In this document: piece after piece, positions 1 to 64,000 of the stretch
Position numbering within the stretch: position 1 is the stretch's first letter
How the letters are laid out: the number at the start of each line of letters is the position of its first letter
Origin: Rhodospirillaceae bacterium
Lineage (GTDB): Bacteria; Pseudomonadota; Alphaproteobacteria; SMXQ01
DNA: 64,000 nucleotides
Direction of reading: 5' to 3'
NCBI GenBank assembly: GCA_947474495.1
Contig: CANJIM010000001.1
Coordinates: 27,939 to 91,938, forward strand
The notes under the pieces: model-generated
What the model was told of the DNA's origin: nothing
The model's database searches: none
The model's input: only the letters and a program-made list of their open reading frames with translations
Translations under genes and position numbers: made by a program

Positions 1-861
1 AGCACGGCGAGGGCCTTGGCGACCTCGCCCTTCATGGTCGATTCGAACAGATCGAAAATGCGCGTGCGGTCGGCGAGGCCGAGCATGTCGCGCACCAGCG
101 CCTCGCCGATCGTCTTGGCCTCGGCGCCGAGACCGTGCGAGATCGCCTGGTCGAGAATGGACAGGCCGTCGCGCGCCGAGCCGTCGGCGGCCCGCGCGAT
201 CAACGCGAGCGCGGCGGGGTCGATGACGACGTTTTCCTTGCCGGCGACGCTGGACAGCAGCTTGGCCAACTCGGCTTCGTCGAAGCGGCGCAGGTCGAAG
301 CGCTGGCAGCGCGACAGCACCGTGACGGGAATCTTGCGCGATTCGGTGGTGGCGAAGATGAACTTCACATGCTCAGGCGGTTCTTCCAGCGTCTTCAACA
401 GGGCGTTGAAGGCGTTGTTCGACAGCATGTGCACTTCGTCGATGATGTAGACCTTGTAGCGCGCCGAGGTCGGGCGGTAACGCACGCCTTCGATCAGCTC
501 GCGCACGTCGTCGACGCCGGTGCGCGACGCGGCGTCCATCTCCATGACATCGACATGGCGGTCTTCGGCGATGGCGATGCAATGCTCGCAGATGCCGCAG
601 GGCTCCGGCGTCGGGCCGCCCTTGCCGTCCGGGCCGATACAATTGAGGGCGCGGGCGATGATGCGGGCGGTCGTCGTCTTGCCGACACCGCGCACGCCGG
701 TCAGCAGCCAGGCATGGGCGAGGCGGCCGGAGCGAATGGCATTGCTCAGGGTGCGGACGAGGGCTTCCTGCCCGACCAACGTCGCGAAGCTGTTGGGCCG
801 GTATTTGCGGGCGAGCACCCGATAGGCGGACCCAGCGTTGGCGGTAACGTCGTCGCTCATG
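1..861 (-). CDS. dnaX: DNA polymerase III subunit gamma/tau, N-terminal part (gene continues beyond window start)
   Basis: Reverse-complement translation from ATG at 859-861 gives MSDDVTANAGSAYRVLARKYRPNSFATLVGQEALVRTL...LLTGVRGVGKTTTARIIARALNC...CGICEHC...IIDEVHMLS...SARDGLS. This matches the AAA+ Walker A, zinc module, DExx box and sensor motifs of DnaX. The listed + ORF 135-1127 is its antisense shadow. Confidence 0.9.
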
Positions 862-910
862 AACCCGGAGATGCTTGGAAGGGCGCGACTGGAAAGCCGC
901 AAGAAACAGG

Positions 911-1009
911 TGGGAGACTGGACAACGACCCGGATCGAATCTCGTTACGGCTGCTTCCTTCCGGACCTGACCGGGTTGGCGAGGAATCCGTCCATCGCCA
1001 GCCTCCCGA
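911..1009 (-). ncRNA. ffs: Signal recognition particle RNA (4.5S, small bacterial type)
   Basis: The minus strand carries the invariant SRP domain IV motif GGUCAGGUCCGGAAGGAAGCAGCC (complement of + 949-972). Terminal helix GGGAGGCUGG pairs with CCAGUCUCCC. Position directly upstream of dnaX is the conserved alphaproteobacterial ffs-dnaX synteny. Ends are +/-5 nt. Confidence 0.85.
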
Positions 1010-1163
1010 GCCGACTATATCAGGAGCGCGCCCGAGAGTCACAAGGCCGGACATTGAAAATCCGCCGGAAATTATCCACATATCCCCGGTGGTTAGGGCA
1101 GGATGCGCGCCGCGCGCGCTGCTATGATCGGCGCGCCCGTCCGCCTCGCTTTTCCCAGGTTCC

Positions 1164-1928
1164 ATGACCGCACAAGCCGCCGCCCCCGACCATGACGACG
1201 ACCCGACGCCGAAGGACGCGCCGCTGCGCAAAATCCTGGCGCTGCGCCATGTCGCCTTCGAGGACCTCGGCGGCTTCGTCGCGCCCTTGATCCTGCGCGG
1301 CTTCGGCATTCGCTATCAGGACGCCGGCTACGATCCGCTCGACCTCAAGGAGACCGACGCGGCCGATCTGCTCGTCGTGCTCGGCGGCCCGATCGGCGCC
1401 AATGACGAGACCGACTATCCCTTCATCAAGGACGAGATCAAAGCCATCGAGCAGCGCCTGAAGGCCGGCAAGCCGGTGCTCGGCCTTTGCCTCGGCGCGC
1501 AACTCATCGCCCGCGCCCTTGGCGCCAAGGTTTACCCCAACAAGGTCAAGGAAATCGGCATCAAGCCGGTGACGCTGACCGATGCGGGCCGCGCCTCGCC
1601 GCTCGCCGCGCTCGACGGCGCGCCGCTACTGCATTGGCATGGCGACACCTTTGATCTGCCGAAAGATGCGCGCCATCTCGCCAGCACTGACGCCTGCGCC
1701 CACCAAGCCTTTGCCTGGGGGCCGAACGATCAGGCCCTCGCCCTGCAATTCCATCCCGAAGGCACGGCGCGCGATCTCGAGCGCTGGTTCGTCGGCCATA
1801 GCGGCGAATTGGCGGCAGAGAAAATCTCAATCCCGGCGCTGCGCGCCGAGGCGGCCCAGCACGACCGCGCCATGCGCCTGGCCGGCGCGAGGATGCTGAT
1901 CGCCTGGCTAAATCAGGTGTACGCATGA
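1164..1928 (+). CDS. Class I glutamine amidotransferase-like protein (GMP synthase / gamma-glutamyl hydrolase-like domain)
   Basis: 254-aa ORF with the GATase1 motif GLCLGAQL (nucleophile Cys) and downstream HPE (catalytic His-Glu), high GC3 coding bias. Confidence 0.75.
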   Translation: MTAQAAAPDHDDDPTPKDAPLRKILALRHVAFEDLGGFVAPLILRGFGIRYQDAGYDPLDLKETDAADLLVVLGGPIGANDETDYPFIKDEIKAIEQRLKAGKPVLGLCLGAQLIARALGAKVYPNKVKEIGIKPVTLTDAGRASPLAALDGAPLLHWHGDTFDLPKDARHLASTDACAHQAFAWGPNDQALALQFHPEGTARDLERWFVGHSGELAAEKISIPALRAEAAQHDRAMRLAGARMLIAWLNQVYA

Positions 1929-1938
1929 GGTTCTTTCA

Positions 1939-2913
1939 GTGATTCGGCCCAATATCTTCGCCGGCGACGAACTCGACCGCGTCGGCGGCGAGCGCAAGGA
2001 CCCCGCCTGGGTCGCGGCACAATTCAAGGCCGGCGACACGCGCGTGCTGCCGCTGTGGCGCAACGCCAATTTCGTCGTCCAGCCGGTCAGCGATTCGGCG
2101 GAAGGCGGCGGCGATCAAGCCCCGACGCTGCTGCTGCTCGACGTCGCCACGGCACGAAAGCTCGCGCCGGACGCCGATATGATCCTGCTTGGCGTCACGC
2201 GCCAGGGCGAGACGCGCTTCGCGCTCGACATCTCGCACCTCGCCGCGCCGCTCGATGACATCGGCATTGCCGAAGCCAAGACCGGCGACCTGCGCGATCT
2301 CGCCTCCGTGCTGCCCCATGCCGAGAGCGCCATGCTGGCCCAGGCCCGCGCGCTCACCCAATGGCATGCCAGTCACAAGTTCTGCGCCAAATGCGGCAGC
2401 CAGACCGAGAGCCGCGAAGGCGGCCATGTGCGTGTCTGCCTGAACGCCGACTGCGCCACCAGCCATTTCCCGCGCACCGATCCCGCCGTCATCATGTTGG
2501 TGACCAATGGCGATCGTTGCCTGCTGGCGCACCGCGCCGGCAACGCCCAGCCGATGTATTCGACGCTCGCCGGCTTCGTCGAGCCGGCCGAAAGCCTGGA
2601 AGAAGCCGTCGCCCGCGAAGTGCTGGAAGAAGTCGGCCTGCGCGTGCATGACGTGCGCTATCAGTCATCGCAGCCCTGGCCCTTCCCGGCCCAGCTGATG
2701 CTGGGCTTTCGCGCCGAAACCAAGGACGAGAGCTTCCGCCTGCAGGAAGACGAGATTTCCGACGCGCGCTGGTTCACGCGCGATGAGCTGCGGCGCGTGC
2801 TGGCGGCGGAAGAAACCGGCGAGCCGGTGCTGTTCGATGGCGCGGAAGTGCGCATGGCGCGGTCGATTTCCATCGCCCGCCGCCTCGTCGTCGAGTGGAT
2901 CGACGAGGGCTAA
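1939..2913 (+). CDS. nudC: NAD+ diphosphatase (NADH pyrophosphatase), Nudix family with zinc ribbon
   Basis: 324 aa. Cys4 zinc ribbon CAKCGSQ...CLNADC, followed by the Nudix box GFVEPAESLEEAVAREVLEEVG. Confidence 0.8.
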   Translation: MIRPNIFAGDELDRVGGERKDPAWVAAQFKAGDTRVLPLWRNANFVVQPVSDSAEGGGDQAPTLLLLDVATARKLAPDADMILLGVTRQGETRFALDISHLAAPLDDIGIAEAKTGDLRDLASVLPHAESAMLAQARALTQWHASHKFCAKCGSQTESREGGHVRVCLNADCATSHFPRTDPAVIMLVTNGDRCLLAHRAGNAQPMYSTLAGFVEPAESLEEAVAREVLEEVGLRVHDVRYQSSQPWPFPAQLMLGFRAETKDESFRLQEDEISDARWFTRDELRRVLAAEETGEPVLFDGAEVRMARSISIARRLVVEWIDEG

Positions 2914-2916
2914 ACG

Positions 2917-3822
2917 CTATTTTCGCTTTGTCGCGGCCCGCGCTTTGTAACGGAAGCTGTGGGCCGGATAGACGCCCATGATGCGCAACTCGTCCGAGAA
3001 GAAGCGCAACTCGTCGAGCGCCAGCTTCACCGCAGGATCGGCCGGATGGCCTTCGACATCGGCGTAGAACATGCTGACGTCGAAACTGCCGGCGCGGATA
3101 TAGCTTTCCAGCTTGGTCATGTTGACGCCGTTGGTGGCGAAGCCGCCCATCGCCTTGTAGAGCGCGGCGGGAATGTTGCGCACCTGGAACAGCAGCGACG
3201 TCATCACCGGACCGTTCTTCAGACCCGGATCGACCGGATCGCGCGACAGGATGATGAAGCGCGTGGTGTTGTGCGCGGCATCTTCGATGTTGGTTTTGAG
3301 AATCTTCAGGCCGTAGATCTTCGCCGCCAATGTCGAGGCGATGGCCGCTTCGGTCGGATCGCCCCGTTCGGCCAATTCCGCCGCCGAGCCTGCCGTGTCG
3401 GCATGGACGATAGCCTTCAGGCCCATCTTGCGGATGAACTTGCGGCATTGCGACAACGCATGAATGTGGCTGCGCACGATCTTGATGCTACCCAGCGTCG
3501 CCCCGGCGGGCGCCAGCAGGCAATGCTCGACGCGCTGGAAATGCTCGCCGACGATATGCAGCTTGGTGGCATGCGGGATGAGCTGATGAATGTCGGCGAC
3601 GCGCCCGGCGACCGAATTCTCGATCGGGATCATGGCGTACTTCACGCGGCCCTTCTCCAAGGCGGCGAAGGTCTCCTCGAAGGTTTCCGTCGGCAGCGTG
3701 GCGAGCTTGGGGAACAGCTCGCGGCAGGCGAGGTCCGAGTAAGCGCCCGGCAGGCCCTGGAAGGCGATGCTGGCCTTAGGGTCGACTCGCTTGGTGATGC
3801 GCTTAATCTTGCTCTGGGCCAT
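2917..3822 (-). CDS. pheA: Prephenate dehydratase
   Basis: 301 aa, IAFQGLPGAYSDLA...ESRP-like PDT domain and C-terminal ACT domain (TRFIILSRD). Classic PDT signature. Confidence 0.85.
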   Translation of the reverse strand: MAQSKIKRITKRVDPKASIAFQGLPGAYSDLACRELFPKLATLPTETFEETFAALEKGRVKYAMIPIENSVAGRVADIHQLIPHATKLHIVGEHFQRVEHCLLAPAGATLGSIKIVRSHIHALSQCRKFIRKMGLKAIVHADTAGSAAELAERGDPTEAAIASTLAAKIYGLKILKTNIEDAAHNTTRFIILSRDPVDPGLKNGPVMTSLLFQVRNIPAALYKAMGGFATNGVNMTKLESYIRAGSFDVSMFYADVEGHPADPAVKLALDELRFFSDELRIMGVYPAHSFRYKARAATKRK

Positions 3823-3828
3823 GATCGG

Positions 3829-4617
3829 TTACGCCAATAATTTCCGGGCTTTTTCGAGGTCGGCCGGAGTATCGACGCCGAGCGGAACGGTGTCAACGAA
3901 GGCCACCTCGATACGCATGCCGGCTTCCAGCGCGCGCAGTTGCTCGAGCTTCTCGCGTTTTTCCAGCGCAGACGGCGGCAGAGCGACGAAACGCTCCAGC
4001 GCGTCGCGCCGATAGGCGTAGAGCCCGATGTGGTGATAGAGCGGGCCGTCGCCATGGGGCGCGGTGGCGCGGGTGAAGTAAAGCGCCCGTCCTCCAGTAG
4101 AAGCGCCGCCGTTGCCCGATGCATTGGGGCTGACGACAGCTTTCACCACATTGGGATCGGTCTTTTCCGCCGGCTCCTTGATGGCGCAGGCCAGCGTCGA
4201 GAGATCGACGGCAGGGTCGGCCAGCAGTTCGAAGGCGGCGCGCGGCAAGGCCGGGTCGAGCGTCGGCAGGTCGCCCTGCAGATTGACGATGGAATCGTAC
4301 TTGCCGGCCGGGTCGAGCTTTTGCAGCGCCTCGAAGATGCGGTCGGAGCCGGAGGGATGGTCCGGGTCGGTCATCACCGCCTCGCCGCCAGCCGCCTTCA
4401 CGGCGTCGAAAATCGCCGCATCGCCGCAAGCGACCACCACGGGCCCCAATTTGGCCTCCATGGCGCGGCGCCACACCTGCACGATCATCGGGAGACCGTG
4501 GAGCTCCGCCAGGGGCTTGTTCGGCAGGCGCGTCGAGGCCAGGCGCGACGGAATCAGCACCAGGGGCGATTTGGGCGCGCGGCGCGCCGAGGCAGGGGAA
4601 GAAGCGTCTGACAACAT
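3829..4617 (-). CDS. kdsB: 3-deoxy-manno-octulosonate cytidylyltransferase (CMP-KDO synthetase)
   Basis: 262 aa, [27 protein letters not shown]...SGSDRI...NLQGDLP motifs of KdsB. 6-nt gap to pheA, same strand. Confidence 0.9.
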
Positions 4618-4881
4618 GGGGTTTTTTGTAGATTATTCTTGAGAATATGTCGCAGTGCACAGTTTAACCCGCCGCCTCGGCGGGCGGAACGGCGTTCTTT
4701 GCGGGCCGAACCAGCAAGTCCTTGGCAAAGCGGCCATTTCCATCGCCCGGAAAGCGCCATACGGGCCGTCCAAAGGGTTGAACCGCCGCGCCTTCGGGAC
4801 TAATCTCCGCCCCGCTCGGACTTGGGTTTCCCAGGTCCAAGCGCGTTTCGTCACCCCGACGCATTCTCCGGAGCTTTCTGC

Positions 4882-5424
4882 ATGTCCTCGTTCGAGTGGA
4901 ACAAGATTATCGGCGCCGTCCTGGTCGCTCTGCTGGCGATCAAGACTTTCGACATCGTCGGTAACGCCGCGGTCAGCCCGCACAAGCTCGAACAGAACGT
5001 CTATATCGTCGCCGGCGTCGAAGCAGCCACGCCGACCGCCAGCGCGGCTGCCGCGCCGAAGGAGATCGAGCCCATCGGCCCGCTGCTCGCCAGCGCCGAC
5101 GTCGAAGCCGGCAAGAAGGCCGCCGCCAAGTGCGCGACCTGCCACAGCTTCGACAAGGGCGGCGCCAACAAGGTCGGCCCGAACCTGTGGAACATCGTGG
5201 GCAACAAGCATGCGCACGCGCAGGGCTTCGCCTATTCCAGCGCCATGCAGGGCAAGGCAGCCGATGCCTGGGATTACGACGAGATCAACCATTTCATCGC
5301 CAGCCCGCGCACCTACCTGCCCGGCACCAAGATGTCCTTCGCCGGCGTGACCAAGGCCAGCGAGCGCGCCGACATCATCGCCTACCTGCGCTCGTTGAGC
5401 GACAGCCCGGCGGCCCTACCCTGA
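4882..5424 (+). CDS. Membrane-anchored cytochrome c (CycM-like), single haem CxxCH
   Basis: MSSFEWNKIIGAVLVALLAI N-terminal anchor, CATCH haem-binding site, GPNLWNIVG and downstream Met ligand region. Start chosen at 4882 rather than the ORF-track 4822. Confidence 0.8.
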   Translation: MSSFEWNKIIGAVLVALLAIKTFDIVGNAAVSPHKLEQNVYIVAGVEAATPTASAAAAPKEIEPIGPLLASADVEAGKKAAAKCATCHSFDKGGANKVGPNLWNIVGNKHAHAQGFAYSSAMQGKAADAWDYDEINHFIASPRTYLPGTKMSFAGVTKASERADIIAYLRSLSDSPAALP

Positions 5425-5453
5425 GTATTTGGGCCCTGAGTATTTGGGCCCTG
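5418..5453. repeat. Tandem direct repeat, 15-bp unit ccctgagtatttggg x2.4, overlapping the cytochrome c stop codon
   Basis: Read directly: ccctgagtatttggg ccctgagtatttggg ccctga. Confidence 0.9.
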
Positions 5454-5473
5454 ATTAGCCAGGGCGCAACAGC

Positions 5474-6253
5474 ATGAGCAGCGCTCTCGCTCCCTTCGTC
5501 GCCCTCGCCAACGATCTTGCCGAGCAGAGCGGCGCGATTTTGCGCCGCTACTTCCGCCAGCCCATTTCGGTCGACGACAAGTCCGACGCCAGCCCGGTCA
5601 CGATCGCCGACCGCGAGGTCGAGCAGGCCCTACGCGAGCTGATCACCAAAGCCTTCCCCGACCATGGCATTCTCGGCGAGGAGTTCGGTTCGCATAAAAC
5701 CGACGCCGAGTACGTCTGGGTGCTCGATCCGATCGACGGCACCAAATCCTTCATCACCGGCAAGGCGACGTTCGGCACGCTGATCGCGCTGTGTCACAAG
5801 GGCGCACCGGTCGTCGGCGTCATCGATCAGCCGATCATCAAAGAGCGCTGGATCGGTGTTGAGGGCCGGCCGACGACCTTCAACGGCTCAGTGGTCAAAA
5901 CCCGCGCCGGCGTGAAGATCGCCGACGCGCTGCTCTACGCCACCACGCCGCAGATGTTCCAAGACGGCGACCTTGCCGATTTCGCTCGGCTGACCGCCCA
6001 TGTGAAATATCCGCTCTACGGCGCCGATTGCTACGCCTACGGCCTGCTCGCCTCGGGCTTCACCGATCTGGTCTGCGAAGCCTCGCTCAAGCCCTACGAC
6101 TATTGCGCCCTGGTTCCCGTGGTGACCGGCGCCGGCGGCAAGATCACCGATTGGCAGGACAAGCCGCTGACCATCGCCTCCGGCCCGCGCGTGCTGGCGG
6201 CCGGCGACGCCGCCCTGCACGCCCAGGCGCTCGCCGTCCTCGCAGGGCATTAA
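5474..6253 (+). CDS. hisN: Inositol-monophosphatase family protein, probable histidinol-phosphatase
   Basis: 259 aa, IMPase motifs DPIDGT and WVLDPIDGTKSF, plus C-terminal GG..D metal site. In alphaproteobacteria this short IMPase-family member is HisN. Confidence 0.7.
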   Translation: MSSALAPFVALANDLAEQSGAILRRYFRQPISVDDKSDASPVTIADREVEQALRELITKAFPDHGILGEEFGSHKTDAEYVWVLDPIDGTKSFITGKATFGTLIALCHKGAPVVGVIDQPIIKERWIGVEGRPTTFNGSVVKTRAGVKIADALLYATTPQMFQDGDLADFARLTAHVKYPLYGADCYAYGLLASGFTDLVCEASLKPYDYCALVPVVTGAGGKITDWQDKPLTIASGPRVLAAGDAALHAQALAVLAGH

Positions 6254-6328
6254 GCTTCCCGCCTTCCTCACCGTAACTTCATTCTTTCCCGGCTTGCGAG
6301 TCGCCGGGGCGGGCGTCACACTCTGCGT

Positions 6329-8350
6329 GTGACCGCCGCATCGCATCTTTCCCGCAGTTTCCGGATTGCCCTCGCGACGTCTTTGACGGCGGCGGGACTG
6401 TTCGCCATGTCCGCCTGGATCCATGGCGTCAGCGCGCAAGACAATGTATCGCGCAGCCATGGCATCGCCATGCATGGCGACCTGAAATATCCGCCCGGCT
6501 TCAGCCATTTCGATTACGTCAATCCGGCCGCGACCAAGGGCGGCACGGTGCGCTATTCGGCGCTCGGCACGTTCGACAGTCTCAATCCGTTCGTGCTGCG
6601 CAGCGTTGCCGCGGCGAATGCAGCTGAAATCTACGACACGCTGCTGGTGCCATCGGCCGATGAAGCTTTTTCTGAATACGGTCTGCTCGCTGAAAGCGTC
6701 GAGATGCCGCTGGACCGGTCATGGGTCCTGTTCAACCTGCGCCCCGACGCGCGCTGGCACGACGGCCAGCCGCTCACGGCCGACGATGTCGTCTTCACCT
6801 TCGAGACGATCAAGGCCAAGGGCCATCCGCAGCTGCGCTATTATTACGCTGCCGTCGACAAAGTGACGGCGGAAGCGCCCCACCGCGTACGCTTCACCTT
6901 CAAGCCGGGCGACAACCGCGAACTGCCGCTGATCGTCGGCCAGCAGGCGATCCTGCCGAAACATTATTGGCAAGGCCGCGACTTCGAACGCGCCACCCTC
7001 GAGCCACCGCTCGGCAGCGGCCCCTATCGCTTCGACAGCATCGAGGCCGGACGCACCGTCTCTTATCGCCGCGTGCCCGACTATTGGGGCAAGGACCTCC
7101 CCGTCAATGTCGGCCGCAATAATTTCGACGTGATGCGATACGACTATTACCGCGACGGCAACGTGGCGCTCGAAGCCTTCAAGGCCGGCCAATATGACTA
7201 TCGCCTGGAAAACTCCGCCAAAAATTGGGCGACCGGCTACGACTTCCCGGCGCTGCGCCAGGGCCTGGTGACAAAGGAAGTGCTGCCCAACCAGCGCTCG
7301 ACCGGCATGCAGGCCTTCGTCTACAACACGCGGCGCCCGCTCTTCGCCGATCCCAAGGTGCGCCAGGCCCTCGCCTACGCCTGGGATTTCGAATGGACCA
7401 ACGCACGCATCTTCTTCGGCGCTTATTCGCGCACCGAAAGCTATTTTTCCAATTCCGAACTGGCTGCGACCGGTTTGCCGCAAGGTGACGAGCTGGCCGT
7501 GCTCGAACCCTTCCGCGCTCAACTGCCGCCCGAAGTGTTCGAGAAAACCTACCAGGCGCCACGCACTGACGGCAGCGGCAACGCGCGCGACAATCTGCTG
7601 ATCGCGCTGCGCATGCTGCAGGAAGCCGGCTGGCGCGTGCGCCCCTCGGATGGCGTGATGCTCGACACACAAGGCAATCCGGTCAGCTTCGAGATCTTGC
7701 TGATCCAGCCGGAATTCGAACGCATCGTCGGGCCCTTCGCCGGCAATCTCAAACGCCTCGGTATCGAAGCGCGCATCCGCACCGTTGATACCGCGCAGTA
7801 CCAGAACCGTCTCGACGGTCGCGACTTCGACATGATCGTGTCGGGCTGGGGCCAATCGCTGTCTCCCGGCAACGAACAGTCGAGCTTCTGGACGAGCGAG
7901 GCCGCCGATATGCAAGGCAGCCGCAACCTCGCCGGCATCAAGAACCCAGTGGTCGATGCCATCGTCGAACAGATCGTCGCCGCCCCCGACCGCGCCAGCC
8001 TCATTGCCCGCACCAAAGCGCTCGACCGGGTGCTGTTGTGGGGCCATTACGTGATCCCGCAATATCACGCCAAGGGCGACCGCGTGGCCTATTGGAGTAA
8101 ATTCTCGCGCCCCGAGATCACGCCGACCCAGGGCGTGCAAGTCGATGCCTGGTGGATCGACCCCAACCGCGACCGCGCCATCGCCAGCGCCAAGGACGCG
8201 GCCACGGCCGAGTTGAAAGCCGAACAGGCACAGAAGGCCGAGACGCAGCGCAGCGGCCATGCCGGCTATTGGCTGATCGGCGGTCTTGCCGCCCTGCTGC
8301 TGGTCGGCGCAATCTTACGCGTCGCGCGCAAGCGCCGGGGAACAAGCTGA
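6329..8350 (+). CDS. yejA: ABC transporter periplasmic substrate-binding protein, SBP family 5 (YejA-like, peptide/microcin C uptake)
   Basis: 673 aa, signal peptide ([27 protein letters not shown]) if the GTG at 6329 is used, long SBP_bac_5 body, first gene of a yejABEF-type operon. A C-terminal TM/anchor-like tail is present. Confidence 0.8.
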
Positions 8351-9426
8351 TGCTGGCCTATGTCATCCGCCGCTTGCTGCTGATCATTCCGACGCTATTC
8401 GGCATCATGCTGATCAATTTCGCGATCGTGCAATTCGCGCCCGGCGGTCCGGTCGAGCAAATGGTCGCCCAGGTGCGCGGCACGGCCGTCGACGCCACCT
8501 CGCGCGTCGCCGGCGGCGCCGGCGATTCGGCGCAAGGCGGCAGCACCCGCTACCGCGGCGCGCAAGGGCTAGATCCCAAGCTGGTCGCCGAGATCGAGCA
8601 GCTCTATGGCTTCGACAAGCCGGCCCATGAACGCTTCTGGCTCATGCTCAAGCAATATGTGCGCTTCGACTTCGGCCGCAGTTTCTTTCGCGACCGCTCG
8701 GTGATCGAGTTGGTGCTGGAAAAGATGCCGGTCTCCATCTCGCTCGGCCTGTGGACGACGCTGCTGATCTATCTCATCTCGATCCCGCTCGGCATCGCCA
8801 AGGCGGTGCGCGACGGCAGCGGGTTCGACATCTGGACCAGCGCCGTGGTCATCATCGGCAACGCCATTCCATCGTTCCTATTCGCCATCCTGCTGGTCGT
8901 GCTCTTCGCCGGCGGCAGCTATTGGGGCTGGTTCCCCTTGCGCGGGCTGACCTCGACCGGCTGGGAGGCCATGACCTGGCCCGCCAAGATAGGCGACTAT
9001 TTCTGTCATCTCGCCCTGCCGCTCACCGCTTTGGTCATCGGCAGCTTCGCCAGCCTGACCATGCTGACGAAGAACTCCTTTCTTGAGGAGATCAATAAGC
9101 AATATGTGTTGACCGCGCGCGCCAAGGGACTCAGCGAAAAGCGCGTGCTTTACGGCCATATTTTCCGCAACGCCATGCTGATCGTCGTCGCCGGTTTTCC
9201 CTCTGCCCTGCTCGGCATTCTCTTCACCGGCGCACTGCTGATCGAGATCATCTTCTCGCTCGATGGCCTCGGGCTGCTCGGCTACGAATCGGTGCTTAAC
9301 CGCGACTATCCCGTGGTGTTCGGCACGCTGTTCTTTTTCAGCATGATCGGCCTGCTCTTCGGGCTGATCCGCGACGTGACCTATATGCTGGTCGATCCGC
9401 GCATCGACTTCGAGGCGCGGGGCTGA
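8350..9426 (+). CDS. yejB: ABC transporter permease (YejB-like)
   Basis: Starts [26 protein letters not shown] (BPD_transp_1 N-terminus), EAA-like loop present. ATG at 8350 overlaps the yejA stop (ATGA). Confidence 0.85.
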
Positions 9427-9428
9427 CC

Positions 9429-10508
9429 ATGAGCGATCTCACGATCTCCACACCGCCCCCGCAAGACCGCCTGTTCGGCTTGCTCGCCATCACGCCGCTG
9501 ACCCGCCGCCGCATCGAAAATTTCCGCGCCAACAAGCGCGGCTTCTGGTCGCTGTGGATTTTTTTGACGCTGTTCGTGCTCAGCCTGTTCGCCGAATTTC
9601 TCGCCAATGACAAGCCGATCCTGGTGAAGTATGAGGGCGCCTATTACATGCCGATCTTCAGCTTCTATCCGGAGACGGCGTTCGGCGGCCAATTCCCGAC
9701 CGAGGCCAACTTCACCGATCCCTGGCTGCGCGAGCGCATCGCCACCCAAGGCTGGATGATCCAACCGCCGGTGCCTTACACTTATCGCACGATCAACTAT
9801 CGCCTCGACGTGCCGGCGCCGGCGCCGCCGTCGGCTGCCAACTGGCTCGGCACCGACGATCAGGGGCGCGACTTGCTCGCCCGCCTGATCTACGGTTTCC
9901 GTATCTCGGTGCTGTTCGGTCTGGCGCTGACCCTCGTCAGCTCCGTCATCGGCATCGCCGCCGGCGCGGTCCAGGGCTATTTCGGCGGCCGCGTCGATCT
10001 CTATGCCCAACGCTTCATCGAAGTGTGGTCGGGCCTGCCGGAGCTCTACATCCTGCTGATCATCACCAGCTTGCTGGTGCCGGGCTTCTGGACTCTGCTC
10101 GCTGTACTCCTCCTGTTCAGTTGGACGTCGCTCGTCGCCGTGGTGCGCGCCGAATTCCTGCGCGGACGCAATTTCGCCTATGTCAGAGCGGCTCGCGCCT
10201 TGGGGGTCGGCGATGGCATGATCATGTGGCGCCATATCCTGCCCAATGCCATGGTCGCGACACTGACCTTCATGCCCTTCATCCTCAACGGCTCGATCAC
10301 CTCACTGACGGCGCTCGACTTCCTCGGTCTCGGCCTGCCACCCGGCTCGCCGTCGCTCGGCGAAGTGCTCAACCAGGGCAAAGACAACCTGCAAGCGCCC
10401 TGGCTCGGCATCTCCGGCTTCGTCGTCATCGCCGCGATGCTCAGCCTGCTGATCTTCATCGGCGAAGCGGTGCGCGACGCTTTCGATCCACGCAAGAGCC
10501 TGCGGTAA
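9429..10508 (+). CDS. yejE: ABC transporter permease (YejE-like)
   Basis: 359 aa polytopic protein with permease signature, 2 nt after yejB. Confidence 0.85.
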   Translation: MSDLTISTPPPQDRLFGLLAITPLTRRRIENFRANKRGFWSLWIFLTLFVLSLFAEFLANDKPILVKYEGAYYMPIFSFYPETAFGGQFPTEANFTDPWLRERIATQGWMIQPPVPYTYRTINYRLDVPAPAPPSAANWLGTDDQGRDLLARLIYGFRISVLFGLALTLVSSVIGIAAGAVQGYFGGRVDLYAQRFIEVWSGLPELYILLIITSLLVPGFWTLLAVLLLFSWTSLVAVVRAEFLRGRNFAYVRAARALGVGDGMIMWRHILPNAMVATLTFMPFILNGSITSLTALDFLGLGLPPGSPSLGEVLNQGKDNLQAPWLGISGFVVIAAMLSLLIFIGEAVRDAFDPRKSLR

Positions 10509-10513
10509 GGGAC

Positions 10514-12184
<1,671 letters not shown>

Positions 12185-12185
12185 C

Positions 12186-13118
12186 ATGGCGCTGTTGTTC
12201 TACAGCCTGTCCGACAGCCAGCCCGACTGGACCAGCGCCATCGCCAAGGTCATGCCGGGCGAACGCTTGCGCATCTGGCCCGATGTGGGGCCGCTTGATG
12301 ACATCGAATTCGCCATCGTCTGGAAGCCGCCGCCCGGCCTGCTCGCCAGCCTGCCGAACCTCAAAGGCATCCTGTCGCTCGGCGCCGGCATCGATCATCT
12401 GGTGTCCGACCCTCAGCTGCCGCGCCATCTGCCGCTGGTGCGCCTGATCGATCCGTCGCTCACCGCGCAGATGAGCGAGTACGTTGTGATGAACGTGCTG
12501 CGCCATCACCGCTTCATGCCGCAGTACGCCCGCCAGCAGGCGGCGCTGCTGTGGCAACCGATCCTGCCGCCGCCGCTGACCGCCGAGCGACGCGTCGGCG
12601 TCATGGGGCTCGGCGTGCTCGGCCGCGACGCCCTCGCCAAGCTGGCGCCCTTCGGCTTCCAATTGCGCGGCTGGTCGCGCACCGCCCATAACATCCCCAG
12701 TGTCGCTTGCTTTCATGGCGCGAGCGGCTTGAGCGACTTCCTCGCCGGCTGCGACATTCTCGTTTGCCTGCTGCCGCTCAGCACCGAGACGCGCGGTATC
12801 CTCGATGCGAAACGCCTGGCGTTGCTGCCCGAAGGCGCCTGCCTGATCAATGCGGCGCGCGGCGCCCATGTGATCGCCACCGATTTGATCGCTGCGCTCG
12901 ATTCAGGGCAATTGGCGGCTACCACGCTCGACGTGTTCGATTCCGAACCCTTGCCCGCCGATCATCCGATGTGGCGTCATCCCGCCGTCACCATCACGCC
13001 GCATGCGGCGGGCTGGACGATCCCGGAGACGGCCGCCGGCTTGATGGCGGCGAGCATCGCGGCGATACGCGAGGGCCGTAAACCGGTCGGTTTGGTCGAT
13101 CTTTCCGTGGGTTACTAA
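12186..13118 (+). CDS. D-isomer-specific 2-hydroxyacid dehydrogenase (glyoxylate/hydroxypyruvate reductase A-like)
   Basis: 310 aa, NAD-binding GxGxxG (GVMGLGVLG), catalytic region LINAARG...D...H typical of the GhrA/2-Hacid_dh_C family. Confidence 0.75.
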   Translation: MALLFYSLSDSQPDWTSAIAKVMPGERLRIWPDVGPLDDIEFAIVWKPPPGLLASLPNLKGILSLGAGIDHLVSDPQLPRHLPLVRLIDPSLTAQMSEYVVMNVLRHHRFMPQYARQQAALLWQPILPPPLTAERRVGVMGLGVLGRDALAKLAPFGFQLRGWSRTAHNIPSVACFHGASGLSDFLAGCDILVCLLPLSTETRGILDAKRLALLPEGACLINAARGAHVIATDLIAALDSGQLAATTLDVFDSEPLPADHPMWRHPAVTITPHAAGWTIPETAAGLMAASIAAIREGRKPVGLVDLSVGY

Positions 13119-13387
13119 GCCGCTTCACAGCCGCTATGCAGGGAACGCAAGGCAGACCTGCCCTCGTGTTTTCCGCGAGTCGCCTTTCTTTAAGATTTGT
13201 CCTGCCATCCTACATCCAGTGAAGACGGGAACTCTGGCACAGACTGTGCAAGCGTCCTGTTATCAAGCGCAGCGCGAAACCGCAGTTCAAGCGGCAAGCC
13301 GATGCGGCAGGCGAGAGACTTCATCGATCCGGGGACGCTGGCGAAACACTGGCGCACGGAGCCTGTTTGGCTCCGAAGGAGTAAGAG

Positions 13388-13774
13388 ATGAAGACGATCG
13401 CGAAGCTGGGATTTCAAGTAGCGCTGTTGGCCGTGGTCGGCTTTGGCCTCATCAGTAAGGCGCGCGCCGACGAGGCGACCGCCGCGAGCAACACTTCCGA
13501 CCGCAAGACCATCTCGGCCACCTGCTACGAGCGCGGCAGCCTACTGTTCGATCTCGCCAAGGAACAGGGCGAGCGCCTGAGTCAGACCAAGCGCGTTGGC
13601 GAAAACGGCCTGTTGGAAGCCTTCGCGTCACCGACCGACGGCACCTGGACCATCGTCTATAGCGACAGCGACAAGCGCAGTTGCGTCATCGCCTCGGGCA
13701 ACGGCCTACCGGTCGTGCAAGCCGACGACGACGACGACGCCCGCGTGCCGGCCCGCCGCGAAGCGGCGATCTAA
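13388..13774 (+). CDS. Secreted hypothetical protein (signal peptide, Asp-rich C-terminus)
   Basis: RBS GGAGTAAGAG before ATG. MKTIAKLGFQVALLAVVGFGLISKARA signal peptide. Coding-like GC3. Confidence 0.55.
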   Translation: MKTIAKLGFQVALLAVVGFGLISKARADEATAASNTSDRKTISATCYERGSLLFDLAKEQGERLSQTKRVGENGLLEAFASPTDGTWTIVYSDSDKRSCVIASGNGLPVVQADDDDDARVPARREAAI

Positions 13775-13799
13775 CATGGCCCGCGAAGCGGCGATCTAG
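13752..13799. repeat. Tandem duplication (about 25-bp unit ccgcgaagcggcgatcta...) spanning the convergent stop codons of 13388-13774 and the aminopeptidase gene
   Basis: cccgccgcgaagcggcgatctaa...cccgcgaagcggcgatctagc read directly. Confidence 0.8.
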
Positions 13800-15223
13800 C
13801 CGTAACGCTTCTCCAGCAGCGCGAAGACCGCGCGCAAGCCCTGCGCCTCGCCGCCTTCGGGACGGCCCGGCTTGCTTGAGCCGTTCCAGCCGATAAAGTC
13901 GAGATGGGCCCACGGGATGTCGCTGGGCACGAACTCCTGCAGGAATAGTGCCGCCGTGATTGCCCCGGCGAATGGCCCGCTCGAAATATTGTTGATGTCG
14001 GCGACCTTGCTGGCGAGTAGCGGCCGGTAGCCCTGCCACAAGGGTAGCGGCCACAGCGGGTCTTCCTGCACGGCGGCGGCGCTCATCAGTTCGCCAAGCA
14101 AGGCGCCATCGTTGCAGAACAGCGCCGGCAGCTCGGGACCCAGCGCCACGCGCGCCGCCCCGGTCAGCGTCGCAAAATCGAACATCACCTCGGGCTTTTC
14201 CGCCACCGCATCGGCGATAGCATCGCACAGGATCAGGCGGCCTTCGGCATCGGTGTTGCCGACCTCGACGGTGATGCCCTTGCGGGTGTGCAACACGTCG
14301 AGCGGACGCATGGCATTGCCCGCCACGCTGTTTTCCACCGCCGGCAGCAACACGCGCAGGCGCACATTCAATTTCGCCTGCATGATCATGCGGCCGAGCG
14401 CCAAGGCCTGCGCCGCGCCCGCCATGTCCTTCTTCATCAACTGCATGCCCGACGAGGGCTTGAGATCGAGGCCGCCGGTGTCGAAACAGACGCCCTTGCC
14501 GATCAGCGTGACTTTCGGCGCGGAGGGCTTGCCCCAGGTGAGGTCGATCAGGCGCGGCGCGCGATCACTGGCGCTGGCACGCCCGACCGCGTGGATCGCC
14601 GGATAGTTTTGCTTGAGGAGATCATTCCCGACGACGATGCGGATTTTGGCGCCGGTTTCCTTGGCCACCACCCGTGCGGCGGCAGCCAAATCCTCGGGCC
14701 CCATGTCGGACGCCGGCGTGGTGACGAGATCGCGCACCAGCGCATGGGCGCCTGCCGCGCGCTCGATGTAGGCGCGGTCGGCCTTGTCCGGCCACACCAG
14801 CTTGGCGCCGTAAGGCTTGGCCGGCTTGTAGCGGTTGTAGCGATAAGAGCCGAGCGCCCAACCGAGCGCGGCCATGGTGGCCTCCGCCGCCGGTAATTTC
14901 GCGTCGATGACATAGCTACCCGCCGGCAGACGCGCCGGCAGACCGGCATAGCGCCACAGCGCGCCTTCGGCGGCAGCGCCGCCGACCAGGTCATTCATGG
15001 TCTTGGCCGCACGCGTCGTTTTGCCGAGCCCGAGCAGCACGCGCTCGAGCCCGCCGTCGGCTCCCGTGATCAAGCTGACGCTGCCAGCCGAGGCGTCAAA
15101 ACCACCTGCGGCGACCCAGGCTTTGAGCCGCGCCGGCTGCTTGGCGAGCCAGGCCTTAAGGGCCTCAGCGGCGACGGGCGTGATCGGAACGGCTTTGGCG
15201 GATTTGGCGGTGAATGCGGACAC
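13796..15223 (-). CDS. Leucyl aminopeptidase family protein (peptidase M17)
   Basis: 475 aa. M17 catalytic core motifs VGKGVCFDTGGLDLKP and NTDAEGRL are present. Confidence 0.85.
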   Translation of the reverse strand: MSAFTAKSAKAVPITPVAAEALKAWLAKQPARLKAWVAAGGFDASAGSVSLITGADGGLERVLLGLGKTTRAAKTMNDLVGGAAAEGALWRYAGLPARLPAGSYVIDAKLPAAEATMAALGWALGSYRYNRYKPAKPYGAKLVWPDKADRAYIERAAGAHALVRDLVTTPASDMGPEDLAAAARVVAKETGAKIRIVVGNDLLKQNYPAIHAVGRASASDRAPRLIDLTWGKPSAPKVTLIGKGVCFDTGGLDLKPSSGMQLMKKDMAGAAQALALGRMIMQAKLNVRLRVLLPAVENSVAGNAMRPLDVLHTRKGITVEVGNTDAEGRLILCDAIADAVAEKPEVMFDFATLTGAARVALGPELPALFCNDGALLGELMSAAAVQEDPLWPLPLWQGYRPLLASKVADINNISSGPFAGAITAALFLQEFVPSDIPWAHLDFIGWNGSSKPGRPEGGEAQGLRAVFALLEKRYG

Positions 15224-15369
15224 GGTGCGGCTCCTGTGCGGCGGGCAAGTCGCATCCTCGCGCGACTGAGGCCATTTGGGAAGCCCTTGGGAACCTTAAG
15301 AAAAACCGCCTTCGACTTGCGCGGAGGCGCGACCTGGCCTATCAGAGTCAGACAACAAGGGAGGCGGCG

Positions 15370-16098
15370 ATGGCCGAAGCGACCGAACAAACCAGCACAA
15401 GCTTCAATGGCGGCCTCAAGCTCGTCATCGCCAACAAGAACTATTCCTCCTGGTCGCTGCGCGGCTGGCTCGCCATGAAGCTGACCGGCGCGCCGTTCGA
15501 GGAAATCGTCGTGCCGCTGCGTGTGCCGGAAACGCGCGAGCTGATCATGCGCCATTCTCCCTCCGGCAAGGTGCCCTGCCTGATCGACGGCGACGTCACC
15601 GTATGGGAAACCCTCGCCATCATCGAGTATCTCGCCGAGAAATTCCCGGCCGCCGGGCTGTGGCCTAGCGAGGCGGGTGCCCGCGCCCATGCGCGCGCCA
15701 TTTCGTCGGAAATGCACGCCGGCTTCATGATGCTGCGCAAAGCCATGCCGATGAACATCCGCGAAAGCCTGCCGGGCTACGGCATGGCGCTGGACGGCGT
15801 GCAGGGCGACATCAACCGCATCGAATCGATCTGGCGCGACGCGCGTGGGCGTTACGGCGCCGGCGGCGATTACCTGTTCGGCGCCTTCAGCGCCGTCGAC
15901 GCCATGTTCGCGCCGGTCGCCCTGCGCTTCAAAACCTACAGCGTGACATTGGGCGAAAGCGCGGCGGCTTATGTCGAGGCCTTGCTCGCCTATCCGGCGC
16001 TCGCCGAGTGGATCGCCGCCGCCAAGGTCGAGCCCTGGATGATTCCGGATTACGAGAAAGACGGGATCAACGGTCCGGCGGGGCCCTCTGCTTCTTAA
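15370..16098 (+). CDS. Glutathione S-transferase family protein
   Basis: Start at MAEATEQ (15370). LVIANKNYSSWSLRGWLAMKL thioredoxin-like N-domain (Ser/Tyr active site region) and GST C-terminal helical domain. Confidence 0.75.
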   Translation: MAEATEQTSTSFNGGLKLVIANKNYSSWSLRGWLAMKLTGAPFEEIVVPLRVPETRELIMRHSPSGKVPCLIDGDVTVWETLAIIEYLAEKFPAAGLWPSEAGARAHARAISSEMHAGFMMLRKAMPMNIRESLPGYGMALDGVQGDINRIESIWRDARGRYGAGGDYLFGAFSAVDAMFAPVALRFKTYSVTLGESAAAYVEALLAYPALAEWIAAAKVEPWMIPDYEKDGINGPAGPSAS

Positions 16099-16109
16099 CG
16101 GGCCGCGTC

Positions 16110-17201
16110 CTAAGGCTTAGCCGCCGTCGGCTGGGCAGGCGCGGTCGCGTTCTTCAGCACGCCCATTTCCGTATAAAACCGCGCCGCCCCAGGATGCAAC
16201 GGGATGGTCAGGCCATTGAGGGCGCTGGCCAGCGACATCTGCCGGCCGGCCAGGTGGCCATTCGCCAGCATCGGCTGCGCCGACTTGTGCCATAGCGCTT
16301 TCAGCAAATTGTAGGCCATGTCGTCGCTCAACTTGCTGTTGGCGACCCACAGCGAATAGATCCCCAGGCTGGCGACATCCGCGGTCATGCCGGCGTAACT
16401 GCCGGTCAAAATGGTCATCGCCAAGTAGGCTGGCTCTTCCTTGCGCAGCGCAGCGAAGATCGCTGGCGGCAAGGGCAGAAGCTCAATGGGCATCACCTCG
16501 GCGAGTTGGGCGATGGCGGGCGCCGGCACGCCGCCGACGTAGAACAGCGCGTCGAGCTGGCCGTTGCGCATCATGTCGACCGCAAGGCCAAGCTCGACCA
16601 TCGTCGGCTTGAAATCCGTCGGCTTGAGGCCGGCGCGCGCCAATACGTTGCGCGCCAGCGGCTGGGTACCGGATCCCTCGGTGTCGATCGAGACTCGTTT
16701 GCCCTTGAGACCGGCGATCGAAGTGATCTTCGCGTCGCGCCTGACCACCACCTGCAGGGTTTCGGGATAAAGGCTGGTCAAGGCGCGGAGCGCGGTCTGG
16801 CGGTTGGCCCCGGTGAAGGCCCCCTTGCCCTCGTAGGCCTGCGCCGCCACGTCGGCCTGAATAATGCCCGAATCCAGCCGGCCGCGGCCGACTTCGCGCG
16901 CATTGTCGGCCGATCCTTGGGTCGCCTGAGCGACAGCGATCAGGCCGGGGATGCCGCAGCTGCCGCCGCGGTCGCAGGGCCGCGAGCCCGGCGGGTTGCT
17001 CACCACGCTGGAAATCAGCCCGCCGATGGAGAAATTGACGCCGGCGGTCGAGCCGGTGCCGATGCGGAAGAAGCGCAGGTCCTGGGCGTGCAGTGCACCG
17101 CCCGCCAAGCCAGCCACCAACAGGACACACAGCGCCAGCCCGCCGATCTTGCGACCGGCAATCCTGCGGCGACTGGTGTGGGCGAAACGGCCTCTCATCA
17201 T
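16110..17201 (-). CDS. TAXI-family TRAP transporter solute-binding protein (orphan: no DctQM-type permease adjacent)
   Basis: 363 aa, signal peptide, TAXI signatures (RIGTGSTAGV, ...VGGVPAPAIAQLA). Neighbours are a GST and a PPK2. Confidence 0.75.
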   Translation of the reverse strand: MMRGRFAHTSRRRIAGRKIGGLALCVLLVAGLAGGALHAQDLRFFRIGTGSTAGVNFSIGGLISSVVSNPPGSRPCDRGGSCGIPGLIAVAQATQGSADNAREVGRGRLDSGIIQADVAAQAYEGKGAFTGANRQTALRALTSLYPETLQVVVRRDAKITSIAGLKGKRVSIDTEGSGTQPLARNVLARAGLKPTDFKPTMVELGLAVDMMRNGQLDALFYVGGVPAPAIAQLAEVMPIELLPLPPAIFAALRKEEPAYLAMTILTGSYAGMTADVASLGIYSLWVANSKLSDDMAYNLLKALWHKSAQPMLANGHLAGRQMSLASALNGLTIPLHPGAARFYTEMGVLKNATAPAQPTAAKP

Positions 17202-17248
17202 CCAGTCTTAACGCTGCAGCGCGCGATCTAGCAACGGTCTGGGCAAAT

Positions 17249-18091
17249 TTATTTTTTCTGGCGTCGCCCAGAAAGCGGGCTTGGCGGTGAGAGACCAACG
17301 CGCCGGGCGGCGGCAATGAGGCCCTTGGCCAATGGCGGCGGCGTCATATCCATGCCCTCACCCAAATGCGCGACAATGGTCTCCAGCGCGGCGATGCGCC
17401 CCAGAGACTTGTCCTCGAACGGCACGGCGAACCATGGCGCGCCCTTCGGCGAGCAACGCGCGAACATCTCGTTGACGGCCGCTTCGTAGTCGGCGCGCAA
17501 AACGATGTTTCGCAGGTCGGAGGGACCCAGCTTCCAGCTTTCCAGCGGATCGGCCATGCGCGCAGCCAGACGTTCGCGCTGGGCCTCAATCGAGACATGG
17601 AGGAACAGTTTGACGATGCGCACGCCGTCGTCGGTCAACATCTTCTCGAAGGCGTTGATCTCGCCGTAGGCGCGGCGCCAGACTGCCGGCTTGGCAAAGT
17701 TCTCGGCACGCTCGACCAATACGCGGCCGTACCAGGAGCGGTCAAAAATGGCGAGCACGCCGGGGCGCGGCAACCGCCGCCAGAAGCGCTGCAAATATTG
17801 CTCGCCGCGTTCGGTCTCAGTCGGAGCGCCGATGGGCCAGACCTGGTAGCCGCGCGGATCGAGCGGCGCGGTCAGCCGTTGAATCAGGCCACCCTTGCCG
17901 ACGGCATCCCAACCTTCGATGACTATGATCGAACGCTGGCCGGAAAATTTATAGGCCAACTGCAGCTGGCGCAGACGCGTCTGCACCGCCTTGTGTCGTT
18001 TGCGGTAGGTCGTCTTGGCAAGCACCCTGCGCAGATCGACGTCCGCGAGGGCGCCGTCTGGCGACAGGACATAGGACTTCGGATCAGGCAT
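17249..18091 (-). CDS. Polyphosphate kinase 2 family protein (PPK2, polyphosphate:nucleotide phosphotransferase)
   Basis: 280 aa, Walker A IVIEGWDAVGKGG, Walker B/lid region and LFLHVS...E motif characteristic of PPK2. Confidence 0.85.
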   Translation of the reverse strand: MPDPKSYVLSPDGALADVDLRRVLAKTTYRKRHKAVQTRLRQLQLAYKFSGQRSIIVIEGWDAVGKGGLIQRLTAPLDPRGYQVWPIGAPTETERGEQYLQRFWRRLPRPGVLAIFDRSWYGRVLVERAENFAKPAVWRRAYGEINAFEKMLTDDGVRIVKLFLHVSIEAQRERLAARMADPLESWKLGPSDLRNIVLRADYEAAVNEMFARCSPKGAPWFAVPFEDKSLGRIAALETIVAHLGEGMDMTPPPLAKGLIAAARRVGLSPPSPLSGRRQKK

Positions 18092-18141
18092 AGGGACGGC
18101 TCCTTCAGTCTGTGCCGCCCGTAACCGAGATCAGCCGCGGA

Positions 18142-19830
18142 TCAATTGCCGTCGGCCAGAGGCTCTTCCGTCGGCGCGATGTCACCTGGGGCCTTGCGCT
18201 TGAACAAGACGTAACGGTCGAACTGGGCAACGATATCGTAGTTCTTCCATTCCTCGGCGAAGGCCGGAATGCTGAGGAAGTATTCCGTCAGGTCGAACTC
18301 GCGGCCTCCGCACAAGCGGATGCCAGGGTTCTTGTCCATGACCACCAGCGCCGGATGATATTTGACGAAATCTTCCGACACGGCGCGGCGCAGCAGCTGT
18401 TCCATCGGCGGCATCTTGTCGACGTCGTGATAGCGCGCCTCTTCCGGCCGGCAGCTTTCATAGGCGCCCTGCAGCGGCCATATCGTCTGGAAGCGCATGG
18501 CGAGACGCGCATTGGCGTAATTGAGCACCGGGAAATGCGGATAGATGCCGGGAGAGATGATCAGCACCGGCTGGCCTTGGGCGTATTTCTTCACCAGCTT
18601 GAGCAGCTTGCCGGCCTGGCTGTTGTCGAAGTTGAGCTGATCGTAGAAGGTCGTACGCGTCGCGCCGGCGAGACAGAATAGCATCAGCATCAGCGCGCCG
18701 ACGGTGAGACGAAGCGGCGCCATGGAAAGCACCGGCATCAGTGGGGATGCGCGATCGGCGGCGAGGCGTTCGCCGAGCAGCTTGTCGATGCCCTGGCAGA
18801 TCACCAGCACGGTGAGCAGCAAGGTCATGACCTGCGCCGGCAACAGATGATAAGGCCAACCCTTGGCCTGGGCGACGCCGGCCACCGCGCCGCCGAGCGC
18901 GGCGAGGCCCGCCATGCGCGTGAGCGGCGACAGGCGCAGCAGGAAGGCGCCGATGGTGAGCGGAATCATCATCAGCATGAAGGGCGCGAGCAAGCGGCCG
19001 TAAAGCACATGCAGCGGGTTAGTGCCGCCGATTTCTTCGTAGCTGTCGAAGATCAGTGGCAGCACCGAGGTGAAATAATCGGGCGTGACGAACCAGGCGG
19101 CGGCGACATAAGCCACCAACACGCCGAGCAGGATCCATGGCACGGTATCGGTCAGCGTCTTGCGCCAGCCGCGCGACGCCAGCAAGTAGACCTCGACCAG
19201 CAGCGGAATGGCGAGGAAATGGGGTTTCAGCGCGAAGCCGAGACCGGCGACGATCGCGATGCTGATCAACCGGCCACGCGGCACTTTGAGTCCGTCGAAG
19301 CGCGCTGCGGCGAGCATCACGTACGGCACCGCGCCGAGCAGCATGAGATGCTCGCGCTGGGCGTACATCTCGCCGGGATAGACGACCGCAAGGAAGAGCA
19401 CGAGCGGCAGGAAGATCATGTGTTGGCTGCGCGCCGCCGGCTCGGTCAGCGTCGGGAACATGCGCCAGCTGACGACGCTGCTCCACAGGGCGAGCGCCAG
19501 CACGCACAACACCAGGGCCTGCGTGTCCTGCGTCGACAACAGACGCGACACCGCCGCCGGGATCAGGTTGAGCATGAAAATGAGCGGCGGATTGACATCG
19601 ATCATGTCGACGTACATGCGCTCGCCGCCGAGCCAGCGGTCGGAGATCGCCAAGATCACGGCGACATCGTGATTGAGTGGCGGAATGAGATAAGCGATGA
19701 CCCAGGCGAACGGCAGCAGCAGGAATGCGCCGGGCACCAGCCAAGCGAGAACGCGCTCCGCAGGGTCCGCAGACGACAGGCGCGCGCGGGCCAAGGACGA
19801 CTCGCGCGGCGATAAATCGGAGGTGGTCAT
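18142..19830 (-). CDS. Polytopic membrane protein with GT-C-fold glycosyltransferase architecture (ArnT/PMT_2-like), family assignment uncertain
   Basis: 562 aa, about 11 predicted TM helices in the first 400 aa, Asp-rich first periplasmic loop (NHDVA...DMIDVNPP), about 160-aa soluble C-terminal domain. Divergently adjacent to an ArnC-like GT2 / flippase / aminotransferase set. Confidence 0.5.
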   Translation of the reverse strand: MTTSDLSPRESSLARARLSSADPAERVLAWLVPGAFLLLPFAWVIAYLIPPLNHDVAVILAISDRWLGGERMYVDMIDVNPPLIFMLNLIPAAVSRLLSTQDTQALVLCVLALALWSSVVSWRMFPTLTEPAARSQHMIFLPLVLFLAVVYPGEMYAQREHLMLLGAVPYVMLAAARFDGLKVPRGRLISIAIVAGLGFALKPHFLAIPLLVEVYLLASRGWRKTLTDTVPWILLGVLVAYVAAAWFVTPDYFTSVLPLIFDSYEEIGGTNPLHVLYGRLLAPFMLMMIPLTIGAFLLRLSPLTRMAGLAALGGAVAGVAQAKGWPYHLLPAQVMTLLLTVLVICQGIDKLLGERLAADRASPLMPVLSMAPLRLTVGALMLMLFCLAGATRTTFYDQLNFDNSQAGKLLKLVKKYAQGQPVLIISPGIYPHFPVLNYANARLAMRFQTIWPLQGAYESCRPEEARYHDVDKMPPMEQLLRRAVSEDFVKYHPALVVMDKNPGIRLCGGREFDLTEYFLSIPAFAEEWKNYDIVAQFDRYVLFKRKAPGDIAPTEEPLADGN

Positions 19831-20100
19831 GGTAATCTATGGCTTCCTGGTCACGCCTGGCTGCACACCGCCGAAGGACGACGCTCACAACATAGTAGGC
19901 ACGAAGCCGGGGCAACCCCTTGCCGTTTCCCGCGCATCTTCAGCCCCCCGCTGATGTTTTGCTTCTTGGACGACGTTCGGGAAATGACGTATTTACGACC
20001 CAACGGCCGATCTCGCAAGACGTTAGGCAGGCTTTACGGCGCTTTTAGGGCTTGTCCTGGAAACTCGCAGTGGCACCAATAACCAAGAAAAATCAAAGAG

Positions 20101-20859
20101 ATGGAACCCATCGAGTATGAGCGGATGCATGCCGTCGAAGACCGCATGTGGTGGTTCCGCGGCCTGCACGCCAATGCCCTCGCGGCTTATCGCGCTGCAC
20201 GCGGCCAAATAAAGCGCCCCGGATTGACGCTCGATGCCGGCTGCGGCACGGGCGGTTTGCTGACCCGCGTCGCCGCGCAAGACGGCGCCGGCGCGGCCAT
20301 CGGCCTCGACGTCGATCCGCGCGCCGCCATGTTCGCCCGCCGCAAAAGCGGCTGCGCCGTGACGCTGGGCAGCGTCAACGCCCTGCCCTTTCGCGAGAAC
20401 AGCTTCGCCGCCATGTTCAGCATGGACGTGCTTTGCCACCGCGCCGTCGACCCCGCCGCGGCCTTACGGGAAGCCGAGCGCTGCCTCGCCCCCGGCGGCG
20501 TGCTGATTCTCAATCTGCCGGCTTATCCTTGGCTGCTGTCGGCCCATGATGTGCAGGTGCACAATGCCCGGCGCTTCACCCGGCCGCAGGTCCGCGCCAT
20601 GCTGCATGCCGCCGGCTTCCCAGAAGCGCGCATCGGCTATTGGAACATGGGCCTATTCCCGCTGATGGTGTTGCGCCGCAAACTGCTGCCGAGCGACGAT
20701 GGCAGCGACGTCCAGCTTTACCCCGCGCCGGTCGAGGCGCTGTTCCGCGCTGTGCTCGCCATCGAGCGCTGGGTCATGGGACTGGGCATCAACCTACCGT
20801 TCGGCGGTTCGCTGTTGGCCGTGGCGGTCAAGCCCGGCACCCCGCAATCGGCGCAATAA
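20101..20859 (+). CDS. Class I SAM-dependent methyltransferase
   Basis: 252 aa, motif I LDAGCGTGGL, motif post-I/II present (GLDVDPRA, LPFRENSFAAMFSMDVL). Size and fold resemble TylM1/DesVI-type sugar N-methyltransferases but equally UbiE-like enzymes. Confidence 0.7.
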   Translation: MEPIEYERMHAVEDRMWWFRGLHANALAAYRAARGQIKRPGLTLDAGCGTGGLLTRVAAQDGAGAAIGLDVDPRAAMFARRKSGCAVTLGSVNALPFRENSFAAMFSMDVLCHRAVDPAAALREAERCLAPGGVLILNLPAYPWLLSAHDVQVHNARRFTRPQVRAMLHAAGFPEARIGYWNMGLFPLMVLRRKLLPSDDGSDVQLYPAPVEALFRAVLAIERWVMGLGINLPFGGSLLAVAVKPGTPQSAQ

Positions 20860-20951
20860 AGCCGTAATTCCCTGCAATAAAGCTTTGCCGGCGAGCCTAT
20901 CGCCGGGGTTTCGCTCCCCGCCGTTTAACGGCATCATGCAAAGCACAGACA

Positions 20952-21971
20952 ATGATCCGCAGCATCGACATGAGCGCCTTGAATATGACTGGTCGCCCCT
21001 TCGCGCTTTCCATCGTCATCCCCGTTTATAACGGCGCGGCCACTATCGGCACGCTGGTCGACGCGCTGGCCGAGCTGCAAGTCGAGGGCGGCCACGAGAT
21101 CGTCCTCGTCAACGACGGCAGCCGCGACAATAGCGCCGAGGTCTGCCGCAAGCTGGCGGAGCGCCGCGACGTGCCGGTCAGCTTCGTCGATCTATCGCGC
21201 AACTTCGGCGAGCACAACGCGGTGATGGCCGGGTTCAACCATGTGCGCGGCGACTATGTCATCAACATGGACGATGACCTGCAGAATCCGCCGTCCGAAG
21301 TGCTCAAGCTCTATCGCTACACGCGCGACAATGGCTATGACGCCGTCTACACGCGCTACGCCGAGAAGAAGCACGACGCCTGGCGCAACATCGGCAGCCG
21401 CTTCGCCAATTGGGTCGCCGACCGTCTGCTCGACAAGCCGAAGGGCTTGTACCTCTCGAGCTTTCGCTGCCTGAGCGCCATGGTCGTCGAGAACGTCGTG
21501 CGCTACCAGGGCCCCTACCCTTACGTCGACGGCCTGGTGATGCAGGTGACGCAGAACATCGGCTCCGTCGAAGTCGAGCATTTCGCCCGCGTCGAAGGCC
21601 GCAGCAACTACACGATCAGCAAGCTGATCGGGCTGTGGCTCAATCTGTTCGTCAACTTCTCCGTCGTGCCGTTACGCATCAGCATCATCCTCGGCTTCCT
21701 GATGAGCGCGCTCGGCGTCGTCGGCGCCGTCTGGGTGACCATTGAGGCGTTCGGCGGCGAGACGCCGCAAGGTTGGGCCTCGCTGATGATCGCCGTACTG
21801 CTATTGTCGGGTATTCAGCTCATTCTGCTCGGCGTCGTCGGCGAATATCTCGGCCGCGTCTTCCTCACCGCCAACCGCAAGCCGCAATTCCTGGTGCGCC
21901 AGCTGATGCGCCCCGAGTCGCGCGCAGACGCCGTCACCGACCTGCGCCAACCGACTGCGGGAATCCGCTAA
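20952..21971 (+). CDS. GT2-family polyprenyl-phosphate glycosyltransferase (ArnC/GtrB-like) with C-terminal TM helices
   Basis: LSIVIPVYNG...VLVNDGSRDNS...DDDLQNP (DxD) GT-A motifs and two C-terminal TM segments (LRISIILGFLMSALGVVGAVWV, ASLMIAVLLLSGIQLILLGVVG) typical of ArnC/DPM1-like enzymes. Start could be 20952, 20970 or 20985. Confidence 0.8.
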   Translation: MIRSIDMSALNMTGRPFALSIVIPVYNGAATIGTLVDALAELQVEGGHEIVLVNDGSRDNSAEVCRKLAERRDVPVSFVDLSRNFGEHNAVMAGFNHVRGDYVINMDDDLQNPPSEVLKLYRYTRDNGYDAVYTRYAEKKHDAWRNIGSRFANWVADRLLDKPKGLYLSSFRCLSAMVVENVVRYQGPYPYVDGLVMQVTQNIGSVEVEHFARVEGRSNYTISKLIGLWLNLFVNFSVVPLRISIILGFLMSALGVVGAVWVTIEAFGGETPQGWASLMIAVLLLSGIQLILLGVVGEYLGRVFLTANRKPQFLVRQLMRPESRADAVTDLRQPTAGIR

Positions 21972-21973
21972 TC

Positions 21974-22312
21974 ATGATGATCTATTACCTCTCGCTGGCC
22001 GCCGGCATCCTGCTCGGCGTCGCGGCGCAGTTGCTGTTGAAGGTCGGCGCCTCGGGCGAAGGCAGCATCATCGACCAATTCCTCAAGCCGCAGAGCATCA
22101 TCGGCCTCGGCCTCTACGGCTTCGCCGCCGTGTTCTACATGCTGGCGCTGCGGAAAATTCCGGTCTCGGTGGCGTTCCCCAGCGTGGCGCTCAGCTATGT
22201 GGTGCTGGCCGTGCTCAGCAATCTTTGGCTGAAAGAACCGCTTGGCCTGATGCAGGTCGTCGCCTTGGTACTGATCGTCACCGGCGTGGTACTGCTCAAC
22301 AACCACGCCTGA
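21974..22312 (+). CDS. Small 4-TM SMR/EamA-like membrane protein (ArnE/ArnF-like putative lipid-linked sugar flippase subunit)
   Basis: 112 aa, 4 predicted TM helices, starts 3 nt after the GT2 stop. Size and position match ArnE/ArnF of arn operons but only one copy is present. Confidence 0.6.
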   Translation: MMIYYLSLAAGILLGVAAQLLLKVGASGEGSIIDQFLKPQSIIGLGLYGFAAVFYMLALRKIPVSVAFPSVALSYVVLAVLSNLWLKEPLGLMQVVALVLIVTGVVLLNNHA

Positions 22313-22318
22313 GGCGCA

Positions 22319-23458
22319 CTAGCCCTTCAGCGCCGCCTTCACCGCAGAAACCGTTTCTGCCACCTGCGCATCGGTGAGCTGCGGGAACATCGGCAGGCTG
22401 AGCACTTCCTGCGACGCTTTCTCCGTCATCGGCATTTTTCCTTGGGCGAGCCAAGTGTGGCCGGCATAGGCCGGTTGCAGATGCACCGGCATGGGGTAAT
22501 GCACGTTGGTGCCGATGCCGAGATCGCGCAGCTTCGCCTGCAGCGCGTCGCGCGCGCCGCTGCGGATCACATATTGATGAAACACATGGCCGGCACTGTC
22601 ACGGCGCAGCGGCAAGGGGCAAAGACCTGCCAGCTCTTTATCGTAGACGCCGGCAATGGCAGCGCGGCGGGCGTTCTCGCCAGCCAGATATTTAAGCTTC
22701 ACGCGCAGCATGGCGGCATGCAGCTCGTCGAGCCGGGTGTTCATGCCGGAGATGTCGCTGATATAGCGCTTGCGCCAGCCATACTCGCGGATCGCACGAA
22801 TCTTTTCGGCCAGTACCGCATCGTTGGTGGTGACGATGCCGCCGTCGCCGAAGGCGCCGAGGTTTTTGGTCGGATAGAGGCTGAAGGCCGCTGCATTGCC
22901 CCACGAGCCCACCGGCTTGCCGCCGAGCGTTGCGCCATGAGCCTGGGCGCAGTCTTCGATGACGGCGATGCCGTGCTGTTTGGCGATGGCGGCGATGGCC
23001 GGCATATCGGCGATCTGGCCGTAGAGATGCACGACGATGACGGCCTTGATCTTCGGCTTGTCGCCTTTCCCGCCCGTCATATTCCCCGCAAGCGCCGCTT
23101 CAAGCGCCGCCGGGCTGAGCGTGAAGTGATCGTCGATGTCGGCGAGCACCGGCGTCGCGCCGACCAGCTCGATGGAGGCGACGGTGGCGACTGCCGTATG
23201 CGACACGGTGACGACGCCGTCACCCCGCCCGATGCCGAGGCCGCGCAGAATGATCTCCAGCGCGTCGGTGCCGTTGGCGACGCCGATGCCATGCGCCGCG
23301 GACTCGAAGGCGGCAAATTCCTTTTCGAAAGTGGCGACCTCCTGGCCGAGAATGTACCAGCCGCTATCGAGCGCGCGGGTGACCGCAGCGTCGATCTCCG
23401 CCTTGTGGGCGAGATAGCCGGCCTTGGGATCGGCCTGCAGAACGCGAATGTCGGCCAC
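22319..23458 (-). CDS. DegT/DnrJ/EryC1/StrS-family PLP-dependent sugar aminotransferase (ArnB/WecE/VioA-like)
   Basis: 379 aa, conserved PLP lysine region (AFSLYPTKNLGAFGDGG), GTDAL and HLYG motifs. 9-nt gap to the upstream SDR gene. Confidence 0.85.
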   Translation of the reverse strand: MADIRVLQADPKAGYLAHKAEIDAAVTRALDSGWYILGQEVATFEKEFAAFESAAHGIGVANGTDALEIILRGLGIGRGDGVVTVSHTAVATVASIELVGATPVLADIDDHFTLSPAALEAALAGNMTGGKGDKPKIKAVIVVHLYGQIADMPAIAAIAKQHGIAVIEDCAQAHGATLGGKPVGSWGNAAAFSLYPTKNLGAFGDGGIVTTNDAVLAEKIRAIREYGWRKRYISDISGMNTRLDELHAAMLRVKLKYLAGENARRAAIAGVYDKELAGLCPLPLRRDSAGHVFHQYVIRSGARDALQAKLRDLGIGTNVHYPMPVHLQPAYAGHTWLAQGKMPMTEKASQEVLSLPMFPQLTDAQVAETVSAVKAALKG

Positions 23459-23467
23459 GAACGTCTC

Positions 23468-24469
23468 CTATAGATAATGCGCGAGATTGGCGCGGTAATA
23501 AGCGATCGACCGGCGCAGACCCTCGACCAGATCGACGCGCGGCGCCCAACCGGTGGCGGCGCGGAAGGCGCGGTCGTCGGCTTCGTAATCGCCGATGTCG
23601 ATGCGCTTGCGATCGGCGGGAAATTCCATACGCTTGAAGCCACCCTGGCCGCCGTTGGCGGCGATCAGGGCCTCGGCCAAGGTATCGAGGCTCACTGCGC
23701 CGCTGCCATTATGATGGGCACCGCCGAGATTATAGGCGTTGCCGGCGCAGGCTGGCGCGTCGATCGCCGCGATGAAGGCGTCGGCCACGTCGTCGGCATA
23801 GGTGAAGTCGCGCTTCTGCGCGCCGCCCCACACCTCGAACGGCTGATCTTCCAAGATGCGGCGGATCCAGATGCCGACGAAGGTCTGGCGCGCGTCTTTC
23901 ACCCGCATGCGCGGACCGTAACAATTGGTCAAGCGCAGCGCCGTCGCCGCCAGGCCATGCACCTTGGCATAGATCAGGTGATGCTGCTCGGCGGCGAGCT
24001 TATGCACGCCGTTGACGTCAGGCGGCCGCAACGCATGCTTCTCGTCGACCGGCAGATAATCCGGCACGCCGTAGAATTGCCGTGTCGAGGCATAGACGAT
24101 CCGCGCCGTGGGTCGGCGCGTGCGCACCAGTTCGAGCAGGCCAAGCTGTGCCGTGACGTTGGCGGCCAGATCGCCGAGCGGATCGCTCATCGAATCCATA
24201 TGGCCGGTGCGGCCGGCAAGATTGAAGATCGCGTCGCTGCGCTCGATCAGAGGCGTCATCGCGACGGCATCGCCGATGTCGCCTTTCACTAGAGTGAAGG
24301 GCGCGGCCAAGCCGTCGAGATTGAACGGATTGGCGCCACCCTCGGGCAAGAAGCTGTCGACGGCGGTGACTTCGGCGCCCAGGGACGCGAGGCGATGGGC
24401 CAGCGTCGCGCCGAGAAAGCCGGCGCCGCCGGTGATCAGCGCCTTGCGGCCCTGCCAGCTAGTGGTCAC
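23468..24469 (-). CDS. NAD-dependent nucleotide-sugar epimerase/dehydratase (extended SDR; UDP-GlcA decarboxylase or 4-epimerase/4-keto-reductase-like)
   Basis: 333 aa, [18 protein letters not shown] Rossmann motif, YASTRQFYG/YxxxK region similar to ArnA C-terminal and UXS enzymes. Start overlaps the rmlA stop (ATGA). Confidence 0.75.
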
Positions 24470-25344
24470 GGGGCGAGACCGCCCCGCAGGATCTCGCGGA
24501 GATAAGCGCCGAGATCGTTGTTCTTATAGCGCTCGGCGAGCGCCGCCAGGCCGTGTTGGTCGATATAGCCCATGCGATAGGCGATCTCTTCCAGGCAGGC
24601 GATCTTGAGGCCCTGGCGTTCTTCGACCATCTGCACGAAGACGCCGGCCTGCAGCAAGGAATTGGGCGTGCCGGCATCGAGCCAGGCATAGCCGCGGCCC
24701 AAGCGCTCGACGCGCAGCGAGCCTTCGGCGAGATAGACGTTGTTGAGATCGGTGATCTCCAGCTCGCCGCGCGGGGACGGCTTGAGCGCCTCGGTGAACT
24801 TCACCACGCGCTCGTCGTAGAAATAGAGCCCGGTGACGGCGTAGTTCGACTTCGGCTCTTTCGGCTTCTCGACGATGCGCGTCGCGCGATTATCGGCGTC
24901 GAACTCGACGACGCCATAGCGTTCGGGATCCTTCACCCAATAGGCGAAGGTGGTGGCGCCCTTGCCTGCGGCTGCGGCGTTTTTCAACGAAGCGCTGAGG
25001 CCGTCGCCGTAAATGATGTTATCGCCGAGCGCCAAGGCGCAGCCTTCACCAGCGATGAAGTCGCGGCCGATCAGGAAGGCCTGCGGAATACCCTCGGGCT
25101 GCGGCTGCGCGGCGTAGGACAGTTCGACGCCCCACTGGCTGCCGTCGCCGAGGACTTTTTGATATTGCGGCAGGTCTTCCGGCGTCGAGATCAGCAGGAT
25201 CTCGCGGATGCCGGCGAGCATCAGCGTCGACAGCGGATAATAGACCATCGGCTTGTCGTAGACCGGCAGTAGCTGCTTGGAGATGGCCAGGGTGATCGGA
25301 TGCAGTCGCGTGCCGCGACCGCCCGCCAGAACGATGCCCTTCAC
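24466..25344 (-). CDS. rmlA: Glucose-1-phosphate thymidylyltransferase
   Basis: 292 aa, [18 protein letters not shown]...[12 protein letters not shown]. Near-canonical RmlA/RfbA N-terminus. Confidence 0.9.
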
Positions 25345-26426
25345 GATTTTGCTCCCGCCGTCTTTTTGTTGTCAGTCGCCAGGCCAAGCCGCTGGCCCGC
25401 ATAAGCGCCCTTGCGGATGCCCTGCCACCAAGGCCGATGATCGAGATACCAGCGGACCGTCTGCTCGAGACCCTTGAGGAAGCTCATGCGCGGCTTCCAA
25501 CCCAGCTCGCGCTCGATGCGTGAGATGTCCATGGCATAGCGGAAATCGTGGCCCGGGCGGTCGGTCACGTAGGTGATGAGTTTGCGCCGCTCGCCGATGC
25601 CAGCGTCCGGCGCGATCCGGTCGAGAATGTCGCAGATGCCCTCGACGACTTCGAGGTTGCGATGCTCCTCGCCGCCGCCGATGCCGTAGGTTTCGCCGAC
25701 TTTGCCGCGCGTCAGCACCAGATGCAGGGCTTCGGCGTGATCGTCGACATGCAGCCAGTCGCGCACGTTGGCGCCCTTGCCGTAAACCGGCAGCGGCTTG
25801 CCTTCCAACGCGTTGAGCGTGACCAGCGGGATGAGCTTTTCCGGGAACTGCCAGGGGCCGTAATTGTTGGTGCAGTTGGTCAGCAGCACCGGCAGGCCGT
25901 AAGTGTGATGCCAGGCGCGCACCAAGTGATCGCTTGAAGCCTTGCTCGCCGAATAGGGCGAGGACGGCGCATAAGGCGTCTCTTCGGTGAACTTGCCGGT
26001 CTCGCCGAGCGCGCCGAACACCTCGTCGGTCGAGACATGGTGGAAGCGGAAGGCCGCCTTGCGCGACTCCGGCAGCGCCGACCAATAGGCGCGCGCCGCT
26101 TCCAAGAGCACATAGGTGCCGACGATGTTGGTCTGGATGAAGGCGGCCGGGCCGTCGATCGAGCGGTCGACATGGGTTTCCGCCGCCAGATGGATGATGG
26201 CGTCCGGCTGATGGCGGGCCAAGATCGCCGCCACGGCGCTGGCGTCGGCGATATCGGCCTTTTCATGGATATGGCGGTGGTGGCCGAACGCCTCTTCCAG
26301 CGCGTCGGGGCTGGCGGCATAGGTCAGCTTGTCGAGATTGACGATCGCGGCGTCGGTGGTGCGCAACAGATGGCGCACCAGGGCCGAACCGATGAAGCCG
26401 AAGCCTCCGGTGATGAGAATTTTCAT
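25341..26426 (-). CDS. rmlB: dTDP-glucose 4,6-dehydratase
   Basis: 361 aa, [36 protein letters not shown] (YxxxK), canonical RmlB. 4-nt overlap with rmlA. Confidence 0.9.
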
Positions 26427-26605
26427 AGGCGAAAGGCCTGACAGGCGGGTCGATTGCGCATGGCGCCCGACGCTAAGGTATCGCTCTCACCGACGCAAGC
26501 CGCTGAAATTCCAGTCATCCTACGGCCCTCCAGAGCCGATTTCGCCACTCTGGAGGGGGATTGCGGCGCCTTCACGACGCTGTTGCCGTGAAGTCGCCGC
26601 AAATC

Positions 26606-27727
26606 TTAAGCGTGGCTGCTGGAGCCCGCCTTGACCTTGTCGAACATCGACCAGACGCCGGCTTCGCCGTCCCAGCTGCCCTTGCTGGCGGCCTTGGAAT
26701 ATTCCGTGGCGCGCTGCTCGAAGAAGTTGGCGTGCTCGACACCGTTGAGGATCTCGCTGAGCCAGGGCAACGGATGCGCCTTGGTCTGCTTGTAGCCGCT
26801 CGATTCCTCGATGAAATAGCCGAACACCGGGGTCAGCTTGAGCTGCGTCAGGCGCCAGTCGGCGACATAGCGCACATAAGCCTGGATATCCTCCGGCGTC
26901 ATGCCGTCGACCGGGCCCAAGCTGAAGGCGAGGTCGATGAATTTCTCTTCGAGGCCGACCATGGTCTTGGCGACGTCGACGATGTCGTCGCGCACCGCCT
27001 TGGTGACGGCGCCGGTCTCGCGGTTCCAGGTGTGGAACAGCTTGATGATGCCTTCGCAATGCAGGCTTTCGTCGCGCACCGACCAGCTGACGATCTGGCC
27101 CATGCCGTTCATCTTATTGTGGCGCGGGAAATTCAGCAGCATGGCGAAGCTGGCGAACAGCGCCATGCCCTCGGTGAAGGCGCCGAACATGGCGAGTGTG
27201 CGCGCCACATCGCCGACCGTGTCGGTTCCGAAGGTGTGCATGTAGTCGGCCTTGGCGCGCAGTTCGGCGTAATCGCGGAACGCCTCGAATTCCGACTGCG
27301 GCATGCCGAGCGTTTTCAGCAGCAGGGCATAGGCGTCGATATGGACCGTCTCCATGTTGGAGAAGGCGGCCATCATCATCTGCACTTCGAGCGGCTGGAA
27401 AATCGGGATGTAGCGCTTGAGATAATTGTCGCCGACCTCGACGTCCGACTGGGTGAAGAAGCGGAAGATCTGCGTCAGCAACGCACGCTCGGAATCGGTC
27501 ACGCGATCCGACGTCCAATCCTTGATATCGGAGCCGAGCGGCACTTCCTCACCCATCCAATGGGTCTGCTGCTGGCGCTTCCAGCAGTCGTAGGCCCAAG
27601 GATAACGGTCGACGTTGTAGGTGCCGGTGGCGGTCAAGAGACCGACCTTGCCGGTGCCGATCAGCGTGCGCGGGTTGACGCCGATGAGGCCCTTAGGCGG
27701 AAGATCGATCACTGACATGACAGGCAT
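26606..27727 (-). CDS. nrdB: Class I ribonucleotide reductase small (beta) subunit
   Basis: 373 aa, ferritin-like di-iron motifs (E..H twice) and HIDAY radical-tyrosine context. Overlaps the nrdA end by about 19 nt. Confidence 0.85.
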   Translation of the reverse strand: MPVMSVIDLPPKGLIGVNPRTLIGTGKVGLLTATGTYNVDRYPWAYDCWKRQQQTHWMGEEVPLGSDIKDWTSDRVTDSERALLTQIFRFFTQSDVEVGDNYLKRYIPIFQPLEVQMMMAAFSNMETVHIDAYALLLKTLGMPQSEFEAFRDYAELRAKADYMHTFGTDTVGDVARTLAMFGAFTEGMALFASFAMLLNFPRHNKMNGMGQIVSWSVRDESLHCEGIIKLFHTWNRETGAVTKAVRDDIVDVAKTMVGLEEKFIDLAFSLGPVDGMTPEDIQAYVRYVADWRLTQLKLTPVFGYFIEESSGYKQTKAHPLPWLSEILNGVEHANFFEQRATEYSKAASKGSWDGEAGVWSMFDKVKAGSSSHA

Positions 27728-29715
27728 TCCTCGTAATCGGTCGGCGCTGAGGCCGTCAAACCGGATTCAACTTTTTCTTCCAATTGGCCGGCGATGGCGG
27801 CGCGCGACAGCGACTTCGAGCGGCAATAGTAGAGGCTCTTCATGCCGCGCTTCCACGCCGTCCAGTGCAACATGTGCAGGTCCCACTTATCGATGTCGGC
27901 CGGCAGGTAAATGTTGATCGACTGGCTCTGGCAGATGTAGGGCGCGCGGTCAGCGGCGAGATCGATGATCCAGCGCTGATCGATCTCAAAGGCGGTGCGG
28001 TAGATCAGCTTTTCGTCGTCGGTCAGGCAATCGAGCTGCTGCACCGAGCCTTCGTGCTCGACGATGGACTGCCAGACTTCCGGCGTGTCCATGCCCTTCT
28101 TCTGCAGCAGCTTGGTGAGCTGGGCATTGCGCACCACGAAGGCGCCGGACAGCGTTTTATGCGTGTAGATATTGGCCGGAATCGGCTCGATGCAGGCACT
28201 GGTGCCGCCGCAGATAATGCTGATCGACGCCGTCGGCGCGATCGAGATCTTGTGGCTGAAACGCGCCGCCATGCCGCGCTCGGCGGCGTCCGGGCAAGCG
28301 CCGCGCTCTTCGGCGAGCAGCACCGAGGCGGCATCCGCCTCGCGGCGGATCTTGCGGAAGATGCGCATGTTCCAGGATTTCGCCAGGGCGCTTTCCATCG
28401 GGATGCCTTCGTCCTGCAGGAACGAATGGAAACCCATGACGCCGAGGCCGACCGAGCGCTCGCGCATCGCCGAATATTTGGCGCGTTGCATGCTGTCGGG
28501 CGCGATGTCGACGAAGAAGGTCAGCACGTTGTCGAGCATGCGCAGCACGTCTTCGACGAGGTTCGGCTCGTCGCACCATTCGTGCCAGGTCTCGATGTTG
28601 AGCGAGGCGAGGCAGCAGACGGCGGTGCGGTCTTCGCCGCGATGGTCCATGCCGGTCGGCAACACGATCTCGCTGCACAGGTTCGACGTGGTGACCTTGA
28701 GGCCGAGGTCGCGCTGATGCTTGGGCATGGCGCGGTTCACCGAATCGATGAACAGCAGATAGGGTTCGCCGGTCTGTAGGCGCGTCTCGAGAATGCGCTG
28801 CCACAGCTGGCGGGCATCGACCTCGCGCACCGGCTCGTTGTTCTTCGGGCTGCGCAGCTTGAACATGGCGCCGTCGCGCACGCAGTCCATGAACTCATCG
28901 GTGATGTTCAGGCCGTGATGCAGGTTGAGGCCCTTGCGGTTGAAGTCGCCCGAGGCCTTGCGGATTTCGAGGAACTCCTCGATCTCCGGATGATGAATGT
29001 CGAGATAGACGGCGGCCGAGCCGCGGCGCAGCGAGCCCTGGCTGATGGCGAGGGTCAGGCCGTCCATGACATGGATGAAGGGGATGATGCCCGACGTCTC
29101 GCCGTTGCCCTTCACCTTCTCGCCGATCGAACGGACCTTGCCCCAATAGGTGCCGATGCCACCGCCGTTGGAGGCAAGCCAGACGTTCTCGTTCCAGGTG
29201 TCGACGATGCCGTCGAGCGAATCGGGCACGCTGTTGAGGAAGCAGGAGATCGGCAGGCCGCGCGTCGTGCCGCCGTTCGACAGGATCGGCGTCGAGGGCA
29301 TGAACCACAGGCGCGACATGGCGTCGTACAGGCGCTGGGCGTGCTCGACGTCGTCGGCATAGGCGCAAGAGACGCGGGCGAACATGTCCTGGAAGCTTTC
29401 GCCCGGCATCAGGTAGCGGTCGGTCAGGGTGGCCTTGCCGAATGGCGTCAGCAGTTCGTCGCGCGAGCGGTCGAGCTTGAGGTCGGACGGCTGCGGCGGA
29501 CGCGCCAGCGGAAAGGGCAGCGGCGCGTGGCGCTCGACGCGCGGGCCGTCCTGCGGATGGGTCGCCGGCGTGGCGAAGGCCATGGCCGCCTGACGCGGCG
29601 CCTCCGCGACGACGCGCGGCTGCTGCAGCACCGGGCGCACCGGCGCCGGCGGCATCATCGGCGCCTGCGGCACGAGATTGCCCTGATGATCGAAGTCCAA
29701 TGCGAGAGACGACAT
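27709..29715 (-). CDS. nrdA: Class I ribonucleotide reductase large (alpha) subunit (no N-terminal ATP cone apparent)
   Basis: RNR_lg motifs PFIHVMDG..., SNLCSEI, C-terminal CxxC...ECLSCQ redox tail. Start placed at ATG 29713-29715 (MSSLALDF) preceded by GAGGGGAG. The ORF-track start at 29748 is a TTG. Confidence 0.85.
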   Translation of the reverse strand: MSSLALDFDHQGNLVPQAPMMPPAPVRPVLQQPRVVAEAPRQAAMAFATPATHPQDGPRVERHAPLPFPLARPPQPSDLKLDRSRDELLTPFGKATLTDRYLMPGESFQDMFARVSCAYADDVEHAQRLYDAMSRLWFMPSTPILSNGGTTRGLPISCFLNSVPDSLDGIVDTWNENVWLASNGGGIGTYWGKVRSIGEKVKGNGETSGIIPFIHVMDGLTLAISQGSLRRGSAAVYLDIHHPEIEEFLEIRKASGDFNRKGLNLHHGLNITDEFMDCVRDGAMFKLRSPKNNEPVREVDARQLWQRILETRLQTGEPYLLFIDSVNRAMPKHQRDLGLKVTTSNLCSEIVLPTGMDHRGEDRTAVCCLASLNIETWHEWCDEPNLVEDVLRMLDNVLTFFVDIAPDSMQRAKYSAMRERSVGLGVMGFHSFLQDEGIPMESALAKSWNMRIFRKIRREADAASVLLAEERGACPDAAERGMAARFSHKISIAPTASISIICGGTSACIEPIPANIYTHKTLSGAFVVRNAQLTKLLQKKGMDTPEVWQSIVEHEGSVQQLDCLTDDEKLIYRTAFEIDQRWIIDLAADRAPYICQSQSINIYLPADIDKWDLHMLHWTAWKRGMKSLYYCRSKSLSRAAIAGQLEEKVESGLTASAPTDYEECLSCQ

Positions 29716-29834
29716 GCCCACTCCCCCTCTAAAAAAACTCTGACTCAAATGCCGGCCGGGGTAATCGGACTCTTGCAGGACTCGGAATCGTCTCCTGCAA
29801 GCGTCGTCGGATCACCCCGCCCGAAAACTGTTTC

Positions 29835-30005
29835 GGCGTGCACGGCAGGTCTCCTGGCTCGCGGGTCGTCGCCGCTGTCTGGCCTTCCCGGCGCGCAACG
29901 CGCCAGTGGCGGTAATGACAGCAGGCTCGCCGCTTACAGTTGCGGGGGCAGCCCCGGCTTAAGCGCATCGCGCCGCACCGGCTTCCCTCTTAGCCCCGGA
30001 TATTG
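29835..30005 (-). promoter_or_regulatory. Cobalamin (B12) riboswitch in the nrdAB leader
   Basis: The minus-strand RNA contains GCUGCCCCCGCAACUGUAAGCGG, GCCACUGG, GGGAAGGC and the B12 box AGCCAGGAGACCUGCC (complement of + 29845-29860), in the order of the cobalamin riboswitch core. Confidence 0.85.
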
Positions 30006-30120
30006 CGATCCGGAGAACCGTGGACCCCAGATTTAGTGATGAAGGGCCCAACCCTGTCAAGCAACCGCTGGAAGCCCGCGGAAACATTGGCTCTGCGCCC
30101 ACCGAAGAAATTTCACGGGC

Positions 30121-31452
30121 TCACTCGACAAATTCGGCCAAATCGGGGATGCGCGTGAAGGCGACCTTGGCCCCCAGGTAATCGAGCTCCTTGCCGCCGC
30201 CCGGCTTGTCGTTGAGCACCCCAAAACCGACCGTGTCGCGGCCATAGCGCTTGTTGAGGGCGTCGAGCTTGGCCGACAGCAGCGTGGCCCGCGTATCCCC
30301 CAAGCGCGGCGCGTCGACCAGTTGCATCACCTTGCCCATCGGCAGCGGCGCCCGATCGCGCCGCTCGGCGAACAGATCGAGCGTGGTATCGGCGAGCGGC
30401 GTCAAGTCATGCAGCACGACCGAGACCTTCTTGAGCCGGCGCGGCGACCAGGCCGTCACGTGACGGGCCCATAGACTGTCGAGCGCTTCGAGAATGGCGG
30501 CGCTGTCCTGCGTCGCACCAAGACGGAAATCGCCGAAGTAGCGCTGACCGCTTTCCGACCGCGCACTGATGGCGAGATGGCCAGCGACATAGTCCATGCG
30601 GCGCAGGCGCGCCGCTGCCTTGGCCGCCAGACGACGGGCCACCAAGCGCGCCTTCTCCGCGATGCGCAGATCGGGGTCGAGGACGCGGCTATGGCCGATG
30701 GTGCGACGCTGCGTCTCCTTCACGGGCAAATCGAAGCCGTGCAGCATGTGCCAAAAGCCGTCGCCGGTGACGCCGCCCCAATTGCGCCGAGCGGCGCGTG
30801 GCGCCAGATTCCACAGGCTTTGCATGTCGCCGACACCGGCGCGCAACAGGCGGCGCTCCATGTTGGCGCCGATGCCCGGCAGATCGCGCAACTTCAGCTT
30901 GAGTAGCGGACCCGGCAATTCGCCGAGTCCGACGGCAGTCAGCCCGTCAGGCTTTTCCAATTCGGTCGCCACCTTGGCGAGAAAGCGATTGGGCGCCAAG
31001 CCGACGGAGCAACGTAGGCAGGGACCGGCCGCTTCCAGGATCGCCCGCTTGACGCGGCGGCCGAGCTCGAGCGCGGCGGCGCGCGTGCGCTGCTCCTCGT
31101 TGAGCAAGCAGCCCATTTCGTCGACCGACTCGACGCGGGTGACGCCGATCACGGTTTTGACAGCAGCGACGATACGATGATGAAAGCGCACGTAAATGTC
31201 ATGGCGCGCCGGCACGACGATAAGGTCCGGGCATTTCTCTTTCGCTTCCCAGATCGGCGTGCCGGTCTTGATGCCGAAGGCCTTGGCCTCGTAGCTCGCG
31301 GCGATGGCGCAGGTCGAATCGCTCATCACCGGCGCGACGGCGATGGGCCGGCCGCGCAAGGAGGGGTCGAGCTGCTGCTCGACGCTGGCGAAATAGCTGT
31401 TCAGATCGAGAAACAGCCAACGCAGCAAATCGGGGTCGTCTGTCGTCCGCAT
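30121..31452 (-). CDS. Y-family DNA polymerase (DinB/UmuC-like), catalytic residues present
   Basis: 443 aa, LFLDLNSYFASVE (Asp/Glu of motif I), VESVDEMGCLL (DE motif II), little-finger and extended C-terminus. Confidence 0.8.
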   Translation of the reverse strand: MRTTDDPDLLRWLFLDLNSYFASVEQQLDPSLRGRPIAVAPVMSDSTCAIAASYEAKAFGIKTGTPIWEAKEKCPDLIVVPARHDIYVRFHHRIVAAVKTVIGVTRVESVDEMGCLLNEEQRTRAAALELGRRVKRAILEAAGPCLRCSVGLAPNRFLAKVATELEKPDGLTAVGLGELPGPLLKLKLRDLPGIGANMERRLLRAGVGDMQSLWNLAPRAARRNWGGVTGDGFWHMLHGFDLPVKETQRRTIGHSRVLDPDLRIAEKARLVARRLAAKAAARLRRMDYVAGHLAISARSESGQRYFGDFRLGATQDSAAILEALDSLWARHVTAWSPRRLKKVSVVLHDLTPLADTTLDLFAERRDRAPLPMGKVMQLVDAPRLGDTRATLLSAKLDALNKRYGRDTVGFGVLNDKPGGGKELDYLGAKVAFTRIPDLAEFVE

Positions 31453-31561
31453 GAGCCCATCCGGTGAGAACCGAAGCCGCCACCGGCCAGGCCTCGGTGG
31501 AAGCGAGGCAAGACCGGACGGCGGATCGCAAGAGAGCGGACGAGACTCTTTAGACCAATGA

Positions 31562-31576
31562 GAACAAAATGGGAAC
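31562..31576. promoter_or_regulatory. LexA SOS box of the alphaproteobacterial type (GTTC-N7-GTTC) upstream of the Y-family polymerase gene
   Basis: + strand GAACaaaatggGAAC = GTTCccattttGTTC on the gene strand, about 110 nt upstream of the start codon in an AT-rich stretch. Confidence 0.7.
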
Positions 31577-31693
31577 AGAAAAAAGAAGGGAAAATTATCC
31601 CTTATTTTTCATATAGATAGTTGGATAGACCGCGGGGCGCGATCCTTGCGCGGCGATGGCCAACCTCGGCCTTCTCGGCGGCCCGCAGCCGCC

Positions 31694-32902
31694 TTAAACC
31701 GGCTTGCCGGCGGCCGGTTTCACCCAGCCGGCCGGGATGGCGGTGGTGATGCAAATCAATGAGAAGCCCGCCGAGGCCCAAAACACCATGCCGGGCGAGG
31801 CTCCATCCATCAGCAAGCCATAGATCGTCGGCGACACCGCATGGCCGAACATGAAGCCGGTGGTGACGAACGCGAAGACGGTGCCGACGCTGGCCCCCGG
31901 CACGGCATGACGGACCATGACGTCGCGCGAGGTGTTCACCAAACCGCGCAAGGCGCCGACGCTGGCGAGCAGCACGAGGGCGATCCAGAACGGCAGGCCG
32001 GACAGGCCGACCGCCGCGACCATCACCGCGCTGACGGTGAAGGAGGCCACCAAAGCCAAGTTGTGATGTTTGGTGTAGTCGGCGAGCAGGCCGCCCGGCA
32101 GCACGGCGATCAGCGAGGCAATCATATAGACCGTCAGCGCCATGTTCGCCGTGGTCAACGAGATGCCGTAGATGTCGATCAGCGCCGAGACGGCGAATTG
32201 CGAGATACCGGCGTTGGCCGCCGACGAGGCCGCATAGAAGGTGAAGAACAACATCACCGTCGGCGAGGTCACCATGTCGCGCCAGGTCAGCGAACCGGCG
32301 CCGCGCTTCTTCGGCGCGCCGCCCTCGCCGATCACACCCGAGCAGGCGAGCAGCACGATCGACAGTGCCACGCCGATGCCGCCGATGATCGCCACGGCCA
32401 TGCGCCAGTTGGTCAACTCGTAGAGAGTGACCATGACGAAGGGCGCGATGGCGAAGCCGATGGAGCCGCCGAAGGTGTGGATCGAGAAGGCGCGGCCGAG
32501 CCGCTTCTCGCTCACCGTGCCCGACAGGATCGAATAATCGGCGGGATGAAAGACCGAACTGCCGACGCCGGCGAGCGCCATCAGCGCGATAAGCTGCCAA
32601 TAGCTGTCGATCACCGAGACAAGCGCGATGGCCGCGCCGTTGAGGAACAGGCCGCAGACCAGCACCGGGCGTGAGCCGATCCGCTCGCAGACGAAGCCCA
32701 TCGGCGTCTGCAGCACGCCGGTGAAGGCGGCGAACACTGCGGTCGCCACCCCGAGCGCGGCATAATCGAACCCGAGATCGGCGCGGATGACTGGAAAGAG
32801 CGGCGGCAAGACCAGCATGTAGAGATGGCTCAGCATGTGGGCGAAGCTGATCAGCCCCACCACCTGCGTCTCGCGCCGCCCCATCCCGATCGTTATCGCC
32901 AT
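31694..32902 (-). CDS. MFS transporter
   Basis: 402 aa, 12 TM, MFS motif A region (GxLaDrxGrR-like: CERIGSRPVL). Confidence 0.8.
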   Translation of the reverse strand: MAITIGMGRRETQVVGLISFAHMLSHLYMLVLPPLFPVIRADLGFDYAALGVATAVFAAFTGVLQTPMGFVCERIGSRPVLVCGLFLNGAAIALVSVIDSYWQLIALMALAGVGSSVFHPADYSILSGTVSEKRLGRAFSIHTFGGSIGFAIAPFVMVTLYELTNWRMAVAIIGGIGVALSIVLLACSGVIGEGGAPKKRGAGSLTWRDMVTSPTVMLFFTFYAASSAANAGISQFAVSALIDIYGISLTTANMALTVYMIASLIAVLPGGLLADYTKHHNLALVASFTVSAVMVAAVGLSGLPFWIALVLLASVGALRGLVNTSRDVMVRHAVPGASVGTVFAFVTTGFMFGHAVSPTIYGLLMDGASPGMVFWASAGFSLICITTAIPAGWVKPAAGKPV

Positions 32903-33045
32903 GAACGCGTCCCGCCCTGAAAATTCCGCTTCAGTGGGCTATCAGACCGTTCCCCCTCGCGCAAGGCGCTAAGGTATGGATTGTTGCTGATTGGGCGTGC
33001 CGTTGAGCCGGCCGCGATCTCGTTTCGCTAAGTGGTCATGCCCAC

Positions 33046-33080
33046 CCAAAAGAAAGGCCGCGCTCCGAAGAGCGCGGCCC
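33046..33080 (-). terminator. Rho-independent terminator downstream of csbD
   Basis: Hairpin GGCCGCGCUC-uucg-GAGCGCGGCC followed by UUUCUUUUGGG on the minus-strand transcript. Confidence 0.7.
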
Positions 33081-33103
33081 GATCCGGTAAGAGAGAAGCC
33101 GCC

Positions 33104-33304
33104 TTAACGGTAGGTCTTCTCCCAATCCTGCACTTGCTTGTCGGCCTCATCCTTGGCGATGCCGTAGCGCTCCTGAATGCGGCCGACCAACTCGTCGCGC
33201 GTGCCCTCGGCCACGGTCAGGTCGTCGTCGGTGAGCTTGCCCCACTGTTGCTTGACCTTGCCTTTGGCCTGTTTCCAATCGCCTTTGATCTGATCCCAAT
33301 TCAT
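33104..33304 (-). CDS. CsbD-family general stress protein
   Basis: 66 aa from MNWDQIKGDWKQAKGKVKQQWGKLTDDDL...RIQERYG. Canonical CsbD repeat. ORF-track start at 33424 is upstream of the promoter motif so the shorter start is preferred. Confidence 0.8.
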   Translation of the reverse strand: MNWDQIKGDWKQAKGKVKQQWGKLTDDDLTVAEGTRDELVGRIQERYGIAKDEADKQVQDWEKTYR

Positions 33305-33378
33305 CGTCGAACTCCTTTGTGATGCGGCGCACCAAGGCGCCATGGAAAAGATGCCGGACTGCGCCGGCTTAAAGGAGC

Positions 33379-33404
33379 AACGGTCACCGGCGCGGCCTTG
33401 TTCC
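33379..33404 (-). promoter_or_regulatory. EcfG-type (general stress sigma factor) promoter motif GGAAC-N16-CCGTT upstream of csbD
   Basis: The minus strand reads GGAACaaggccgcgccggtgaCCGTT about 75 nt upstream of the csbD ATG. This matches the alphaproteobacterial EcfG/RpoE2 consensus GGAAC-N16-17-CGTT. Confidence 0.6.
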
Positions 33405-33458
33405 GGTTCCGAGAAAAGTTCCATTTCAACGAGTTAAACGGCAGTGCCGGGTCCCATG

Positions 33459-33484
33459 GGAACTATGTCCGCGGAGCGAGCGTT
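33459..33484 (+). promoter_or_regulatory. EcfG-type promoter motif GGAAC-N17-CGTT upstream of the DUF3309 gene
   Basis: + strand GGAACtatgtccgcggagcgagCGTT, about 80 nt upstream of ATG 33564. Divergent from the csbD promoter. Confidence 0.6.
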
Positions 33485-33563
33485 GGCCGAATGATCAAGA
33501 ACAAAACTGGCGTTCGGTCATCGCATCGACGCCATAAACACACATCACCGCAAGGGGACGACC

Positions 33564-33719
33564 ATGCTGAGCACGATCCTGTTGATTTTCCTGATCCTGA
33601 TTTTGGTCGGCGCGCTGCCGACCTGGGGTCACAGCCGCAATTGGGGCTACGGGCCGAGCGGCCTGACCTTCGTGCTGCTGATCATCTTGATCGTCCTGCT
33701 GGCAACCGGCCGCATCTAG
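33564..33719 (+). CDS. DUF3309-family small membrane protein
   Basis: 51 aa, MLSTILLIFLILILVGALPTWGHSRNWGYGPSGLTFVLLIIILIVLLATGRI. Not in the ORF track (too short); matches the conserved alphaproteobacterial DUF3309 pattern (PTWxxSRxWGYGPSG). Confidence 0.7.
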   Translation: MLSTILLIFLILILVGALPTWGHSRNWGYGPSGLTFVLLIILIVLLATGRI

Positions 33720-33735
33720 CGATCAGGATGTGACG

Positions 33736-34011
33736 ATGCCGCGTCGCCGCAAAGCGACATATGCCGCCAAGCAAATGCGTCAAGCGCGTCACATCGAAGA
33801 AGGCCACGAAAAGCGCGGCGTCGGCGAAAAAGTAGCCGAACGCCGCGCTTGCGCCACCGTCAATGATCAGGGCATCAACGACGAGGCCGGCGGCGCCAAG
33901 AAGAACAGCGGTGACTGCGGGAAACCGTTCGCTCGCTACCAAGATACCCTCGGCCAGGCAAGCCGCGCCGACGCGCAAGCGCAAAGCCAGCGCCAAGAAA
34001 TAGCGAGCTGA
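33736..34011 (+). CDS. Hypothetical small basic protein (91 aa), wedged without gaps between the DUF3309 and DUF421 genes
   Basis: Start MPRRRKATYAAKQMRQARHIEEGHEKRG. Operon-like packing (17 nt after previous stop, 8 nt before next start) and coding-like GC3. No family recognised. Confidence 0.45.
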   Translation: MPRRRKATYAAKQMRQARHIEEGHEKRGVGEKVAERRACATVNDQGINDEAGGAKKNSGDCGKPFARYQDTLGQASRADAQAQSQRQEIAS

Positions 34012-34018
34012 CGACAGC

Positions 34019-34522
34019 ATGTTCGACCTGACGCTGCCGTGGTGGGAACTTATTCTCCGCGGCGGCGGAATTTATTTGACCGTGATTTTGCTGCTGCGCA
34101 TCAGCGGCAAACGTGAGCTCGGCCAATTGACGCCGTTCGATTTCGTCCTGTTGATGCTGATCAGCGAAGGCGCGTCCAACGCGCTGACCGCCGGCGACGA
34201 TTCATGGCTCGCCGCGGTGATCGTCATCACCACCATGCTGCTGCTCAACGCCGGCCTTGGCTATATGACGGCGCGGCATGCGCGCGTCGAGCGCTGGATG
34301 GAAGGGCGGCCGCGTTTTCTCATCCGCGAGGGCCGCGTGCTCTATGCCGCGCTGCGCAAAGAAACGATTTCCAACAATGAATTGATGGCGGCGCTGCGCC
34401 AGAACGGCTGCTTCCGCCCGTCGCAGGTGGAATACGCCATATTGGAAACGACCGGCGAGATTTCGGTCAAGAAGCGCGACGACGACGGCGACGAAGCGCC
34501 GCCGTCGAAGAACCGGCCTTAG
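34019..34522 (+). CDS. DUF421 (YetF-like) membrane protein
   Basis: 167 aa, two N-terminal TM helices, the DUF421 core and a YetF-like C-terminal soluble region. Confidence 0.7.
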   Translation: MFDLTLPWWELILRGGGIYLTVILLLRISGKRELGQLTPFDFVLLMLISEGASNALTAGDDSWLAAVIVITTMLLLNAGLGYMTARHARVERWMEGRPRFLIREGRVLYAALRKETISNNELMAALRQNGCFRPSQVEYAILETTGEISVKKRDDDGDEAPPSKNRP

Positions 34523-34555
34523 CTCACCTATTGCCGCCCCGTGAGGGCGAAGCGC

Positions 34556-34933
34556 TTACCAATTGCCGGTCGTCGAAATCCAGTCGGGATCTTCCTGCGA
34601 GGTGCGCTCGAAGGTCAGGAAGTCGTAATAGCCGCAATGGCCATCGCCGGGGAATTCGCGGCAGATGCGCGGACGGCCTTCATAAATCGTGCAGCGGCGC
34701 AGATCGCGGTCGAAGAACTTGCAAATCGTGCCGAAATGCTCGTCGGCATGATGGCGCAAAATGCGCTCGCCCGGCTCGGCGCCGGCCTTGGTGTGTTTCT
34801 CGCGCGCTTGTTTTTCGCTGATGCCGAAATATTTTCCCAGCCGCTTGATGTCGAAGTCGGAAACGATGACACGGGCATAAGAGCAGCACTGCCCCGGGCA
34901 TTTCGAGCAGTCGTAGAGCTTTCGCTTCGCCAT
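34556..34933 (-). CDS. YkgJ-family cysteine-cluster protein (UPF0153)
   Basis: From MAKRKLYDCSKCPGQCCSY...CTIYEGRPRICREFP...HCGYY. CxxCxxxCC plus a second Cys cluster typical of YkgJ/Fe-S or Zn-binding proteins. Start at 34933 preferred over the ORF-track 35035. Confidence 0.7.
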   Translation of the reverse strand: MAKRKLYDCSKCPGQCCSYARVIVSDFDIKRLGKYFGISEKQAREKHTKAGAEPGERILRHHADEHFGTICKFFDRDLRRCTIYEGRPRICREFPGDGHCGYYDFLTFERTSQEDPDWISTTGNW

Positions 34934-35248
34934 GATGGTACGCGCACCTGAATAAGAGCCTTGAGTAAAGGCAGTGTGTTGAATCTCCTTACATGGACGA
35001 TTGCGCTTAAGCAATCGCCCGATAGGGTTTTGCACCTACGGCGGGTTGTCTGGCAAAACGCGCGGTGCATCCTGCGCACCGCCGATTGAGAGTCTTTCGC
35101 AGATCGGCAATTTCCTTGTCATTTTTTTATAGATGCGCACAATCCGCCGTTCCTGCCGCAAGGCGGAAATAGTTCGGGGTTGGGGCCCGATCTATGCTAA
35201 AAGTAATAGAATTCAATCGCGCAGGATGTGCGATCGCTCGGGGATAGT

Positions 35249-35617
35249 ATGACGTCGTTGTTTTCTCGACGCTTAATGGCTTGGCTTCTTGCCCTGGCGG
35301 TCATCGCCGGCGCGAGCCCGGTCATGGCTGCGAGCTACGCCGGCGACGGCCCGACGATCTCCCAGCCCAACAGTTCCTTGCCGACGGCGCCGGTTCGGGC
35401 CGCCCTCGACGAAGGCTTCGCCCCTCTCCTCGAAGACGAAAGCGTCCGCCGTCTCGCCGATCATCACGGCGATGGCAGCGACCTGACCGCACTCGTCACG
35501 GCCGAACTGGCCGTCCCCGTCTTCGGCAACTCACGCGATGGGATTGCCGGACACCGGACTCGGCTCGCCGCCGACGTCCCCGCCTCCTGCCATAAGACCG
35601 GTCCTCCGACCGCCTAA
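35249..35617 (+). CDS. Hypothetical secreted protein
   Basis: Signal peptide MTSLFSRRLMAWLLALAVIAGASPVMAA. No recognisable domain. Could be non-coding. Confidence 0.35.
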   Translation: MTSLFSRRLMAWLLALAVIAGASPVMAASYAGDGPTISQPNSSLPTAPVRAALDEGFAPLLEDESVRRLADHHGDGSDLTALVTAELAVPVFGNSRDGIAGHRTRLAADVPASCHKTGPPTA

Positions 35618-35814
35618 GGCCTTCTCCCGCCGTCGACTGATCCCTCTTAAGAAGGACAGCGCCGGGTTTAAGCGGACGAAGGCAAAGGCGGAATCCGTCG
35701 TCGGCAGGGCAAAAGCCCACATCTCAAAAAGCGCTTAGCGCAGCCTCGCCAACGATCCGTCTTTGCCGAAGTCCGTACGTGATGACCTCAACTTCGGACA
35801 ACGGATAAGCAAAC

Positions 35815-37914
35815 ATGGAAAGTTTCACTGCGGAAGCCGCCTTTATGGGCGCAGCTGCCGGCAAGGCGTTCCTGATCCTGATGGATCCGACGCGCCTGAT
35901 GTATTTAGGGATCGGGTGCGTGCTCGGCCTCGTGCTGGGCATTATTCCCGGCATCGGTGGCCTTGCGGGCACTGCGATGCTGCTGCCCTTCACCTTCGAT
36001 ATGGACCCGTTCACCGCTTTCGCGTTCCTGCTCGGCCTGGGCGCGACGACGGCCACGGGCGATCCAATTCCGGCGATTTTGTTCGGCGTGCCCGGAGGTG
36101 CAGCCTCCGCGGCAACCGTGCTTGACGGTTTCCCCATGGCCAAACGCGGCGAGGCCGGTCGAGCGCTCTCGGCCGCCTACATGTCCTCCCTGATGGGCGG
36201 CGTGTTCGGCGCCATGTTGATGGGCCTGACGATTCCGATCCTGCGGCCGCTGATGCTCTATATCGGCTCGCCGGAACTGCTCGGCTTCGCCGTGTTCGGT
36301 ATCTCGATGGTCGCGGTGTTGTCGGGTAACGCCCCGCTGCGCGGCATGGCCGCCGCCTGCTTCGGCATCATGCTCGCCATGATCGGTTCCGATCCGCAGA
36401 CCGGCACGCTGCGCTGGACCCTCGACAGCCTCTACCTGTGGGACGGCGCGCCGTTGACGCCGATCGTGCTCGGCCTGTTCGCCTTGCCCGAACTGTGCGA
36501 CCTGCTGATCACCCGCACCGCCATCGCCGAAGGCGTTCCTGTCGGCCGCGAGGTCTATCGCGGCCAGCTGCAAGGCGTGAAGGACTGCTTCCAGCATTGG
36601 TGGCTGATCATGCGCTGCTCGTGGATCGGCGGTGGCATCGGCTCGATCCCGGGCATCAGCGCCTCGGTGGTCGACTGGCTCGCTTACGGCCACGCCCTGA
36701 AGACTGAAAAGGGCGCCAAGGCGACCTTCGGCAAGGGCGACGTCCGCGGCGTTATCGCCTCGGAATCGTCGAACAACGCCAAGGAAGGCGGCGCGCTCAT
36801 CCCGACCGTCGCGTTCGGCGTGCCCGGCTCCGCCGGCATGGCCATCCTGCTCGGCGCCTTCCTGATCCAGGGTCTCGTCCCGGGTCCGGACATGCTGAGC
36901 AAGAACCTCGACGTGACCTACGCGATGGTCTGGTCGGTGGCGCTGGCCAACATCCTCGGCGCCGGCATGTGCTACGCCTTCAGCCCGCAGTTCGCCAAGC
37001 TGGCGACCCTGCGCTACACGCTGATCCTGCCCGCCGTTCTGGGCATCATCTACATCGGCGCGTTCGAAGCCTCTCGTCAGTGGGGCGACCTCTACACGCT
37101 GCTCTTCTTCGGCCTGTTCGGCTGGATCATGAAGCAGTTCAAGTGGCCGCGTCCGCCGTTGATTCTCGGCCTCGTGCTAGGCGATATCATCGAACGCTAC
37201 CTGTTCATCTCCGTCGAGCGTTACGGCCTCGAGTGGCTGAAACGCCCGGTGGTGGCGATCCTGTTCATCATGGCTATCGTCGGCCTGGTGCGACCGTTCC
37301 TGCAGGACGTGAAGGCCCAAGGCGGCGTCAAAATGATGCTGACCAACTTCCAGGCCCCGACGTTCCGCTGGACCCAGCTGTTCACGATCTTCTTCTTCAC
37401 CTTGATGGCCGTCATGGTCTTCCAGGCGACGAAGTGGAACATGGACGCCAAGATCGTGCCGCTGATCGTCGGCACGCTCGGTCTGTCGATGGTCGGACTC
37501 AGCCTGTTCAACGACATGTGCCGTGTGCCGAAGAGCAAGAAGGTCGCGAGCATCACGGAAAACACGTTGCATGAGATCGAGGAGAACTCGGACGAAAAGA
37601 TCCATATGGATCTGTCGTCCGACACCGATCATCTGTCGAAGAAGGTCATTGCCCAGCGCGGCATCCTCTTCTTCGCCTACATGCTCGGCTTCATGGGCTC
37701 CTTCGCCATGTTCGGCATGTTGCCGACGGTCTTCGTGTTCGTGATCTTCTTCATGCGCTTCGAAGCCAAGGAGCGTTGGACCCTGGTGATCCCCTACGCG
37801 ATCTTCATGGTCATCTTCATCTACGTCGGGTTCGACCAGTTTATGGCCGTGCCCTGGCCGCAAAGCGTGATCGGCCAATGGATCCCGGCGCTCAAGGTCA
37901 TCCCCACCCTCTAA
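35815..37914 (+). CDS. Tripartite tricarboxylate transporter permease TctA with a C-terminal TctB-like 4-TM extension (fusion)
   Basis: 699 aa. Residues 1-500 have the TctA pattern (GIIPGIGGLAGTAMLLPFTF, GVPGG repeats). The last about 190 aa have four TM helices and an acidic loop, like TctB. Confidence 0.7.
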   Translation: MESFTAEAAFMGAAAGKAFLILMDPTRLMYLGIGCVLGLVLGIIPGIGGLAGTAMLLPFTFDMDPFTAFAFLLGLGATTATGDPIPAILFGVPGGAASAATVLDGFPMAKRGEAGRALSAAYMSSLMGGVFGAMLMGLTIPILRPLMLYIGSPELLGFAVFGISMVAVLSGNAPLRGMAAACFGIMLAMIGSDPQTGTLRWTLDSLYLWDGAPLTPIVLGLFALPELCDLLITRTAIAEGVPVGREVYRGQLQGVKDCFQHWWLIMRCSWIGGGIGSIPGISASVVDWLAYGHALKTEKGAKATFGKGDVRGVIASESSNNAKEGGALIPTVAFGVPGSAGMAILLGAFLIQGLVPGPDMLSKNLDVTYAMVWSVALANILGAGMCYAFSPQFAKLATLRYTLILPAVLGIIYIGAFEASRQWGDLYTLLFFGLFGWIMKQFKWPRPPLILGLVLGDIIERYLFISVERYGLEWLKRPVVAILFIMAIVGLVRPFLQDVKAQGGVKMMLTNFQAPTFRWTQLFTIFFFTLMAVMVFQATKWNMDAKIVPLIVGTLGLSMVGLSLFNDMCRVPKSKKVASITENTLHEIEENSDEKIHMDLSSDTDHLSKKVIAQRGILFFAYMLGFMGSFAMFGMLPTVFVFVIFFMRFEAKERWTLVIPYAIFMVIFIYVGFDQFMAVPWPQSVIGQWIPALKVIPTL

Positions 37915-38072
37915 CGAGGGTGCGGTTGAGTGCCGGTTCCCGGAGACGGACCATCAGTACGGTCCGTCTCCGGGTCTTGTAAGCGTAAAGCGTACCCCCG
38001 ACTTGAAGGGCGCCCCGGACGATCCGACCGGGACGCCCTCTTTTTTGCCCGGCCCCCGATTCGCCGAGAACG

Positions 38073-38504
38073 CTAGCGCCGGCGCAAGACTGTCAGCAGG
38101 CCGGCGATGGCCAGGGCGGCCCAGCCAGCCATCAGGGCCAGCCCCCCGGCCGGAGCGGCGACACCCCAGCTCTGGCCGAGGCTGAGGGCGATCAGCGACC
38201 CGCAGAACAGCAGGATGCCGCCCGCGAAGCCGGCCAGCGCCACGCCGGCGAGGCGGCGCGCGAGGCCGTTCAGACGCTCGCGCAAGGCCACGCCCCCCAG
38301 CAGCGCCACGGCATGGATGAGCTGGTAGGTCGACGCCGTCGTCAGCCACCCCTTGGCCGGCTCGACCGCGCCATGCGAGGCCCAAGCGCCCAGCGCCACG
38401 GCGCTGCCGCCGGCGAGCGCGGCGAAGACGGCGGCGGCGGCGCCGAGGCGCGTCAACGACGTCGCGGACGGATCGTTCGGCGCGTGATGCAATCCATCGG
38501 ACAT
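38073..38504 (-). CDS. DUF423 (YgdD/TMEM256-like) membrane protein
   Basis: 143 aa, four TM, the DUF423 motif (AWASHG, TYQLIHAVALL). Confidence 0.7.
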   Translation of the reverse strand: MSDGLHHAPNDPSATSLTRLGAAAAVFAALAGGSAVALGAWASHGAVEPAKGWLTTASTYQLIHAVALLGGVALRERLNGLARRLAGVALAGFAGGILLFCGSLIALSLGQSWGVAAPAGGLALMAGWAALAIAGLLTVLRRR

Positions 38505-39031
38505 GGGCGGCGTGCTCCAAAAATAAACAAAGCGTAAAGGCCAAGCCTGAGTCTGCCACGCTCCCGCCCGGTCTGTGACAAGAACCGTGTTCGACTCGCA
38601 ACAGCACGGGCTCGAGTCGAAAAAATTTGGCTCTCGGGAAGATTTCCGCTTGCATCAGGGGCGAGATGGCTTAATTAGCGTTTTCAGACGCCAATCGCAC
38701 GTGCCCCAGGCCTCTCAGTTAGGTCAAGCAACGACGTGTACGCGTCCTTTTCGGAGCCGGTCACAAAAGTGGATCGGCAGTCGGTCGAGAGGACCGGCAC
38801 CTTAAGGGAGGTAGATACATGAACGGGCACGCTCCTGCGCCCCATCCGCGAACGAACCGGTAAGCCCGGGTGTCCGACCAAAAGGTCGGCCTCGTGCCTT
38901 TGCTATTTCGATAATCGCCGCGTTACCGCCTTCATCCCCGGGATCAGTCATCCGGGACAGCGGAAACGCATATCCAGGGTCCGGTGACCCGGGGCTGATG
39001 CCCCACCACCCCAGCCCGGAAGGAGTGCAGT

Positions 39032-40453
39032 TTGATGGACGATAACAAGAAGCACGTCGCCTTCGGTGGCCGCCTGGTCATCATTGGGTTCGGCTCGATC
39101 GGCCAGGGCGTTCTGCCGCTGGTGCTGCGCCATATCGCCATGCCGCGCGAGAACATCGCGATCGTCACGGCGGAGGAGCGCGGCCGCGAGGTCGCCGCTG
39201 AGTACGGCGTGCGCTTCATCATCGACCCGCTGACGCGCGACAATTACCGCCAGATCCTGGCGCCGCTGCTGTCGGCTGGCGACTTCCTGCTCAATCTGTC
39301 GGTCGACGTCTCCTCCGTGGCGCTGATCGAATTCGCCCACGAGCGCGGCGCGCTTTATCTCGACACCTGCCTGGAACCCTGGGCCGGCGGCTATACCGAC
39401 GCCTCCCTGACGCCGTCGCAGCGTTCGAACTATGCGCTGCGTGAAACCGCGCTCGCGCTGATGCCGCGCTTTGCCGGCGGCGCGACCGCCGTGGTGACCC
39501 ATGGCGCGAACCCGGGCCTCGTCTCGCATTTCGTCAAGGAAGCCCTGCTGAACATCGCCCGCGATACGGGCCATAAGGTCCGCACGCCGCGCGACCGCGT
39601 GGGTTGGGCGCTGCTGGCGCGCGATCTCGACGTGAAGGTCATCCATATCGCCGAGCGCGACACCCAGGCGGCCGACCAGTCCAAGCAGCAGGACGAGTTC
39701 GTGAACACCTGGTCGATCGACGGCTTCGTCGGCGAGGGCCAGCAGCCGGCCGAGCTCGGCTGGGGCAGCCACGAGCTGCATTTCCCGATCGACGGCGGCC
39801 GCCACGACTTCGGCGGCGGCGCGGCGATCTATCTGAACCGGCCGGGCGCCGAGACCCGCGTGCGCACCTGGACGCCCCTGGAAGGCCCCTTCCACGGTTT
39901 CCTGGTGACCCATAGCGAAGCGATCTCGATCGCCGACTACTACTCACTGGTCGATAGCGGCACCGTCCACTACCGCCCGACCGTGCATTACGCCTACCAC
40001 CCCTGCGACGACGCGATCTTGTCGCTGCATGAGTTGGCCGGCAAGAACTGGGCCCTGCAGTCGAACAAGCGCCTCTTGATGGCGGATATCGCGCAGGGTA
40101 CCGACGAGCTTGGCGTGCTCCTGATGGGCCATGCCAAGGGCGCCTACTGGTACGGCTCGCGTCTGTCGATCGACGCGGCGCGCGAGCTCGTACCGCACAA
40201 CAACGCCACCAGCCTGCAGGTCACTGCTGCAGTGCTCGGCGGCATGATTTGGGCGATGGAAAATCCGCGCTCGGGTGTGGTCGAAGCCGACCAGCTCGAT
40301 CACAAGCGGGTCATGGACATCGCTCGTCCCTATCTCGGCGAACTGGTCGGCGAATACTCCGACTGGACCCCGCTCGAGGGCCGTACGCAGTTGTTCCCGG
40401 AGGAGCTCGATCCCTCCGATCCCTGGCAATTTAAAAATTTCCGCGTCGCCTGA
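39032..40453 (+). CDS. hss: Homospermidine synthase (bacterial type)
   Basis: 473 aa, N-terminal Rossmann LVIIGFGSIGQG, length and internal motifs (HGANPGLVSHF, WSIDGF) match bacterial HSS. Confidence 0.85.
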   Translation: MMDDNKKHVAFGGRLVIIGFGSIGQGVLPLVLRHIAMPRENIAIVTAEERGREVAAEYGVRFIIDPLTRDNYRQILAPLLSAGDFLLNLSVDVSSVALIEFAHERGALYLDTCLEPWAGGYTDASLTPSQRSNYALRETALALMPRFAGGATAVVTHGANPGLVSHFVKEALLNIARDTGHKVRTPRDRVGWALLARDLDVKVIHIAERDTQAADQSKQQDEFVNTWSIDGFVGEGQQPAELGWGSHELHFPIDGGRHDFGGGAAIYLNRPGAETRVRTWTPLEGPFHGFLVTHSEAISIADYYSLVDSGTVHYRPTVHYAYHPCDDAILSLHELAGKNWALQSNKRLLMADIAQGTDELGVLLMGHAKGAYWYGSRLSIDAARELVPHNNATSLQVTAAVLGGMIWAMENPRSGVVEADQLDHKRVMDIARPYLGELVGEYSDWTPLEGRTQLFPEELDPSDPWQFKNFRVA

Positions 40454-40486
40454 GACGCGAACGGAAATAGAAGGAGCTCCCCCGCT

Positions 40487-41614
40487 ATGACCAAGAAGAT
40501 CGACCGTTTCCTCGATGAGCGACGACCGGCCACTCCCTGCCTCGTGATGGACCTCGACGTGGTTGCGGACAATTACCGCAAGCTGCGCCGCGCCGTTCCC
40601 CGCGCCGGCATCTATTACGCCGTGAAGGCCAACCCGGCGCCGGAGATCTTGAAGCTCCTGGCGAAAGCCGGCTCGTCCTTCGACACGGCGAGCATCAACG
40701 AGATCGACATGGTCTTGGCCACTGGCGCCTCGGCTGACCGCATCTCGTTCGGCAATACGATCAAGAAGAAGACCGACATCGCCGCCGCTTATGGCCGCGG
40801 CGTGAAGCTCTACGCCTTCGACTCGGAAGCCGAGCTCGGCAAGATCTCCGACGCGGCCCCCGGCTCGCGCGTGTTCTGCCGCATCCTGACCTCCGGCGCC
40901 AACGCCGACTGGCCGCTGTCGCGCAAGTTCGGCTGCGACGTCGAGATGGCGCGCAAGCTGCTGATCGAAGCGGCCAAGCGCGATGTCATCCCCTATGGCG
41001 TGTCCTTCCACGTCGGTTCGCAGCAGCGCGACCCGAACCAGTGGGACGCCGCCGTGGCCCAGGCCGCTTGGCTGTTCCGCGAGTGCGAGCAGGCGGGCGT
41101 GCAGCTCTCCATGCTCAACATCGGCGGCGGCTTCCCGACGCGCTATCGCAAGACGGTGCCGGGCATGAGCAGCTATGGCGCCGCCATCGACGAATCGTTG
41201 AGCCGCCACTTCGGCAACCGGATCCCCGACATCATCGTCGAGCCGGGCCGTCAGATGGTCGGCAGCGCCGGCGTCATCCAGACCGAGGTCGTGCTGATCT
41301 CGAAGAAGGCCGACAACGACACCAAGCGTTGGGTCTATCTCGACATCGGCAAGTTCGGCGGCCTCGCCGAGACGATGGACGAAGCGATCCAGTACCCGAT
41401 CGTGTCGTCGCGCGACGGCGCGGTGTCGCCCGTCGTGCTGGCCGGCCCGACCTGCGACTCGGCCGACATTCTTTACGAAAAGGCCGACTACCGCCTGCCC
41501 GAGACCCTGGAGATCGGCGATAAGCTCGAAATCCGCTCGACCGGCGCCTACACGACGACCTACGCCTCGGTCGCCTTCAACGGCTTCGAACCGCTGAAGT
41601 GCTACTGCGTCTAA
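40487..41614 (+). CDS. odc: Ornithine (or Lys/Orn) decarboxylase, alanine-racemase-fold PLP enzyme
   Basis: 375 aa, PLP lysine context YAVKANP, GGGFP, EPGR and C-terminal CDSxD substrate-binding motif of eukaryote-type ODC/DapDC fold. Confidence 0.8.
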   Translation: MTKKIDRFLDERRPATPCLVMDLDVVADNYRKLRRAVPRAGIYYAVKANPAPEILKLLAKAGSSFDTASINEIDMVLATGASADRISFGNTIKKKTDIAAAYGRGVKLYAFDSEAELGKISDAAPGSRVFCRILTSGANADWPLSRKFGCDVEMARKLLIEAAKRDVIPYGVSFHVGSQQRDPNQWDAAVAQAAWLFRECEQAGVQLSMLNIGGGFPTRYRKTVPGMSSYGAAIDESLSRHFGNRIPDIIVEPGRQMVGSAGVIQTEVVLISKKADNDTKRWVYLDIGKFGGLAETMDEAIQYPIVSSRDGAVSPVVLAGPTCDSADILYEKADYRLPETLEIGDKLEIRSTGAYTTTYASVAFNGFEPLKCYCV

Positions 41615-41639
41615 CCGCGCGGTAATTGAGGCATAAAGC

Positions 41640-41692
41640 GCCGCCGGATCGCCCTGCCAGGGAGCCGATCCGGCGGCGCTGTCGTTTCAAGG
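41640..41692 (+). terminator. Rho-independent terminator after odc
   Basis: GCGCCGCCGGAUCG-loop-CGAUCCGGCGGCGC followed by UGUCGUUUC. Confidence 0.6.
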
Positions 41693-41720
41693 GCAGGAAA
41701 CCGACAACCCGGAGGCCGGC

Positions 41721-41951
41721 ATGTTCGAGATCGTGGTCATCGTTATTCTCGTTTTGGGCTGCGGCTATGTCCTGTGGTCCTGGATCAACGGCAGCGGCAC
41801 CGATGGCGTGAACGCCGAGACTGGCAGCACCGAGACCGGCAGCGCCAACGAGATGGCCCCCACGACAGCGGCGAGCGCGAGCAACGGCGGCAACGACGCT
41901 GGTGGCGTTGGCAGCGGCGGTGGCGGTGGCGGTGGTGGCGACGGCGGATAA
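41721..41951 (+). CDS. Possible small membrane-anchored Gly/Ser/Thr-rich protein
   Basis: 76-aa ORF with N-terminal TM (IVVIVILVLGCGYVLW) then a low-complexity Gly-rich tail. Could also be non-coding low-complexity DNA. Confidence 0.3.
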   Translation: MFEIVVIVILVLGCGYVLWSWINGSGTDGVNAETGSTETGSANEMAPTTAASASNGGNDAGGVGSGGGGGGGGDGG

Positions 41952-42043
41952 CGCCGATCGCGCCCTGCGGAACTCCACAGCTTCAACGTTTTTCCCGTAT
42001 AATTTCTCGCATTGACCGCTCGCCCCCCAAGGAGCACCGCCCC

Positions 42044-42640
42044 ATGCGCCACTGGTTCCCACGTCTCGCCGCCCTCGCTTTCGTCGCCGTCGCCCTATCG
42101 GCCTGCGGCGTCAACAATGTGCCCAAGCTCGATGAGCAGGCCAAAGCGGCCTGGAGCCAGGTGCTCAATCAGTATCAGCGCCGCGCCGACCTGGTGCCGA
42201 ACCTGGTCGAGACGGTAAAGGGCTACGCCGCCCACGAGCGCGGTACGCTGGAAGCGGTGGTCGAGGCGCGCGCCAAGGCGACCCAGGCGCAGATCAACAT
42301 CCCGGCCGACGTGCTGACCAACCCCGACGCCTTCCGTCAGTTCCAGGCCGCGCAGGCAGGGCTCACCGGCAGCCTCGGCCGCCTGCTGGCGACCGTCGAG
42401 AACTATCCGGACCTCAAGGCGAGCCAGAACTTCATCTCGCTGCAGTCCCAGCTTGAAGGCACCGAGAACCGCATCGCCGTGGCGCGGCGCGACTACATCG
42501 TCGCCGTCCAGGCCTACAACACCGAGCTGCGCACCATTCCCGGCCGCTGGGTCGCCGCCGTCCTCTACCCGGACGCCAAGGTCAAACAGACCTTCGATAT
42601 CCCGGTGGAAAGCCAGGCGGCGCCGCAGGTGAAGTTCTGA
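42044..42640 (+). CDS. LemA-family protein (lipoprotein-like signal with LSACG lipobox)
   Basis: About 199 aa from MRHWFPRLAALAFVAVALSACG, the LemA core (QRRADLVPNLVETVKGYAAHE...TENRIAVARRDYI..YN). Confidence 0.85.
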   Translation: MRHWFPRLAALAFVAVALSACGVNNVPKLDEQAKAAWSQVLNQYQRRADLVPNLVETVKGYAAHERGTLEAVVEARAKATQAQINIPADVLTNPDAFRQFQAAQAGLTGSLGRLLATVENYPDLKASQNFISLQSQLEGTENRIAVARRDYIVAVQAYNTELRTIPGRWVAAVLYPDAKVKQTFDIPVESQAAPQVKF

Positions 42641-42654
42641 ACGGGCAACGCCCA

Positions 42655-43431
42655 ATGCGGCGGCTGCGAACGGTCCTCTACGCCGCGCTGGCGCTTGGTT
42701 TCATGGGCCAGGCCGCCATCGCGGCCAGCGAGCCTAAATTTCCGGCCCTCACGGGGCGCGTCGTCGACGCCGCCGGCATCCTGTCGCCGCAGGCCGAGGC
42801 GGCGCTGACGAGCGATCTGGCGGGCTTCGAGGCCGCCACCAAGCGCCAGGTCGTCGTCGCCACCCTGCCCGACCTGCAGGGCTACGCCATCGACGATTTC
42901 GGCACCCGTCTCGGCCGCGCCTGGGGCATCGGCGAGAAGGGCAAGAACACCGGCGCGCTGATCATCGTCGCGCCCAAGGACCGCGCTGTGCGCATCGAGG
43001 TCGGCTACGGCCTCGAGGGCGAGCTGACCGACGCCCAGGCCAGCGCTATCATCCAGCAGCTCATGCTGCCGCGCTTTCGCACCGGCGATTACGACGGCGG
43101 CGTGGGCGCCGGCACCGCCGCCGTGCTGAGCGCACTCGGCTGGAAAGCGGGCCCCAAGGCGCCCGCCGTGCAGCAGCAGAGCGGTGGACTTCCGCTCGGT
43201 CTGTTCGGCCTGTTTTTCATCTTCTTCATCATCATGGCGATCCAGCGCATGCGGGGCATCGGCGGCAACAGCGGGCCTTGGGGCGGGCGACGCGGCTGGA
43301 ACAACCGCTCGATCGGGGGCTTCGGGGGCTTCGGCGGCTTCGGTGGTGGGGGATTCGGCGGCGGCGGCTCGGGCGGCTTTGGCGGTGGCGGCGGATCGTT
43401 CGGCGGCGGCGGGGCGTCCGGCCGATGGTAG
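42655..43431 (+). CDS. TPM-domain protein (YgcG-like) with C-terminal TM helix and Gly-rich tail
   Basis: Signal peptide, the TPM_phosphatase core (VVVATLPDLQGYAIDDF...IIVAPKDRAVRIEVGYGLEG), TM (LGLFGLFFIFFIIMAI) and a GGFGG-repeat tail. Confidence 0.8.
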   Translation: MRRLRTVLYAALALGFMGQAAIAASEPKFPALTGRVVDAAGILSPQAEAALTSDLAGFEAATKRQVVVATLPDLQGYAIDDFGTRLGRAWGIGEKGKNTGALIIVAPKDRAVRIEVGYGLEGELTDAQASAIIQQLMLPRFRTGDYDGGVGAGTAAVLSALGWKAGPKAPAVQQQSGGLPLGLFGLFFIFFIIMAIQRMRGIGGNSGPWGGRRGWNNRSIGGFGGFGGFGGGGFGGGGSGGFGGGGGSFGGGGASGRW

Positions 43432-44045
43432 CCCTCACGCTCTCCGAGACGGATAAGCGCCGCATCGAATCCGCCGTGGCCGAGATCGAGGCCCATTCTT
43501 CGGCCGAGATTCTCGTGGTGACCGCTCATAGCGCCAGCGACTATGCCGACGCCGTAGCCCTTGGCGCCGCCGCTGCAGCCCTTCTCGGGGGCGCACTTGC
43601 GGCCGTCTTGTGGCCCATCCCGGCGCTGACCATTGTCGCCGGGCAGATGGCCGTCTTCGCCGTCGCCTGGATTGCCCTGACGTTCGGGCGCGCCGGTCAT
43701 TGGCTGGTTCCCCAGGCTGTGCACATGCTGCGCGCCAAGCGCGCGGCGGCGCTGGAATTCGCTCGGCTCGTCAACGCGCAAACCGCCGACAAGCGCGGCC
43801 TGCTGATCTATCTCTCGTTCGCCGAGCGCCATATCGAGATCCTTGCCGACAGCGGCATCGCCCGCATCGTGCCGGACGCGCGCTGGCAAGACATCATCGA
43901 CTCCTTCCCGACGGCGCTGCGCGAACGGTCGTTGGGCGATGCGCTGGTCGAGACCGTGCAACGTTGCGGTGGCATATTGACGTCGTCCTTCCCGCCTCAA
44001 GCCGGCCAACGCAACGAAATGACGGACCGCATCGTCGAACGATGA
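43425..44045 (+). CDS. Second TPM-domain protein (membrane-associated)
   Basis: Overlaps the previous stop (ATGGTAG). EILVVTAHSASDYADA...IYLSFAERHIEILADSG TPM core. Confidence 0.75.
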   Translation: MVALTLSETDKRRIESAVAEIEAHSSAEILVVTAHSASDYADAVALGAAAAALLGGALAAVLWPIPALTIVAGQMAVFAVAWIALTFGRAGHWLVPQAVHMLRAKRAAALEFARLVNAQTADKRGLLIYLSFAERHIEILADSGIARIVPDARWQDIIDSFPTALRERSLGDALVETVQRCGGILTSSFPPQAGQRNEMTDRIVER

Positions 44046-44093
44046 TCAAGATGTGAGCGGAACCAGCCAAGGACGCGAGGCGTTACTGTTTGC

Positions 44094-46139
44094 ATGACCT
44101 TAAATTCGCCCTCACAGCTGCTCTCCTGGCGCCCGCGCTGGACAGTCCCCCGCATTTTGGCGGGAATTTTCGCCCTGCTTGTCATCGGGATCGCCGTCTT
44201 CCTGGTTTTCTTTAATTGGAACCTGCTGCGGCCCATGGTCGAGCGGCAGGCCTCGCACGCCCTTGGACGTCCCGTTACGATCGGCAGTTTCGACGTGAGC
44301 CTGCGCCGCGAAAGCTGGATCGAGATGCACGACATCACCGTCGCCAATGCGCCGGGTTTCGAAGGTCCGCATCTCGCGACGATCGACCGCGTCGCGATCC
44401 AGGTCCGAACCTTCCCGCTCCTGATCGGCCGCATCGAAATCCCCGAGATCGCCGTGCTGCGCCCCAAAGGACGCATTGAGACCAACGCTGCCGGCAAGAA
44501 CAATTACACGTTCGATATGAACAAGGATGGCGGTGACAGCGGTCCTAATATCGTCCTCGGCCATCTCACCATCGACGATGCCGACATCCGTTACATCGAC
44601 GTGCCGAACAAGACCGATCTCAAGCTGCATGCCCAGACCGATAAGCTCGGCGCCAAGGAACCGATTGTGAAGGTGACCGGCGACGGTCGCTACAACGGCC
44701 AGCCGAGCAAGCTCAATCTCCAGGGCGGCGCGCTGCTCGCCTTCCGCGATCCGACCATTGCCTACCCTGTCGATTTCGCTGCCGATGTCGGCCGCACCCA
44801 CGCCAAGATCAAGGGCACCATTGAGCGGCCGCTCGACTTCAAGGGCGCCAAGCTGCAGCTCGACATCTCCGGCGACAGCATGAGTGAGCTTTACCCTCTG
44901 ATTGGCTTGCCGATCCCGGCGACGCCGCCCTACACCCTCAAGGGCGGCCTCGATTTCGCCGGCAAGATCATCGTGTTCCAGAACTTCGCCGGCACGGTCG
45001 GCAACAGCGATCTCGGCGGCGACTTCGCCGTCAATCTCGAGAACGCGCGGCCGAAAATGACCGGCTATTTGATCTCCAACAAAGTCGTGCTCGCCGATTT
45101 GGCCGGCTTCATCGGCGCCCCGCCGGGCAAAGAGGACGATCCGAAAAGCAACACCGCCACGCACAAGGCGATCGAACAGAAGGCCGACGCCACCGGCCGC
45201 CTATTGCCGACCGAGCCGCTCGCGCTCGATAAGCTGCGCGCATTCGACGTCGACGTGGTGTTGCGCGGCGAACGCATCGAGTCGGATTTCACGCCTCTCG
45301 ATAAGCTGAAAGCCACGCTCAAGATTGATGACGGCTTTCTAACATTGAAGCCACTGGCCTTCGGCATTGGTGACGGCACCATCGACATGAATATGGATCT
45401 CGATGGCCGCAAGAATCCGGCAGCGGTGGATTTCACCGCCGAGTTCAAGAACGTCGATCTCAAACGCATCATGCAGGAGACGCAACTCTTCCAAGGCGTC
45501 GGCCGCATCGCCGGCAACACCCGTATCGTCACGACCGGCAATTCGATCTCCGATATGCTCGGGCGCGGCGACGGCGAGCTGCAACTCTTTATGGAGGGCG
45601 GCACCTTTAGCAAGCTGCTGCTCGAACTGGTCGGCCTCGATGTCACCGAAGCTCTCGGCTTCCTACTCGAAGGCCAAGACAGGCAGGCCGAATTGCGCTG
45701 CTTGATCGCCGATATGAAGCTGCAGAAAGGCATCTTGACGCCTGACACCCTGTTGCTCGACACCAGCGACACCAACATCAACGTCACCGGCGGCATCAAC
45801 CTGCGCGACGAGACGATGGATCTGCGCATCGTGCCGGCCCCAAAGGATATGAGCATCTTGACGCTGCGCGGCCCGATTCGCGTCGATGGGCCGATGCGCA
45901 ATCCCGGCATCCAGCCGGAAGCCGGCAATCTCGCCGGCCGCACCACGGCGGCGGTCCTGCTCGGGATTTTGCTGACGCCGCTCGCCGCCATCATTCCGAC
46001 CATTGAACTCGGTCTCGGCGAAGACAGCGATTGCACGGGCCTCATCAAAGAAGTCCGCATCAAGGCCGCCGAGCGCAATATGCCGATTCAGGTGCCGACC
46101 AAGCCGGCCGCGGCGCCGCCCTTCGCGCCGACGAAATAA
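44094..46139 (+). CDS. AsmA-family outer-membrane-assembly protein
   Basis: 681 aa, N-terminal TM anchor, long beta-rich AsmA/AsmA_2 body, Pro/Ala-rich C-terminus. Confidence 0.75.
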   Translation: MTLNSPSQLLSWRPRWTVPRILAGIFALLVIGIAVFLVFFNWNLLRPMVERQASHALGRPVTIGSFDVSLRRESWIEMHDITVANAPGFEGPHLATIDRVAIQVRTFPLLIGRIEIPEIAVLRPKGRIETNAAGKNNYTFDMNKDGGDSGPNIVLGHLTIDDADIRYIDVPNKTDLKLHAQTDKLGAKEPIVKVTGDGRYNGQPSKLNLQGGALLAFRDPTIAYPVDFAADVGRTHAKIKGTIERPLDFKGAKLQLDISGDSMSELYPLIGLPIPATPPYTLKGGLDFAGKIIVFQNFAGTVGNSDLGGDFAVNLENARPKMTGYLISNKVVLADLAGFIGAPPGKEDDPKSNTATHKAIEQKADATGRLLPTEPLALDKLRAFDVDVVLRGERIESDFTPLDKLKATLKIDDGFLTLKPLAFGIGDGTIDMNMDLDGRKNPAAVDFTAEFKNVDLKRIMQETQLFQGVGRIAGNTRIVTTGNSISDMLGRGDGELQLFMEGGTFSKLLLELVGLDVTEALGFLLEGQDRQAELRCLIADMKLQKGILTPDTLLLDTSDTNINVTGGINLRDETMDLRIVPAPKDMSILTLRGPIRVDGPMRNPGIQPEAGNLAGRTTAAVLLGILLTPLAAIIPTIELGLGEDSDCTGLIKEVRIKAAERNMPIQVPTKPAAAPPFAPTK

Positions 46140-46142
46140 CGC

Positions 46143-46661
46143 TTAAGCGAGCAGACGCTGCATATAGCGCGCCGACGAGTCATAACTCGCCAGCTTGGCG
46201 GTCAGCGCCGGCACATCGACGACGCGAAATCCCTGCTTCTCCCAGAACGCCTGCGTGCCGGCGATGGCGACGATCGATATCGTCGCGAAGCCTGCCGCAG
46301 CCGCATGAGCGGCCAGCGCTGCGACGCAAGATTGCGCCGCGCCATGGCCGCGTGCGGCGGGCATCAGCGCAATATCATGAATGTAGTAAGTATCGGCGTC
46401 TCGCGGCACTGCGCCGAGCAGGCTGTCGAGCGTCGGTATGCTCTTCTGCATCCATGGATGACTCGCGACATATCCCTCTATGTCGCCTGCATCATCGACC
46501 AACACGCGGCTTCCTGCCGGGTACAACCGCAGACGCTCGGCGAAGACAGCATCCGCTTCGGGATAGAGCGGATGCACGACTGCGGCGACGCGCGCGACCG
46601 CCGACAAATCCGCGACGCGCATCTCACGCCAGCGTGAAGTTTTTTCCGCATTCCTCATCAT
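46143..46661 (-). CDS. GNAT-family N-acetyltransferase
   Basis: 172 aa, acetyl-CoA-binding motif A (IALMPAARGHGAAQSCVAAL) and GNAT fold order. Confidence 0.75.
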   Translation of the reverse strand: MMRNAEKTSRWREMRVADLSAVARVAAVVHPLYPEADAVFAERLRLYPAGSRVLVDDAGDIEGYVASHPWMQKSIPTLDSLLGAVPRDADTYYIHDIALMPAARGHGAAQSCVAALAAHAAAAGFATISIVAIAGTQAFWEKQGFRVVDVPALTAKLASYDSSARYMQRLLA

Positions 46662-46759
46662 AGTTCCGCACCTGATCGGCTCATCTTCCTATTCTCCGGG
46701 AACTTTCGGGTTATGTGTAGCGCGGATGTCACGCATCGGTCCCCGTGCGCACAAATGCC

Positions 46760-46784
46760 GGAACGGTAAGCGCAACCTCTCGTT
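46760..46784 (+). promoter_or_regulatory. EcfG-type promoter motif GGAAC-N16-CGTT upstream of the outer-membrane beta-barrel gene
   Basis: + strand GGAACggtaagcgcaacctctCGTT, about 95 nt upstream of ATG 46879. Confidence 0.55.
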
Positions 46785-46878
46785 GTTCCAAAGTTCGTCG
46801 ACGGCCGCGCATGAACGCGGGGCCGCCGGAATCTGCTCCCGCCGTACTGCGGGATTTTTGCGAGAGGACTCCCCCACC

Positions 46879-47415
46879 ATGAAACGTCTTTTGATAGCGA
46901 CCGCCTTCCTGGCATTGGCACCGTTTGCCGCGCAGGCCCAATCGGCCAGCGACATCGTCGGCCCGCGCGAAGGCAGCCAGGAAATCACCCTGTCGGGCAC
47001 CGGCGGCAACAACAACGATTTTAACGCCGGCAGCTTCGGCATCAGCGGCAGCTACGGCTACTACTTCACGCCGGCCTTCGAAGGCGGCCTTCGCCAAACT
47101 CTGAGCTGGTCCGGCGGCGACAATACCGACGACAACTGGAGCGGCTCGACCCGCTTCTTCGTCGATTATCACTTCAATACGACCGGCAAGTTCAAGCCCT
47201 TCGTCGGCTTGAGCCTCGGCGGCACCTATGGCGACGGCGTTCCGGACACTGGCTTCGGCGGCCCTGAAGCCGGCATTAAGTATTATGTGAACGCGACGAC
47301 CTTCGTCCTCGCGCAGACGGAATATCAGTATTATTTCAACAGCGGGGATAGCGCCGCGAACAACTTTGACGACGGCGCCTTCGTCCACACCATCGGTCTC
47401 GGCTTCATTTTCTAA
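46879..47415 (+). CDS. Small outer-membrane beta-barrel protein (OmpW/OmpA-like 8-strand barrel family)
   Basis: Signal peptide MKRLLIATAFLALAPFAAQA, alternating aromatic/Gly beta-strand pattern, C-terminal Phe (GLGFIF). Confidence 0.75.
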   Translation: MKRLLIATAFLALAPFAAQAQSASDIVGPREGSQEITLSGTGGNNNDFNAGSFGISGSYGYYFTPAFEGGLRQTLSWSGGDNTDDNWSGSTRFFVDYHFNTTGKFKPFVGLSLGGTYGDGVPDTGFGGPEAGIKYYVNATTFVLAQTEYQYYFNSGDSAANNFDDGAFVHTIGLGFIF

Positions 47416-47432
47416 AGCCGACGTCGCGAACG

Positions 47433-47471
47433 AAAAAGGCCGGCTCCCCTCGGGCGCCGGCCTTTTTTTGA
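47433..47471. terminator. Bidirectional rho-independent terminator between convergent genes
   Basis: AAAAAGGCCGGCUCCCCUCGGGCGCCGGCCUUUUUUUG: GC-rich hairpin flanked by an A-run and a U-run. Confidence 0.85.
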
Positions 47472-47483
47472 TGTCGGGGAGGC

Positions 47484-47900
47484 TTACAACCCGAAGGCGC
47501 GCGCCAGGCGGCTGCCGATCAGGAGGGCCAGCACCGAAGCGAGACCGGTCAGCACCGCGCCCCACACCATGTCGGCGAGCGTGACGTTGAGCGACCAATT
47601 CCGCAATGTCGCCAGATTGGTCAGGTTGTAAGTGGCGTAGGCGCAGAGGCCGAACAAGGCGCCGCGCCACAGGGCGTCCTGCCATTGGCCGGATTTCAGG
47701 GCCGGCGCCAGAACCAGGCCGACCACGCCGACCGCGTAGATGACATAGAAGATTCCCGCCGGAACCGGGCGAAAGCCATCGGCCAGCAAACTGCCGAGTT
47801 CGGGCTTGTAGAGGCGGTTGACCATCGTCAGCAGCCAGACGGCATCGAGTCCGAGCAGCAGTAGCAGCACGAGCACATAGTGCAGAAGGTAGACGGCCAT
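47484..47900 (-). CDS. DUF2177-family membrane protein
   Basis: 138 aa, four TM helices, conserved DUF2177-like pattern. Confidence 0.6.
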   Translation of the reverse strand: MAVYLLHYVLVLLLLLGLDAVWLLTMVNRLYKPELGSLLADGFRPVPAGIFYVIYAVGVVGLVLAPALKSGQWQDALWRGALFGLCAYATYNLTNLATLRNWSLNVTLADMVWGAVLTGLASVLALLIGSRLARAFGL

Positions 47901-48486
47901 GACGCTCTCCTTTGCCGGACAATGGAACCGGATGGTGTGACGGCTAGCTTAGATCACCGGAACGACAAGGTGGGCGCCACGTTGACCTCGCGCGACCCCC
48001 GCCCGTCGCCCAGATCTCATCCCAGGGCCATGCGGCTTATACGGCGCGGCTCGCCAGGAGGATGCTTGAGAATGCCCACGAAAGATGCCCCGAGGACGCC
48101 CTCTAGGATATCGACCGGCTCGATAGCGGCCAAACGCCTGTCGGCACTGCATTTTGAGGACGATGTGAAAATCCAGCCCGCCGCCTTTGTCAGTGCCGCC
48201 GACAGCTTACGGAGGAAAATTCGAGCCTGCGCCGCGCGCAGCTTCGCGGCGCAGCATAGAACGGCCGACACAGCGGCTGGTCTGAAGGATGGTGGGGAGA
48301 AGTCCCAGGCGGGCCTGCTTTCGCGGCAGACCATCCGCCGGATCCTGCTGGATGCGCCGAGGGCCTAGAGCTTAAGCCCGAAGGGAAAAGGGGCCCCAGA
48401 TGGGCCGCGGCTCGGTTTGCCGCACGGCGCCCGCAGAGCGCCGCTCAATCGCAAGACATATTAGACACAAGACAGATCGGACACTG

Positions 48487-48515
48487 GCGGTCCCGGCGGC
48501 ATGCCGCCGGGACGC
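48487..48515 (-). terminator. Probable terminator downstream of the HU gene
   Basis: Perfect 11-bp stem GUCCCGGCGGC-aug-GCCGCCGGGAC followed by a U-rich tract on the minus transcript. Confidence 0.6.
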
Positions 48516-48538
48516 GCGCAGAACGTCCGCAGAAAGCC

Positions 48539-48850
48539 TTAGACGGCTTCCTTCAGCTCCTTAGCCGGGCGGAAGGCGACCTTCTTGCTCGCCTTGATCT
48601 TGATGGCTTCGCCGGTGGCCGGGTTGCGGCCCATGCGGGCGGCGCGCTTGCGGACCTGGAGGATACCCAGGCCGTTGAGGCGCAGACGGTTGCCCTTCTT
48701 CAGATGCTTGGTGACCATGGCGACAAAGCTGTCGAGGATCGCCGTGGAATCTTTCTTGGTCAGTTCATGAGCTTCCGCCAGTTCGGCAGCGAGCTGCTTG
48801 AGGGAAACGGTCGGCACCTTCACGGTGGCAGTCTTCGGGGTAGTCGCCAT
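48539..48850 (-). CDS. HU-family histone-like DNA-binding protein with about 15-aa N-terminal extension
   Basis: From MATTPKTATVKVPTVSLKQLAAELAE...GNRLRLNGLGILQVRKRAARMGRNPATGEAIKIKASKKVAFRPAKELKE. The HU/IHF arm motif (RNPxTGE) is present. Strong RBS GGAG. ORF-track start 48937 rejected. Confidence 0.85.
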   Translation of the reverse strand: MATTPKTATVKVPTVSLKQLAAELAEAHELTKKDSTAILDSFVAMVTKHLKKGNRLRLNGLGILQVRKRAARMGRNPATGEAIKIKASKKVAFRPAKELKEAV

Positions 48851-49233
48851 GGATAAATCTCCAAAGGGAGGAATAGAGAGCCGCAGAGAATCACAGACAA
48901 AAGGAGAAAACAAGCGTGGCGTAAGGCTTTTTTGCACTTATCCCCATTCTTCGCAAAAATGATGCGGCGCGGCGAAGCTGAGAATCGCCCGCCAAACGCC
49001 GCTTTTTGCGTCTTTTGATTCCCTGCGATCCTATCTCGCCCTTCGCTGCATGATGGATTAACCTAGGCGCCATCGAAGAAAAGCGGTCCTCAAGGCCGCT
49101 GTCGGAGGCTTTCATTCGCGACCCGCAAGACCGCCAGAACCGGCGGCGATCGGCACCAGGCCCGGATTTCAGGATCGCGATCCATGAGCCGGGACGCTGC
49201 CGAACGGGCCGCCCAACGCCTGGGAGAGAAGAT

Positions 49234-50310
49234 ATGCACTGCGTCGTCATCCGCCTGTTCGCCGCGTCGGGGCTCGCCCTCGCCGCCGCGCCCGCGTTCG
49301 CGCAAGATTCCGTGGCCGACTTCTACAAAGGCAAGACCGTCACCGTCATCAGCACGGGCAGCGTCGGCTCGATCTACGATCTCGGCTCGCGCCTGCTGCT
49401 GAAACATATGGCCAAGCATCTGCCGGGCAATCCGGACACCGTCGCCCAGGTGATGACTGGCGGCGGTCATATCGTCGGCACCAATCACCTCTACAACGTC
49501 GCGCCGCGCGACGGCACCACAGTCGGTGCCATCGGCGAAGCCACGCCGTTGCTTCAGGTACTCGAGCCGGACAAGGTGAAATACGATATCCGCAAGTTCA
49601 ACTGGCTGGGCAATCCGGTACTCAACACGCTCACCGTGGTCTCTTGGCACACCACCGGCATCACCGACATCCAGCAGGTGAAGCAGCAGGAGCTGATCAT
49701 CGGCACTGGCGGTCCGGCCTCGCCCTCGACGCTCTATCCGCGCATCCTCAACAGCATCGCCGGCATGAAGTTCAAGATCGTCTCGAGCTACCCCGGGGCG
49801 GAAATCGACCTCGCCATGGAGCGCGGCGAGGTCAACGGCCGCGGCGGCGCCCTGTGGTCCTGGTGGCAGACCAGCAAGCCCCATTGGCTCGCCGAAAAGA
49901 AGATCAACGTCCTGCTGCAGGTCGGCCTGCGCCGCCATCCCGACCTGCCGAACGTGCCGCTGCTGACCGAACTGGCCACCACCCCGGCAGAGAAGCAGAT
50001 CTACGCCTTGTTCTCTTCGACCGTGCTGGTCGGCCGGCCGCTGATCGCGCCGCCGGACGTGCCGGCCGACCGCGTCGCGGCCCTGCGCGCCGCCTTCGAC
50101 GCCACCATGAAGGACGCGACCTACCTGGCCGAAGCCAAGAAGATGAACCTCGACATCGACCCCGTTTCGGGCGCCGAACTGCAACAGGCGATGACAGATC
50201 TCGCCGCCACGCCGCCCGACGTCATCGAATTGGCCAAGGCGGCGCAGACCAAGGGCGCGATCTTCAATTGCAAGGAAATCGCCAAGAATCCGCAAATCTG
50301 CGAAAACTGA
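49234..50310 (+). CDS. TctC/Bug-family periplasmic tricarboxylate-type solute-binding protein
   Basis: Signal peptide, SVGSIYDL..R / GGGHIVG / APRDG motifs comparable to the TctC GGGFDL / PGGVG pattern. Paralogue of 62304-63395. Confidence 0.65.
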   Translation: MHCVVIRLFAASGLALAAAPAFAQDSVADFYKGKTVTVISTGSVGSIYDLGSRLLLKHMAKHLPGNPDTVAQVMTGGGHIVGTNHLYNVAPRDGTTVGAIGEATPLLQVLEPDKVKYDIRKFNWLGNPVLNTLTVVSWHTTGITDIQQVKQQELIIGTGGPASPSTLYPRILNSIAGMKFKIVSSYPGAEIDLAMERGEVNGRGGALWSWWQTSKPHWLAEKKINVLLQVGLRRHPDLPNVPLLTELATTPAEKQIYALFSSTVLVGRPLIAPPDVPADRVAALRAAFDATMKDATYLAEAKKMNLDIDPVSGAELQQAMTDLAATPPDVIELAKAAQTKGAIFNCKEIAKNPQICEN

Positions 50311-50342
50311 GCACCCATCCGCGTCACAACGAGAAGCGAGAC

Positions 50343-51335
50343 ATGAACAAGAAAGTCAGCCTGACCGTCGCCACATCGGATTACGACCATGTGCGCGATT
50401 TCCGATTGGGGACGGTTCAGGCCGAAGGCATCGAGCCCACTTGGCTGACGATGGACATTCACGAGATTTTCTCGCGCTTCACGTTCCATCGCGAGTGGGA
50501 TATTTCCGAACTGTCCTTCGCCAAATTCGTCGCGCAAGTGACCAAGCCCGATTCCGACATCATCGGCCTGCCGGTTTACATGTCGCGCATGTTCCGCTTT
50601 TCGTCGTTTTACGTGAACCGCAAGTCGGGCATCAAAACCGCCAAGGATTTGCGCGGCAAGAAAATCGGCGTGCCGGAATGGGCCCAAACGGCGGCGGTCT
50701 ACACCCGCGGCTGGCTGCAGCATGACGTCGGCATCCCACTCACCGAGATCGACTGGTACCAGGCCGGCACCCACGACAAGGGCCGCATCGAGAAGGTCGA
50801 CCTCACCCTGCCGCCCGGCCTGCGCCTGACGCGCGTGATGGACAAGACGCTGAGCGACATGATCGAGACCGGCGAACTCGACTGCGTGATGATCGCGCGG
50901 CCGCCGCGCCCCTTCACCCGCAAGCATCCCGACGTCGTCCGCTTATTCCCCGACTATCGCGGCGTCGAGGAAGACTATTTCAAGACGACCGGCGTCTATC
51001 CGATCATGCACGGTATCGCCGTGAAGAAGAGCCTGCTCGCGCAGCATCCGTGGATCGCGCGCAATATGTTCACCGCTTTCGAGCAGGCGAAGAACAACAG
51101 CCTCGAACGGCTGCTTGAGAACAGCATCTCGGTCTATCCACTGCCCTGGGTCACCGACCACGCCGAGAAGATGCGTGAGATGTTCAAAGGCGACTTCTTC
51201 CCCTACGGCATCGAAGCCAACCGCCCGACCCTCGAGATGTTCCTGCAATATTGCTTTGAACAGGGCATCGCCACGCGCCACGCCAAGCCGGAGGAGATTT
51301 TCGCCCCCGGTTGCGAGGTTTCCGTTCAAGTTTAA
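50343..51335 (+). CDS. 4,5-dihydroxyphthalate-decarboxylase-like protein (cytoplasmic NMT1/THI5/SsuA-fold family)
   Basis: 330 aa, no signal peptide. LTVATSDYDHVRDF...ELSFAKF...KGKKIGVPEW...FPIMHGIAVKKSL pattern resembles PhtD-type decarboxylases. Confidence 0.6.
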   Translation: MNKKVSLTVATSDYDHVRDFRLGTVQAEGIEPTWLTMDIHEIFSRFTFHREWDISELSFAKFVAQVTKPDSDIIGLPVYMSRMFRFSSFYVNRKSGIKTAKDLRGKKIGVPEWAQTAAVYTRGWLQHDVGIPLTEIDWYQAGTHDKGRIEKVDLTLPPGLRLTRVMDKTLSDMIETGELDCVMIARPPRPFTRKHPDVVRLFPDYRGVEEDYFKTTGVYPIMHGIAVKKSLLAQHPWIARNMFTAFEQAKNNSLERLLENSISVYPLPWVTDHAEKMREMFKGDFFPYGIEANRPTLEMFLQYCFEQGIATRHAKPEEIFAPGCEVSVQV

Positions 51336-51391
51336 CCATCATAGTTGCAACAAGAGCGTGATCCGCACGCCATCAATTTCCGGGAGAAATC

Positions 51392-52585
51392 ATGAGCACG
51401 ACCGCCAAAACCGGCAACATGCAGCAGCTCGCCGCCGACAAGAAATTCCTCGTTGATCCCTATCTCGATTGGGCCAACGGCGAAGGCATTCCGATCCACG
51501 AAGATTTCGGCTTTGACCTGCTGGCGCTGGAAACCGCGCCGTGGGACCGCTATGAGGCGCGCGGCTGCTTCGCCCATGCCATAGGCCGCGGCGATTTCAT
51601 GTCTTGTTACGTGCTGGAAATTCCCGCCGGCGGCAAGACGCGGCCGGTCAAGCATCTCTACGAAGCGTTCTTCTTCACGCTGTCGGGCCATGGCTCGACG
51701 GTGGTATGGACGCCGGACGGCCAGAAGCGCACCTTCGAATGGGGCCCCAAGGCCGTCTTCGCTATTCCGCTCAACTGCACCTATCAGATCTTCAACGGCT
51801 CGGGCCGCGAGCCGGCGCGCGTCTCTTGCACCAACGACGCGCCGCTGACGATCAACCTCTATCACAACCTGAAGTTCGTCTTCGAAAACGACTTCACGTT
51901 TGAAGAGCGTTCCGGCGATTCGAAGCATTTCGACGGCGAGGGCAATTTCATTCCGGTCAAGCCGGGCTCACATATGTGGGAAACCAACTTCGTGCCCGAC
52001 CTGACCAACTTCAAGCTCGAGGAGTTGGAGGACCGCGGGAAGGGCTCGCGCAACATCGCTTTCATTCTCGCCGAAGGCACCATGCACGCCCATAGCTCGG
52101 AAATCCCGACCGGGCGCTACAAGAAGGCTCATCGTCACGCCGCTGGCACCCATGTCCATGCCGTCACCGGCGAAGGCTATTCGCTGCTGTGGTACGAAGG
52201 CGATTCCGAGTTCAAGGAAATCCCCTGGCGTCACGGCATCATGTACGTGCCGCCGTTCTGGATGCTGCATCAGCATTTCAATACCTGCCCGGAGCCGGCG
52301 CGCTATCTCGCCTGTAGCCTGGGCAGCCGGCGCTATCCCTTCATCGCCCTGCGCCGACGCGGCGCCGAGGGCGCGGCCCAGACCTCCATGAGCAAGGGCG
52401 GCCGCCAGATCGACTACGAGGAACAGGATCCGCGCATCCATCACAAGTGGCTGCAGGAGATGGACAAGAACGGCGTCGCCTCCGACATGAGCGACGTGTT
52501 CGACGAGCCCGCGATCCGCGCCCTGAAGCCCGAGCAACTGACCGGCGTCATCCGCACCCCGGTGGCCACCAACCCAAACGAATAA
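51392..52585 (+). CDS. Bicupin protein, probable ring-cleavage dioxygenase of the gentisate/salicylate 1,2-dioxygenase family
   Basis: 397 aa, two cupin modules, His-rich metal motif AHRHAAGTHVHAV in the second cupin, first cupin with H..E pattern. Confidence 0.55.
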   Translation: MSTTAKTGNMQQLAADKKFLVDPYLDWANGEGIPIHEDFGFDLLALETAPWDRYEARGCFAHAIGRGDFMSCYVLEIPAGGKTRPVKHLYEAFFFTLSGHGSTVVWTPDGQKRTFEWGPKAVFAIPLNCTYQIFNGSGREPARVSCTNDAPLTINLYHNLKFVFENDFTFEERSGDSKHFDGEGNFIPVKPGSHMWETNFVPDLTNFKLEELEDRGKGSRNIAFILAEGTMHAHSSEIPTGRYKKAHRHAAGTHVHAVTGEGYSLLWYEGDSEFKEIPWRHGIMYVPPFWMLHQHFNTCPEPARYLACSLGSRRYPFIALRRRGAEGAAQTSMSKGGRQIDYEEQDPRIHHKWLQEMDKNGVASDMSDVFDEPAIRALKPEQLTGVIRTPVATNPNE

Positions 52586-52647
52586 GCTTGCGCGCAAAGC
52601 AAAAGGGCCGGCATTTGCCGGCCCTTTTTCGTTCGAGCCTCGGGAAT

Positions 52648-53793
52648 TCAGCCCCAGACGAGACGCGCCGTTTCCGCCAGGACGGAAAGTTTGCGCCGCT
52701 GGTCATCCTCGCTCACCTTGTTGCCGACGATGTCGGAGGCAAAGCCGCATTGCGGGCTGATGGCGATCTGCTCGAGCGGCACGTATTTCGTCGCCTCGTC
52801 GATCCGGCGGCGCAGGCCGTCGACCGTCTCCATTTCGGGCGTCTTGGTGCTGACCAGGCCAAGCACCACCGTCTTGCCTTTCGGCAGGAAGCGCAACGGC
52901 TCAAAGCTGCCGGCACGCGGCGTATCGTATTCCAGCAAGATGCGGTTATGCGGCAATTCGTTGAGCAGTCGTTCGGCGATGCCGTCGTACTTGCCCTCGC
53001 GGTGCCACATGCTGTGCTGGTTGCCACGGCAGAGATGGATGCCGAAGGTGACGCCGGGGAAACCCGAGACGACGCGCGCCTCAGCCTTCAGCGAGCGCGA
53101 GAAACTCTCCATCGGATCCTCGCCGCGCTGCTTCATCTCATAGAGACTCGGCTCATCGACATAGGCGGTGAAGCCCGGGGCGTCGATATGCACATACTTG
53201 CAGCCGGCGCCGACGAGGCCCTGGATGATCTCCCGCTCGATCGTGATCACATCATCGAGGAAACTATCCATCGTCGGATAGACTGACGACGAGTTCTTGT
53301 AATCGAAGCGCTGCGAGATGCGATCCGGGCCGATCAGTGTCACCTTCGCGGGTGTCTTGGTCTCCTGCGAAACGAAGCGATATTCCTCGAGCGGAATATT
53401 GCGCTTGAGGCTGAGCGGTTTGACCACCGGGCGGCGGTGGGACACCGCCGTGCCGGCTTTGGCCAAATCGGGAATTTCCCAGCGCTGGTTGCCCTTGCTG
53501 CCCTCGACCCGCTTCTCATAGGCCTTCATGCTGCCTTGAGTTGCGTCATAGCCCTCGACCGCGCCGCCAAAGCTGTCTTGAAAGTTGAGGCGGCGCTGTT
53601 CGCCATCGGTCAGCACGGCGAGGCCGGCCTCTTCCTGCATGCGCACGGACTGGCGCACGGCCTTGTCCTCGATCGCGCGAAACTCCACTGCCGGCAGCTT
53701 GCCGTCGTCAAAGGCTTTGCGCGCCTCCTTGAGAAAGGCCGGACGCAGCAGGCTACCGATCACATCAGTGCGGATGCTGTTCAAATCGCTCAT
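52648..53793 (-). CDS. Cobalamin-independent methionine synthase II family protein (MetE C-terminal catalytic-domain homologue, stand-alone)
   Basis: 381 aa. The Zn-binding His/Cys/Glu residue context of the MetE C-terminal barrel is present (IHLCRGN, ISPQCGF). Confidence 0.75.
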   Translation of the reverse strand: MSDLNSIRTDVIGSLLRPAFLKEARKAFDDGKLPAVEFRAIEDKAVRQSVRMQEEAGLAVLTDGEQRRLNFQDSFGGAVEGYDATQGSMKAYEKRVEGSKGNQRWEIPDLAKAGTAVSHRRPVVKPLSLKRNIPLEEYRFVSQETKTPAKVTLIGPDRISQRFDYKNSSSVYPTMDSFLDDVITIEREIIQGLVGAGCKYVHIDAPGFTAYVDEPSLYEMKQRGEDPMESFSRSLKAEARVVSGFPGVTFGIHLCRGNQHSMWHREGKYDGIAERLLNELPHNRILLEYDTPRAGSFEPLRFLPKGKTVVLGLVSTKTPEMETVDGLRRRIDEATKYVPLEQIAISPQCGFASDIVGNKVSEDDQRRKLSVLAETARLVWG

Positions 53794-54010
53794 GGCACGC
53801 TCCCTGATCTTTTCTTATGCCACCATTTTAAGGACGCTGGCCCGCCAGGCCAGACCAATTTGGCGCCCCTATTTTCAGCTGGCCATTTTTAGGTGAGATG
53901 GAGCACATCCGTGCGTATGATGCGGATGGGAGACGAGAACGCGCCGCACCCAAACGGCCGCCACAGACTTCCGAGAAATGAAACACCCGACCTGACGGAT
54001 CGCCCATCGC

Positions 54011-55234
54011 ATGGCCGTGACGCATCCTCTTCTGCGCGTTTGGACTCACCGCAACTACGCCTATTACATCGGCGGCATGACGCCCAATCTCATCACCTTA
54101 TGGATGCAGCGCGTCGGCCTCGGCTGGCTCGCCTGGGAGTTGACCGAATCGACGCTTTGGCTCGGCGTGATCGCTGCCGCCGATCTGGCGCCCATGCTGG
54201 TGCTGGCGCCTTTCGCCGGCGTGGCGGTCGATCGCGGCAACCCGCTGCGCATCCAGCGCATCGCCACCGCGCTCGAAGTCCTGCAGGCGATCGCGCTCGG
54301 CATCTTCACCCTGTTGGGCATGATGCCGATTGAACTGTTGTTCGCACTGTCGCTGATGCTCGGCTGCATCCATCCTTATGCGACGGCAGCGCGCCACGCC
54401 ACCGTGCCCTCGCTTGTCCCGCGCGACATATATGCGACGGCTGTGGCGATGGATTCGGCCCTCTTCAATGCCTCGCGCTTTTTGGGGCCGGCCCTGGCAG
54501 GTCTCGTGATTTCGTTCGCCGGCGCCGGCGGCACGTTCATCGTCAATGCGGTCGGCTGCTCGATCTTTCTCTGGGGGCTCTTTCAAGTCGATATCGTGGC
54601 GCCTACCCGTAGCAAAGAGCGGCGCAGCGTGTGGATCGACGTCAAGGTGAGCACGACTTACATCAGTGAGCATGCCGGCATTGCCGTGTTGTTCCTGCTG
54701 CTCACGGTCATTTCAACTTTCGCGCGACCGCTGCAGGACATGCTGCCCGGCTTTTCAGGCCAAGTGCTCGACAAAGGCGCCATTGGCCTCGCCTGGCTCA
54801 CCTCCAGCATGGGCATCGGCGCCATGGGCGCCGCCATCTGGATCGCATCGCGCGGCCGTATCGCCGGCCTGACTGCGAATGTCGTGCTCGGCTGCCTCGG
54901 CCTCGCCCTATCGATCGCCGGCTTCGTCGCCACCGACAATCTCTATGTGGCAAGCGCCTTCTGCGCGCTGTGCGGCTTCACCATGAACAGCATGTCGACC
55001 AGTGTGCAGACACTGGTGCAATCCACCGTCGGGGATGACATGCGCGGACGCGTGATGTCGTTTTACGCCCTGATCTATCGCGGCACGCCGGCGATCGGCG
55101 CGCTGTTGGTCGGCGCTTTGTCCGACAGCTTGGGTCTACGCTGGGCCTTTGCCGGCGTCGCCGCGATCTGCCTGCTCGCCTGGTTTCTCGTTCTTGGCAA
55201 ACGCCGGACGATGACGGCGGCGCTCGAAAGCTAA
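54011..55234 (+). CDS. MFS transporter (EntS/YbdA-like exporter family)
   Basis: 407 aa, 12 TM helices, MFS_3-like motif pattern. Confidence 0.8.
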   Translation: MAVTHPLLRVWTHRNYAYYIGGMTPNLITLWMQRVGLGWLAWELTESTLWLGVIAAADLAPMLVLAPFAGVAVDRGNPLRIQRIATALEVLQAIALGIFTLLGMMPIELLFALSLMLGCIHPYATAARHATVPSLVPRDIYATAVAMDSALFNASRFLGPALAGLVISFAGAGGTFIVNAVGCSIFLWGLFQVDIVAPTRSKERRSVWIDVKVSTTYISEHAGIAVLFLLLTVISTFARPLQDMLPGFSGQVLDKGAIGLAWLTSSMGIGAMGAAIWIASRGRIAGLTANVVLGCLGLALSIAGFVATDNLYVASAFCALCGFTMNSMSTSVQTLVQSTVGDDMRGRVMSFYALIYRGTPAIGALLVGALSDSLGLRWAFAGVAAICLLAWFLVLGKRRTMTAALES

Positions 55235-55548
55235 GCCGCAGGCGGCGAAGCTTCGGGCTTTTGCGCCGGTGGCGCATGGCGGCGGCGGATCATGCGCGAG
55301 AGATACCAGGCCGCACCCGCCGGCGCGCCGAACACGACGACGAACACCATCAGTTCGACGAGCAAACTGATGCCATGCGCCAAGAAGCCGTAGGCGCCGT
55401 TCAGCACCGTCGCCACCAGCCAGAACCAGATGAACAGGCGGCCGCCGTCGATGAAGCCGGCGCCGCGCGACTTGTTGGCGAAATGCGCGGTAATCAGGAA
55501 CAGCAGCATGGCCGCCATGCCGGATGCGACGAGAATCAGAGTGTGCAT
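55231..55548 (-). CDS. Small hypothetical membrane protein (3 TM)
   Basis: 105 aa from MHTLILVASGMAAMLLFLI, RBS GGAGAG. ORF-track start 55629 is less likely. Confidence 0.45.
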   Translation of the reverse strand: MHTLILVASGMAAMLLFLITAHFANKSRGAGFIDGGRLFIWFWLVATVLNGAYGFLAHGISLLVELMVFVVVFGAPAGAAWYLSRMIRRRHAPPAQKPEASPPAA

Positions 55549-55751
55549 GGTCTCTCCAAAAGCGCGCCATTCAATGAGCTGTTGTGCCCACCGGGCAAGC
55601 GCCTGGCGAGCGCCGCACCCTAACGGCAAAAAACAGGGTAGAGCGAGTCGTCAGGCTGCCCCGTAAGCCTGGGAGATCCAATCGTCCCCCATTCCTGGCA
55701 GTTTATGGGGAACTTGCCATCAGCGCCAGAAAGCCATCGCCTATAAAGCGA

Positions 55752-55967
55752 TCAGGTCTTGGGCTTCGCCATCGGCTGTTGAGGGCGCTTCGATTTGCCA
55801 GCCGCGATGGTCGCCGGCGTGCCCGACGTTTCCGGGGCCTCACCGCTACGCGCGCCATAGGCTTCACGCAACGGCGCGCGCCCTAACGGTTGCGACGGAC
55901 TCGTCTCGATGCCGCCTTTGTCGACATTGCGTGGCTGTTTGAGCGACGATTTGCGCGACGTTGTCAT
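55752..55967 (-). CDS. Hypothetical small basic protein
   Basis: 71 aa MTTSRKSSLKQPRNVDKGG..., RBS GGGAGA 7 nt upstream. No family recognised. Confidence 0.35.
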   Translation of the reverse strand: MTTSRKSSLKQPRNVDKGGIETSPSQPLGRAPLREAYGARSGEAPETSGTPATIAAGKSKRPQQPMAKPKT

Positions 55968-56107
55968 GCGATTCTCCCAACCGTTTGTCCGAAGGCAACG
56001 ATGTGGCACGAGAGCCGTTCCCGTTCGTTAAGGCCTTGTAACGCAAGAGCTTAGGACTCCGACGACGCGAGCCTTAGAAAAGCCCTTTATATCTGCGATA
56101 ATGAAAC

Positions 56108-57163
56108 ATGCGCACGGACACATTCGATCACCGCAATGAACAGGACGGGACCGGCTCTGTCACGCGGCCGGCGCAAAGCGCCTATGGCGAATTCGCGCAA
56201 GCCATGCCGGCCGTGCGGGCCGGGCAGATTGCCTCATCCTTCGGTGGATTCATCGCCACTTGCGCCGTGATGTATGTCCTCGCGGATTACTCAGCTTGGC
56301 TTGCCATCGCGCTCGCGCCGCTGGCCGCCGGCTTTCTCGTCCGCATCTTTATCATTCAGCATGATTGCGGCCATGGCGCCTTCTTTCGAACCCGGCGCAG
56401 CAACGATATCCTCGGGATCATTTGCAGCCTGGTCACGCTGGCGCCTTACGCCGCATGGAAACGTCAGCATGCCGGCCATCACGGCGTGTGGAACAATTTA
56501 GATCAGCGTCAGAGCGGCCTCGATATCTATTCATCCTGCCTGACCGTCGCCGAGTACCGCGCCCTGACGCCTGGCGCCCAGTGGCGGCATCGCTTGATCC
56601 GCCACCCTCTCGTCGCCAATCTTTTGCTGCCGCCGATCGTTTTCCTGCTGCTCTATCGCTTTCCGTTCGACGCGCCGCGCAGCTGGCGCCGAGAAAAAAT
56701 CGCCGTTTATCTGACCGATCTCGCCTTGCTCGCTATCATAGTCGGGCTGGGCCTCGCAGTGGGGTTCGACCGCGTTCTCATTGTGCAATTGCCGGTCATG
56801 GTCTGCGCCGCCATCATCGGCGTCTGGCTGTTCTCGGTTCAGCACCGCTTCGAAAACACCTCTTGGTTGCGCGCCGACGAATGGACAGCCGAGCAAGCCG
56901 CGTTGCGCGGCTCCTCCTATCTCCGCTTGCCCAACATTCTGCGCTGGTTCACCGGCAACATCGGATTTCATCACATCCATCACCTGAACCCGCGCATTCC
57001 CAATTACCGCCTGGCGGCCTGCCAGAAGGCCAATCCGGATCTTCACGACACACCGACCCTGTCCTTCACCGATGCGCTGCGCGCCTGGCGTTACAGCCTA
57101 TGGGATGAAGAGCAGCACCGGATGGTCTCGTTCGCCAGTGCCCATGGACGAGCGGCGCCATGA
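56108..57163 (+). CDS. Membrane fatty-acid desaturase family protein
   Basis: His boxes HDCGH, HAGHHG(VWNN) and FHHIHHLNP, multiple TM helices. Start uncertain (possibly a downstream Met). Confidence 0.85.
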   Translation: MRTDTFDHRNEQDGTGSVTRPAQSAYGEFAQAMPAVRAGQIASSFGGFIATCAVMYVLADYSAWLAIALAPLAAGFLVRIFIIQHDCGHGAFFRTRRSNDILGIICSLVTLAPYAAWKRQHAGHHGVWNNLDQRQSGLDIYSSCLTVAEYRALTPGAQWRHRLIRHPLVANLLLPPIVFLLLYRFPFDAPRSWRREKIAVYLTDLALLAIIVGLGLAVGFDRVLIVQLPVMVCAAIIGVWLFSVQHRFENTSWLRADEWTAEQAALRGSSYLRLPNILRWFTGNIGFHHIHHLNPRIPNYRLAACQKANPDLHDTPTLSFTDALRAWRYSLWDEEQHRMVSFASAHGRAAP

Positions 57164-57636
57164 GCCGCGCCTTCGTCAAGGAAAGTGACGGCGAGGAAAT
57201 TTATGACGATCTGCCCGACCGGCCGATCGATCCGCGTCCCAATTTCGTTACGCCGGCAGGCTTCGCCGCCATCGAGGCGGAAGCCGCGCGCCTGCAGGCG
57301 GCTTTGGCGGATGCGCAAGCGCGTGGCGTGCGCGCCGATATCGCCGAATTGTCGCGCGACCTGACCTACTGGCAATCACGTCGGGCGAGCGCGGAGCTGG
57401 TCCGCCCGGTGGCAGACTGCGACCAGGTCAGGTTCGGTCATCGCGTATCATTGGAATACGAGGACGGCCAGCGACGGTCCTACCGCATTGTCGGCATCGA
57501 CGAGGCCGATCCGGCCAAGGGCCTGCTGTCTTATGTCTCCCCGCTCGCCCAAGCGATGGTCGGCAAGCGCGTCGGCGATCATGCGTCTGCCGGACAGCAA
57601 GGCGCTGCAGAGATCGTCGCTATTGAGTGTATGTGA
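57160..57636 (+). CDS. GreA/GreB-family transcription elongation factor C-terminal-domain protein (Rnk-like)
   Basis: 158 aa, FKBP-like GreA C-domain pattern (VRFGHRVSLEYEDGQRRSYRIVG..EADP..G.LS..SPLAQAMVGKRVGD). ATG overlaps the desaturase stop (ATGA). Confidence 0.65.
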   Translation: MSRAFVKESDGEEIYDDLPDRPIDPRPNFVTPAGFAAIEAEAARLQAALADAQARGVRADIAELSRDLTYWQSRRASAELVRPVADCDQVRFGHRVSLEYEDGQRRSYRIVGIDEADPAKGLLSYVSPLAQAMVGKRVGDHASAGQQGAAEIVAIECM

Positions 57637-57834
57637 TGAGTCGCCCCACGGGAACATTGAGTTCCCAAAAGTCTTGGCAACGTACTTTTTTATACACCAA
57701 ACGATTTAGGTACTCGGGCCGTCGGACTTAGGATATTTTTCCGTGCAGTCGAGAAGTCCCCACAATCTCAGATTGTGAAACTTACGCAAATTATGGTGGG
57801 CACTTACTTAAAATTTGTCTGAACGGGGGATATC

Positions 57835-60186
57835 TTGACGACGACCGCGCCGAGACGCCGGCTGTTTTCCACGCGAACGCATCTGCTGTTGCTTGCATTC
57901 GCCGTCGTCGGGCCGCTCTTGGCATTCACCGGCATCCTTCTCCTTCGCTATGCCGATGCCGAGCGTAGCCGCATCGAGCAGGATGCACGCGACACCGTCA
58001 ACGGAATCTCCATCGCCATCGACCGCGAACTGATCGGGCTGCAATCGACGCTGCTCGTCCTCGCCGACGCACCATCGCTCAAGCAAGCGGACTTCGAGAC
58101 ATTTCACAGTTACGCTAGCCAAGTGGCGAGCCGGCAGAACGTCAGTATCGTTCTGCGCGATCAGACAAGCCGCCAGATCGTCAATTCAAGCCTACCATGG
58201 GGCGCGCCTCTGACGGAGGCCCGCTCGCTGCGCGAGGCTGACGAGCAAGCAGCACGCGAAGGCAAAACCGTCTTTTCGGGATATTTTGTCGGCGTACAGA
58301 GCAAGCGCGCGAGCTTCGCTCTCGTGACGCCCGTTATGGAGGATGGCCAGGCCAAATATTTCCTACGACTCAACGTCGGAACGAGCTTGATCGATGAAGC
58401 CATCAAACGCAGCGAGATGAACGATGGCTACATCGTCGCGATCCTGGACCGCGAACAGATCATCATGGCGCGCTCGGTGAACCCGGAAGAATTCCTTGGC
58501 ACGAAAGCACAGCTGCAAAACAATCCCGTCCTCGGCGAAGGCGGCGTGTTCGTCAGCCGAAACCGTCAAGGCGTCAATCTGCGCGTATTCTACAAGCGCA
58601 GCGCGCTCTCTGGCTGGGTGTCGCTGGTCTCAGTCCCGACCGATATCCTCAGCAAACCCCTCATTAAATCCCTCACCATCCTCGCGCTGATCGGCGGCCT
58701 CTTTGCCTGTATGTCGGTGGTCGTCGCCTGGTTCGCCGCTCGCAGCTTCTTTTCAACCCCGATGTCGATGTTGGCGCGCAATGCGACCGCCCTGGCGCAA
58801 AATCACGCCGCTCTGCCGGTCTCGACCAGCGTGTACGAGATTTCCGTCGTCAACCAAGCCCTGACGGAGAGCGCCGACGACCTTCGCGAACGTACTCTTC
58901 AGCGCGACCGCGCCGAATCGGCACTGCAAAACATCAATGAAACGCTGGAAAGCCTCGTCAGCGAGCGCACCGAAGCGCTCCAGCAGACCAATACGCGCAT
59001 GCTCAAGGAAATCCAGTTGCGCGAAGAGAGCGAAGACCGCCTGCGCCAGATGCAGAAGATCGAAGCCATTGGCCAGCTCACTGGTGGCATCGCCCATGAT
59101 TTCAACAATATGCTGGCGGTGATTCTCGGCAGCCTCCGCTTGATGCAGCGCCGCCTCGCGCGCGGCGAGACCGACGTGCAGAAATATATCGACGGCGCCA
59201 TCGATGGCGCCGAACGCGCCGCCAACCTTACCAAGCGGCTTTTGGCCTTCGCACGCCAGCAATCGCTGTCGCCGACCATGGTCGAGCCTAACAAGATGAT
59301 CTCCGGCATGTCCGAATTGCTTCGCCGCACGATCAGCGAAAATATTCATATCGAGACCGTGCTTTCCGCTGGCCTATGGCGAACGCATGTCGATCCCAGC
59401 CAGCTTGAAAACGCTCTGCTCAATCTGGCCGTCAATGCCCGCGACGCCATGCCCGAAGGCGGTCGCCTGACCATTGAGACGTCGAATGCCGACATCGACC
59501 AGCGTTACGCCTCCGCTCATGCCGACTTGGTGGCCGGTCAATATGTGCTGATCGCCGTGACCGACAGCGGTTCCGGCATGACGCCAGAGGTCATCGCGCG
59601 CGCCTTCGATCCTTTCTTCACCACCAAGAGCATGGGCCACGGCACCGGCCTCGGCCTCAGCCAAGTCTATGGCTTCATCAAGCAATCCGGCGGTCATGTG
59701 AAGATTTACAGCGAGATCGGTGAAGGCACGACGATCAAGCTCTACCTGCCGCGCTTCGTCGGCGAGGGTGAAAAGGACACCACGTCGAGCAGCAGCCGTG
59801 TTCCCGTCTCGAAATTCAACGAAACCGTGCTCGTCGTCGAAGACGAGGACAGCGTGCGTGGAGTCACCGTCGACATGCTGACTGAGCTCGGTTATCGCGT
59901 GTTGCAGGCCGAAGGCGCCATCACGGCCCTTAAGATGCTCGACTATCACCCCGAGGTGACGCTGCTCTTCACCGACGTGGTGATGCCGGACGTCAACGGC
60001 CGCAAGCTGGCCGATGAGGCGAAGAAGCGCCGGCCTGATCTGCGCGTGCTGTTCACCACTGGCTACACGCGCAACGCCATCGTGCATAACGGCGTGCTCG
60101 ACGCCGGCGTGCATCTCATCGTCAAGCCCTTCACCATGGAAGCTTTGGCGCAGAAGCTAGAAGAGATTTTCCGCATCAGGACTTGA
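57835..60186 (+). CDS. Hybrid sensor histidine kinase / response regulator with periplasmic (Cache-like) sensor domain
   Basis: Two TM helices flanking an about 250-aa periplasmic region, coiled coil, HisKA H-box IAHDFNNML, HATPase_c N/G1/G2 boxes (NLAVNARDAM, DSGSGM, GTGLGLS), C-terminal REC domain (VLVVEDED...FTDVVMPDVNG...K). Confidence 0.9.
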   Translation: MTTTAPRRRLFSTRTHLLLLAFAVVGPLLAFTGILLLRYADAERSRIEQDARDTVNGISIAIDRELIGLQSTLLVLADAPSLKQADFETFHSYASQVASRQNVSIVLRDQTSRQIVNSSLPWGAPLTEARSLREADEQAAREGKTVFSGYFVGVQSKRASFALVTPVMEDGQAKYFLRLNVGTSLIDEAIKRSEMNDGYIVAILDREQIIMARSVNPEEFLGTKAQLQNNPVLGEGGVFVSRNRQGVNLRVFYKRSALSGWVSLVSVPTDILSKPLIKSLTILALIGGLFACMSVVVAWFAARSFFSTPMSMLARNATALAQNHAALPVSTSVYEISVVNQALTESADDLRERTLQRDRAESALQNINETLESLVSERTEALQQTNTRMLKEIQLREESEDRLRQMQKIEAIGQLTGGIAHDFNNMLAVILGSLRLMQRRLARGETDVQKYIDGAIDGAERAANLTKRLLAFARQQSLSPTMVEPNKMISGMSELLRRTISENIHIETVLSAGLWRTHVDPSQLENALLNLAVNARDAMPEGGRLTIETSNADIDQRYASAHADLVAGQYVLIAVTDSGSGMTPEVIARAFDPFFTTKSMGHGTGLGLSQVYGFIKQSGGHVKIYSEIGEGTTIKLYLPRFVGEGEKDTTSSSSRVPVSKFNETVLVVEDEDSVRGVTVDMLTELGYRVLQAEGAITALKMLDYHPEVTLLFTDVVMPDVNGRKLADEAKKRRPDLRVLFTTGYTRNAIVHNGVLDAGVHLIVKPFTMEALAQKLEEIFRIRT

Positions 60187-60282
60187 TCTCGCAGCTGAAC
60201 TAGCCGACCAGCTTCGTCTTCGCGAACGGCAGGCTGCGCACTCGCTTGCCGATCAAGGCCGTGGGGTGGCGACAGCCGGGTT

Positions 60283-62130
60283 TCAGCTCACTTCCTCGGC
60301 AACCGTATCGTCGAGGAATGCCCCCGTCTGGCGGCGCCACAAACGCGCATAGACGCCGCCGCGCGCCAACAGCGCCGCATGGGTGCCCTGCTCGACGACG
60401 CGGCCACGCTCCATGATGATCAAACGGTCCATGCGCGCGATGGTCGACAGGCGATGGGCGATCGCGATCACCGTCTTGCCCGCCATCAGCGTCGAAAGCT
60501 GTTCCTGGATCGCCGCCTCGGCTTCGCTGTCGAGCGCCGAGGTCGCCTCATCCAGAATCAGGATCGGGGCATCTTTCAAAATTACGCGCGCGAGCGCGAC
60601 GCGCTGGCGTTGTCCGCCCGACAATTTGACACCCCGTTCGCCCACATGGGCGTCGTAGCCCTTGCGCTTGAACAGGTCTTCGAGGTCGTGGATGAAGTCG
60701 TCAGCATGGGCCTGCTTGGCGGCGGCGATGATCTGCGCATCGGTCGCCTCGGGCTTGCCGTAGCGAATGTTCTCGCGGATCGAGCGGTGCAGAAGCGAAG
60801 TGTCCTGCGTCACCATGGCGATCTGCGCGCGCAAGGATTCCTGCGTCACCAGCGCGATATCCTGGCCGTCGATCAGGATGCGGCCCTGCTCCGGCTCGAA
60901 AAACCGCAGCAATAGATTGACCAGGGTCGACTTACCGGCACCCGACGGGCCGACAAGACCGACGCGCTCGCCGGGCTTGATGACGAGATCGAGGTCATGC
61001 AGCACGCCGGCCTCGCGGCCATAGCCGAACGAGACGTCGTCGAAGCGAATTTCGCCATGGTCGACGACCAGCGGCTTGGCGTCGGGCGCATCGACCAGGC
61101 TGTGCGGCACGGCGATCGATAGGGTGCCTTCCTGCACGATGCCGATATTCTCGAAGATACTGGTGACGTTCTGCGCCACCCAGCCGGCGATATTGACGAT
61201 CTGCCAGGTGAGCGGCAGCGCCATGGCAATAGCGCCCGGCGAGACCAGCCCCTCGAGCCAGAGCCAGACGGCGATCGCTGCGGTCGAGACGACCAGCGCG
61301 GCGTTGGTCGTCGTCAGGCAGAGCGTGAACAGGGTGGTGAGGCGCTGGGCAAGCCGGAACTCCTCGCCATGCTCATCCATTGCTTCGCGCACATAAGCGT
61401 CCTCGTCGCGCGAGCGGGCGAACAGCTTGACCGTCAGGATGTTGGTATAGCTATCGACGATGCGGCCGCTGACTAGCGATCGGGCATTCGAGACCTTGCG
61501 CGACTGATCGCGCATGCGCGGCACGAAATAGCGCAGGATGGTGACGTAGATCACCACCCAGCAGACCAGCGGTCCGGCGAGACGCAGATCGACCGAGCCG
61601 AGCAGCAAAAGCGCGCTGGTGCCGTAAACCGCGATGTACCAGACGGCGTTGATGGTGACGACGACGCTTTCGCGCAGCGCCGAGCCGGTCTGCAGCACGC
61701 GGTTGGCGATGCGGCCGGCAAAGTCGTTCTGAAAGAACGACCAGCTCTGGCGGATGATGTGCCAATGGCTCTGCCAGCGGATCAGGTTCGTCACGTTGAC
61801 CACGATGGCCTGATTGGACACCAGGTTCTGCATGAAGATCGCAAAGGGCCGGATCAGCAGGATCAGCACCGCCATGCCGACCATCTCCCAGCCGGCGACC
61901 GGCCAGAGCGCGTCGGGCGGATGGGTCGAGACCAGCGTGACCAGACGGCCGATGAACAGCGGAATCATCGAATCGCATAGCGCCACGGCGAGCCCGGCGG
62001 CGAATAGCGCCACGAACAGGCCCTTGGTTTGGCGCATGAAATGCCAATAGAACGGCCACAGGCCAGGCGGCGGCGCGGCGTCGGGAGCTTTGGCGGTCGG
62101 CGCGACGAGGGTTTCGAAAAAGCGGAACAT
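60283..62130 (-). CDS. ABC exporter, fused permease/ATP-binding protein (MsbA-like type I exporter)
   Basis: From MFRFFETLV (ATG 62130). 6 TM helices, Walker A GPSGAGKST, signature [13 protein letters not shown], Walker B ILILDEATS, H-loop. Confidence 0.85.
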   Translation of the reverse strand: MFRFFETLVAPTAKAPDAAPPPGLWPFYWHFMRQTKGLFVALFAAGLAVALCDSMIPLFIGRLVTLVSTHPPDALWPVAGWEMVGMAVLILLIRPFAIFMQNLVSNQAIVVNVTNLIRWQSHWHIIRQSWSFFQNDFAGRIANRVLQTGSALRESVVVTINAVWYIAVYGTSALLLLGSVDLRLAGPLVCWVVIYVTILRYFVPRMRDQSRKVSNARSLVSGRIVDSYTNILTVKLFARSRDEDAYVREAMDEHGEEFRLAQRLTTLFTLCLTTTNAALVVSTAAIAVWLWLEGLVSPGAIAMALPLTWQIVNIAGWVAQNVTSIFENIGIVQEGTLSIAVPHSLVDAPDAKPLVVDHGEIRFDDVSFGYGREAGVLHDLDLVIKPGERVGLVGPSGAGKSTLVNLLLRFFEPEQGRILIDGQDIALVTQESLRAQIAMVTQDTSLLHRSIRENIRYGKPEATDAQIIAAAKQAHADDFIHDLEDLFKRKGYDAHVGERGVKLSGGQRQRVALARVILKDAPILILDEATSALDSEAEAAIQEQLSTLMAGKTVIAIAHRLSTIARMDRLIIMERGRVVEQGTHAALLARGGVYARLWRRQTGAFLDDTVAEEVS

Positions 62131-62303
62131 GGGGCCTGTTTTACACCGGCATCCACAGGAGCGCACGGCGTTCTATCGGCTTTTGAAATAACCCATAAAT
62201 TCGTTCTGCACTGTGCATAACGGTCCTTCGCAGACAGCTCATGGCATATCGCTTGCTAGGTCCTTTGCAAGACTCCCGCCCCTGCAAGCAAAGGATGACA
62301 ACC

Positions 62304-63395
62304 ATGCATAAGATTTCGCGCAGGCCGCTGGCACTGCCCGCTTCGCAGGCCCCATTTGCCCGTTCCGCGTGCCGCGTCCTGGTCGTTTTGTCTTTCGGAA
62401 TGGCCGCCGCTTTCACTGCCAAGCCCGCCGCCGCGCAAAGCGTCGAGGGCTTCTACAAGGGCAAAACCGTGACCGCCATCGTCGGCTCCGGCGTCGGCGG
62501 CGGCTATGACGCCGTCATGCGCCTGCTGTCGCGCCACATCACGCGGCATATCCCCGGCGAGCCAAAGATCGTCGTGCAGAACATGCCGGCCGCCAGCGGC
62601 ATCGCCGCGCTCAATCACGTCTACAACATTGCACCGCGCGACGGCTCGGTGATCTCGGGCGCCGCCAATACCATGCCGTTCGACCCGCTATTCGGCGGCC
62701 CGGCGGCGAAGTTCGACGTGTTCAAGCTCAACTGGCTCGGCAGCCTCGCCAAGCAGACCAACGTCTGTCTCGTCTGGGGCGCGACGCCGTTAAAGACGCT
62801 GGCCGACGTGCAGCAACAAAAGATGCGCGTCTCGGCGACCGGGGCGACCGGCTGGCGCTCCTTCCTGCCCAACCTGATCAACGGCGTCGCCGGCACGAAA
62901 TTCGAAGTCATCAACGGCTATGAATCGGCGGCCTCCATGCTCGCCGTCGAGCGCGGCGAGGTCGACGGCCTGTGCGCCGACTACGCCACCGTCAAGTCGA
63001 CGCAGAACGACTGGGTCGAGCAGAAGAAGATCGTTGTGCTCGCCCAGTTCGGCCTGACGCCGCTGGCCGGCCTGGAGCATGTGCCGATGGGCCTCGACAG
63101 CATCGCCGATCCGGCGGACCACCGCGCCGTCGAGCTGTTCATGATGCAGCAGGAATGGGGACGTCCCTTCGTTATGCCGCCCGAGGTGCCGGCCGACCGG
63201 CTGGCCGCCATGCGCGCCGCCTTCGACGCCACGATGAAGGACCCGGCCTTCCTCGCCGAAGCCGAAAAGCTGCGCATCGATATCGATCCCATGACCGGCG
63301 CCGAGATGGACAAGATGTTCAAGGAGGCCTACGCCACGCCGCCCGAAGTGGTCGAGCGCACAAAGGTGCTGTTGAAGCGCGCCGGCGCGATTTAA
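62304..63395 (+). CDS. TctC/Bug-family periplasmic solute-binding protein (paralogue of 49234-50310)
   Basis: Signal peptide ending AAAQS, VGSGVGGGYDAVMR, PAASGIAALN, APRDGSVI and C-terminal IDIDPMTGAE motifs shared with the first copy. Confidence 0.65.
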   Translation: MHKISRRPLALPASQAPFARSACRVLVVLSFGMAAAFTAKPAAAQSVEGFYKGKTVTAIVGSGVGGGYDAVMRLLSRHITRHIPGEPKIVVQNMPAASGIAALNHVYNIAPRDGSVISGAANTMPFDPLFGGPAAKFDVFKLNWLGSLAKQTNVCLVWGATPLKTLADVQQQKMRVSATGATGWRSFLPNLINGVAGTKFEVINGYESAASMLAVERGEVDGLCADYATVKSTQNDWVEQKKIVVLAQFGLTPLAGLEHVPMGLDSIADPADHRAVELFMMQQEWGRPFVMPPEVPADRLAAMRAAFDATMKDPAFLAEAEKLRIDIDPMTGAEMDKMFKEAYATPPEVVERTKVLLKRAGAI

Positions 63396-63456
63396 TATCT
63401 GCGAAAGGACGGCTCCGCGAGGGGCGGACCGTCATAAAAACCCAAGGGAGCGCGAT

Positions 63457-64000
63457 ATGCCCATCAGCACCGCCAGCGGCGTGAAGATCAATTACGACAT
63501 CACCGGCCAGGGGCCGGCCATGGTGATGATCCACGCCAACCCCTACGACCGGCGGCTGTGGATGTTCCAGGCGGCGCGCTTCTCGCAGTTCTTCACCGTG
63601 ATCAGCCTCGACATCCGCGGCTATGGCCTCTCCGACAAGCCGGAAACGCCGTTCAGCCTGGAAGACATGGCCGACGACGTGCGCGGCGTCTGCAAGACCG
63701 AGGGCATCGACAAGGCGATCTTCGTCGGCTGCAGTGTCGGCTCCGGCATCGCCCTGTTGCTCGGCCTCGATCACCCGACGATGACGTCGGCCATCGTGCT
63801 GGTCGGCGGCAGTTCGCGCGGCGGCGGCAACATCGAAAGGCGGATCGTCGGCTTTACCTCGGCCGATCTCGCCGGCTACCGCCGCCTGCACATGACCGAA
63901 TTATTCGCGCCCGGCTTCACCGAAACGCCGCATGGCCGCTGGGTAATGAACCTGTTCGACGAGAATTCCCACACCTTGTCCGGCGAATCGATCGCTCAGA
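63457..64000 (+). CDS. Alpha/beta-hydrolase fold protein (N-terminal 181 aa; runs off window end)
   Basis: RBS AAGGGAG, HG oxyanion-hole dipeptide (MIHAN... context), nucleophile elbow GCSVG (GxSxG). Confidence 0.75.
   Translation, partial: MPISTASGVKINYDITGQGPAMVMIHANPYDRRLWMFQAARFSQFFTVISLDIRGYGLSDKPETPFSLEDMADDVRGVCKTEGIDKAIFVGCSVGSGIALLLGLDHPTMTSAIVLVGGSSRGGGNIERRIVGFTSADLAGYRRLHMTELFAPGFTETPHGRWVMNLFDENSHTLSGESIAQ

Follow-up and report, generated by a model that had tools for sequence, protein, structure and literature searches.

A self-supplied three-component periplasmic glycosylation system on Arn/Gtr logic is the best explanation of this locus, with a probability of about 0.6 for the full pathway. 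A three-component system that uses the 562-aa GT-C protein is very likely encoded here, and the product of the aminotransferase and its SDR partner is likely to be the donor sugar. All eight ORFs described in the first-pass annotation are found in the window (the whole 64-kb stretch of DNA that was analysed), and profile HMMs match seven of the eight proteins to the Pfam/NCBIfam families predicted for them. The features are as follows.

18142..19830, minus strand: integral membrane glycosyltransferase, 562 aa, with a predicted GT-C fold and C-terminal periplasmic alpha/beta domain (AF2 model, fold comparison)
19831..20100, no strand: divergent intergenic region of 270 bp between the GT-C gene and the MT-GT2-SMR operon (from sequence)
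20101..20859, plus strand: class I SAM-dependent methyltransferase (MT), 252 aa (Methyltransf_11/25/31/23)
20952..21971, plus strand: polyprenyl-phosphate glycosyltransferase, GT2 of ArnC/GtrB type, 339 aa, GT-A domain and two C-terminal TM helices (Glycos_transf_2)
21974..22312, plus strand: EamA/SMR-like 4-TM protein, 112 aa, single gene, candidate flippase (EamA profile)
22319..23458, minus strand: PLP-dependent DegT-family nucleotide-sugar aminotransferase (AT), 379 aa, DesV/QdtB/WbpE clade (DegT_DnrJ_EryC1)
23468..24469, minus strand: atypical extended SDR, 333 aa (Epimerase profile)
24466..25344, minus strand: RmlA, glucose-1-phosphate thymidylyltransferase, 292 aa, stop overlapping the SDR start (TIGR01207)
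25341..26426, minus strand: RmlB, dTDP-glucose 4,6-dehydratase, 361 aa, stop overlapping the RmlA start (TIGR01181)

On the minus strand, both overlaps of 4 nt are present at 25341-25344 and 24466-24469, but their sequence is GTGA (a GTG start over a TGA stop) and not the ATGA reported earlier; the SDR stop and the aminotransferase GTG start are separated by the expected 9-nt gap, with GGAG 7 nt upstream. Contiguous RmlB-RmlA-SDR-AT genes with overlapping stop and start codons also occur in related loci L002-L007, L010 and L033, and the four genes are translationally coupled here. On the plus strand, the GT2 stop codon (TAA, 21969-21971) is followed by the SMR ATG at 21974, a gap of 2 nt. Both promoters are presumably located in the 270-bp intergenic region, where a consensus scan finds no sigma-70 consensus; across positions 17000-27000, the scan's promoter and terminator counts lie within the shuffled expectation.

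The window contains no ArnA formyltransferase, ArnD deformylase, rmlC or rmlD, as originally claimed, and the locus is therefore neither an arn operon nor a rhamnose operon. Further, the same 64 kb contain no cupin ketoisomerase and no deacetylase.

Predicted GT-C glycosyltransferase and donor module

The 562-aa protein has no sequence match in Pfam, NCBIfam or the PDB, and searches at E ≤ 10 give the same result for all 41 family members tested. Because profile HMMs match nothing in it, its GT-C label needed a fold comparison, which supports the label: for the AF2 model (pLDDT 89.5, pTM 0.88), the best full-length structural match is ArnT. Clustered at 50% identity, the family exceeds 3,000 clusters with E ≤ 1e-30. 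The candidate catalytic loop follows TM1 (PPLNHD55...R65W66...D75..D78.N80.P82), and the invariant residues are D55, D78, K202, E213, Q158-R159-E160, K323-G-W-x-Y-H328, C460 and C507. Judged by the model, the protein belongs to a new, so far unannotated, large family with a predicted ArnT-like fold.

The three plus-strand genes form the donor module. The GT2 is ArnC-like, as proposed at first, with full-length PDB matches to ArnC (9hwj, 1e-45) and GtrB (5ekp, 7.5e-39); it scores 102 bits against Glycos_transf_2, 161 bits against PgfS and 175 bits against the ArnC model NF007986, which is under the cut-off of 529. Its DDDLQN sequence corresponds to the DxDLQ motif, quoted as DADLQN/D for the Pren-P GT family (PMC12690121). 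The 112-aa protein is indeed a single EamA/SMR-like 4-TM protein, scoring 41.5 bits against EamA (cut-off 28.2), 23.4 bits against Multi_Drug_Res (cut-off 23.7), and 32.3 and 26.3 bits against ArnF and ArnE, far under their cut-offs. As the product of a single gene, it is probably a homodimer, and it is a candidate flippase for the lipid-linked sugar. The methyltransferase (65.5 bits against Methyltransf_11) had been likened to TylM1/DesVI, an assignment that is not supported: its AF2 model (pLDDT 89.5) has generic small-molecule methyltransferases as fold neighbours (TleD, PEAMT and RebM), and neither sequence nor fold comparison finds specific similarity to TylM1/DesVI or other sugar N-methyltransferases.

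Conservation was assessed across 80 related genome loci. GT-C and MT-GT2-SMR are arranged divergently in 78 of them, wherever the contig reaches far enough, and the carriers of this arrangement include Ferrovibrio, Reyranella, Vineibacter, Enhydrobacter, Oceanibaculum, Burkholderiales MAGs and others; such synteny across different genera is far beyond chance. In particular, GT2 orthologues (58-89% identical) are found in 78 loci, and both the methyltransferase and the EamA/SMR-like gene are found in 73. The PPK2 gene (17249-18091) adjoins the core in only 4 of the 80 and is a mere neighbour, as first judged. Moreover, an orthologous MT-GT2-EamA module is paired with a PMT_2 (ArnT-family) GT-C in four loci, Aliidongia and Stellaceae included, which identifies the donor module as the conserved unit. 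The methyltransferase gene overlaps the GT2 start in L084, L086, L089 and L090.

Aminotransferase, SDR and the probable donor sugar

RmlA and RmlB are bona fide by NCBIfam cut-offs, as annotated (465.7 bits against TIGR01207, over 360.65; 480.4 bits against TIGR01181, over 365.1), and together such enzymes make dTDP-4-keto-6-deoxy-D-glucose. The aminotransferase scores 366.8 bits against DegT_DnrJ_EryC1 and falls under every NCBIfam equivalog cut-off. Its top PDB scores are 326 bits for 7b0d, 319 for DesV (~50% identity), 282 for QdtB and 247 for WbpE; in contrast, enzymes of C4 type score 178 (perosamine synthase), 169-176 (ArnB) and 82-87 bits (WecE-type). DesV, QdtB and WbpE are C3 aminotransferases, the first two acting on dTDP-sugars. 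The first-pass annotation had proposed amination at C4, but the enzyme groups with these C3 enzymes and not with ArnB or WecE, a grouping from which regiochemistry is not reliably read. On balance, an amine at C3 rather than C4 is the more probable placement, and a dTDP-linked precursor is favoured to a similar degree.

The SDR scores 163 bits against the Epimerase profile, and its best equivalog, TIGR01181, gives 108.6 bits, far under the cut-off of 365. Its Rossmann/NAD motif is intact, but Asn takes the place of the catalytic Tyr (T129-N153-K157; N153 aligns with the Tyr position of 7ys8 and UXS) and STRQ stands where STDE/STSE is expected. All 24 orthologues keep this Tyr-less motif, as do at least 108 of the 120 homologues from the database. 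A DegT gene adjoins that of the SDR in 28 loci, as well as in L081, L083-L086, L088 and L090. The gene had been correctly noted before but given no role; it proves to encode an obligate partner of the aminotransferase that lacks the catalytic Tyr.

These features bear on two other routes to the sugar. The aminotransferase could aminate the RmlB product directly at C4, yielding a dTDP-4-amino-4,6-dideoxyhexose (viosamine/Fuc4N type), possibly N-methylated, that passes through Und-P to the GT-C; the SDR would then be at most accessory, for example a non-redox epimerase on the 4-keto sugar. RmlAB stops at the 4-keto sugar, the window has no ketoisomerase, and DegT enzymes are homologous across different regiochemistry. 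Enolisation also allows SDR active sites to epimerise 4-keto sugars, as in GDP-fucose synthase and GDP-mannose 3,5-epimerase, so C4 amination after epimerisation by a Tyr-less SDR is chemically possible. However, the aminotransferase is far nearer the C3 enzymes (247-319 bits) than any C4 enzyme (82-178), and an obligate, conserved SDR partner is unexpected with direct amination; this route is unlikely.

A split Arn-like pathway is highly improbable. There, the SDR would oxidise or decarboxylate UDP-GlcA, or oxidise another UDP-sugar, the aminotransferase would yield a UDP-amino sugar of Ara4N type, and RmlAB would be neighbours. UDP-glucuronate decarboxylases are the SDR's second-best PDB matches (100 bits), ArnC is closest to the GT2, and RmlAB is not adjacent in most loci with the AT-SDR pair. 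Yet UXS and ArnA need the Tyr and the STSE Glu, and the SDR has neither; it scores 26.9 bits against an ArnA cut-off of 777, and the aminotransferase scores 199.8 against an ArnB cut-off of 631. The formyltransferase and deformylase are missing from the window, and RmlB-RmlA-SDR-AT are coupled here, in an order kept down to 40% GT-C identity.

Linkage of the sugar genes to the core

The single eight-gene locus first described holds in part: GT-C and MT-GT2-SMR are near-universal, but the remainder is modular, with the AT-SDR pair adjoining the core in 28 of the 80 loci and RmlB-RmlA in eight (GT-C identity 85% down to 40%). RmlAB here may be no more than the rml genes of the genome. Co-conservation of the plus- and minus-strand units, as claimed, is seen in many clades.

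Two independent systems side by side would have the core move a common sugar (Glc, GlcNAc, Man or GalA) and RmlB-RmlA-SDR-AT feed a cytoplasmically assembled glycan such as O-antigen. In the other 52 loci, mainly of Reyranella/Vineibacter-type clades, no AT-SDR pair lies 10 kb or less from the core, and the methyltransferase is missing too from six or seven of these; clades 2-5 (Reyranella/Vineibacter-type) and the single-locus clade 13 have no adjacent pair. A common sugar may be the substrate of the GT2 in these loci; alternatively, the AT-SDR genes may lie elsewhere. SDR(N)-AT cassettes, encoding the Asn-bearing SDR, are also found in other contexts. One sits inside an O-antigen cluster of ABC-transporter type (L083). 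In Azospirillum L082, SDR(N) shares a cluster, at a distance of 4 kb, with a GFO-family oxidoreductase, a hexapeptide acyltransferase and a second, separate DegT gene, a setting that does not fit a simple isomerase role. Against two systems, the AT-SDR pair adjoins the core in nine separate GT-C clades, and it recurs beside a 27%-identical GT-C (Pseudoroseomonas L081), a 742-aa GT-C-like protein (L085) and, adjacent or within ~5 kb, the PMT_2-paired modules of Aliidongia dinghuensis L088, L086 and L090, with none within 10 kb of the module in Stellaceae L089. In the Azospirillaceae locus L084, a 53%-identical RmlB precedes SDR-AT. In the absence of a functional link, it is difficult to account for an association that recurs with different GT-C families, and two independent systems are quite unlikely.

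Proposed pathway and comparison with known systems

In the favoured three-component pathway, RmlA and RmlB would provide dTDP-4-keto-6-deoxy-D-glucose, which the Tyr-less SDR and the DesV/QdtB-like aminotransferase, acting as a fixed pair, would convert to a dTDP-amino-dideoxyhexose, most likely a 3-amino-3,6-dideoxyhexose. In providing the keto isomer or epimer, the SDR would take the place of the cupin 3,4-ketoisomerase of known pathways. The methyltransferase, its gene tightly coupled to that of the GT2, may then modify the sugar, either by N-methylation that pulls transamination forward and keeps the charge, or by methylating the lipid-linked sugar; in the Arn pathway, formylation pulls transamination forward. 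The ArnC/GtrB-type GT2 would load the sugar onto undecaprenyl phosphate, the single EamA/SMR-like protein would flip it, and the GT-C would move it to a conserved envelope acceptor at the periplasmic face. Several points count against this pathway. Apart from the 52 loci with no AT-SDR pair near the core, the low number with adjacent RmlAB and the setting of the SDR in L082, no Pren-P GT is known to use a dTDP-sugar, the SDR has no catalytic Tyr, and the methyltransferase has no specific similarity to sugar N-methyltransferases.

Lipid A or the inner core is the best guess for the acceptor, at somewhat under even odds, and the case for lipid A is circumstantial. Three weak hints concern lipid A in related loci: L084 has a PAP2 phosphatase inside the operon; the L089 module has waaA, lpxK, an msbA-like gene and a gene for a lipid A acyltransferase at a distance of 3-8 kb; and the GT-C partner in other lineages is of the ArnT family, PMT_2.

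Compared with ArnT (PMT_2), the 562-aa protein has a similar predicted fold, whereas its sequence matches no Pfam family. An ArnC-like GT2 and, in the proposed reading, the lipid-carrier logic are shared with the Arn pathway, whose formyltransferase and deformylase are missing from the 64-kb window. If the proposal is true, the locus adds a variant with an unusual amino sugar to the three-component systems known for periplasmic glycosylation.

Gene layout and neighborhood of the locus

The eight genes proposed in the first-pass annotation are all found in the ORF table, with the following coordinates and products.

18142-19830, minus strand: candidate GT-C protein, 562 aa (ORF table)
20101-20859, plus strand: SAM methyltransferase, 252 aa (ORF table; class I methyltransferase by Pfam and NCBIfam)
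20952-21971, plus strand: GT2, 339 aa (Glycos_transf_2; best NCBIfam models ArnC and PgfS)
21974-22312, plus strand: EamA/SMR-like protein, 112 aa (EamA/SMR; internal start within a longer ORF)
22319-23458, minus strand: aminotransferase, 379 aa (DegT_DnrJ_EryC1)
23468-24469, minus strand: SDR, 333 aa (extended SDR)
24466-25344, minus strand: RmlA, 292 aa (above the TIGR01207 equivalog cut-off)
25341-26426, minus strand: RmlB, 361 aa (above the TIGR01181 equivalog cut-off)

Pfam and NCBIfam confirm the predicted families of seven of the eight proteins, the exception being the 562-aa protein. In particular, RmlA (465.7 bits against a cut-off of 360.65) and RmlB (480.4 against 365.1) are equivalog-level entry enzymes of dTDP-sugar synthesis. 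The 4-nt overlaps between RmlB and RmlA, and between RmlA and the SDR, are present, though both read GTGA (a GTG start over a TGA stop) and not ATGA as first described; the 9-nt gap after the SDR stop is correct, with the aminotransferase starting at a GTG 9 nt downstream and preceded by GGAG. On the plus strand, the ATG of the SMR-like gene lies 2 nt past the GT2 stop. A promoter and terminator consensus scan of the locus region gave counts no higher than those in shuffled sequence.

The class I ribonucleotide reductase genes nrdB (26606-27727) and nrdA (27709-29748) abut the locus, and a cobalamin riboswitch (Rfam RF00174, 127 bits; 29827-30037, minus strand) lies directly upstream of them, which implies B12-dependent repression of the aerobic reductase, a known arrangement in some bacteria. 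Elsewhere in the window, a saccharopine-dehydrogenase-like gene adjoins an Orn/DAP/Arg-decarboxylase-like gene (39032-41614, plus strand), a pair that presumably resembles the carboxy(nor)spermidine dehydrogenase and decarboxylase of polyamine synthesis. A bacterial small SRP RNA (RF00169, 60.8 bits) occupies 910-1006 on the minus strand, so the overlapping 109-aa ORF at 838-1167 (plus strand) is probably spurious. Three ORFs with coding-like GC3, at 43089-44009 (minus strand, 306 aa), 49234-50310 (plus strand, 358 aa) and 51392-52585 (plus strand, 397 aa), have no Pfam match at E<=1e-5. Further, the window encodes a KdsB-like CTP_transf_3 cytidylyltransferase of the CMP-Kdo synthetase type (3829-4617, minus strand) and an AsmA-family protein (44094-46139, plus strand), and related genomes show no linkage of either gene to the locus.

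The GT-C protein and its conserved partners

The family identity of the 562-aa protein was visible by fold comparison only. The protein has no Pfam, NCBIfam or PDB sequence match (phmmer for PDB), its family profile has 0 hits among PDB sequences, 41 family members have no Pfam match at E<=10, and ten diverse cluster representatives likewise have none. Its 334 relatives among 5.8 billion proteins are all named hypothetical, none with a Pfam domain. An AlphaFold model, built from an alignment of the 41 relatives (pLDDT 89.5, pTM 0.88), has Cupriavidus ArnT as its top full-length Foldseek match (E 1.6e-6, TM 0.57/0.59), which agrees with the GT-C fold first proposed for it. The topology was taken from this model and the comparison with GT-C enzymes; crude hydropathy counting of TM helices was uninformative. 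GT-C enzymes carry their catalytic carboxylates in the loop after the first TM helix, and in this loop the family has invariant D55 and D78 and a nearly invariant D75. The C-terminal soluble domain contains exactly two cysteines, both invariant, which fits a periplasmic disulfide. An hhalign comparison of the family profile with a PMT_2 protein of Aliidongia found no relationship (probability 0.4), placing the link to ArnT at the level of the fold only. Its predicted structure thus marks the 562-aa protein as a GT-C enzyme, and its family, which lacks annotation, is a large one that neither Pfam nor NCBIfam detects: when 1.84 billion cluster representatives were searched with the family profile, 6,262 clusters were collected at E<=1e-3, of which 3,156 pass E<=1e-30.

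The GT2 can be aligned over its full length to the structures of ArnC (1e-45) and the GtrB protein sll0501 (7.5e-39), and carries the motif DDDLQN at a position where ArnC, GtrB and DPMS have DADLQ[N/D/H] (PMC12690121). Together, these results identify it as a polyprenyl-phosphate (Pren-P) glycosyltransferase, with the expected GT-A domain, DxDLQ motif and C-terminal TM helices, and the locus accordingly encodes a Pren-P sugar synthase alongside a transferase of predicted GT-C fold. In the same operon, the 112-aa protein scores above the EamA Pfam cut-off, with a weak resemblance to ArnE and ArnF, and by analogy is a candidate flippase. The methyltransferase is of a generic class I type, and its fold neighbors include TleD, phosphoethanolamine N-methyltransferases and RebM/AtmM. 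Its proposed TylM1-type identity found no support, as TylM1 and DesVI are absent both from its PDB sequence matches (E<=1e-3) and from the best 50 Foldseek matches of its confident model; the enzyme may still be an N-methyltransferase. A C-terminal membrane anchor in this protein was considered and rejected, since the AlphaFold model packs residues 209-243 into the domain.

The conservation of the locus was evaluated across 80 genome loci encoding GT-C relatives, taken as pieces of 21 kb, which were searched with all window proteins and come from Ferrovibrio, Reyranella, Vineibacter, Enhydrobacter, Oceanibaculum, unnamed Alphaproteobacteria and a few Burkholderiales MAGs. The GT-C gene is adjoined by the GT2 in 78 loci (the two exceptions are contig ends) and by the methyltransferase and the SMR-like gene in 73 each, compared to 28 for the aminotransferase, 28 for the SDR, and 8 for RmlA and a true RmlB. 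The unity of the eight genes was thus overstated in the first-pass annotation: the core of GT-C, methyltransferase, GT2 and SMR holds, and the remaining four genes are not regularly attached to it. PPK2 adjoins the GT-C gene in only 4 of the 80 loci and was rejected as a locus member, in keeping with its initial description as a neighbor.

The adjacency of the aminotransferase and SDR genes extends over nine GT-C sequence clades, within which the exceptions are contigs that end short and one Ferrovibrio locus (L022). It is missing in the Reyranella/Vineibacter-type clades 2-5 and in the single-locus clade 13. Cultured carriers of the new GT-C family include Ferrovibrio xuzhouensis KCTC 42182 and Oceanibaculum pacificum, as well as Enhydrobacter aerosaccus ATCC 27094 and Vineibacter terrae, in both of which the aminotransferase and SDR genes do not adjoin the core. 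The Reyranella/Vineibacter-type flanks, judged by sequence and not by HMMs, encode unrelated metabolism (crotonase, an ABC transporter, thioesterases and MaoC), and these genes were rejected as core partners. In four loci (L006, L007, L010 and L033), RmlB-RmlA-SDR-AT (AT, the aminotransferase) is contiguous even where the identity of the GT-C protein to the window's is only 40-49%.

The donor module and its proposed sugar

Loci of SDR and methyltransferase homologues outside the 80 provide additional contexts. In an Azospirillaceae contig (L084), an RmlB-like gene (53% identical) is followed by the SDR and the aminotransferase; this unit is convergent with PAP2-EamA-GT2-MT (MT, the methyltransferase), and divergent from a GT-C gene whose product is 37% identical. 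In a Pseudoroseomonas locus (L081), SDR-AT lies two genes upstream of a 27%-identical GT-C family member; the segment at L081:12303-15645 encodes an SDR with Asn at the catalytic Tyr position, the aminotransferase, a 545-aa DUF8436/FAD-type protein and then the 524-aa distant family member, and neither the GT2 nor the methyltransferase was found within 10 kb. Moreover, in four loci (L086, L088, L089 and L090) an orthologous MT-GT2 pair is located downstream of a Pfam PMT_2 (ArnT-family) GT-C gene, and not one of the new family. Identities in these loci are 53-55% for the methyltransferase where measured and 60-63% for the GT2; an EamA orthologue is present in L088-L090 (45% identical in L088), and in three of the four an orthologous SDR-AT pair adjoins the module or lies no more than about 5 kb away. 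L088 belongs to a cultured isolate, Aliidongia dinghuensis (GCA_014643535.1), and shows this arrangement at L088:8136-12095 and L088:16695-18847. A distant family representative (P0388) lies on a contig of 3 kb, too short to show its gene neighborhood. Overall, these contexts indicate that SDR-AT together with MT-GT2-EamA is found repeatedly alongside two or more GT-C families unrelated in sequence. In L085, SDR-AT precedes yet another kind of GT-C-like protein (742 aa), and the adjoining methyltransferase is not an orthologue. The donor module is the conserved unit, and its recurrence with different GT-C families argues most strongly for the amino sugar as the periplasmic donor.

The first-pass annotation proposed that the aminotransferase acts at C4, which is probably wrong. 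Its best PDB matches are 7b0d (326 bits), DesV (319 bits, about 50% identity), QdtB (282), 5u1z (254) and WbpE (247), compared to 178 bits for perosamine synthase, 169-176 for ArnB and 82-87 for WecE-type enzymes; the protein clusters with DesV and QdtB, and not with ArnB. DesV, QdtB and WbpE are C3-aminating enzymes, as is 5u1z, which we take to be Campylobacter WlaRG. Because the aminotransferase is closer to C3 than to C4 enzymes, its sequence makes amination at C3 of a dTDP-3-keto-6-deoxyhexose more likely than amination at C4.

C3 amination normally requires a cupin 3,4-ketoisomerase (QdtA, FdtA or Tyl1a). No such enzyme is encoded in the locus, which has no intergenic room for one, nor among the window's small ORFs (cupin and FdtA families), nor was one seen in any sampled SDR-AT context. 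The aminotransferase is instead always paired with the SDR, whose first description was incomplete: it is an SDR, but one lacking the catalytic tyrosine, and this is conserved across its family. When aligned to UDP-glucose 4-epimerase and UXS, it has Asn153 at the Tyr position (NGVHK) and STRQ where classical enzymes have STDE, so that the Ser/Thr-Tyr-Lys triad (YxxxK) is broken, while the NAD-binding glycines and acidic residues are kept (Rossmann motif GGAGFLG, D38). All 24 locus orthologues, and most of the best 120 database homologues, carry the motifs STRQ and D[IV]NG[IV]xK. The SDR may ready the keto sugar for the aminotransferase by isomerization, by epimerization via enolization, or by a Tyr-independent oxidation. 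Such a role is not a clean match to an Azospirillum locus (L082), where the genes for a GFO oxidoreductase, an acyltransferase and a DegT protein of its own are found a few kb away from an SDR with the same Asn. A non-exhaustive literature search returned no paper on an SDR-type ketoisomerase or on 7B0D, 8VR2 and 8VR3.

Proposed pathway and comparison with known systems

The initial reading was right in outline: the locus most likely encodes a non-arn, lipid-carrier amino-sugar system with a predicted GT-C enzyme. A more specific reading joins four parts. The SDR-fold enzyme, with its T-N-K and STRQ signatures, would stand in for the cupin 3,4-ketoisomerase, or act as a Tyr-independent oxidase or epimerase, and feed the DesV-like aminotransferase; the resulting dTDP-3-amino-3,6-dideoxyhexose would receive methylation rather than formylation; the ArnC-type enzyme would put the sugar onto undecaprenyl phosphate, and would then be, to our knowledge, the first Pren-P glycosyltransferase with a dTDP-sugar donor; and the previously unrecognized GT-C family, which comprises over 3,000 sequence clusters, would add the sugar to lipid A or core. 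That all four parts hold jointly is unlikely, with a probability of about 0.18.

The hints that the acceptor is lipid A or core are all circumstantial. They include the ArnT-like fold of the modeled GT-C protein, the ArnT-family (PMT_2) partner in sister systems, the location in L089 of an msbA-like gene, waaA, lpxK and a lipid A acyltransferase gene at a distance of 3-8 kb from the module, and the conservation of the GT-C gene across orders in a housekeeping neighborhood, unlike serotype-specific Gtr enzymes. A further hint is the PAP2-family phosphatase gene inserted within the MT-GT2-EamA operon of the Azospirillaceae contig (L084:11226-12026, minus strand), which recalls the LpxE and LpxF lipid A phosphatases that act ahead of sugar addition; PAP2 recurs in none of the 80 loci and was rejected as a system partner.

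Cationic envelope modifications control resistance to polymyxin and host peptides, and the four-part reading, if true, would describe a new route of cationic lipid A modification that is widespread in Alphaproteobacteria. Confirmation would establish a new CAZy-level GT-C family, a new type of periplasmic donor (a dTDP-derived amino-dideoxyhexose on undecaprenyl phosphate), an SDR subfamily that functions without the canonical tyrosine, and methylation where the Arn pathway has formylation and deformylation. Further, the module occurs interchangeably with an ArnT-family enzyme or with the new family, a natural experiment that bears on how GT-C enzymes come by their donors and acceptors.

Among known systems, the locus comes closest to those of three-component periplasmic glycosylation (Gtr, Arn, Lgm/Flm and GT136), and it has all three features that define this kind, the flippase as a candidate; the GT136 pentofuranose systems are among these (Kelly et al. 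2024, PMC11127046). A non-exhaustive literature search returned general papers on three-component systems and ArnC, and none describing this gene combination. The mechanism class, comprising a sugar synthase, a flippase and a GT-C enzyme, is already well known, and the unfamiliar elements are the GT-C family, the SDR partner lacking the Tyr, and the lipid-linked donor, derived from dTDP, that the reading implies.

The locus follows the logic of the Arn (Pmr) pathway of E. coli, Salmonella and Cupriavidus (ArnA/B/C/D/E/F/T), which adds L-Ara4N to lipid A, and has in common with it a cytoplasmic DegT aminotransferase, an ArnC-type Pren-P glycosyltransferase, a small SMR/EamA-like protein for flipping and a GT-C enzyme for the periplasmic step. 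However, it lacks ArnA (decarboxylase/formyltransferase) and ArnD, and no Formyl_trans or Polysacc_deac_1 domain occurs among the window's ORFs; its aminotransferase belongs to the DesV/QdtB clade, its GT-C protein has no sequence similarity to PMT_2/ArnT (GT83), and it has one putative flippase gene instead of two, with an added methyltransferase and RmlAB. All scores against the Arn equivalog models fall far short of the cut-offs (ArnB 199.8/631, ArnC 175/529, ArnF 32.3/99 and ArnE 26.3/92 bits; the SDR against ArnA NF005998, 26.9/777), so the GT2 is not an ArnC equivalog and the locus, as first proposed, is not an arn operon. Nor is it a rhamnose operon, as neither rmlC nor rmlD was found within the 64-kb window.

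The triad of Pren-P sugar synthase, small flippase and GT-C enzyme is also common to Gtr O-antigen glucosylation (GtrA/GtrB/Gtr*), CsbB/GtcA/YfhO and GT136. In contrast to these, the candidate flippase here is EamA/SMR-like where theirs is GtrA or MATE, an operon of the locus appears to be dedicated to making the donor, an amino-dideoxyhexose, a methyltransferase belongs to the module, and the GT-C gene is neither serotype-specific nor phage-borne. Lgm (Bordetella GlcN), Flm/NaxD (Francisella GalN) and PpgS/Rv3779 (mycobacterial GalN) place a cationic amino sugar on polyprenyl phosphate for GT-C addition outside the cytoplasm, as proposed for the locus; they load UDP-HexNAc and deacetylate it on the lipid, whereas the locus has no deacetylase but an aminotransferase, an atypical SDR and RmlAB.

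Finally, dTDP-3-amino-3,6-dideoxyhexose pathways use RmlA/RmlB, QdtA/FdtA/Tyl1a and QdtB/FdtB/TylB/DesV, then the N,N-dimethyltransferase TylM1/DesVI. The locus has RmlA, RmlB, the DesV-related aminotransferase and a nearby SAM methyltransferase in common with them. Judging from its sequences, it departs from the canonical Qui3N and mycaminose pathways: the Tyr-less SDR takes the place of the cupin isomerase, the methyltransferase is not specifically TylM1/DesVI-like, and the product would go to a Pren-P glycosyltransferase rather than a Leloir enzyme of the GT-B or GT-A type.

Follow-up and report, generated by a model that had tools for sequence, protein, structure and literature searches.

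A divergent locus with two EcfG-type promoters and a probably decaying middle gene in an uncultured alphaproteobacterium

Gene content and layout of the locus

The locus lies within a 64,000-nucleotide stretch of DNA from a Rhodospirillaceae bacterium (hereafter the window). It comprises a csbD gene on the minus strand and, diverging from it, a putative three-gene operon on the plus strand containing a DUF3309 gene, a 91-aa ORF and a yetF-like gene. The 259-nt spacer between csbD and the operon is occupied by two outward-facing EcfG-type motifs, arranged back-to-back with their -35 boxes 54 nt apart. The features are as follows (gene coordinates include the stop codon):

33055..33080, minus strand: intrinsic terminator after csbD, with an 11-bp stem (9 G-C pairs) followed by TTCTTTT (terminator scan and sequence)
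33104..33304, minus strand: csbD, 66 aa, monocistronic (PF05532)
33353..33368, minus strand: hairpin with stem arms GCCGG and CCGGC and a 6-nt loop, where the csbD transcript is predicted to begin (detected by a terminator-like scan)
33379..33404, minus strand: EcfG-type csbD promoter (exact match; -35 box invariant; position and orientation kept in relatives)
33406..33410, minus strand: second, tandem GGAAC, 1 nt upstream of the csbD -35 box (GGAACCGGAAC; sequence)
33459..33484, plus strand: EcfG-type promoter of the DUF3309 operon (exact match)
33564..33719, plus strand: DUF3309 gene, 51 aa (PF11752)
33736..34011, plus strand: 91-aa ORF, a degenerate and frameshifted member of a conserved family of ~100-aa proteins (homology, deletion, substitutions, GC3)
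33917..34003, plus strand: what remains of the ancestral lysine/alanine-rich tail (...TRKRKASAKK, stop), shifted into the +1 frame with respect to the 91-aa ORF (tblastn, three-frame translation)
34019..34522, plus strand: DUF421/YetF-like membrane protein gene, 167 aa, the last gene of the operon (PF04239)

The identities of the three recognizable genes are established by profile matches, and agree with the CsbD, DUF3309 and DUF421/YetF-like assignments of the initial annotation. The csbD product matches PF05532 with an E value of 1.1e-21 (76.9 bits against a Pfam gathering cutoff of 40) over profile positions 1-52 of 53, and NCBIfam PRK10428 matches its residues 1-64; the gene has an AGGAG ribosome-binding site 8 nt 5' of the ATG and dN/dS values of 0.04-0.19 against relatives. 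The DUF3309 product matches PF11752 over all 50 profile positions (E 5.4e-21; 74.9 bits against a gathering cutoff of 22.3). Its ribosome-binding site, AAGGGGAC, is conserved, and dN/dS against relatives is 0.06-0.09. Being very small and mostly hydrophobic, this product is probably a two-segment membrane protein. In a literature search of titles and abstracts, nothing was found tying DUF3309 to the general stress response.

The last gene encodes a protein with the YetF C-terminal domain PF04239 (E 7e-19; 68 bits against a cutoff of 23.6), with the YetF_N transmembrane domain PF20730 scoring 21.1 bits against a cutoff of 26.5 and aligned only over positions 13-42 of 76. This product is 87% and 71% identical to those of the syntenic genes of the related loci L006 and L007, respectively, and dN/dS of the gene against relatives is 0.17-0.34.

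The plus-strand genes had been described as following one another without gaps. Their succession is indeed tight, but gaps of 16 nt (DUF3309 stop at 33719 to the ORF ATG at 33736) and 7 nt (ORF stop at 34011 to the yetF ATG at 34019) separate them. Neither gap contains a terminator-like site according to the terminator scan, whose sole plus-strand match (34056-34069) is inside yetF. Short, terminator-free gaps of this kind fit a single transcript. The further description of the locus as an island is a loose use of the term, and horizontal acquisition was rejected as an origin: with a G+C content of 0.605 against 0.637 for the window the locus bears no compositional sign of it, and it is syntenic in relatives.

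Structure and conservation of the two promoters

Both motifs were found where the initial annotation had placed them, close together on opposite strands. On the minus strand, the -35 box GGAAC (33404-33400) is followed after 16 nt by CCGTT (33383-33379), which leaves a 17-nt spacer to the -10 box CGTT (33382-33379), and the csbD ATG at 33304 lies 75 nt downstream of the motif. On the plus strand, GGAAC (33459-33463) and CGTT (33481-33484) are likewise separated by a 17-nt spacer, and the DUF3309 ATG at 33564 lies 80 nt downstream. Transcription is predicted to start near 33369-33373 for csbD and near 33491-33494 for the DUF3309 operon.

All relatives with this gene order (L001-L007, L013-L015 and L099) have both promoters, placed and oriented as in the window. 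Four diverged lineages retain the pair together with the gene order, with 32 to 63 nt between the -35 boxes. No variation is seen in the -35 boxes or the plus-strand -10 box, compared with 22% invariant columns in the rest of the spacer. In the DUF3309 promoter invariance reaches 100% in both boxes, and the window, L006, L007 and L099 share the extended blocks ATGGGAAC and AGCGTTGG letter for letter. Boxes at 16-17-nt spacing, correct orientation, a distance of less than ~100 nt from a coding sequence and selective conservation are combined in both motifs. No sigma-70-like promoter was found within 32900-34700, and an Rfam search of the spacer gave only weak terminator-like matches.

The csbD promoter is accompanied by two further elements. 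The tandem GGAAC at 33406..33410 is too distant from CGTT for pairing; the window, L006 and L007 agree at all five of its positions, and it is absent from L099. In the 5' hairpin of the predicted csbD transcript, nine of ten stem positions do not vary among the window, L006 and L007, whereas the loop does; L099 has the hairpin as well. The hairpin may have a role, such as stabilisation of the 5' end.

A pattern search of the window returned six GGAAC-N16/17-CGTT motifs, against 1.03 expected from shuffled sequence. Among the four outside the locus, one lies 10 nt 5' of an AsmA-family gene, one 30 nt 5' of a 71-aa hydrophilic ORF, and one ~95 nt 5' of a small outer-membrane beta-barrel gene, counted from its signal-peptide start. 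The remaining motif is in a spacer without a convincing gene, in a region (47900-48540) where Rfam returned nothing past weak terminator-like matches.

Probable assignment of the motifs to EcfG

GGAAC-N16-CGTT is the experimentally established EcfG consensus in Sphingopyxis granuli, where csbD is an EcfG target that bears the motif and shows 639-fold EcfG dependence (PMC7083833); the initial assignment of csbD to the EcfG regulon finds support in this precedent. The S. granuli regulon also includes a 'Plasmid stabilization protein' with a 7.5-fold change and a GGAAC...GGTT promoter (PMC7083833). In Sphingomonas melonis, the motif is found within ~100 nt of the start codon, and EcfG-regulated genes carrying it include outer-membrane proteins. 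The host of the window and the relatives are alphaproteobacterial, and EcfG is described as exclusive to the Alphaproteobacteria (PMC3892343).

Nine specified bases are a short pattern, and one of 100 window shuffles did reach six matches, so that the two motifs might be chance matches in a G+C-rich spacer, with the genes transcribed from unrecognised housekeeping promoters. This is extremely improbable: calculated from the shuffle rate, two correctly oriented matches in a single 259-nt spacer are expected ~4e-6 times, both motifs have been conserved in four lineages while their flanks diverged, and no sigma-70-like site was found in the region. A somewhat less remote, but still improbable, reading is that the promoters are real and are read by another ECF sigma factor of similar GGAAC/CGTT specificity, in which case the locus would be tuned to a narrower signal than general stress. 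AAC-containing -35 boxes are common among ECF sigma factors (PMC7083833), and the window holds no sigma factor gene that could be connected with the motif: regular expressions for the signatures of ECF sigma factors, PhyR and HWE kinases matched nothing in it, and the PhyR-NepR-EcfG genes are not encoded within it. However, in Alphaproteobacteria experiments have defined exactly this consensus for EcfG, the downstream genes fit the known EcfG targets csbD and 'plasmid stabilization protein', and the motif 5' of the small beta-barrel gene parallels the EcfG-regulated outer-membrane proteins of S. melonis.

The divergon is thus very probably under the control of the EcfG general stress response. 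The initial annotation had proposed a compact divergon with two EcfG-type promoters, a view strengthened by the conservation of the motifs in relatives and the invariance of their boxes. In the established model, stress would lead phosphorylated PhyR to capture the anti-sigma factor NepR, and EcfG, once freed, would bring RNA polymerase to both promoters. The csbD promoter would produce a monocistronic csbD transcript ending at the strong terminator, and the plus-strand promoter would produce DUF3309, the 91-aa ORF and the yetF-like gene as one transcript. The co-induced products would be the small hydrophilic CsbD, the very small hydrophobic and probably membrane-embedded DUF3309 protein, and the YetF-type membrane protein. 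The middle gene, most likely decaying, would still be transcribed and perhaps still translated within the operon.

A probability of about 0.78 is assigned to this explanation as a whole, namely a stress divergon on the chromosome of an uncultured alphaproteobacterium, with a decaying middle gene. On its regulatory side the locus appears to be an ordinary regulon member, with the middle gene as the exception. It brings a further well-supported locus to the EcfG targets and carries the motif into an uncultured alphaproteobacterial clade, a result that is helpful for annotation and unsurprising.

The family of the 91-aa ORF

The homology search that the initial annotation had suggested for the 91-aa ORF did uncover a large family, although the homology extends only over residues 1 to ~65, both for the relative P0002 (E 1e-16) and for all 672 cluster representatives detected at E<1e-3. 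The family consists of ~100-aa proteins with more than 8000 relatives, is labelled 'plasmid stabilization protein' or 'ParE' by JGI, and has no model in Pfam or NCBIfam. When the 91-aa ORF, its alternative-frame tail and intact relatives were scanned against both databases, they likewise matched no family; the sole exceptions were the DUF421 half of the fusion protein P0003, which derives from yetF, and an NCBIfam match short of significance (E 0.039). The ParE or plasmid stabilisation label is unsupported, with no ParE or RelE-type domain detected in the 91-aa ORF or in the intact relatives scanned.

The 91-aa ORF retains the N-terminal helix-loop-helix head of the family (MPRGxK..Y..KQKRQA.HIEEGYEKRG...EAERRAWATVN), and a fold model places helices at residues 11-26 and 31-46. 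A PDB sequence search gave no match, and the AlphaFold model (mean pLDDT 71.6) had no Foldseek match in PDB with E below 1, and so provided no functional lead.

An EcfG-type motif of their own precedes the family genes at 20 of 74 scored metagenome loci, and 16 of 23 motif matches lie 33-38 nt before the ATG. A general linkage of the family to DUF3309, yetF or csbD was considered and rejected, as one of these genes is nearby in only 4 of 80 metagenome loci. In the fourth lineage, L099, the family gene is fused to a truncated yetF.

Probable decay of the middle gene

The frameshift in the window copy is directly observed. Relative to L007, the 91-aa ORF carries a net 44-nt deletion, and tblastn aligns residues 76-103 of the L007 protein with 33917..34003, read in the other frame, at 68% identity (E 1e-9). 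Five independent metagenome contigs share the frameshifted form, which is therefore fixed in a population and no sequencing error. Rescue by programmed frameshifting was rejected: GGGAAAC at 33919-33925 would cause a -1 slip only in ribosomes that were translating the tail frame beforehand, and that frame is closed upstream.

The sequence of the window copy is more likely that of a decaying gene than of a working protein. Of the 40 columns conserved to at least 95% in the family, it departs from the family at 12, whereas 120 relatives differ at 0-3. Among these changes are R, M, H, V and C in place of the invariant G4, K14, Y24, E33 and W39, and the GGGKKSGSGRGK linker is not conserved either. 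The conserved lysine/alanine-rich tail has been lost, lysine and arginine making up 4 of 30 tail residues compared with 17 of 46 in the family; the product as a whole is nevertheless basic (pI 9.75), as the initial annotation had stated. GC3 is 0.68 against 0.81-0.90 in the neighbouring genes. All three differences from the nearest relatives are nonsynonymous, one of them abolishing the invariant G4, and in comparison with L001 there are none in csbD, the DUF3309 gene or the 156 compared yetF codons.

It is nonetheless conceivable, although unlikely, that the 91-aa ORF still encodes a working protein, shortened or neofunctionalised, in which the less basic new tail is tolerated or useful. The ORF is open, with an AGGA ribosome-binding site and the operon spacing kept, its end lying just 5' of yetF; the fixation of the frameshifted form would be compatible with function; and dN/dS of the 42-codon head is 0.16 against L007, within a pairwise range of 0.16-0.47 that, in so short a gene, is alone no proof of relaxed selection. 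Against these points stand the substituted near-invariant positions, the loss of the conserved tail, the lower GC3 and the wholly nonsynonymous differences from the nearest relatives. The shortened product might keep some role, or the ORF might serve translational coupling, but decay of the gene is the preferred reading.

The initial annotation had taken the 91-aa ORF to be probably a real, unannotated stress protein. That view holds for the family, a real and very large one whose genes often follow an EcfG-type motif, but probably not for this copy, frameshifted and substituted at invariant residues. Its position in register inside the operon, which had been offered in support, is no evidence of function; a gene may be decaying even though its ORF is open and well spaced within an operon.

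A tentative case, somewhat short of even odds, can be made that the ~100-aa family is a widespread, unrecognised and mislabelled small general-stress effector, its helix-loop-helix head followed by a histone-H1-like lysine/alanine tail, and that it has been lost piecemeal in this clade. Such a protein may bind nucleic acid or ribosomes. If this is correct, the clade shows the loss in stages, by a frameshift here and by fusion to a truncated yetF in L099, and the protein would be dispensable when placed behind DUF3309. The family, with its thousands of members, its misleading 'plasmid stabilization/ParE' label and no curated model, has a strong positional tie to the general-stress promoter motif, which makes it a defined candidate for functional study. 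This result is worth more than the regulatory one.

Comparison with known systems

The closest parallel to the promoters is provided by the EcfG (ECF15) promoters P-csbD and P-nepR2 of S. granuli TFA, which have the same GGAAC and CGTT boxes with a 16-17-nt spacer and share csbD as a target (PMC7083833). In contrast to those, the promoters described here are predicted from sequence, and the csbD promoter differs in its second, tandem GGAAC and conserved 5' hairpin. The predicted leaders of 65-73 nt are longer than the ~30 nt implied for the self-promoted relatives of the 91-aa ORF. Compared with such relatives and the rest of the ~100-aa family, the window copy is without the conserved tail, 12 near-invariant residues and a promoter of its own. 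The S. granuli protein SGRAN_3795 is a possible member of the family, by shared name only.

In other Alphaproteobacteria, phyR adjoins nepR-ecfG. The nepR2-ecfG1 operon and ecfG2 of S. granuli are likewise divergent stress genes with a short spacer between them; there, a putative EcfG-type promoter precedes nepR2-ecfG1 and the ecfG2 side is without the EcfG consensus (PMC7083833). The present locus differs in having the consensus on both sides, and in encoding effectors rather than regulators.

Bacillus subtilis csbD and the YetF/YdfS spore inner-membrane proteins belong to the same families as the genes described here (PF05532 and PF04239). B. subtilis csbD was named for its control by sigma-B, and the sigma-B regulon involves another sigma factor and another regulatory logic than the system proposed here. 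Alphaproteobacteria are not known to form endospores. YetF-family proteins contribute to the wet-heat resistance of spores (PMC10126465), which fits a role in stress protection, and relative to the B. subtilis proteins the one encoded here is shorter (167 aa), with an N-terminal domain below the Pfam cutoff.

The arrangement of the motifs also varies outside the relatives that share the divergon. In L016 and L072, two motifs overlap face-to-face, in contrast to the back-to-back placement, 32-63 nt apart, in the divergon relatives.

Divergent csbD and DUF3309 promoters

The csbD and DUF3309 genes are divergently transcribed from a 259-nt spacer that contains one EcfG-type motif (GGAAC-N16/17-CGTT) on each strand. 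The sequence places both motifs where the initial annotation had put them, 75 and 80 nt ahead of the respective start codons.

Components of the divergon
33304 (start codon), minus strand: csbD (PF05532, E 1.1e-21)
33404-33400, 16 nt, 33383-33379, minus strand: EcfG-type motif of csbD (GGAAC, CCGTT)
33459-33463, 17 nt, 33481-33484, plus strand: EcfG-type motif of DUF3309 (GGAAC, CGTT)
33564 (start codon), plus strand: 51-aa ORF, DUF3309 (PF11752, full length, E 5.4e-21)
33736-34011, plus strand: 91-aa ORF, the middle gene
34019-34522, plus strand: 167-aa yetF-like ORF (PF04239, YetF C-terminal domain, E 7e-19)

The Pfam matches confirm the proposed CsbD, DUF3309 and DUF421/YetF identities, with the N-terminal transmembrane domain of YetF scoring under the Pfam cutoff in the 167-aa ORF. 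Gaps of 16 nt (DUF3309/91-aa ORF) and 7 nt (91-aa ORF/yetF) separate the plus-strand genes. In some relatives, gene callers report longer forms of DUF3309 (76 aa, freshwater contig L013 3753-3983) and csbD (106 aa, metagenome contig L003 6-326), both of which span promoter motifs; the extent of the Pfam matches and the conservation of the ribosome-binding sites argue for the shorter genes, 51 aa and 66 aa respectively.

A pattern search detected six GGAAC-N16/17-CGTT sites in the 64 kb, including the two in the spacer, against 1.03 expected from dinucleotide-preserving shuffles of the window. At the shuffle background rate, the calculated expectation for two correctly oriented motifs in one spacer of this size is ~4e-6. 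No sigma-70-like promoter was found between 32900 and 34700, and a strong intrinsic terminator lies downstream of csbD (33055-33080). This analysis also adds two conserved features of the csbD promoter region: a tandem second copy of GGAAC beside the csbD -35 box (33406-33410, minus strand; GGAACCGGAAC), preserved across lineages, and a hairpin where the csbD mRNA is predicted to begin (33353-33368, minus strand), in which the GCCGG/CCGGC stem is invariant and the 6-nt loop is variable.

Conservation and regulatory assignment

A matching gene order (MFS transporter and csbD, followed by DUF3309, the middle gene, yetF and a convergent CxxCxxCC gene) is present in five near-identical metagenome contigs (L001-L005), two MAGs (L006 and L007, with YetF 87% and 71% identical to that of the window), three freshwater contigs (L013-L015) and a more distant contig (L099). 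Every one of these relatives has one motif per strand in the csbD/DUF3309 spacer. An alignment of the spacers from the window and the two MAGs shows no variation (100% invariant) in either -35 box, in the plus-strand -10 box or in the ribosome-binding site of DUF3309, against only 22% invariant columns among the remaining 219. All three sequences have the minus-strand CGTT, offset by one position because the gap to its -35 box is either 16 or 17 nt. Across lineages the two -35 boxes lie 32 to 63 nt apart, which makes the promoters look like two independent elements and not like parts of a single composite one.

GGAAC-N16-CGTT is the experimentally defined EcfG target in Alphaproteobacteria, and csbD of Sphingopyxis granuli, which carries the motif, is 639-fold down in an ecfG1 ecfG2 double mutant (PMC7083833); a comparable motif has been derived in Sphingomonas melonis (PMC6599016). 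The host belongs to the Alphaproteobacteria. Its MAG relatives carry the labels Alphaproteobacteria and Hyphomicrobiales, and the best named matches of the window ribonucleotide reductase (76-84% identical) are among Alphaproteobacteria (such as Dongiaceae, Stellaceae, Desertibaculum and Thalassobaculum), with a Microbacteriaceae-labelled record as the single exception among the matches listed. PhyR-NepR-EcfG genes were not found within the 64-kb window; we infer that the host possesses this module.

The arrangement is confirmed as observed, and its reading as an EcfG-type regulated divergon is well supported by motif conservation, spacing and consensus match, with EcfG dependence itself predicted. 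Most likely, stress would lead to release of EcfG and to transcription at both promoters, with predicted start sites near 33369-33373 (minus strand) and 33491-33494 (plus strand). The csbD transcript would be short and monocistronic, beginning with the 5' hairpin and ending at the terminator, and DUF3309, the degenerate middle ORF and yetF would share a single mRNA. The nature of the gene products suggests that they may help to protect the membrane; YetF-family proteins are important for spore wet-heat resistance in Bacillus (PMC10126465).

Other EcfG-type motifs in the window

The four further motifs all fall in intergenic spacers, which fits an organism using an EcfG-type sigma factor.

Further EcfG-type motifs
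44059-44084, plus strand: ends only 10 nt ahead of the ATG of a 681-aa AsmA-family gene (44094-46139)
46760-46784, plus strand: the signal-peptide start (MKRLL...) of gene 46879-47415 (plus strand) lies ~95 nt downstream
47959-47983, plus strand: in a 640-nt spacer (47901-48538), no convincing gene downstream
55997-56021, minus strand: 30 nt before a 71-aa hydrophilic ORF (55755-55967, minus strand; MTTSRKSSLKQPRNVDKGG...)

The gene at 46879-47415 encodes a 178-aa small outer-membrane beta-barrel protein (PF13505, E 1.9e-7) and is a likely further general-stress target. A GGGAG ribosome-binding site precedes the 71-aa ORF, which matches no Pfam family and may be an unannotated small stress protein. 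The sole candidate gene in the 640-nt spacer is a 98-aa ORF (48072-48368) without a Pfam match, and an Rfam search of that spacer returned nothing; its motif could drive expression of a small RNA or of an as yet unrecognised small protein. At the AsmA-family gene, the short distance could mean that the transcript is leaderless or the start codon mis-set, or it could be due to chance.

The middle gene: a family linked to EcfG-type motifs and a probably decaying copy

The 91-aa ORF had been proposed as a real, unannotated stress protein. Homology searches do place it in a real family, with the match limited to residues 1 to ~65. An intact member has at least 8000 relatives, many of which carry the name "plasmid stabilization protein" in NCBI and UniRef or "plasmid stabilization system protein ParE" at JGI, and the family has no Pfam, NCBIfam or PDB match. 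The AlphaFold model has a helix-loop-helix head (pLDDT ~87) and a low-confidence tail, with no significant structural neighbour; the tail is conserved at the sequence level beyond mere composition.

Among 80 metagenome loci, 74 had sufficient upstream sequence, and 20 of these have a strict motif (GGAAC-N16/17-CGTT, sense strand, within 250 nt) upstream of the family gene. Motif density there is 1.23 per kb, compared with 0.087 per kb in the rest of those loci, and in 16 of 23 matches CGTT ends 33-38 nt ahead of the ATG. This strong promoter association of a mislabelled family is an added finding. The S. granuli EcfG regulon includes a "Plasmid stabilization protein", SGRAN_3795 (7.5-fold, GGAAC...GGTT promoter; PMC7083833), which may belong to the same family on the basis of the shared name only. 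Face-to-face overlapping motifs on the two strands occur at intact relatives in two loci, serving the family gene and a divergent PRC-barrel gene in one (L016 3933-3959) and lying between the family gene and an opposite-strand csbD match ~150 nt upstream in the other (L072).

A stress role is thus plausible for the family but not convincing for the window copy, which is frameshifted and probably decaying, a further addition to the initial annotation. The syntenic genes of L007 and L006 encode 103 and 123 aa, each with a lysine/alanine-rich tail, and DNA alignment places a net 44-nt loss in the window gene. In a tblastn search, the C-terminal 28 residues of the L007 protein (AAKRSSAAKTASAKKAATTRKRKASAKK) align to window 33917-34000 (68% identity, E 1e-9) in a frame other than that of the 91-aa ORF head. 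The reading frame of the ORF therefore passes over the ancestral stop and closes 8 nt beyond it, with an unrelated tail in which lysine and arginine account for 4 of 30 residues versus 17 of 46. None of 120 relatives varies at G4, Y24, E33 or W39, and 117 of them keep K14; at G4, K14, Y24, E33 and W39 the window has R, M, H, V and C. Of 40 columns with conservation of at least 95%, the window copy deviates at 12 (relatives, 0-3), and its GC3 is 0.68, versus 0.81-0.90 in adjacent genes. All three differences from L001-L005 in this ORF are nonsynonymous, one of them removing G4, and csbD, DUF3309 and 156 compared yetF codons are identical between the window and L001. Five independent contigs share the frameshift, which is therefore real and has become fixed in a population.

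The more distant contig L099 (815-1165) has an in-frame fusion of the middle gene with the C-terminal half of yetF (116 aa), in which the basic tail and the YetF membrane domain are missing. Unless it is an assembly artefact of a single contig, this fusion would be a second, independent erosion of the operon, the downstream part of which would therefore be eroding in at least two lineages.

Unrelated features

A cobalamin riboswitch (29827-30037, minus strand; RF00174, 127 bits) lies directly upstream of a ribonucleotide reductase alpha-chain gene (27709-29748, minus strand; PF02867, PF00317), and a bacterial small SRP RNA gene is present at 910-1006 (minus strand; RF00169, 60.8 bits).

Follow-up and report, generated by a model that had tools for sequence, protein, structure and literature searches.

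In the terephthalate TphC arrangement, the binding protein is encoded beside the degrading enzymes. TphC (TBP) is one of the solute-binding proteins of tripartite tricarboxylate transporters (TTT), along with BugD, BugE, Bug27 and AdpC. The class III bicupin dioxygenases, which include gentisate (structures 3bu7 and 2d40) and salicylate (2phd) dioxygenases, have a three-His metal site; in the papers on 3bu7 and 2phd the N-terminal barrel is reportedly the catalytic one, and the Arg of the ALRF motif in 3bu7 is presumably the substrate-binding residue of the class. The 4,5-dihydroxyphthalate decarboxylases (PhtD/Pht5/OphC) are represented by structure 9jp7, and the core methionine synthases MesA-D (PMC7857596) consist only of a C-terminal Zn/homocysteine barrel.

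Genes that can be likened to these systems lie side by side in the window, which here means the whole 64-kb stretch of DNA that was analysed. The locus, and the features elsewhere in the window that bear on it, are as follows:

49234-50310, + strand: Bug/TctC-type periplasmic binding protein (358-aa ORF with signal peptide)
50343-51335, + strand: PhtD-family cytoplasmic protein (330-aa ORF)
51392-52585, + strand: bicupin metalloenzyme of an unnamed family (397-aa ORF)
52601-52629, no strand assigned: hairpin with a 12-bp stem (sequence and folding energy)
52648-53793, - strand: stand-alone MetE-type (Meth_synt_2) Zn barrel protein (381-aa ORF)
35815-37914, + strand: fused TctA-TctB membrane permease (699 aa; Pfam TctA and TctB)
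54011-55234, + strand: MFS_3 (EntS-like) transporter (Pfam MFS_3, 118.5 bits), divergent from the MetE-like gene
62241-63395: second Bug paralogue, 40% identical to the Bug-type protein at 49234-50310

We tentatively prefer, at slightly less than even probability, to read the unit as a small TTT-fed catabolic operon for a candidate, possibly hydroxy-aromatic, carboxylate. The four ORFs of the original prediction were recovered at their coordinates, with the start codon of the PhtD-like gene being the ATG at 50343, rather than 50344. They are real genes, since homologues at 60–99% identity run into the hundreds or thousands for each of them and gene callers repeat the same coordinates on independent contigs; their four superfamily assignments hold at the superfamily level only. 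The first three genes are co-directional as described, but the gaps between them, previously given as 33 and 57 nt, are 32 and 56 nt by strict count. These short gaps, the Shine-Dalgarno-like sequence 5' of each trio gene (GGGAGAGAAG upstream of the ATG of the Bug-type gene) and a strong hairpin found only 3' of the third gene, with no terminator found between the trio genes, make the layout operon-like, and we infer that the trio is co-transcribed.

The hairpin occupies part of the 62 nt that separate the convergent stop codons of the bicupin and MetE-like genes. Its stem has a GC core (GGGCCGGC/GCCGGCCC), the hairpin is flanked by an A-run on one side and a T-run on the other, and it has a folding energy (dG) of −26.9 kcal/mol (z −4.06) that none of 200 shuffles equalled. 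It is missing from the output of the consensus terminator scan, and is likely to be a bidirectional intrinsic terminator shared by both genes. The MetE-like gene would be transcribed separately from the trio.

The N-terminus of the Bug-type protein, as read from the sequence, is signal-peptide-like (MHCVVIRLFAASGLALAAAPAFA followed by QD). By itself the protein has no Pfam or NCBIfam match, so a family profile was needed to place it. The profile (A3), built from 23 members of its subfamily, matches BugD (2f5x), BugE (2dvz), Bug27 and AdpC with E values of 1e-13 to 3e-22, a range that also holds the terephthalate-binding proteins 8hk9 and 7ndr. The profile thus points to a solute-binding protein of the TTT (Bug/TctC) superfamily, from a divergent long subfamily. 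The second Bug paralogue scores above the Pfam TctC cut-off (29.3 versus 27 bits) and, as originally noted, stands beside an alpha/beta hydrolase, which begins 61 nt after it and extends beyond the window end.

The fused permease, which lies 11 kb upstream of the trio and is also called on the source contig, matches Pfam TctA over residues 28–451 (414 bits) and TctB over residues 524–682 (41.6 bits). In a tblastn comparison it is 39% identical to the TctA adjoining the bicupin in other genomes, and it probably supplies the membrane part of the transporter for the orphan Bug-type binding proteins. The MFS_3 transporter is syntenic in the clade (loci L007-L011 and L096), and homologues at 33–35% identity occur near the bicupin in four other loci (L032, L054, L070 and L076); its link to the catabolic unit is uncertain.

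Co-occurrence was assessed across 80 loci from genomes and 80 from metagenomes. The conserved core of the unit is the Bug-type protein plus the bicupin, a pair present in 39 of the 75 loci outside the window's clade. Genes of the Bug1/Bug2 subfamilies number 53 in the 920 kb around the bicupin and 2 in the 562 kb around PhtD-like orthologues, a density approximately 16-fold higher around the bicupin, and TctA is found in 22 of 80 bicupin loci. The original prediction took the trio for one pathway and named co-conservation as its own test; only the Bug-type and bicupin genes were found to be co-conserved. Outside the window's clade, the PhtD-like gene is found with the bicupin in no more than a few loose cases, and the full trio is confined to five closely related species and the metagenome contigs that match them. 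Because the entire neighbourhood is syntenic across this clade, conservation of the trio is uninformative on function. From these sequence comparisons, the PhtD-like gene appears to be a clade-specific accessory inserted between the Bug-type gene and the bicupin.

Other neighbours of the bicupin vary. Families with an aromatic flavour (Amidohydro_2, FAD_binding_3 hydroxylases, FAA hydrolase, VOC, Amdase and Aldolase_II) occur in 28 of 75 loci. Directly downstream of the bicupin, 22 of 80 loci carry a EutA-family gene; a HIBADH-like reductase occurs in 11 of the 80 and a TPP enzyme in 4, and the annotated operon of Phyllobacterium zundukense reads TctA-TctB-TctC-TPP-oxidoreductase-bicupin-EutA-LysR. 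The TPP enzyme, HIBADH-like reductase and EutA-type ATPase that partner the bicupin in many genomes are atypical of ring cleavage.

The restricted distribution of the trio bears on a competing reading, somewhat unlikely in our view, in which the four genes are neighbours with unrelated jobs, each serving its own pathway, that came together through rearrangement within a single lineage, a common function being limited to the Bug-type protein and bicupin. A housekeeping or other role would then fall to the PhtD-like protein, and the MetE-like protein would be a methionine-related paralogue. In line with this, none of 79 loci with PhtD-like orthologues at 61–70% identity contains a bicupin; gshB is present in 40 of them and a convergent NMT1-type binding protein in 43, a context that looks housekeeping. 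MetE-like orthologues at 70–72% identity sit in flagellar, LigB/RraA and aldolase contexts, and the MetE-like gene of the window is convergent and behind the putative terminator. This reading fits poorly, however, with the very short, terminator-free gaps of the trio and with neighbourhoods in other lineages. Contexts of PhtD-like orthologues comprise not only gshB but also TctC with a class II aldolase, and a Bug-type gene with a TPP enzyme; a Bug-type gene directly adjoins the PhtD-like gene in L091/L092 (with a 4-nt overlap), L170 and L118. A PhtD-like homologue is part of the bicupin cluster of a Gemmatimonas (L065) and lies within 3–8 kb of the bicupin in L038, L061, L072 and L095. In a second clade, too, the bicupin is followed by a MetE-like gene, there one of a different subfamily.

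The MetE-like protein was correctly described as a 381-aa Zn barrel, convergent to the trio and without the folate-binding half. It scores 57.6 bits against PF01717 (cut-off 21) and 251.7 bits, below the cut-off of 313, against NF005085 (PRK06520), and its closest solved structure is 1ypx (E 1.4e-52). Both MetE-like subfamilies that adjoin the bicupin keep the motifs of the Zn ligands (IH253LC255, E288 and C349). No SAM or B12 riboswitch was found upstream of the gene, so that it carries no such mark of a methionine gene. Elsewhere, its partners include PEP-mutase/ICL-family enzymes, a class II aldolase and binding proteins of the Bug type, and imported compounds of the kind that the trio would handle may also be its substrates. 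A role as a pathway methyltransferase is speculative, and gains some weight because the second adjacency to a bicupin is independent.

The PhtD-like protein matches the 4,5-dihydroxyphthalate decarboxylase structure 9jp7 over residues 4–323 (E 4.7e-68, 35% identity), and has only weak matches to NMT1, Phosphonate-bd and SsuA. Its start agrees with orthologues of 327–333 aa, upholding the earlier view that it is cytoplasmic and lacks a signal peptide; a TTG at 49644 is the sole alternative start further upstream in frame, and from there the reading would run through the Bug gene in another frame and yield Arg/His-rich junk. By analogy, it is a candidate cofactor-free decarboxylase on a periplasmic-binding-protein-like fold. 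Among 114 orthogroup-invariant positions aligned to 9jp7, 64 are identical (56%) and 50 differ, many of the latter being charged or aromatic.

The bicupin belongs to a large, unnamed family that retains approximately 70% identity across Alphaproteobacteria, Betaproteobacteria and Gemmatimonadota. The HRH...H motif pointed out originally is real and invariant, but it sits in the C-terminal cupin, within an invariant cluster of H247, H249, H254, H256, H293 and H295. A metal site is predicted in this barrel, formed by H247, H249, H254/H256 and H293/H295. The N-terminal barrel has lost its ligands; one canonical ligand, H88, is kept and Y131 replaces the motif-2 His. Every test of membership in the gentisate dioxygenases was negative (30.5 bits against a 650-bit cut-off), and the protein falls far below all NCBIfam dioxygenase equivalog cut-offs. 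Nevertheless, its top three structural matches, the closest solved folds, are gentisate and salicylate 1,2-dioxygenases, and this class is also its sole sequence match, that to 3bu7 reaching only E ~1e-3 and being limited to one barrel. The C-terminal AHRHAAG...WMLHQHFN resembles AHRH...WTWHEHCN of 3bu7, and V255 takes the position of the ALRF Arg in what is a weak alignment.

These features leave room for the bicupin to be another metal enzyme (an isomerase, decarboxylase, hydrolase or aliphatic C-C oxygenase) whose substrate would be a carboxylate without an aromatic ring, for instance an oxo or sugar acid, with the window holding a reduced version of the system. The recurrent EutA, TPP and HIBADH-like neighbours, the Phyllobacterium operon and the predicted four-His-type site argue for this reading, which we nonetheless regard as rather unlikely given the dioxygenase matches and the aromatic-catabolism families in about one third of the loci; near the bicupin of the window, no TPP enzyme, HIBADH-like gene or EutA gene was found.

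The original prediction went further, proposing uptake of a (hydroxy)phthalate, a true PhtD and a genuine gentisate-family dioxygenase that would cleave the ring in the gentisate or protocatechuate manner. The full-length match to 9jp7, the closest solved folds of the bicupin and the terephthalate ligands of 8hk9 and 7ndr are all compatible with it, but we consider it highly improbable. No Rieske/phthalate 4,5-dioxygenase, reductase, dihydrodiol dehydrogenase or fumarylpyruvate-type (FAH) hydrolase is present in the 64 kb, the PhtD-like protein diverges from 9jp7 as above, and the catalytic motif of the bicupin is in the other barrel. As far as the established pathway goes, protocatechuate, which PhtD produces, is not known to be among the substrate classes that bicupin dioxygenases accept. 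One GST-family gene lies ~35 kb upstream of the unit, so a maleylpyruvate isomerase is possible in the window, which Pfam labels alone cannot tell. The unit is not a canonical phthalate or gentisate pathway, and what stands of the earlier proposal is a binding-protein-dependent catabolic unit, a reasonable view given the co-conserved core and the upstream permease.

For the TTT-fed catabolic operon that we tentatively prefer, the secreted Bug-type protein would capture a carboxylate in the periplasm and pass it on to a permease of the TctA-TctB type, for which the fused protein upstream is the probable candidate. The PhtD-family protein would decarboxylate the imported compound in the cytoplasm with no need of a cofactor, in the manner of 4,5-dihydroxyphthalate decarboxylase, and this accessory probably widens entry into the pathway. 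At the His-ligated metal of the bicupin's C-terminal barrel, most likely Fe(II), the product would then be oxidised, with oxygenolytic cleavage as the most plausible route. Against this reading stands the absence from the operon of a regulator and of genes for later pathway steps. Our best guess for the substrate class is a hydroxylated aromatic or hetero-aromatic di- or polycarboxylate.

Compared with known systems, the MetE-like protein can be likened by description to MesA-D, and to the Listeria structural-genomics protein 1ypx, in that it amounts to the C-terminal barrel of MetE alone and retains its H-x-C, E and C ligands; the NCBIfam scan listed no model named for MesA-D, and the MetE-like gene differs in having no corrinoid protein, MesX or riboswitch nearby. 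With the class III dioxygenases the bicupin shares 13–19% identity, and it departs from them in its metal motif, located in the opposite barrel, in its additional invariant H254 and H256, which suggest a four-His rather than a three-His site, and in a C-terminal extension of ~90 residues. The PhtD-like protein shares with PhtD/Pht5/OphC full-length homology, a similar length, the lack of a signal peptide and the core motifs DYD, SRxFRxxSxY, PE and PIMH, but differs at invariant positions including H16>R, R21>Y, H40>E, R50>Q, H127>A and R240>S, and its gene never adjoins phthalate dioxygenase genes. The Bug-type protein is longer (~335–360 aa in its subfamily) and more divergent than described TTT solute-binding proteins, such that Pfam TctC misses the single sequence, yet it has their signal peptide, a profile match at E ~1e-22 and the GGxxD loop (G45 and D49). 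Like theirs, its gene is an orphan adjoining catabolic enzymes, with TctA/TctB encoded elsewhere, and at the system level the unit resembles the TphC arrangement.

The best-supported reading of the three co-directional genes between 49234 and 52585 is a catabolic operon fed by a tripartite tricarboxylate transporter (TTT). Its conserved core would be the binding protein and the bicupin, between which a PhtD-family decarboxylase-like enzyme has been inserted in the clade of the window. A MetE-like gene runs towards this trio from the opposite strand, and further transporter genes lie on either side.

Features of the unit and of the associated transporter genes (positions in the window)
35815-37914, + strand: fused TctA-TctB permease, 699 aa (TctA at residues 28-451, TctB at 524-682)
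49234-50310, + strand: Bug-like binding protein, open reading frame (ORF) with a signal-peptide-like N-terminus
50343 (ATG) to 51335, + strand: PhtD-like protein, ORF of 330 aa
51392-52585, + strand: bicupin, ORF of 397 aa
52601-52629, between the two convergent stop codons: hairpin with a 12-bp stem and A-run and T-run flanks, from sequence and folding
52648-53793, - strand: MetE-like protein, ORF of 381 aa, convergent to the trio
62241-63395, + strand: Bug2, a second paralogue of the Bug1 subfamily (that of the trio's binding protein), 40% identical
63457-64000, + strand: alpha/beta hydrolase (Abhydrolase_1, 64.8 bits), 61 nt after Bug2 and continuing past the window end

The gaps inside the trio are 32 and 56 nt, and a ribosome-binding-like sequence, GGGAGAGAAG, lies 5' of the Bug-like gene. 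Gene calls on several independent assemblies place identical proteins at these coordinates, and each of the four proteins has very many close homologues; the four ORFs are real genes, positioned as in the original prediction. The hairpin at 52601-52629 (−26.9 kcal/mol, z −4.1 by fold computation) looks like a bidirectional terminator for the convergent bicupin and MetE-like genes. A consensus scan for promoters and terminators returned the same counts as shuffled sequence and missed this hairpin, and was therefore left unused.

The window, from an uncultured alphaproteobacterium, is 98% identical to a metagenome-assembled genome (MAG) labelled 'Rhizobium sp. Q54'. Apart from the unit it is ordinary chromosomal DNA, with genes for ribonucleotide reductase, DNA polymerase IV, an oligopeptide ABC transporter, sugar-nucleotide and polyamine functions and AsmA. 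Just upstream of the trio, and divergent from it, is a gene for an HU-family DNA-binding protein (48539-48937, - strand), whose longest ORF has 132 aa against 103 aa by gene callers, the N-terminal extension being doubtful. A polyamine-type pair of saccharopine-dehydrogenase-like and Orn/DAP-decarboxylase-like genes (39032-41614, + strand) lies some 8 kb ahead of the trio and recurs beside a 57% identical Bug1 homologue at another locus, L091 (12194-14990), which hints at remnant synteny between both organisms.

Soil Proteobacteria encode many TTT binding proteins, and for few of these is the ligand known. As a single sequence, the Bug-like protein matched no Pfam or NCBIfam model and no PDB sequence. 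A profile built from 23 members of its subfamily (A3) matches 11 Bug/TctC structures with E-values of 3e-22 to 4e-13, including BugD, BugE, Bug27, terephthalate-binding proteins and AdpC, and the N-terminus reads as a typical export signal, MHCVVIRLFAASGLALAAAPAFA/QD. The assignment as a TctC/Bug-like periplasmic protein is thereby upheld, for what is by sequence a long and divergent member of the TTT binding proteins. The Bug2 paralogue exceeds the Pfam TctC cut-off in its own right (29.3 versus 27 bits). Membrane components would be supplied by the fused TctA-TctB permease at 35815-37914, which no TctC gene adjoins and which is likely to be the shared partner of the orphan Bug-type proteins at 49234 and 62241.

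The PhtD-like protein aligns over its full length with 9jp7, a solved 4,5-dihydroxyphthalate decarboxylase (E 4.7e-68, 35% identity over 319 aligned residues). Among the 114 orthogroup-invariant positions that align to 9jp7, 64 are identical and 50 differ, many of the latter being charged or aromatic, and it is, judged from these alignments, a PhtD-family member, probably of other specificity. A periplasmic protein made from another start was considered and rejected: the only longer ORF runs out of frame across the Bug gene and carries no signal peptide, so that the predicted cytoplasmic location stands.

Its genomic context is foreign to phthalate. Phthalate 4,5-dioxygenase, its reductase and cis-dihydrodiol dehydrogenase are absent from the window and from the Pfam-labelled loci of close PhtD-like orthologues. 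In 80 metagenome loci carrying the closest relatives (61-99% identity), of which 79 were screened for neighbours by a fixed query set and subset clustering rather than by Pfam, a bicupin occurs once, in the window's own clade. The gene immediately upstream is gshB, with a 4-nt overlap, in 40 loci, a convergent NMT1-type binding protein is present in 43, and others have TctC and a class II aldolase upstream. Elsewhere, two loci (L091 and L092) have a Bug1-type gene directly before a 70% identical PhtD-like orthologue, together with a thiamine-diphosphate (TPP) enzyme and a 32% identical bicupin paralogue, and at a Gemmatimonas locus (L065) a cluster in which five bicupins are joined by a Bug-type gene and EutA ends with a 54% identical PhtD-like homologue. 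On this evidence PhtD-like and bicupin genes are linked loosely but repeatedly, rather than tightly. The overlap with the gshB 3' end is seen for orthologues of 61-70% identity, facing a convergent NMT1-type binding protein, in L087 (6063-8962), L089, L090 and about 40 of the loci L097-L175; these orthologues are labelled '4,5-dihydroxyphthalate decarboxylase' by JGI in a context unrelated to phthalate, a caution about how far such labels have spread.

The bicupin falls below the Pfam Cupin_2 cut-off, and its sole NCBIfam match, 5-aminosalicylate 1,2-dioxygenase, reaches 30.5 bits where the cut-off is 650. Among known enzymes, only the gentisate dioxygenase structure 3bu7 is similar to it in sequence, by PDB phmmer (E 2.5e-4) and by profile (1.3e-3); the match covers the C-terminal barrel only and is too weak to place the protein by a tree among gentisate, salicylate and 1-hydroxy-2-naphthoate dioxygenases. 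The N-terminal barrel, with PVKH88LY90E91 and CTY131QIFN, lacks an HxH motif and has Y131 at the expected motif-2 His, and H247-R-H249, H254, H256, H293 and H295 are invariant in the C-terminal barrel. In the reference gentisate/salicylate 1,2-dioxygenases the catalytic site is a three-His Fe(II) centre in the N-terminal barrel, with a substrate-binding Arg; the bicupin has its His cluster in the C-terminal barrel instead. This apparent inversion of the active barrel, read from motifs, is a lead rather than a result. The fold is closest to solved members of the gentisate/salicylate 1,2-dioxygenases, and to this extent the proposal of a gentisate-type dioxygenase holds; the gentisate-family sequence score, the N-terminal three-His site and the gene context do not support it, and membership of that family was rejected on sequence, active-site location and context. 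The family has no name and no model above threshold. In the literature library searched there was no paper on it or on the 9jp7 active site, and searches on 9JP7, on EutA with cupin and TctC and on the bicupin with TTT returned nothing on these families. A thiol-dioxygenase or sulfur-metabolism reading, prompted by the MetE neighbour and a paper on Advenella (PMC5373536), found no supporting evidence and was set aside.

Pathway genes give the same picture. No maleylpyruvate isomerase or fumarylpyruvate hydrolase adjoins the trio, although one GST-family gene about 35 kb upstream might, by its Pfam label, be such an isomerase. Among the genes called on the source contig across the window there is no Rieske oxygenase, reductase, dihydrodiol dehydrogenase or FAH-type hydrolase; an FAA hydrolase neighbours the bicupin at just 3 of the best 80 loci. 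A canonical phthalate or gentisate pathway, none of whose genes occurs in the 64 kb apart from this possible isomerase, is therefore rejected, and with it the pathway identity originally proposed.

The bicupin is widespread, with more than 3000 clusters and at least 270 carriers among 185,579 species genomes in a strict scan (two peptide patterns, one genome per species), and is a 'hypothetical protein' in RefSeq. The scan picked up cultured Rhizobium, Sinorhizobium/Ensifer and Phyllobacterium, as well as some Betaproteobacteria and a Gemmatimonas MAG. The best 80 loci of the 270 carriers were surveyed by tblastn with the window proteins and by greedy ORF calling and clustering, one representative per cluster being labelled. 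Only in five close species (L007-L011) is the order Bug, PhtD-like, bicupin, convergent MetE-like and MFS found, and there it is functionally uninformative because the whole neighbourhood is syntenic; the trio, expected to be one co-conserved unit, is not. Across the remaining 75 loci, bicupin identity is still about 70%, but the neighbours vary. Across the best 80, the most frequent companion is a Bug1-type binding protein (42/80), followed by TctA (22/80) and an EutA-family ATPase directly downstream (22/80; PF06277, 354 bits). Less frequent are Amdase-like (11/80), Amidohydro_2 (10/80), FAD_binding_3 hydroxylase (6/80) and VOC (6/80) proteins, all by Pfam, and MetE-like (10/80) and PhtD-like (9/80) proteins. 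The Bug1 subfamily is concentrated near the bicupin, with 53 members in 920 kb against 2 in 562 kb near PhtD-like orthologues, a density about 16 times as high.

An annotated operon on a Phyllobacterium zundukense plasmid has the order TctA-TctB-TctC-TPP enzyme-oxidoreductase-bicupin ('hypothetical protein')-EutA-LysR. This locus (L095, NZ_CP104971.1, 2990-12753) and 21 loci among L012-L086 have the EutA-family ATPase directly after the bicupin, and TctABC, a PRK08327-type TPP enzyme and a HIBADH-like reductase often come before it. The ATPase resembles the reactivase of ethanolamine ammonia-lyase; neither that lyase nor any other B12 enzyme lies near those bicupins. The Gemmatimonas locus L065 (MAG JBLNCI010000033.1, 745-10906) has five tandem bicupin paralogues, 45-71% identical to the window protein and co-directional with the Bug1-type, EutA-family and 54% PhtD-like genes.

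The convergent gene encodes a Meth_synt_2 barrel (PF01717, 57.6 bits versus a cut-off of 21) that is most similar to the solved structure 1ypx and conserves the Zn ligands H253, C255, E288 and C349. At only 381 aa it lacks the folate half and is not a true MetE (TIGR01371, 54.9 versus 929.95 bits); it lies below every NCBIfam cut-off, the best model being NF005085 (251.7 versus 313 bits). It is, as predicted, a stand-alone MetE domain. Its reading as a regulated methionine gene was rejected on negative evidence: within 47000-56500 no Rfam model, SAM and B12 riboswitches included, matched at gathering score, and an E-value scan gave chance-level matches only. Orthologues of 70-72% identity occupy three unrelated contexts, one of which, in Gemmatimonas, is class II aldolase (Aldolase_II), MetE-like (71%) and Bug1-like binding protein (L176, MAG JBLNCI010000009.1, 5279-8262). 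A second MetE-like subfamily (35-39% identity, same Zn ligands) directly follows the bicupin, in convergent orientation, in another clade (L023, L036, L043, L049 and L053), where the other neighbours differ from those of the window. This repeated adjacency is suggestive of a functional link. An enzyme of the PEP-mutase/isocitrate-lyase family is found upstream of the MetE-like gene in L178 (2866-7146) and in the L023/L049 clade (L049, 8229-10498).

The EutA partner and the MetE-type neighbours are leads rather than results. Taken together with about 70% identity across phyla, they could make the bicupin the founder of a new class of enzymes, with a multi-His metal site in the C-terminal barrel. 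Its partners, the EutA-type ATPase and the MetE-type Zn alkyl-transferases, would imply chemistry new for cupins, and the window would hold the methyltransferase-linked version, a proposal that we consider improbable. Such chemistry might be, for example, an oxygenase requiring ATP-driven reactivation by the EutA-type ATPase, or methyl transfer, as in O- or S-demethylation, linked to the cleavage of a compound taken up by the TTT.

In the favoured reading, that of a TTT-fed catabolic operon, the substrate would be captured in the periplasm, imported through TctAB, decarboxylated and then oxidised in a metal-dependent step. The best guess for this substrate is an aromatic or hetero-aromatic hydroxy-carboxylate. 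This guess draws on the reaction of the one PhtD relative that has been characterised, on the bicupin's dioxygenase-like motif and fold, and on neighbours of aromatic flavour at 28 of the 75 loci. Since the bicupin's partners at other loci include EutA, a TPP enzyme and a reductase, its function may instead be non-aromatic and other than that of a dioxygenase.

If this operon reading is true, it would provide a first functional handle on a widespread, strongly conserved and unnamed bicupin family and on the divergent Bug-type subfamily that travels with it, and a defined ligand-enzyme pair would improve annotation of the turnover of carboxylates, possibly aromatic acids, in soil and freshwater metagenomes. 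The unit is unsurprising in kind, and the main interest lies mostly beyond the window, in the EutA-type ATPase, the MetE-type neighbours and the substrate. The unit does not belong to the phthalate or gentisate pathways, from which the bicupin departs in sequence, site and context and the PhtD-like protein in context; its likeness is to binding-protein-linked operons for aromatic acids, of which the terephthalate system is an example.
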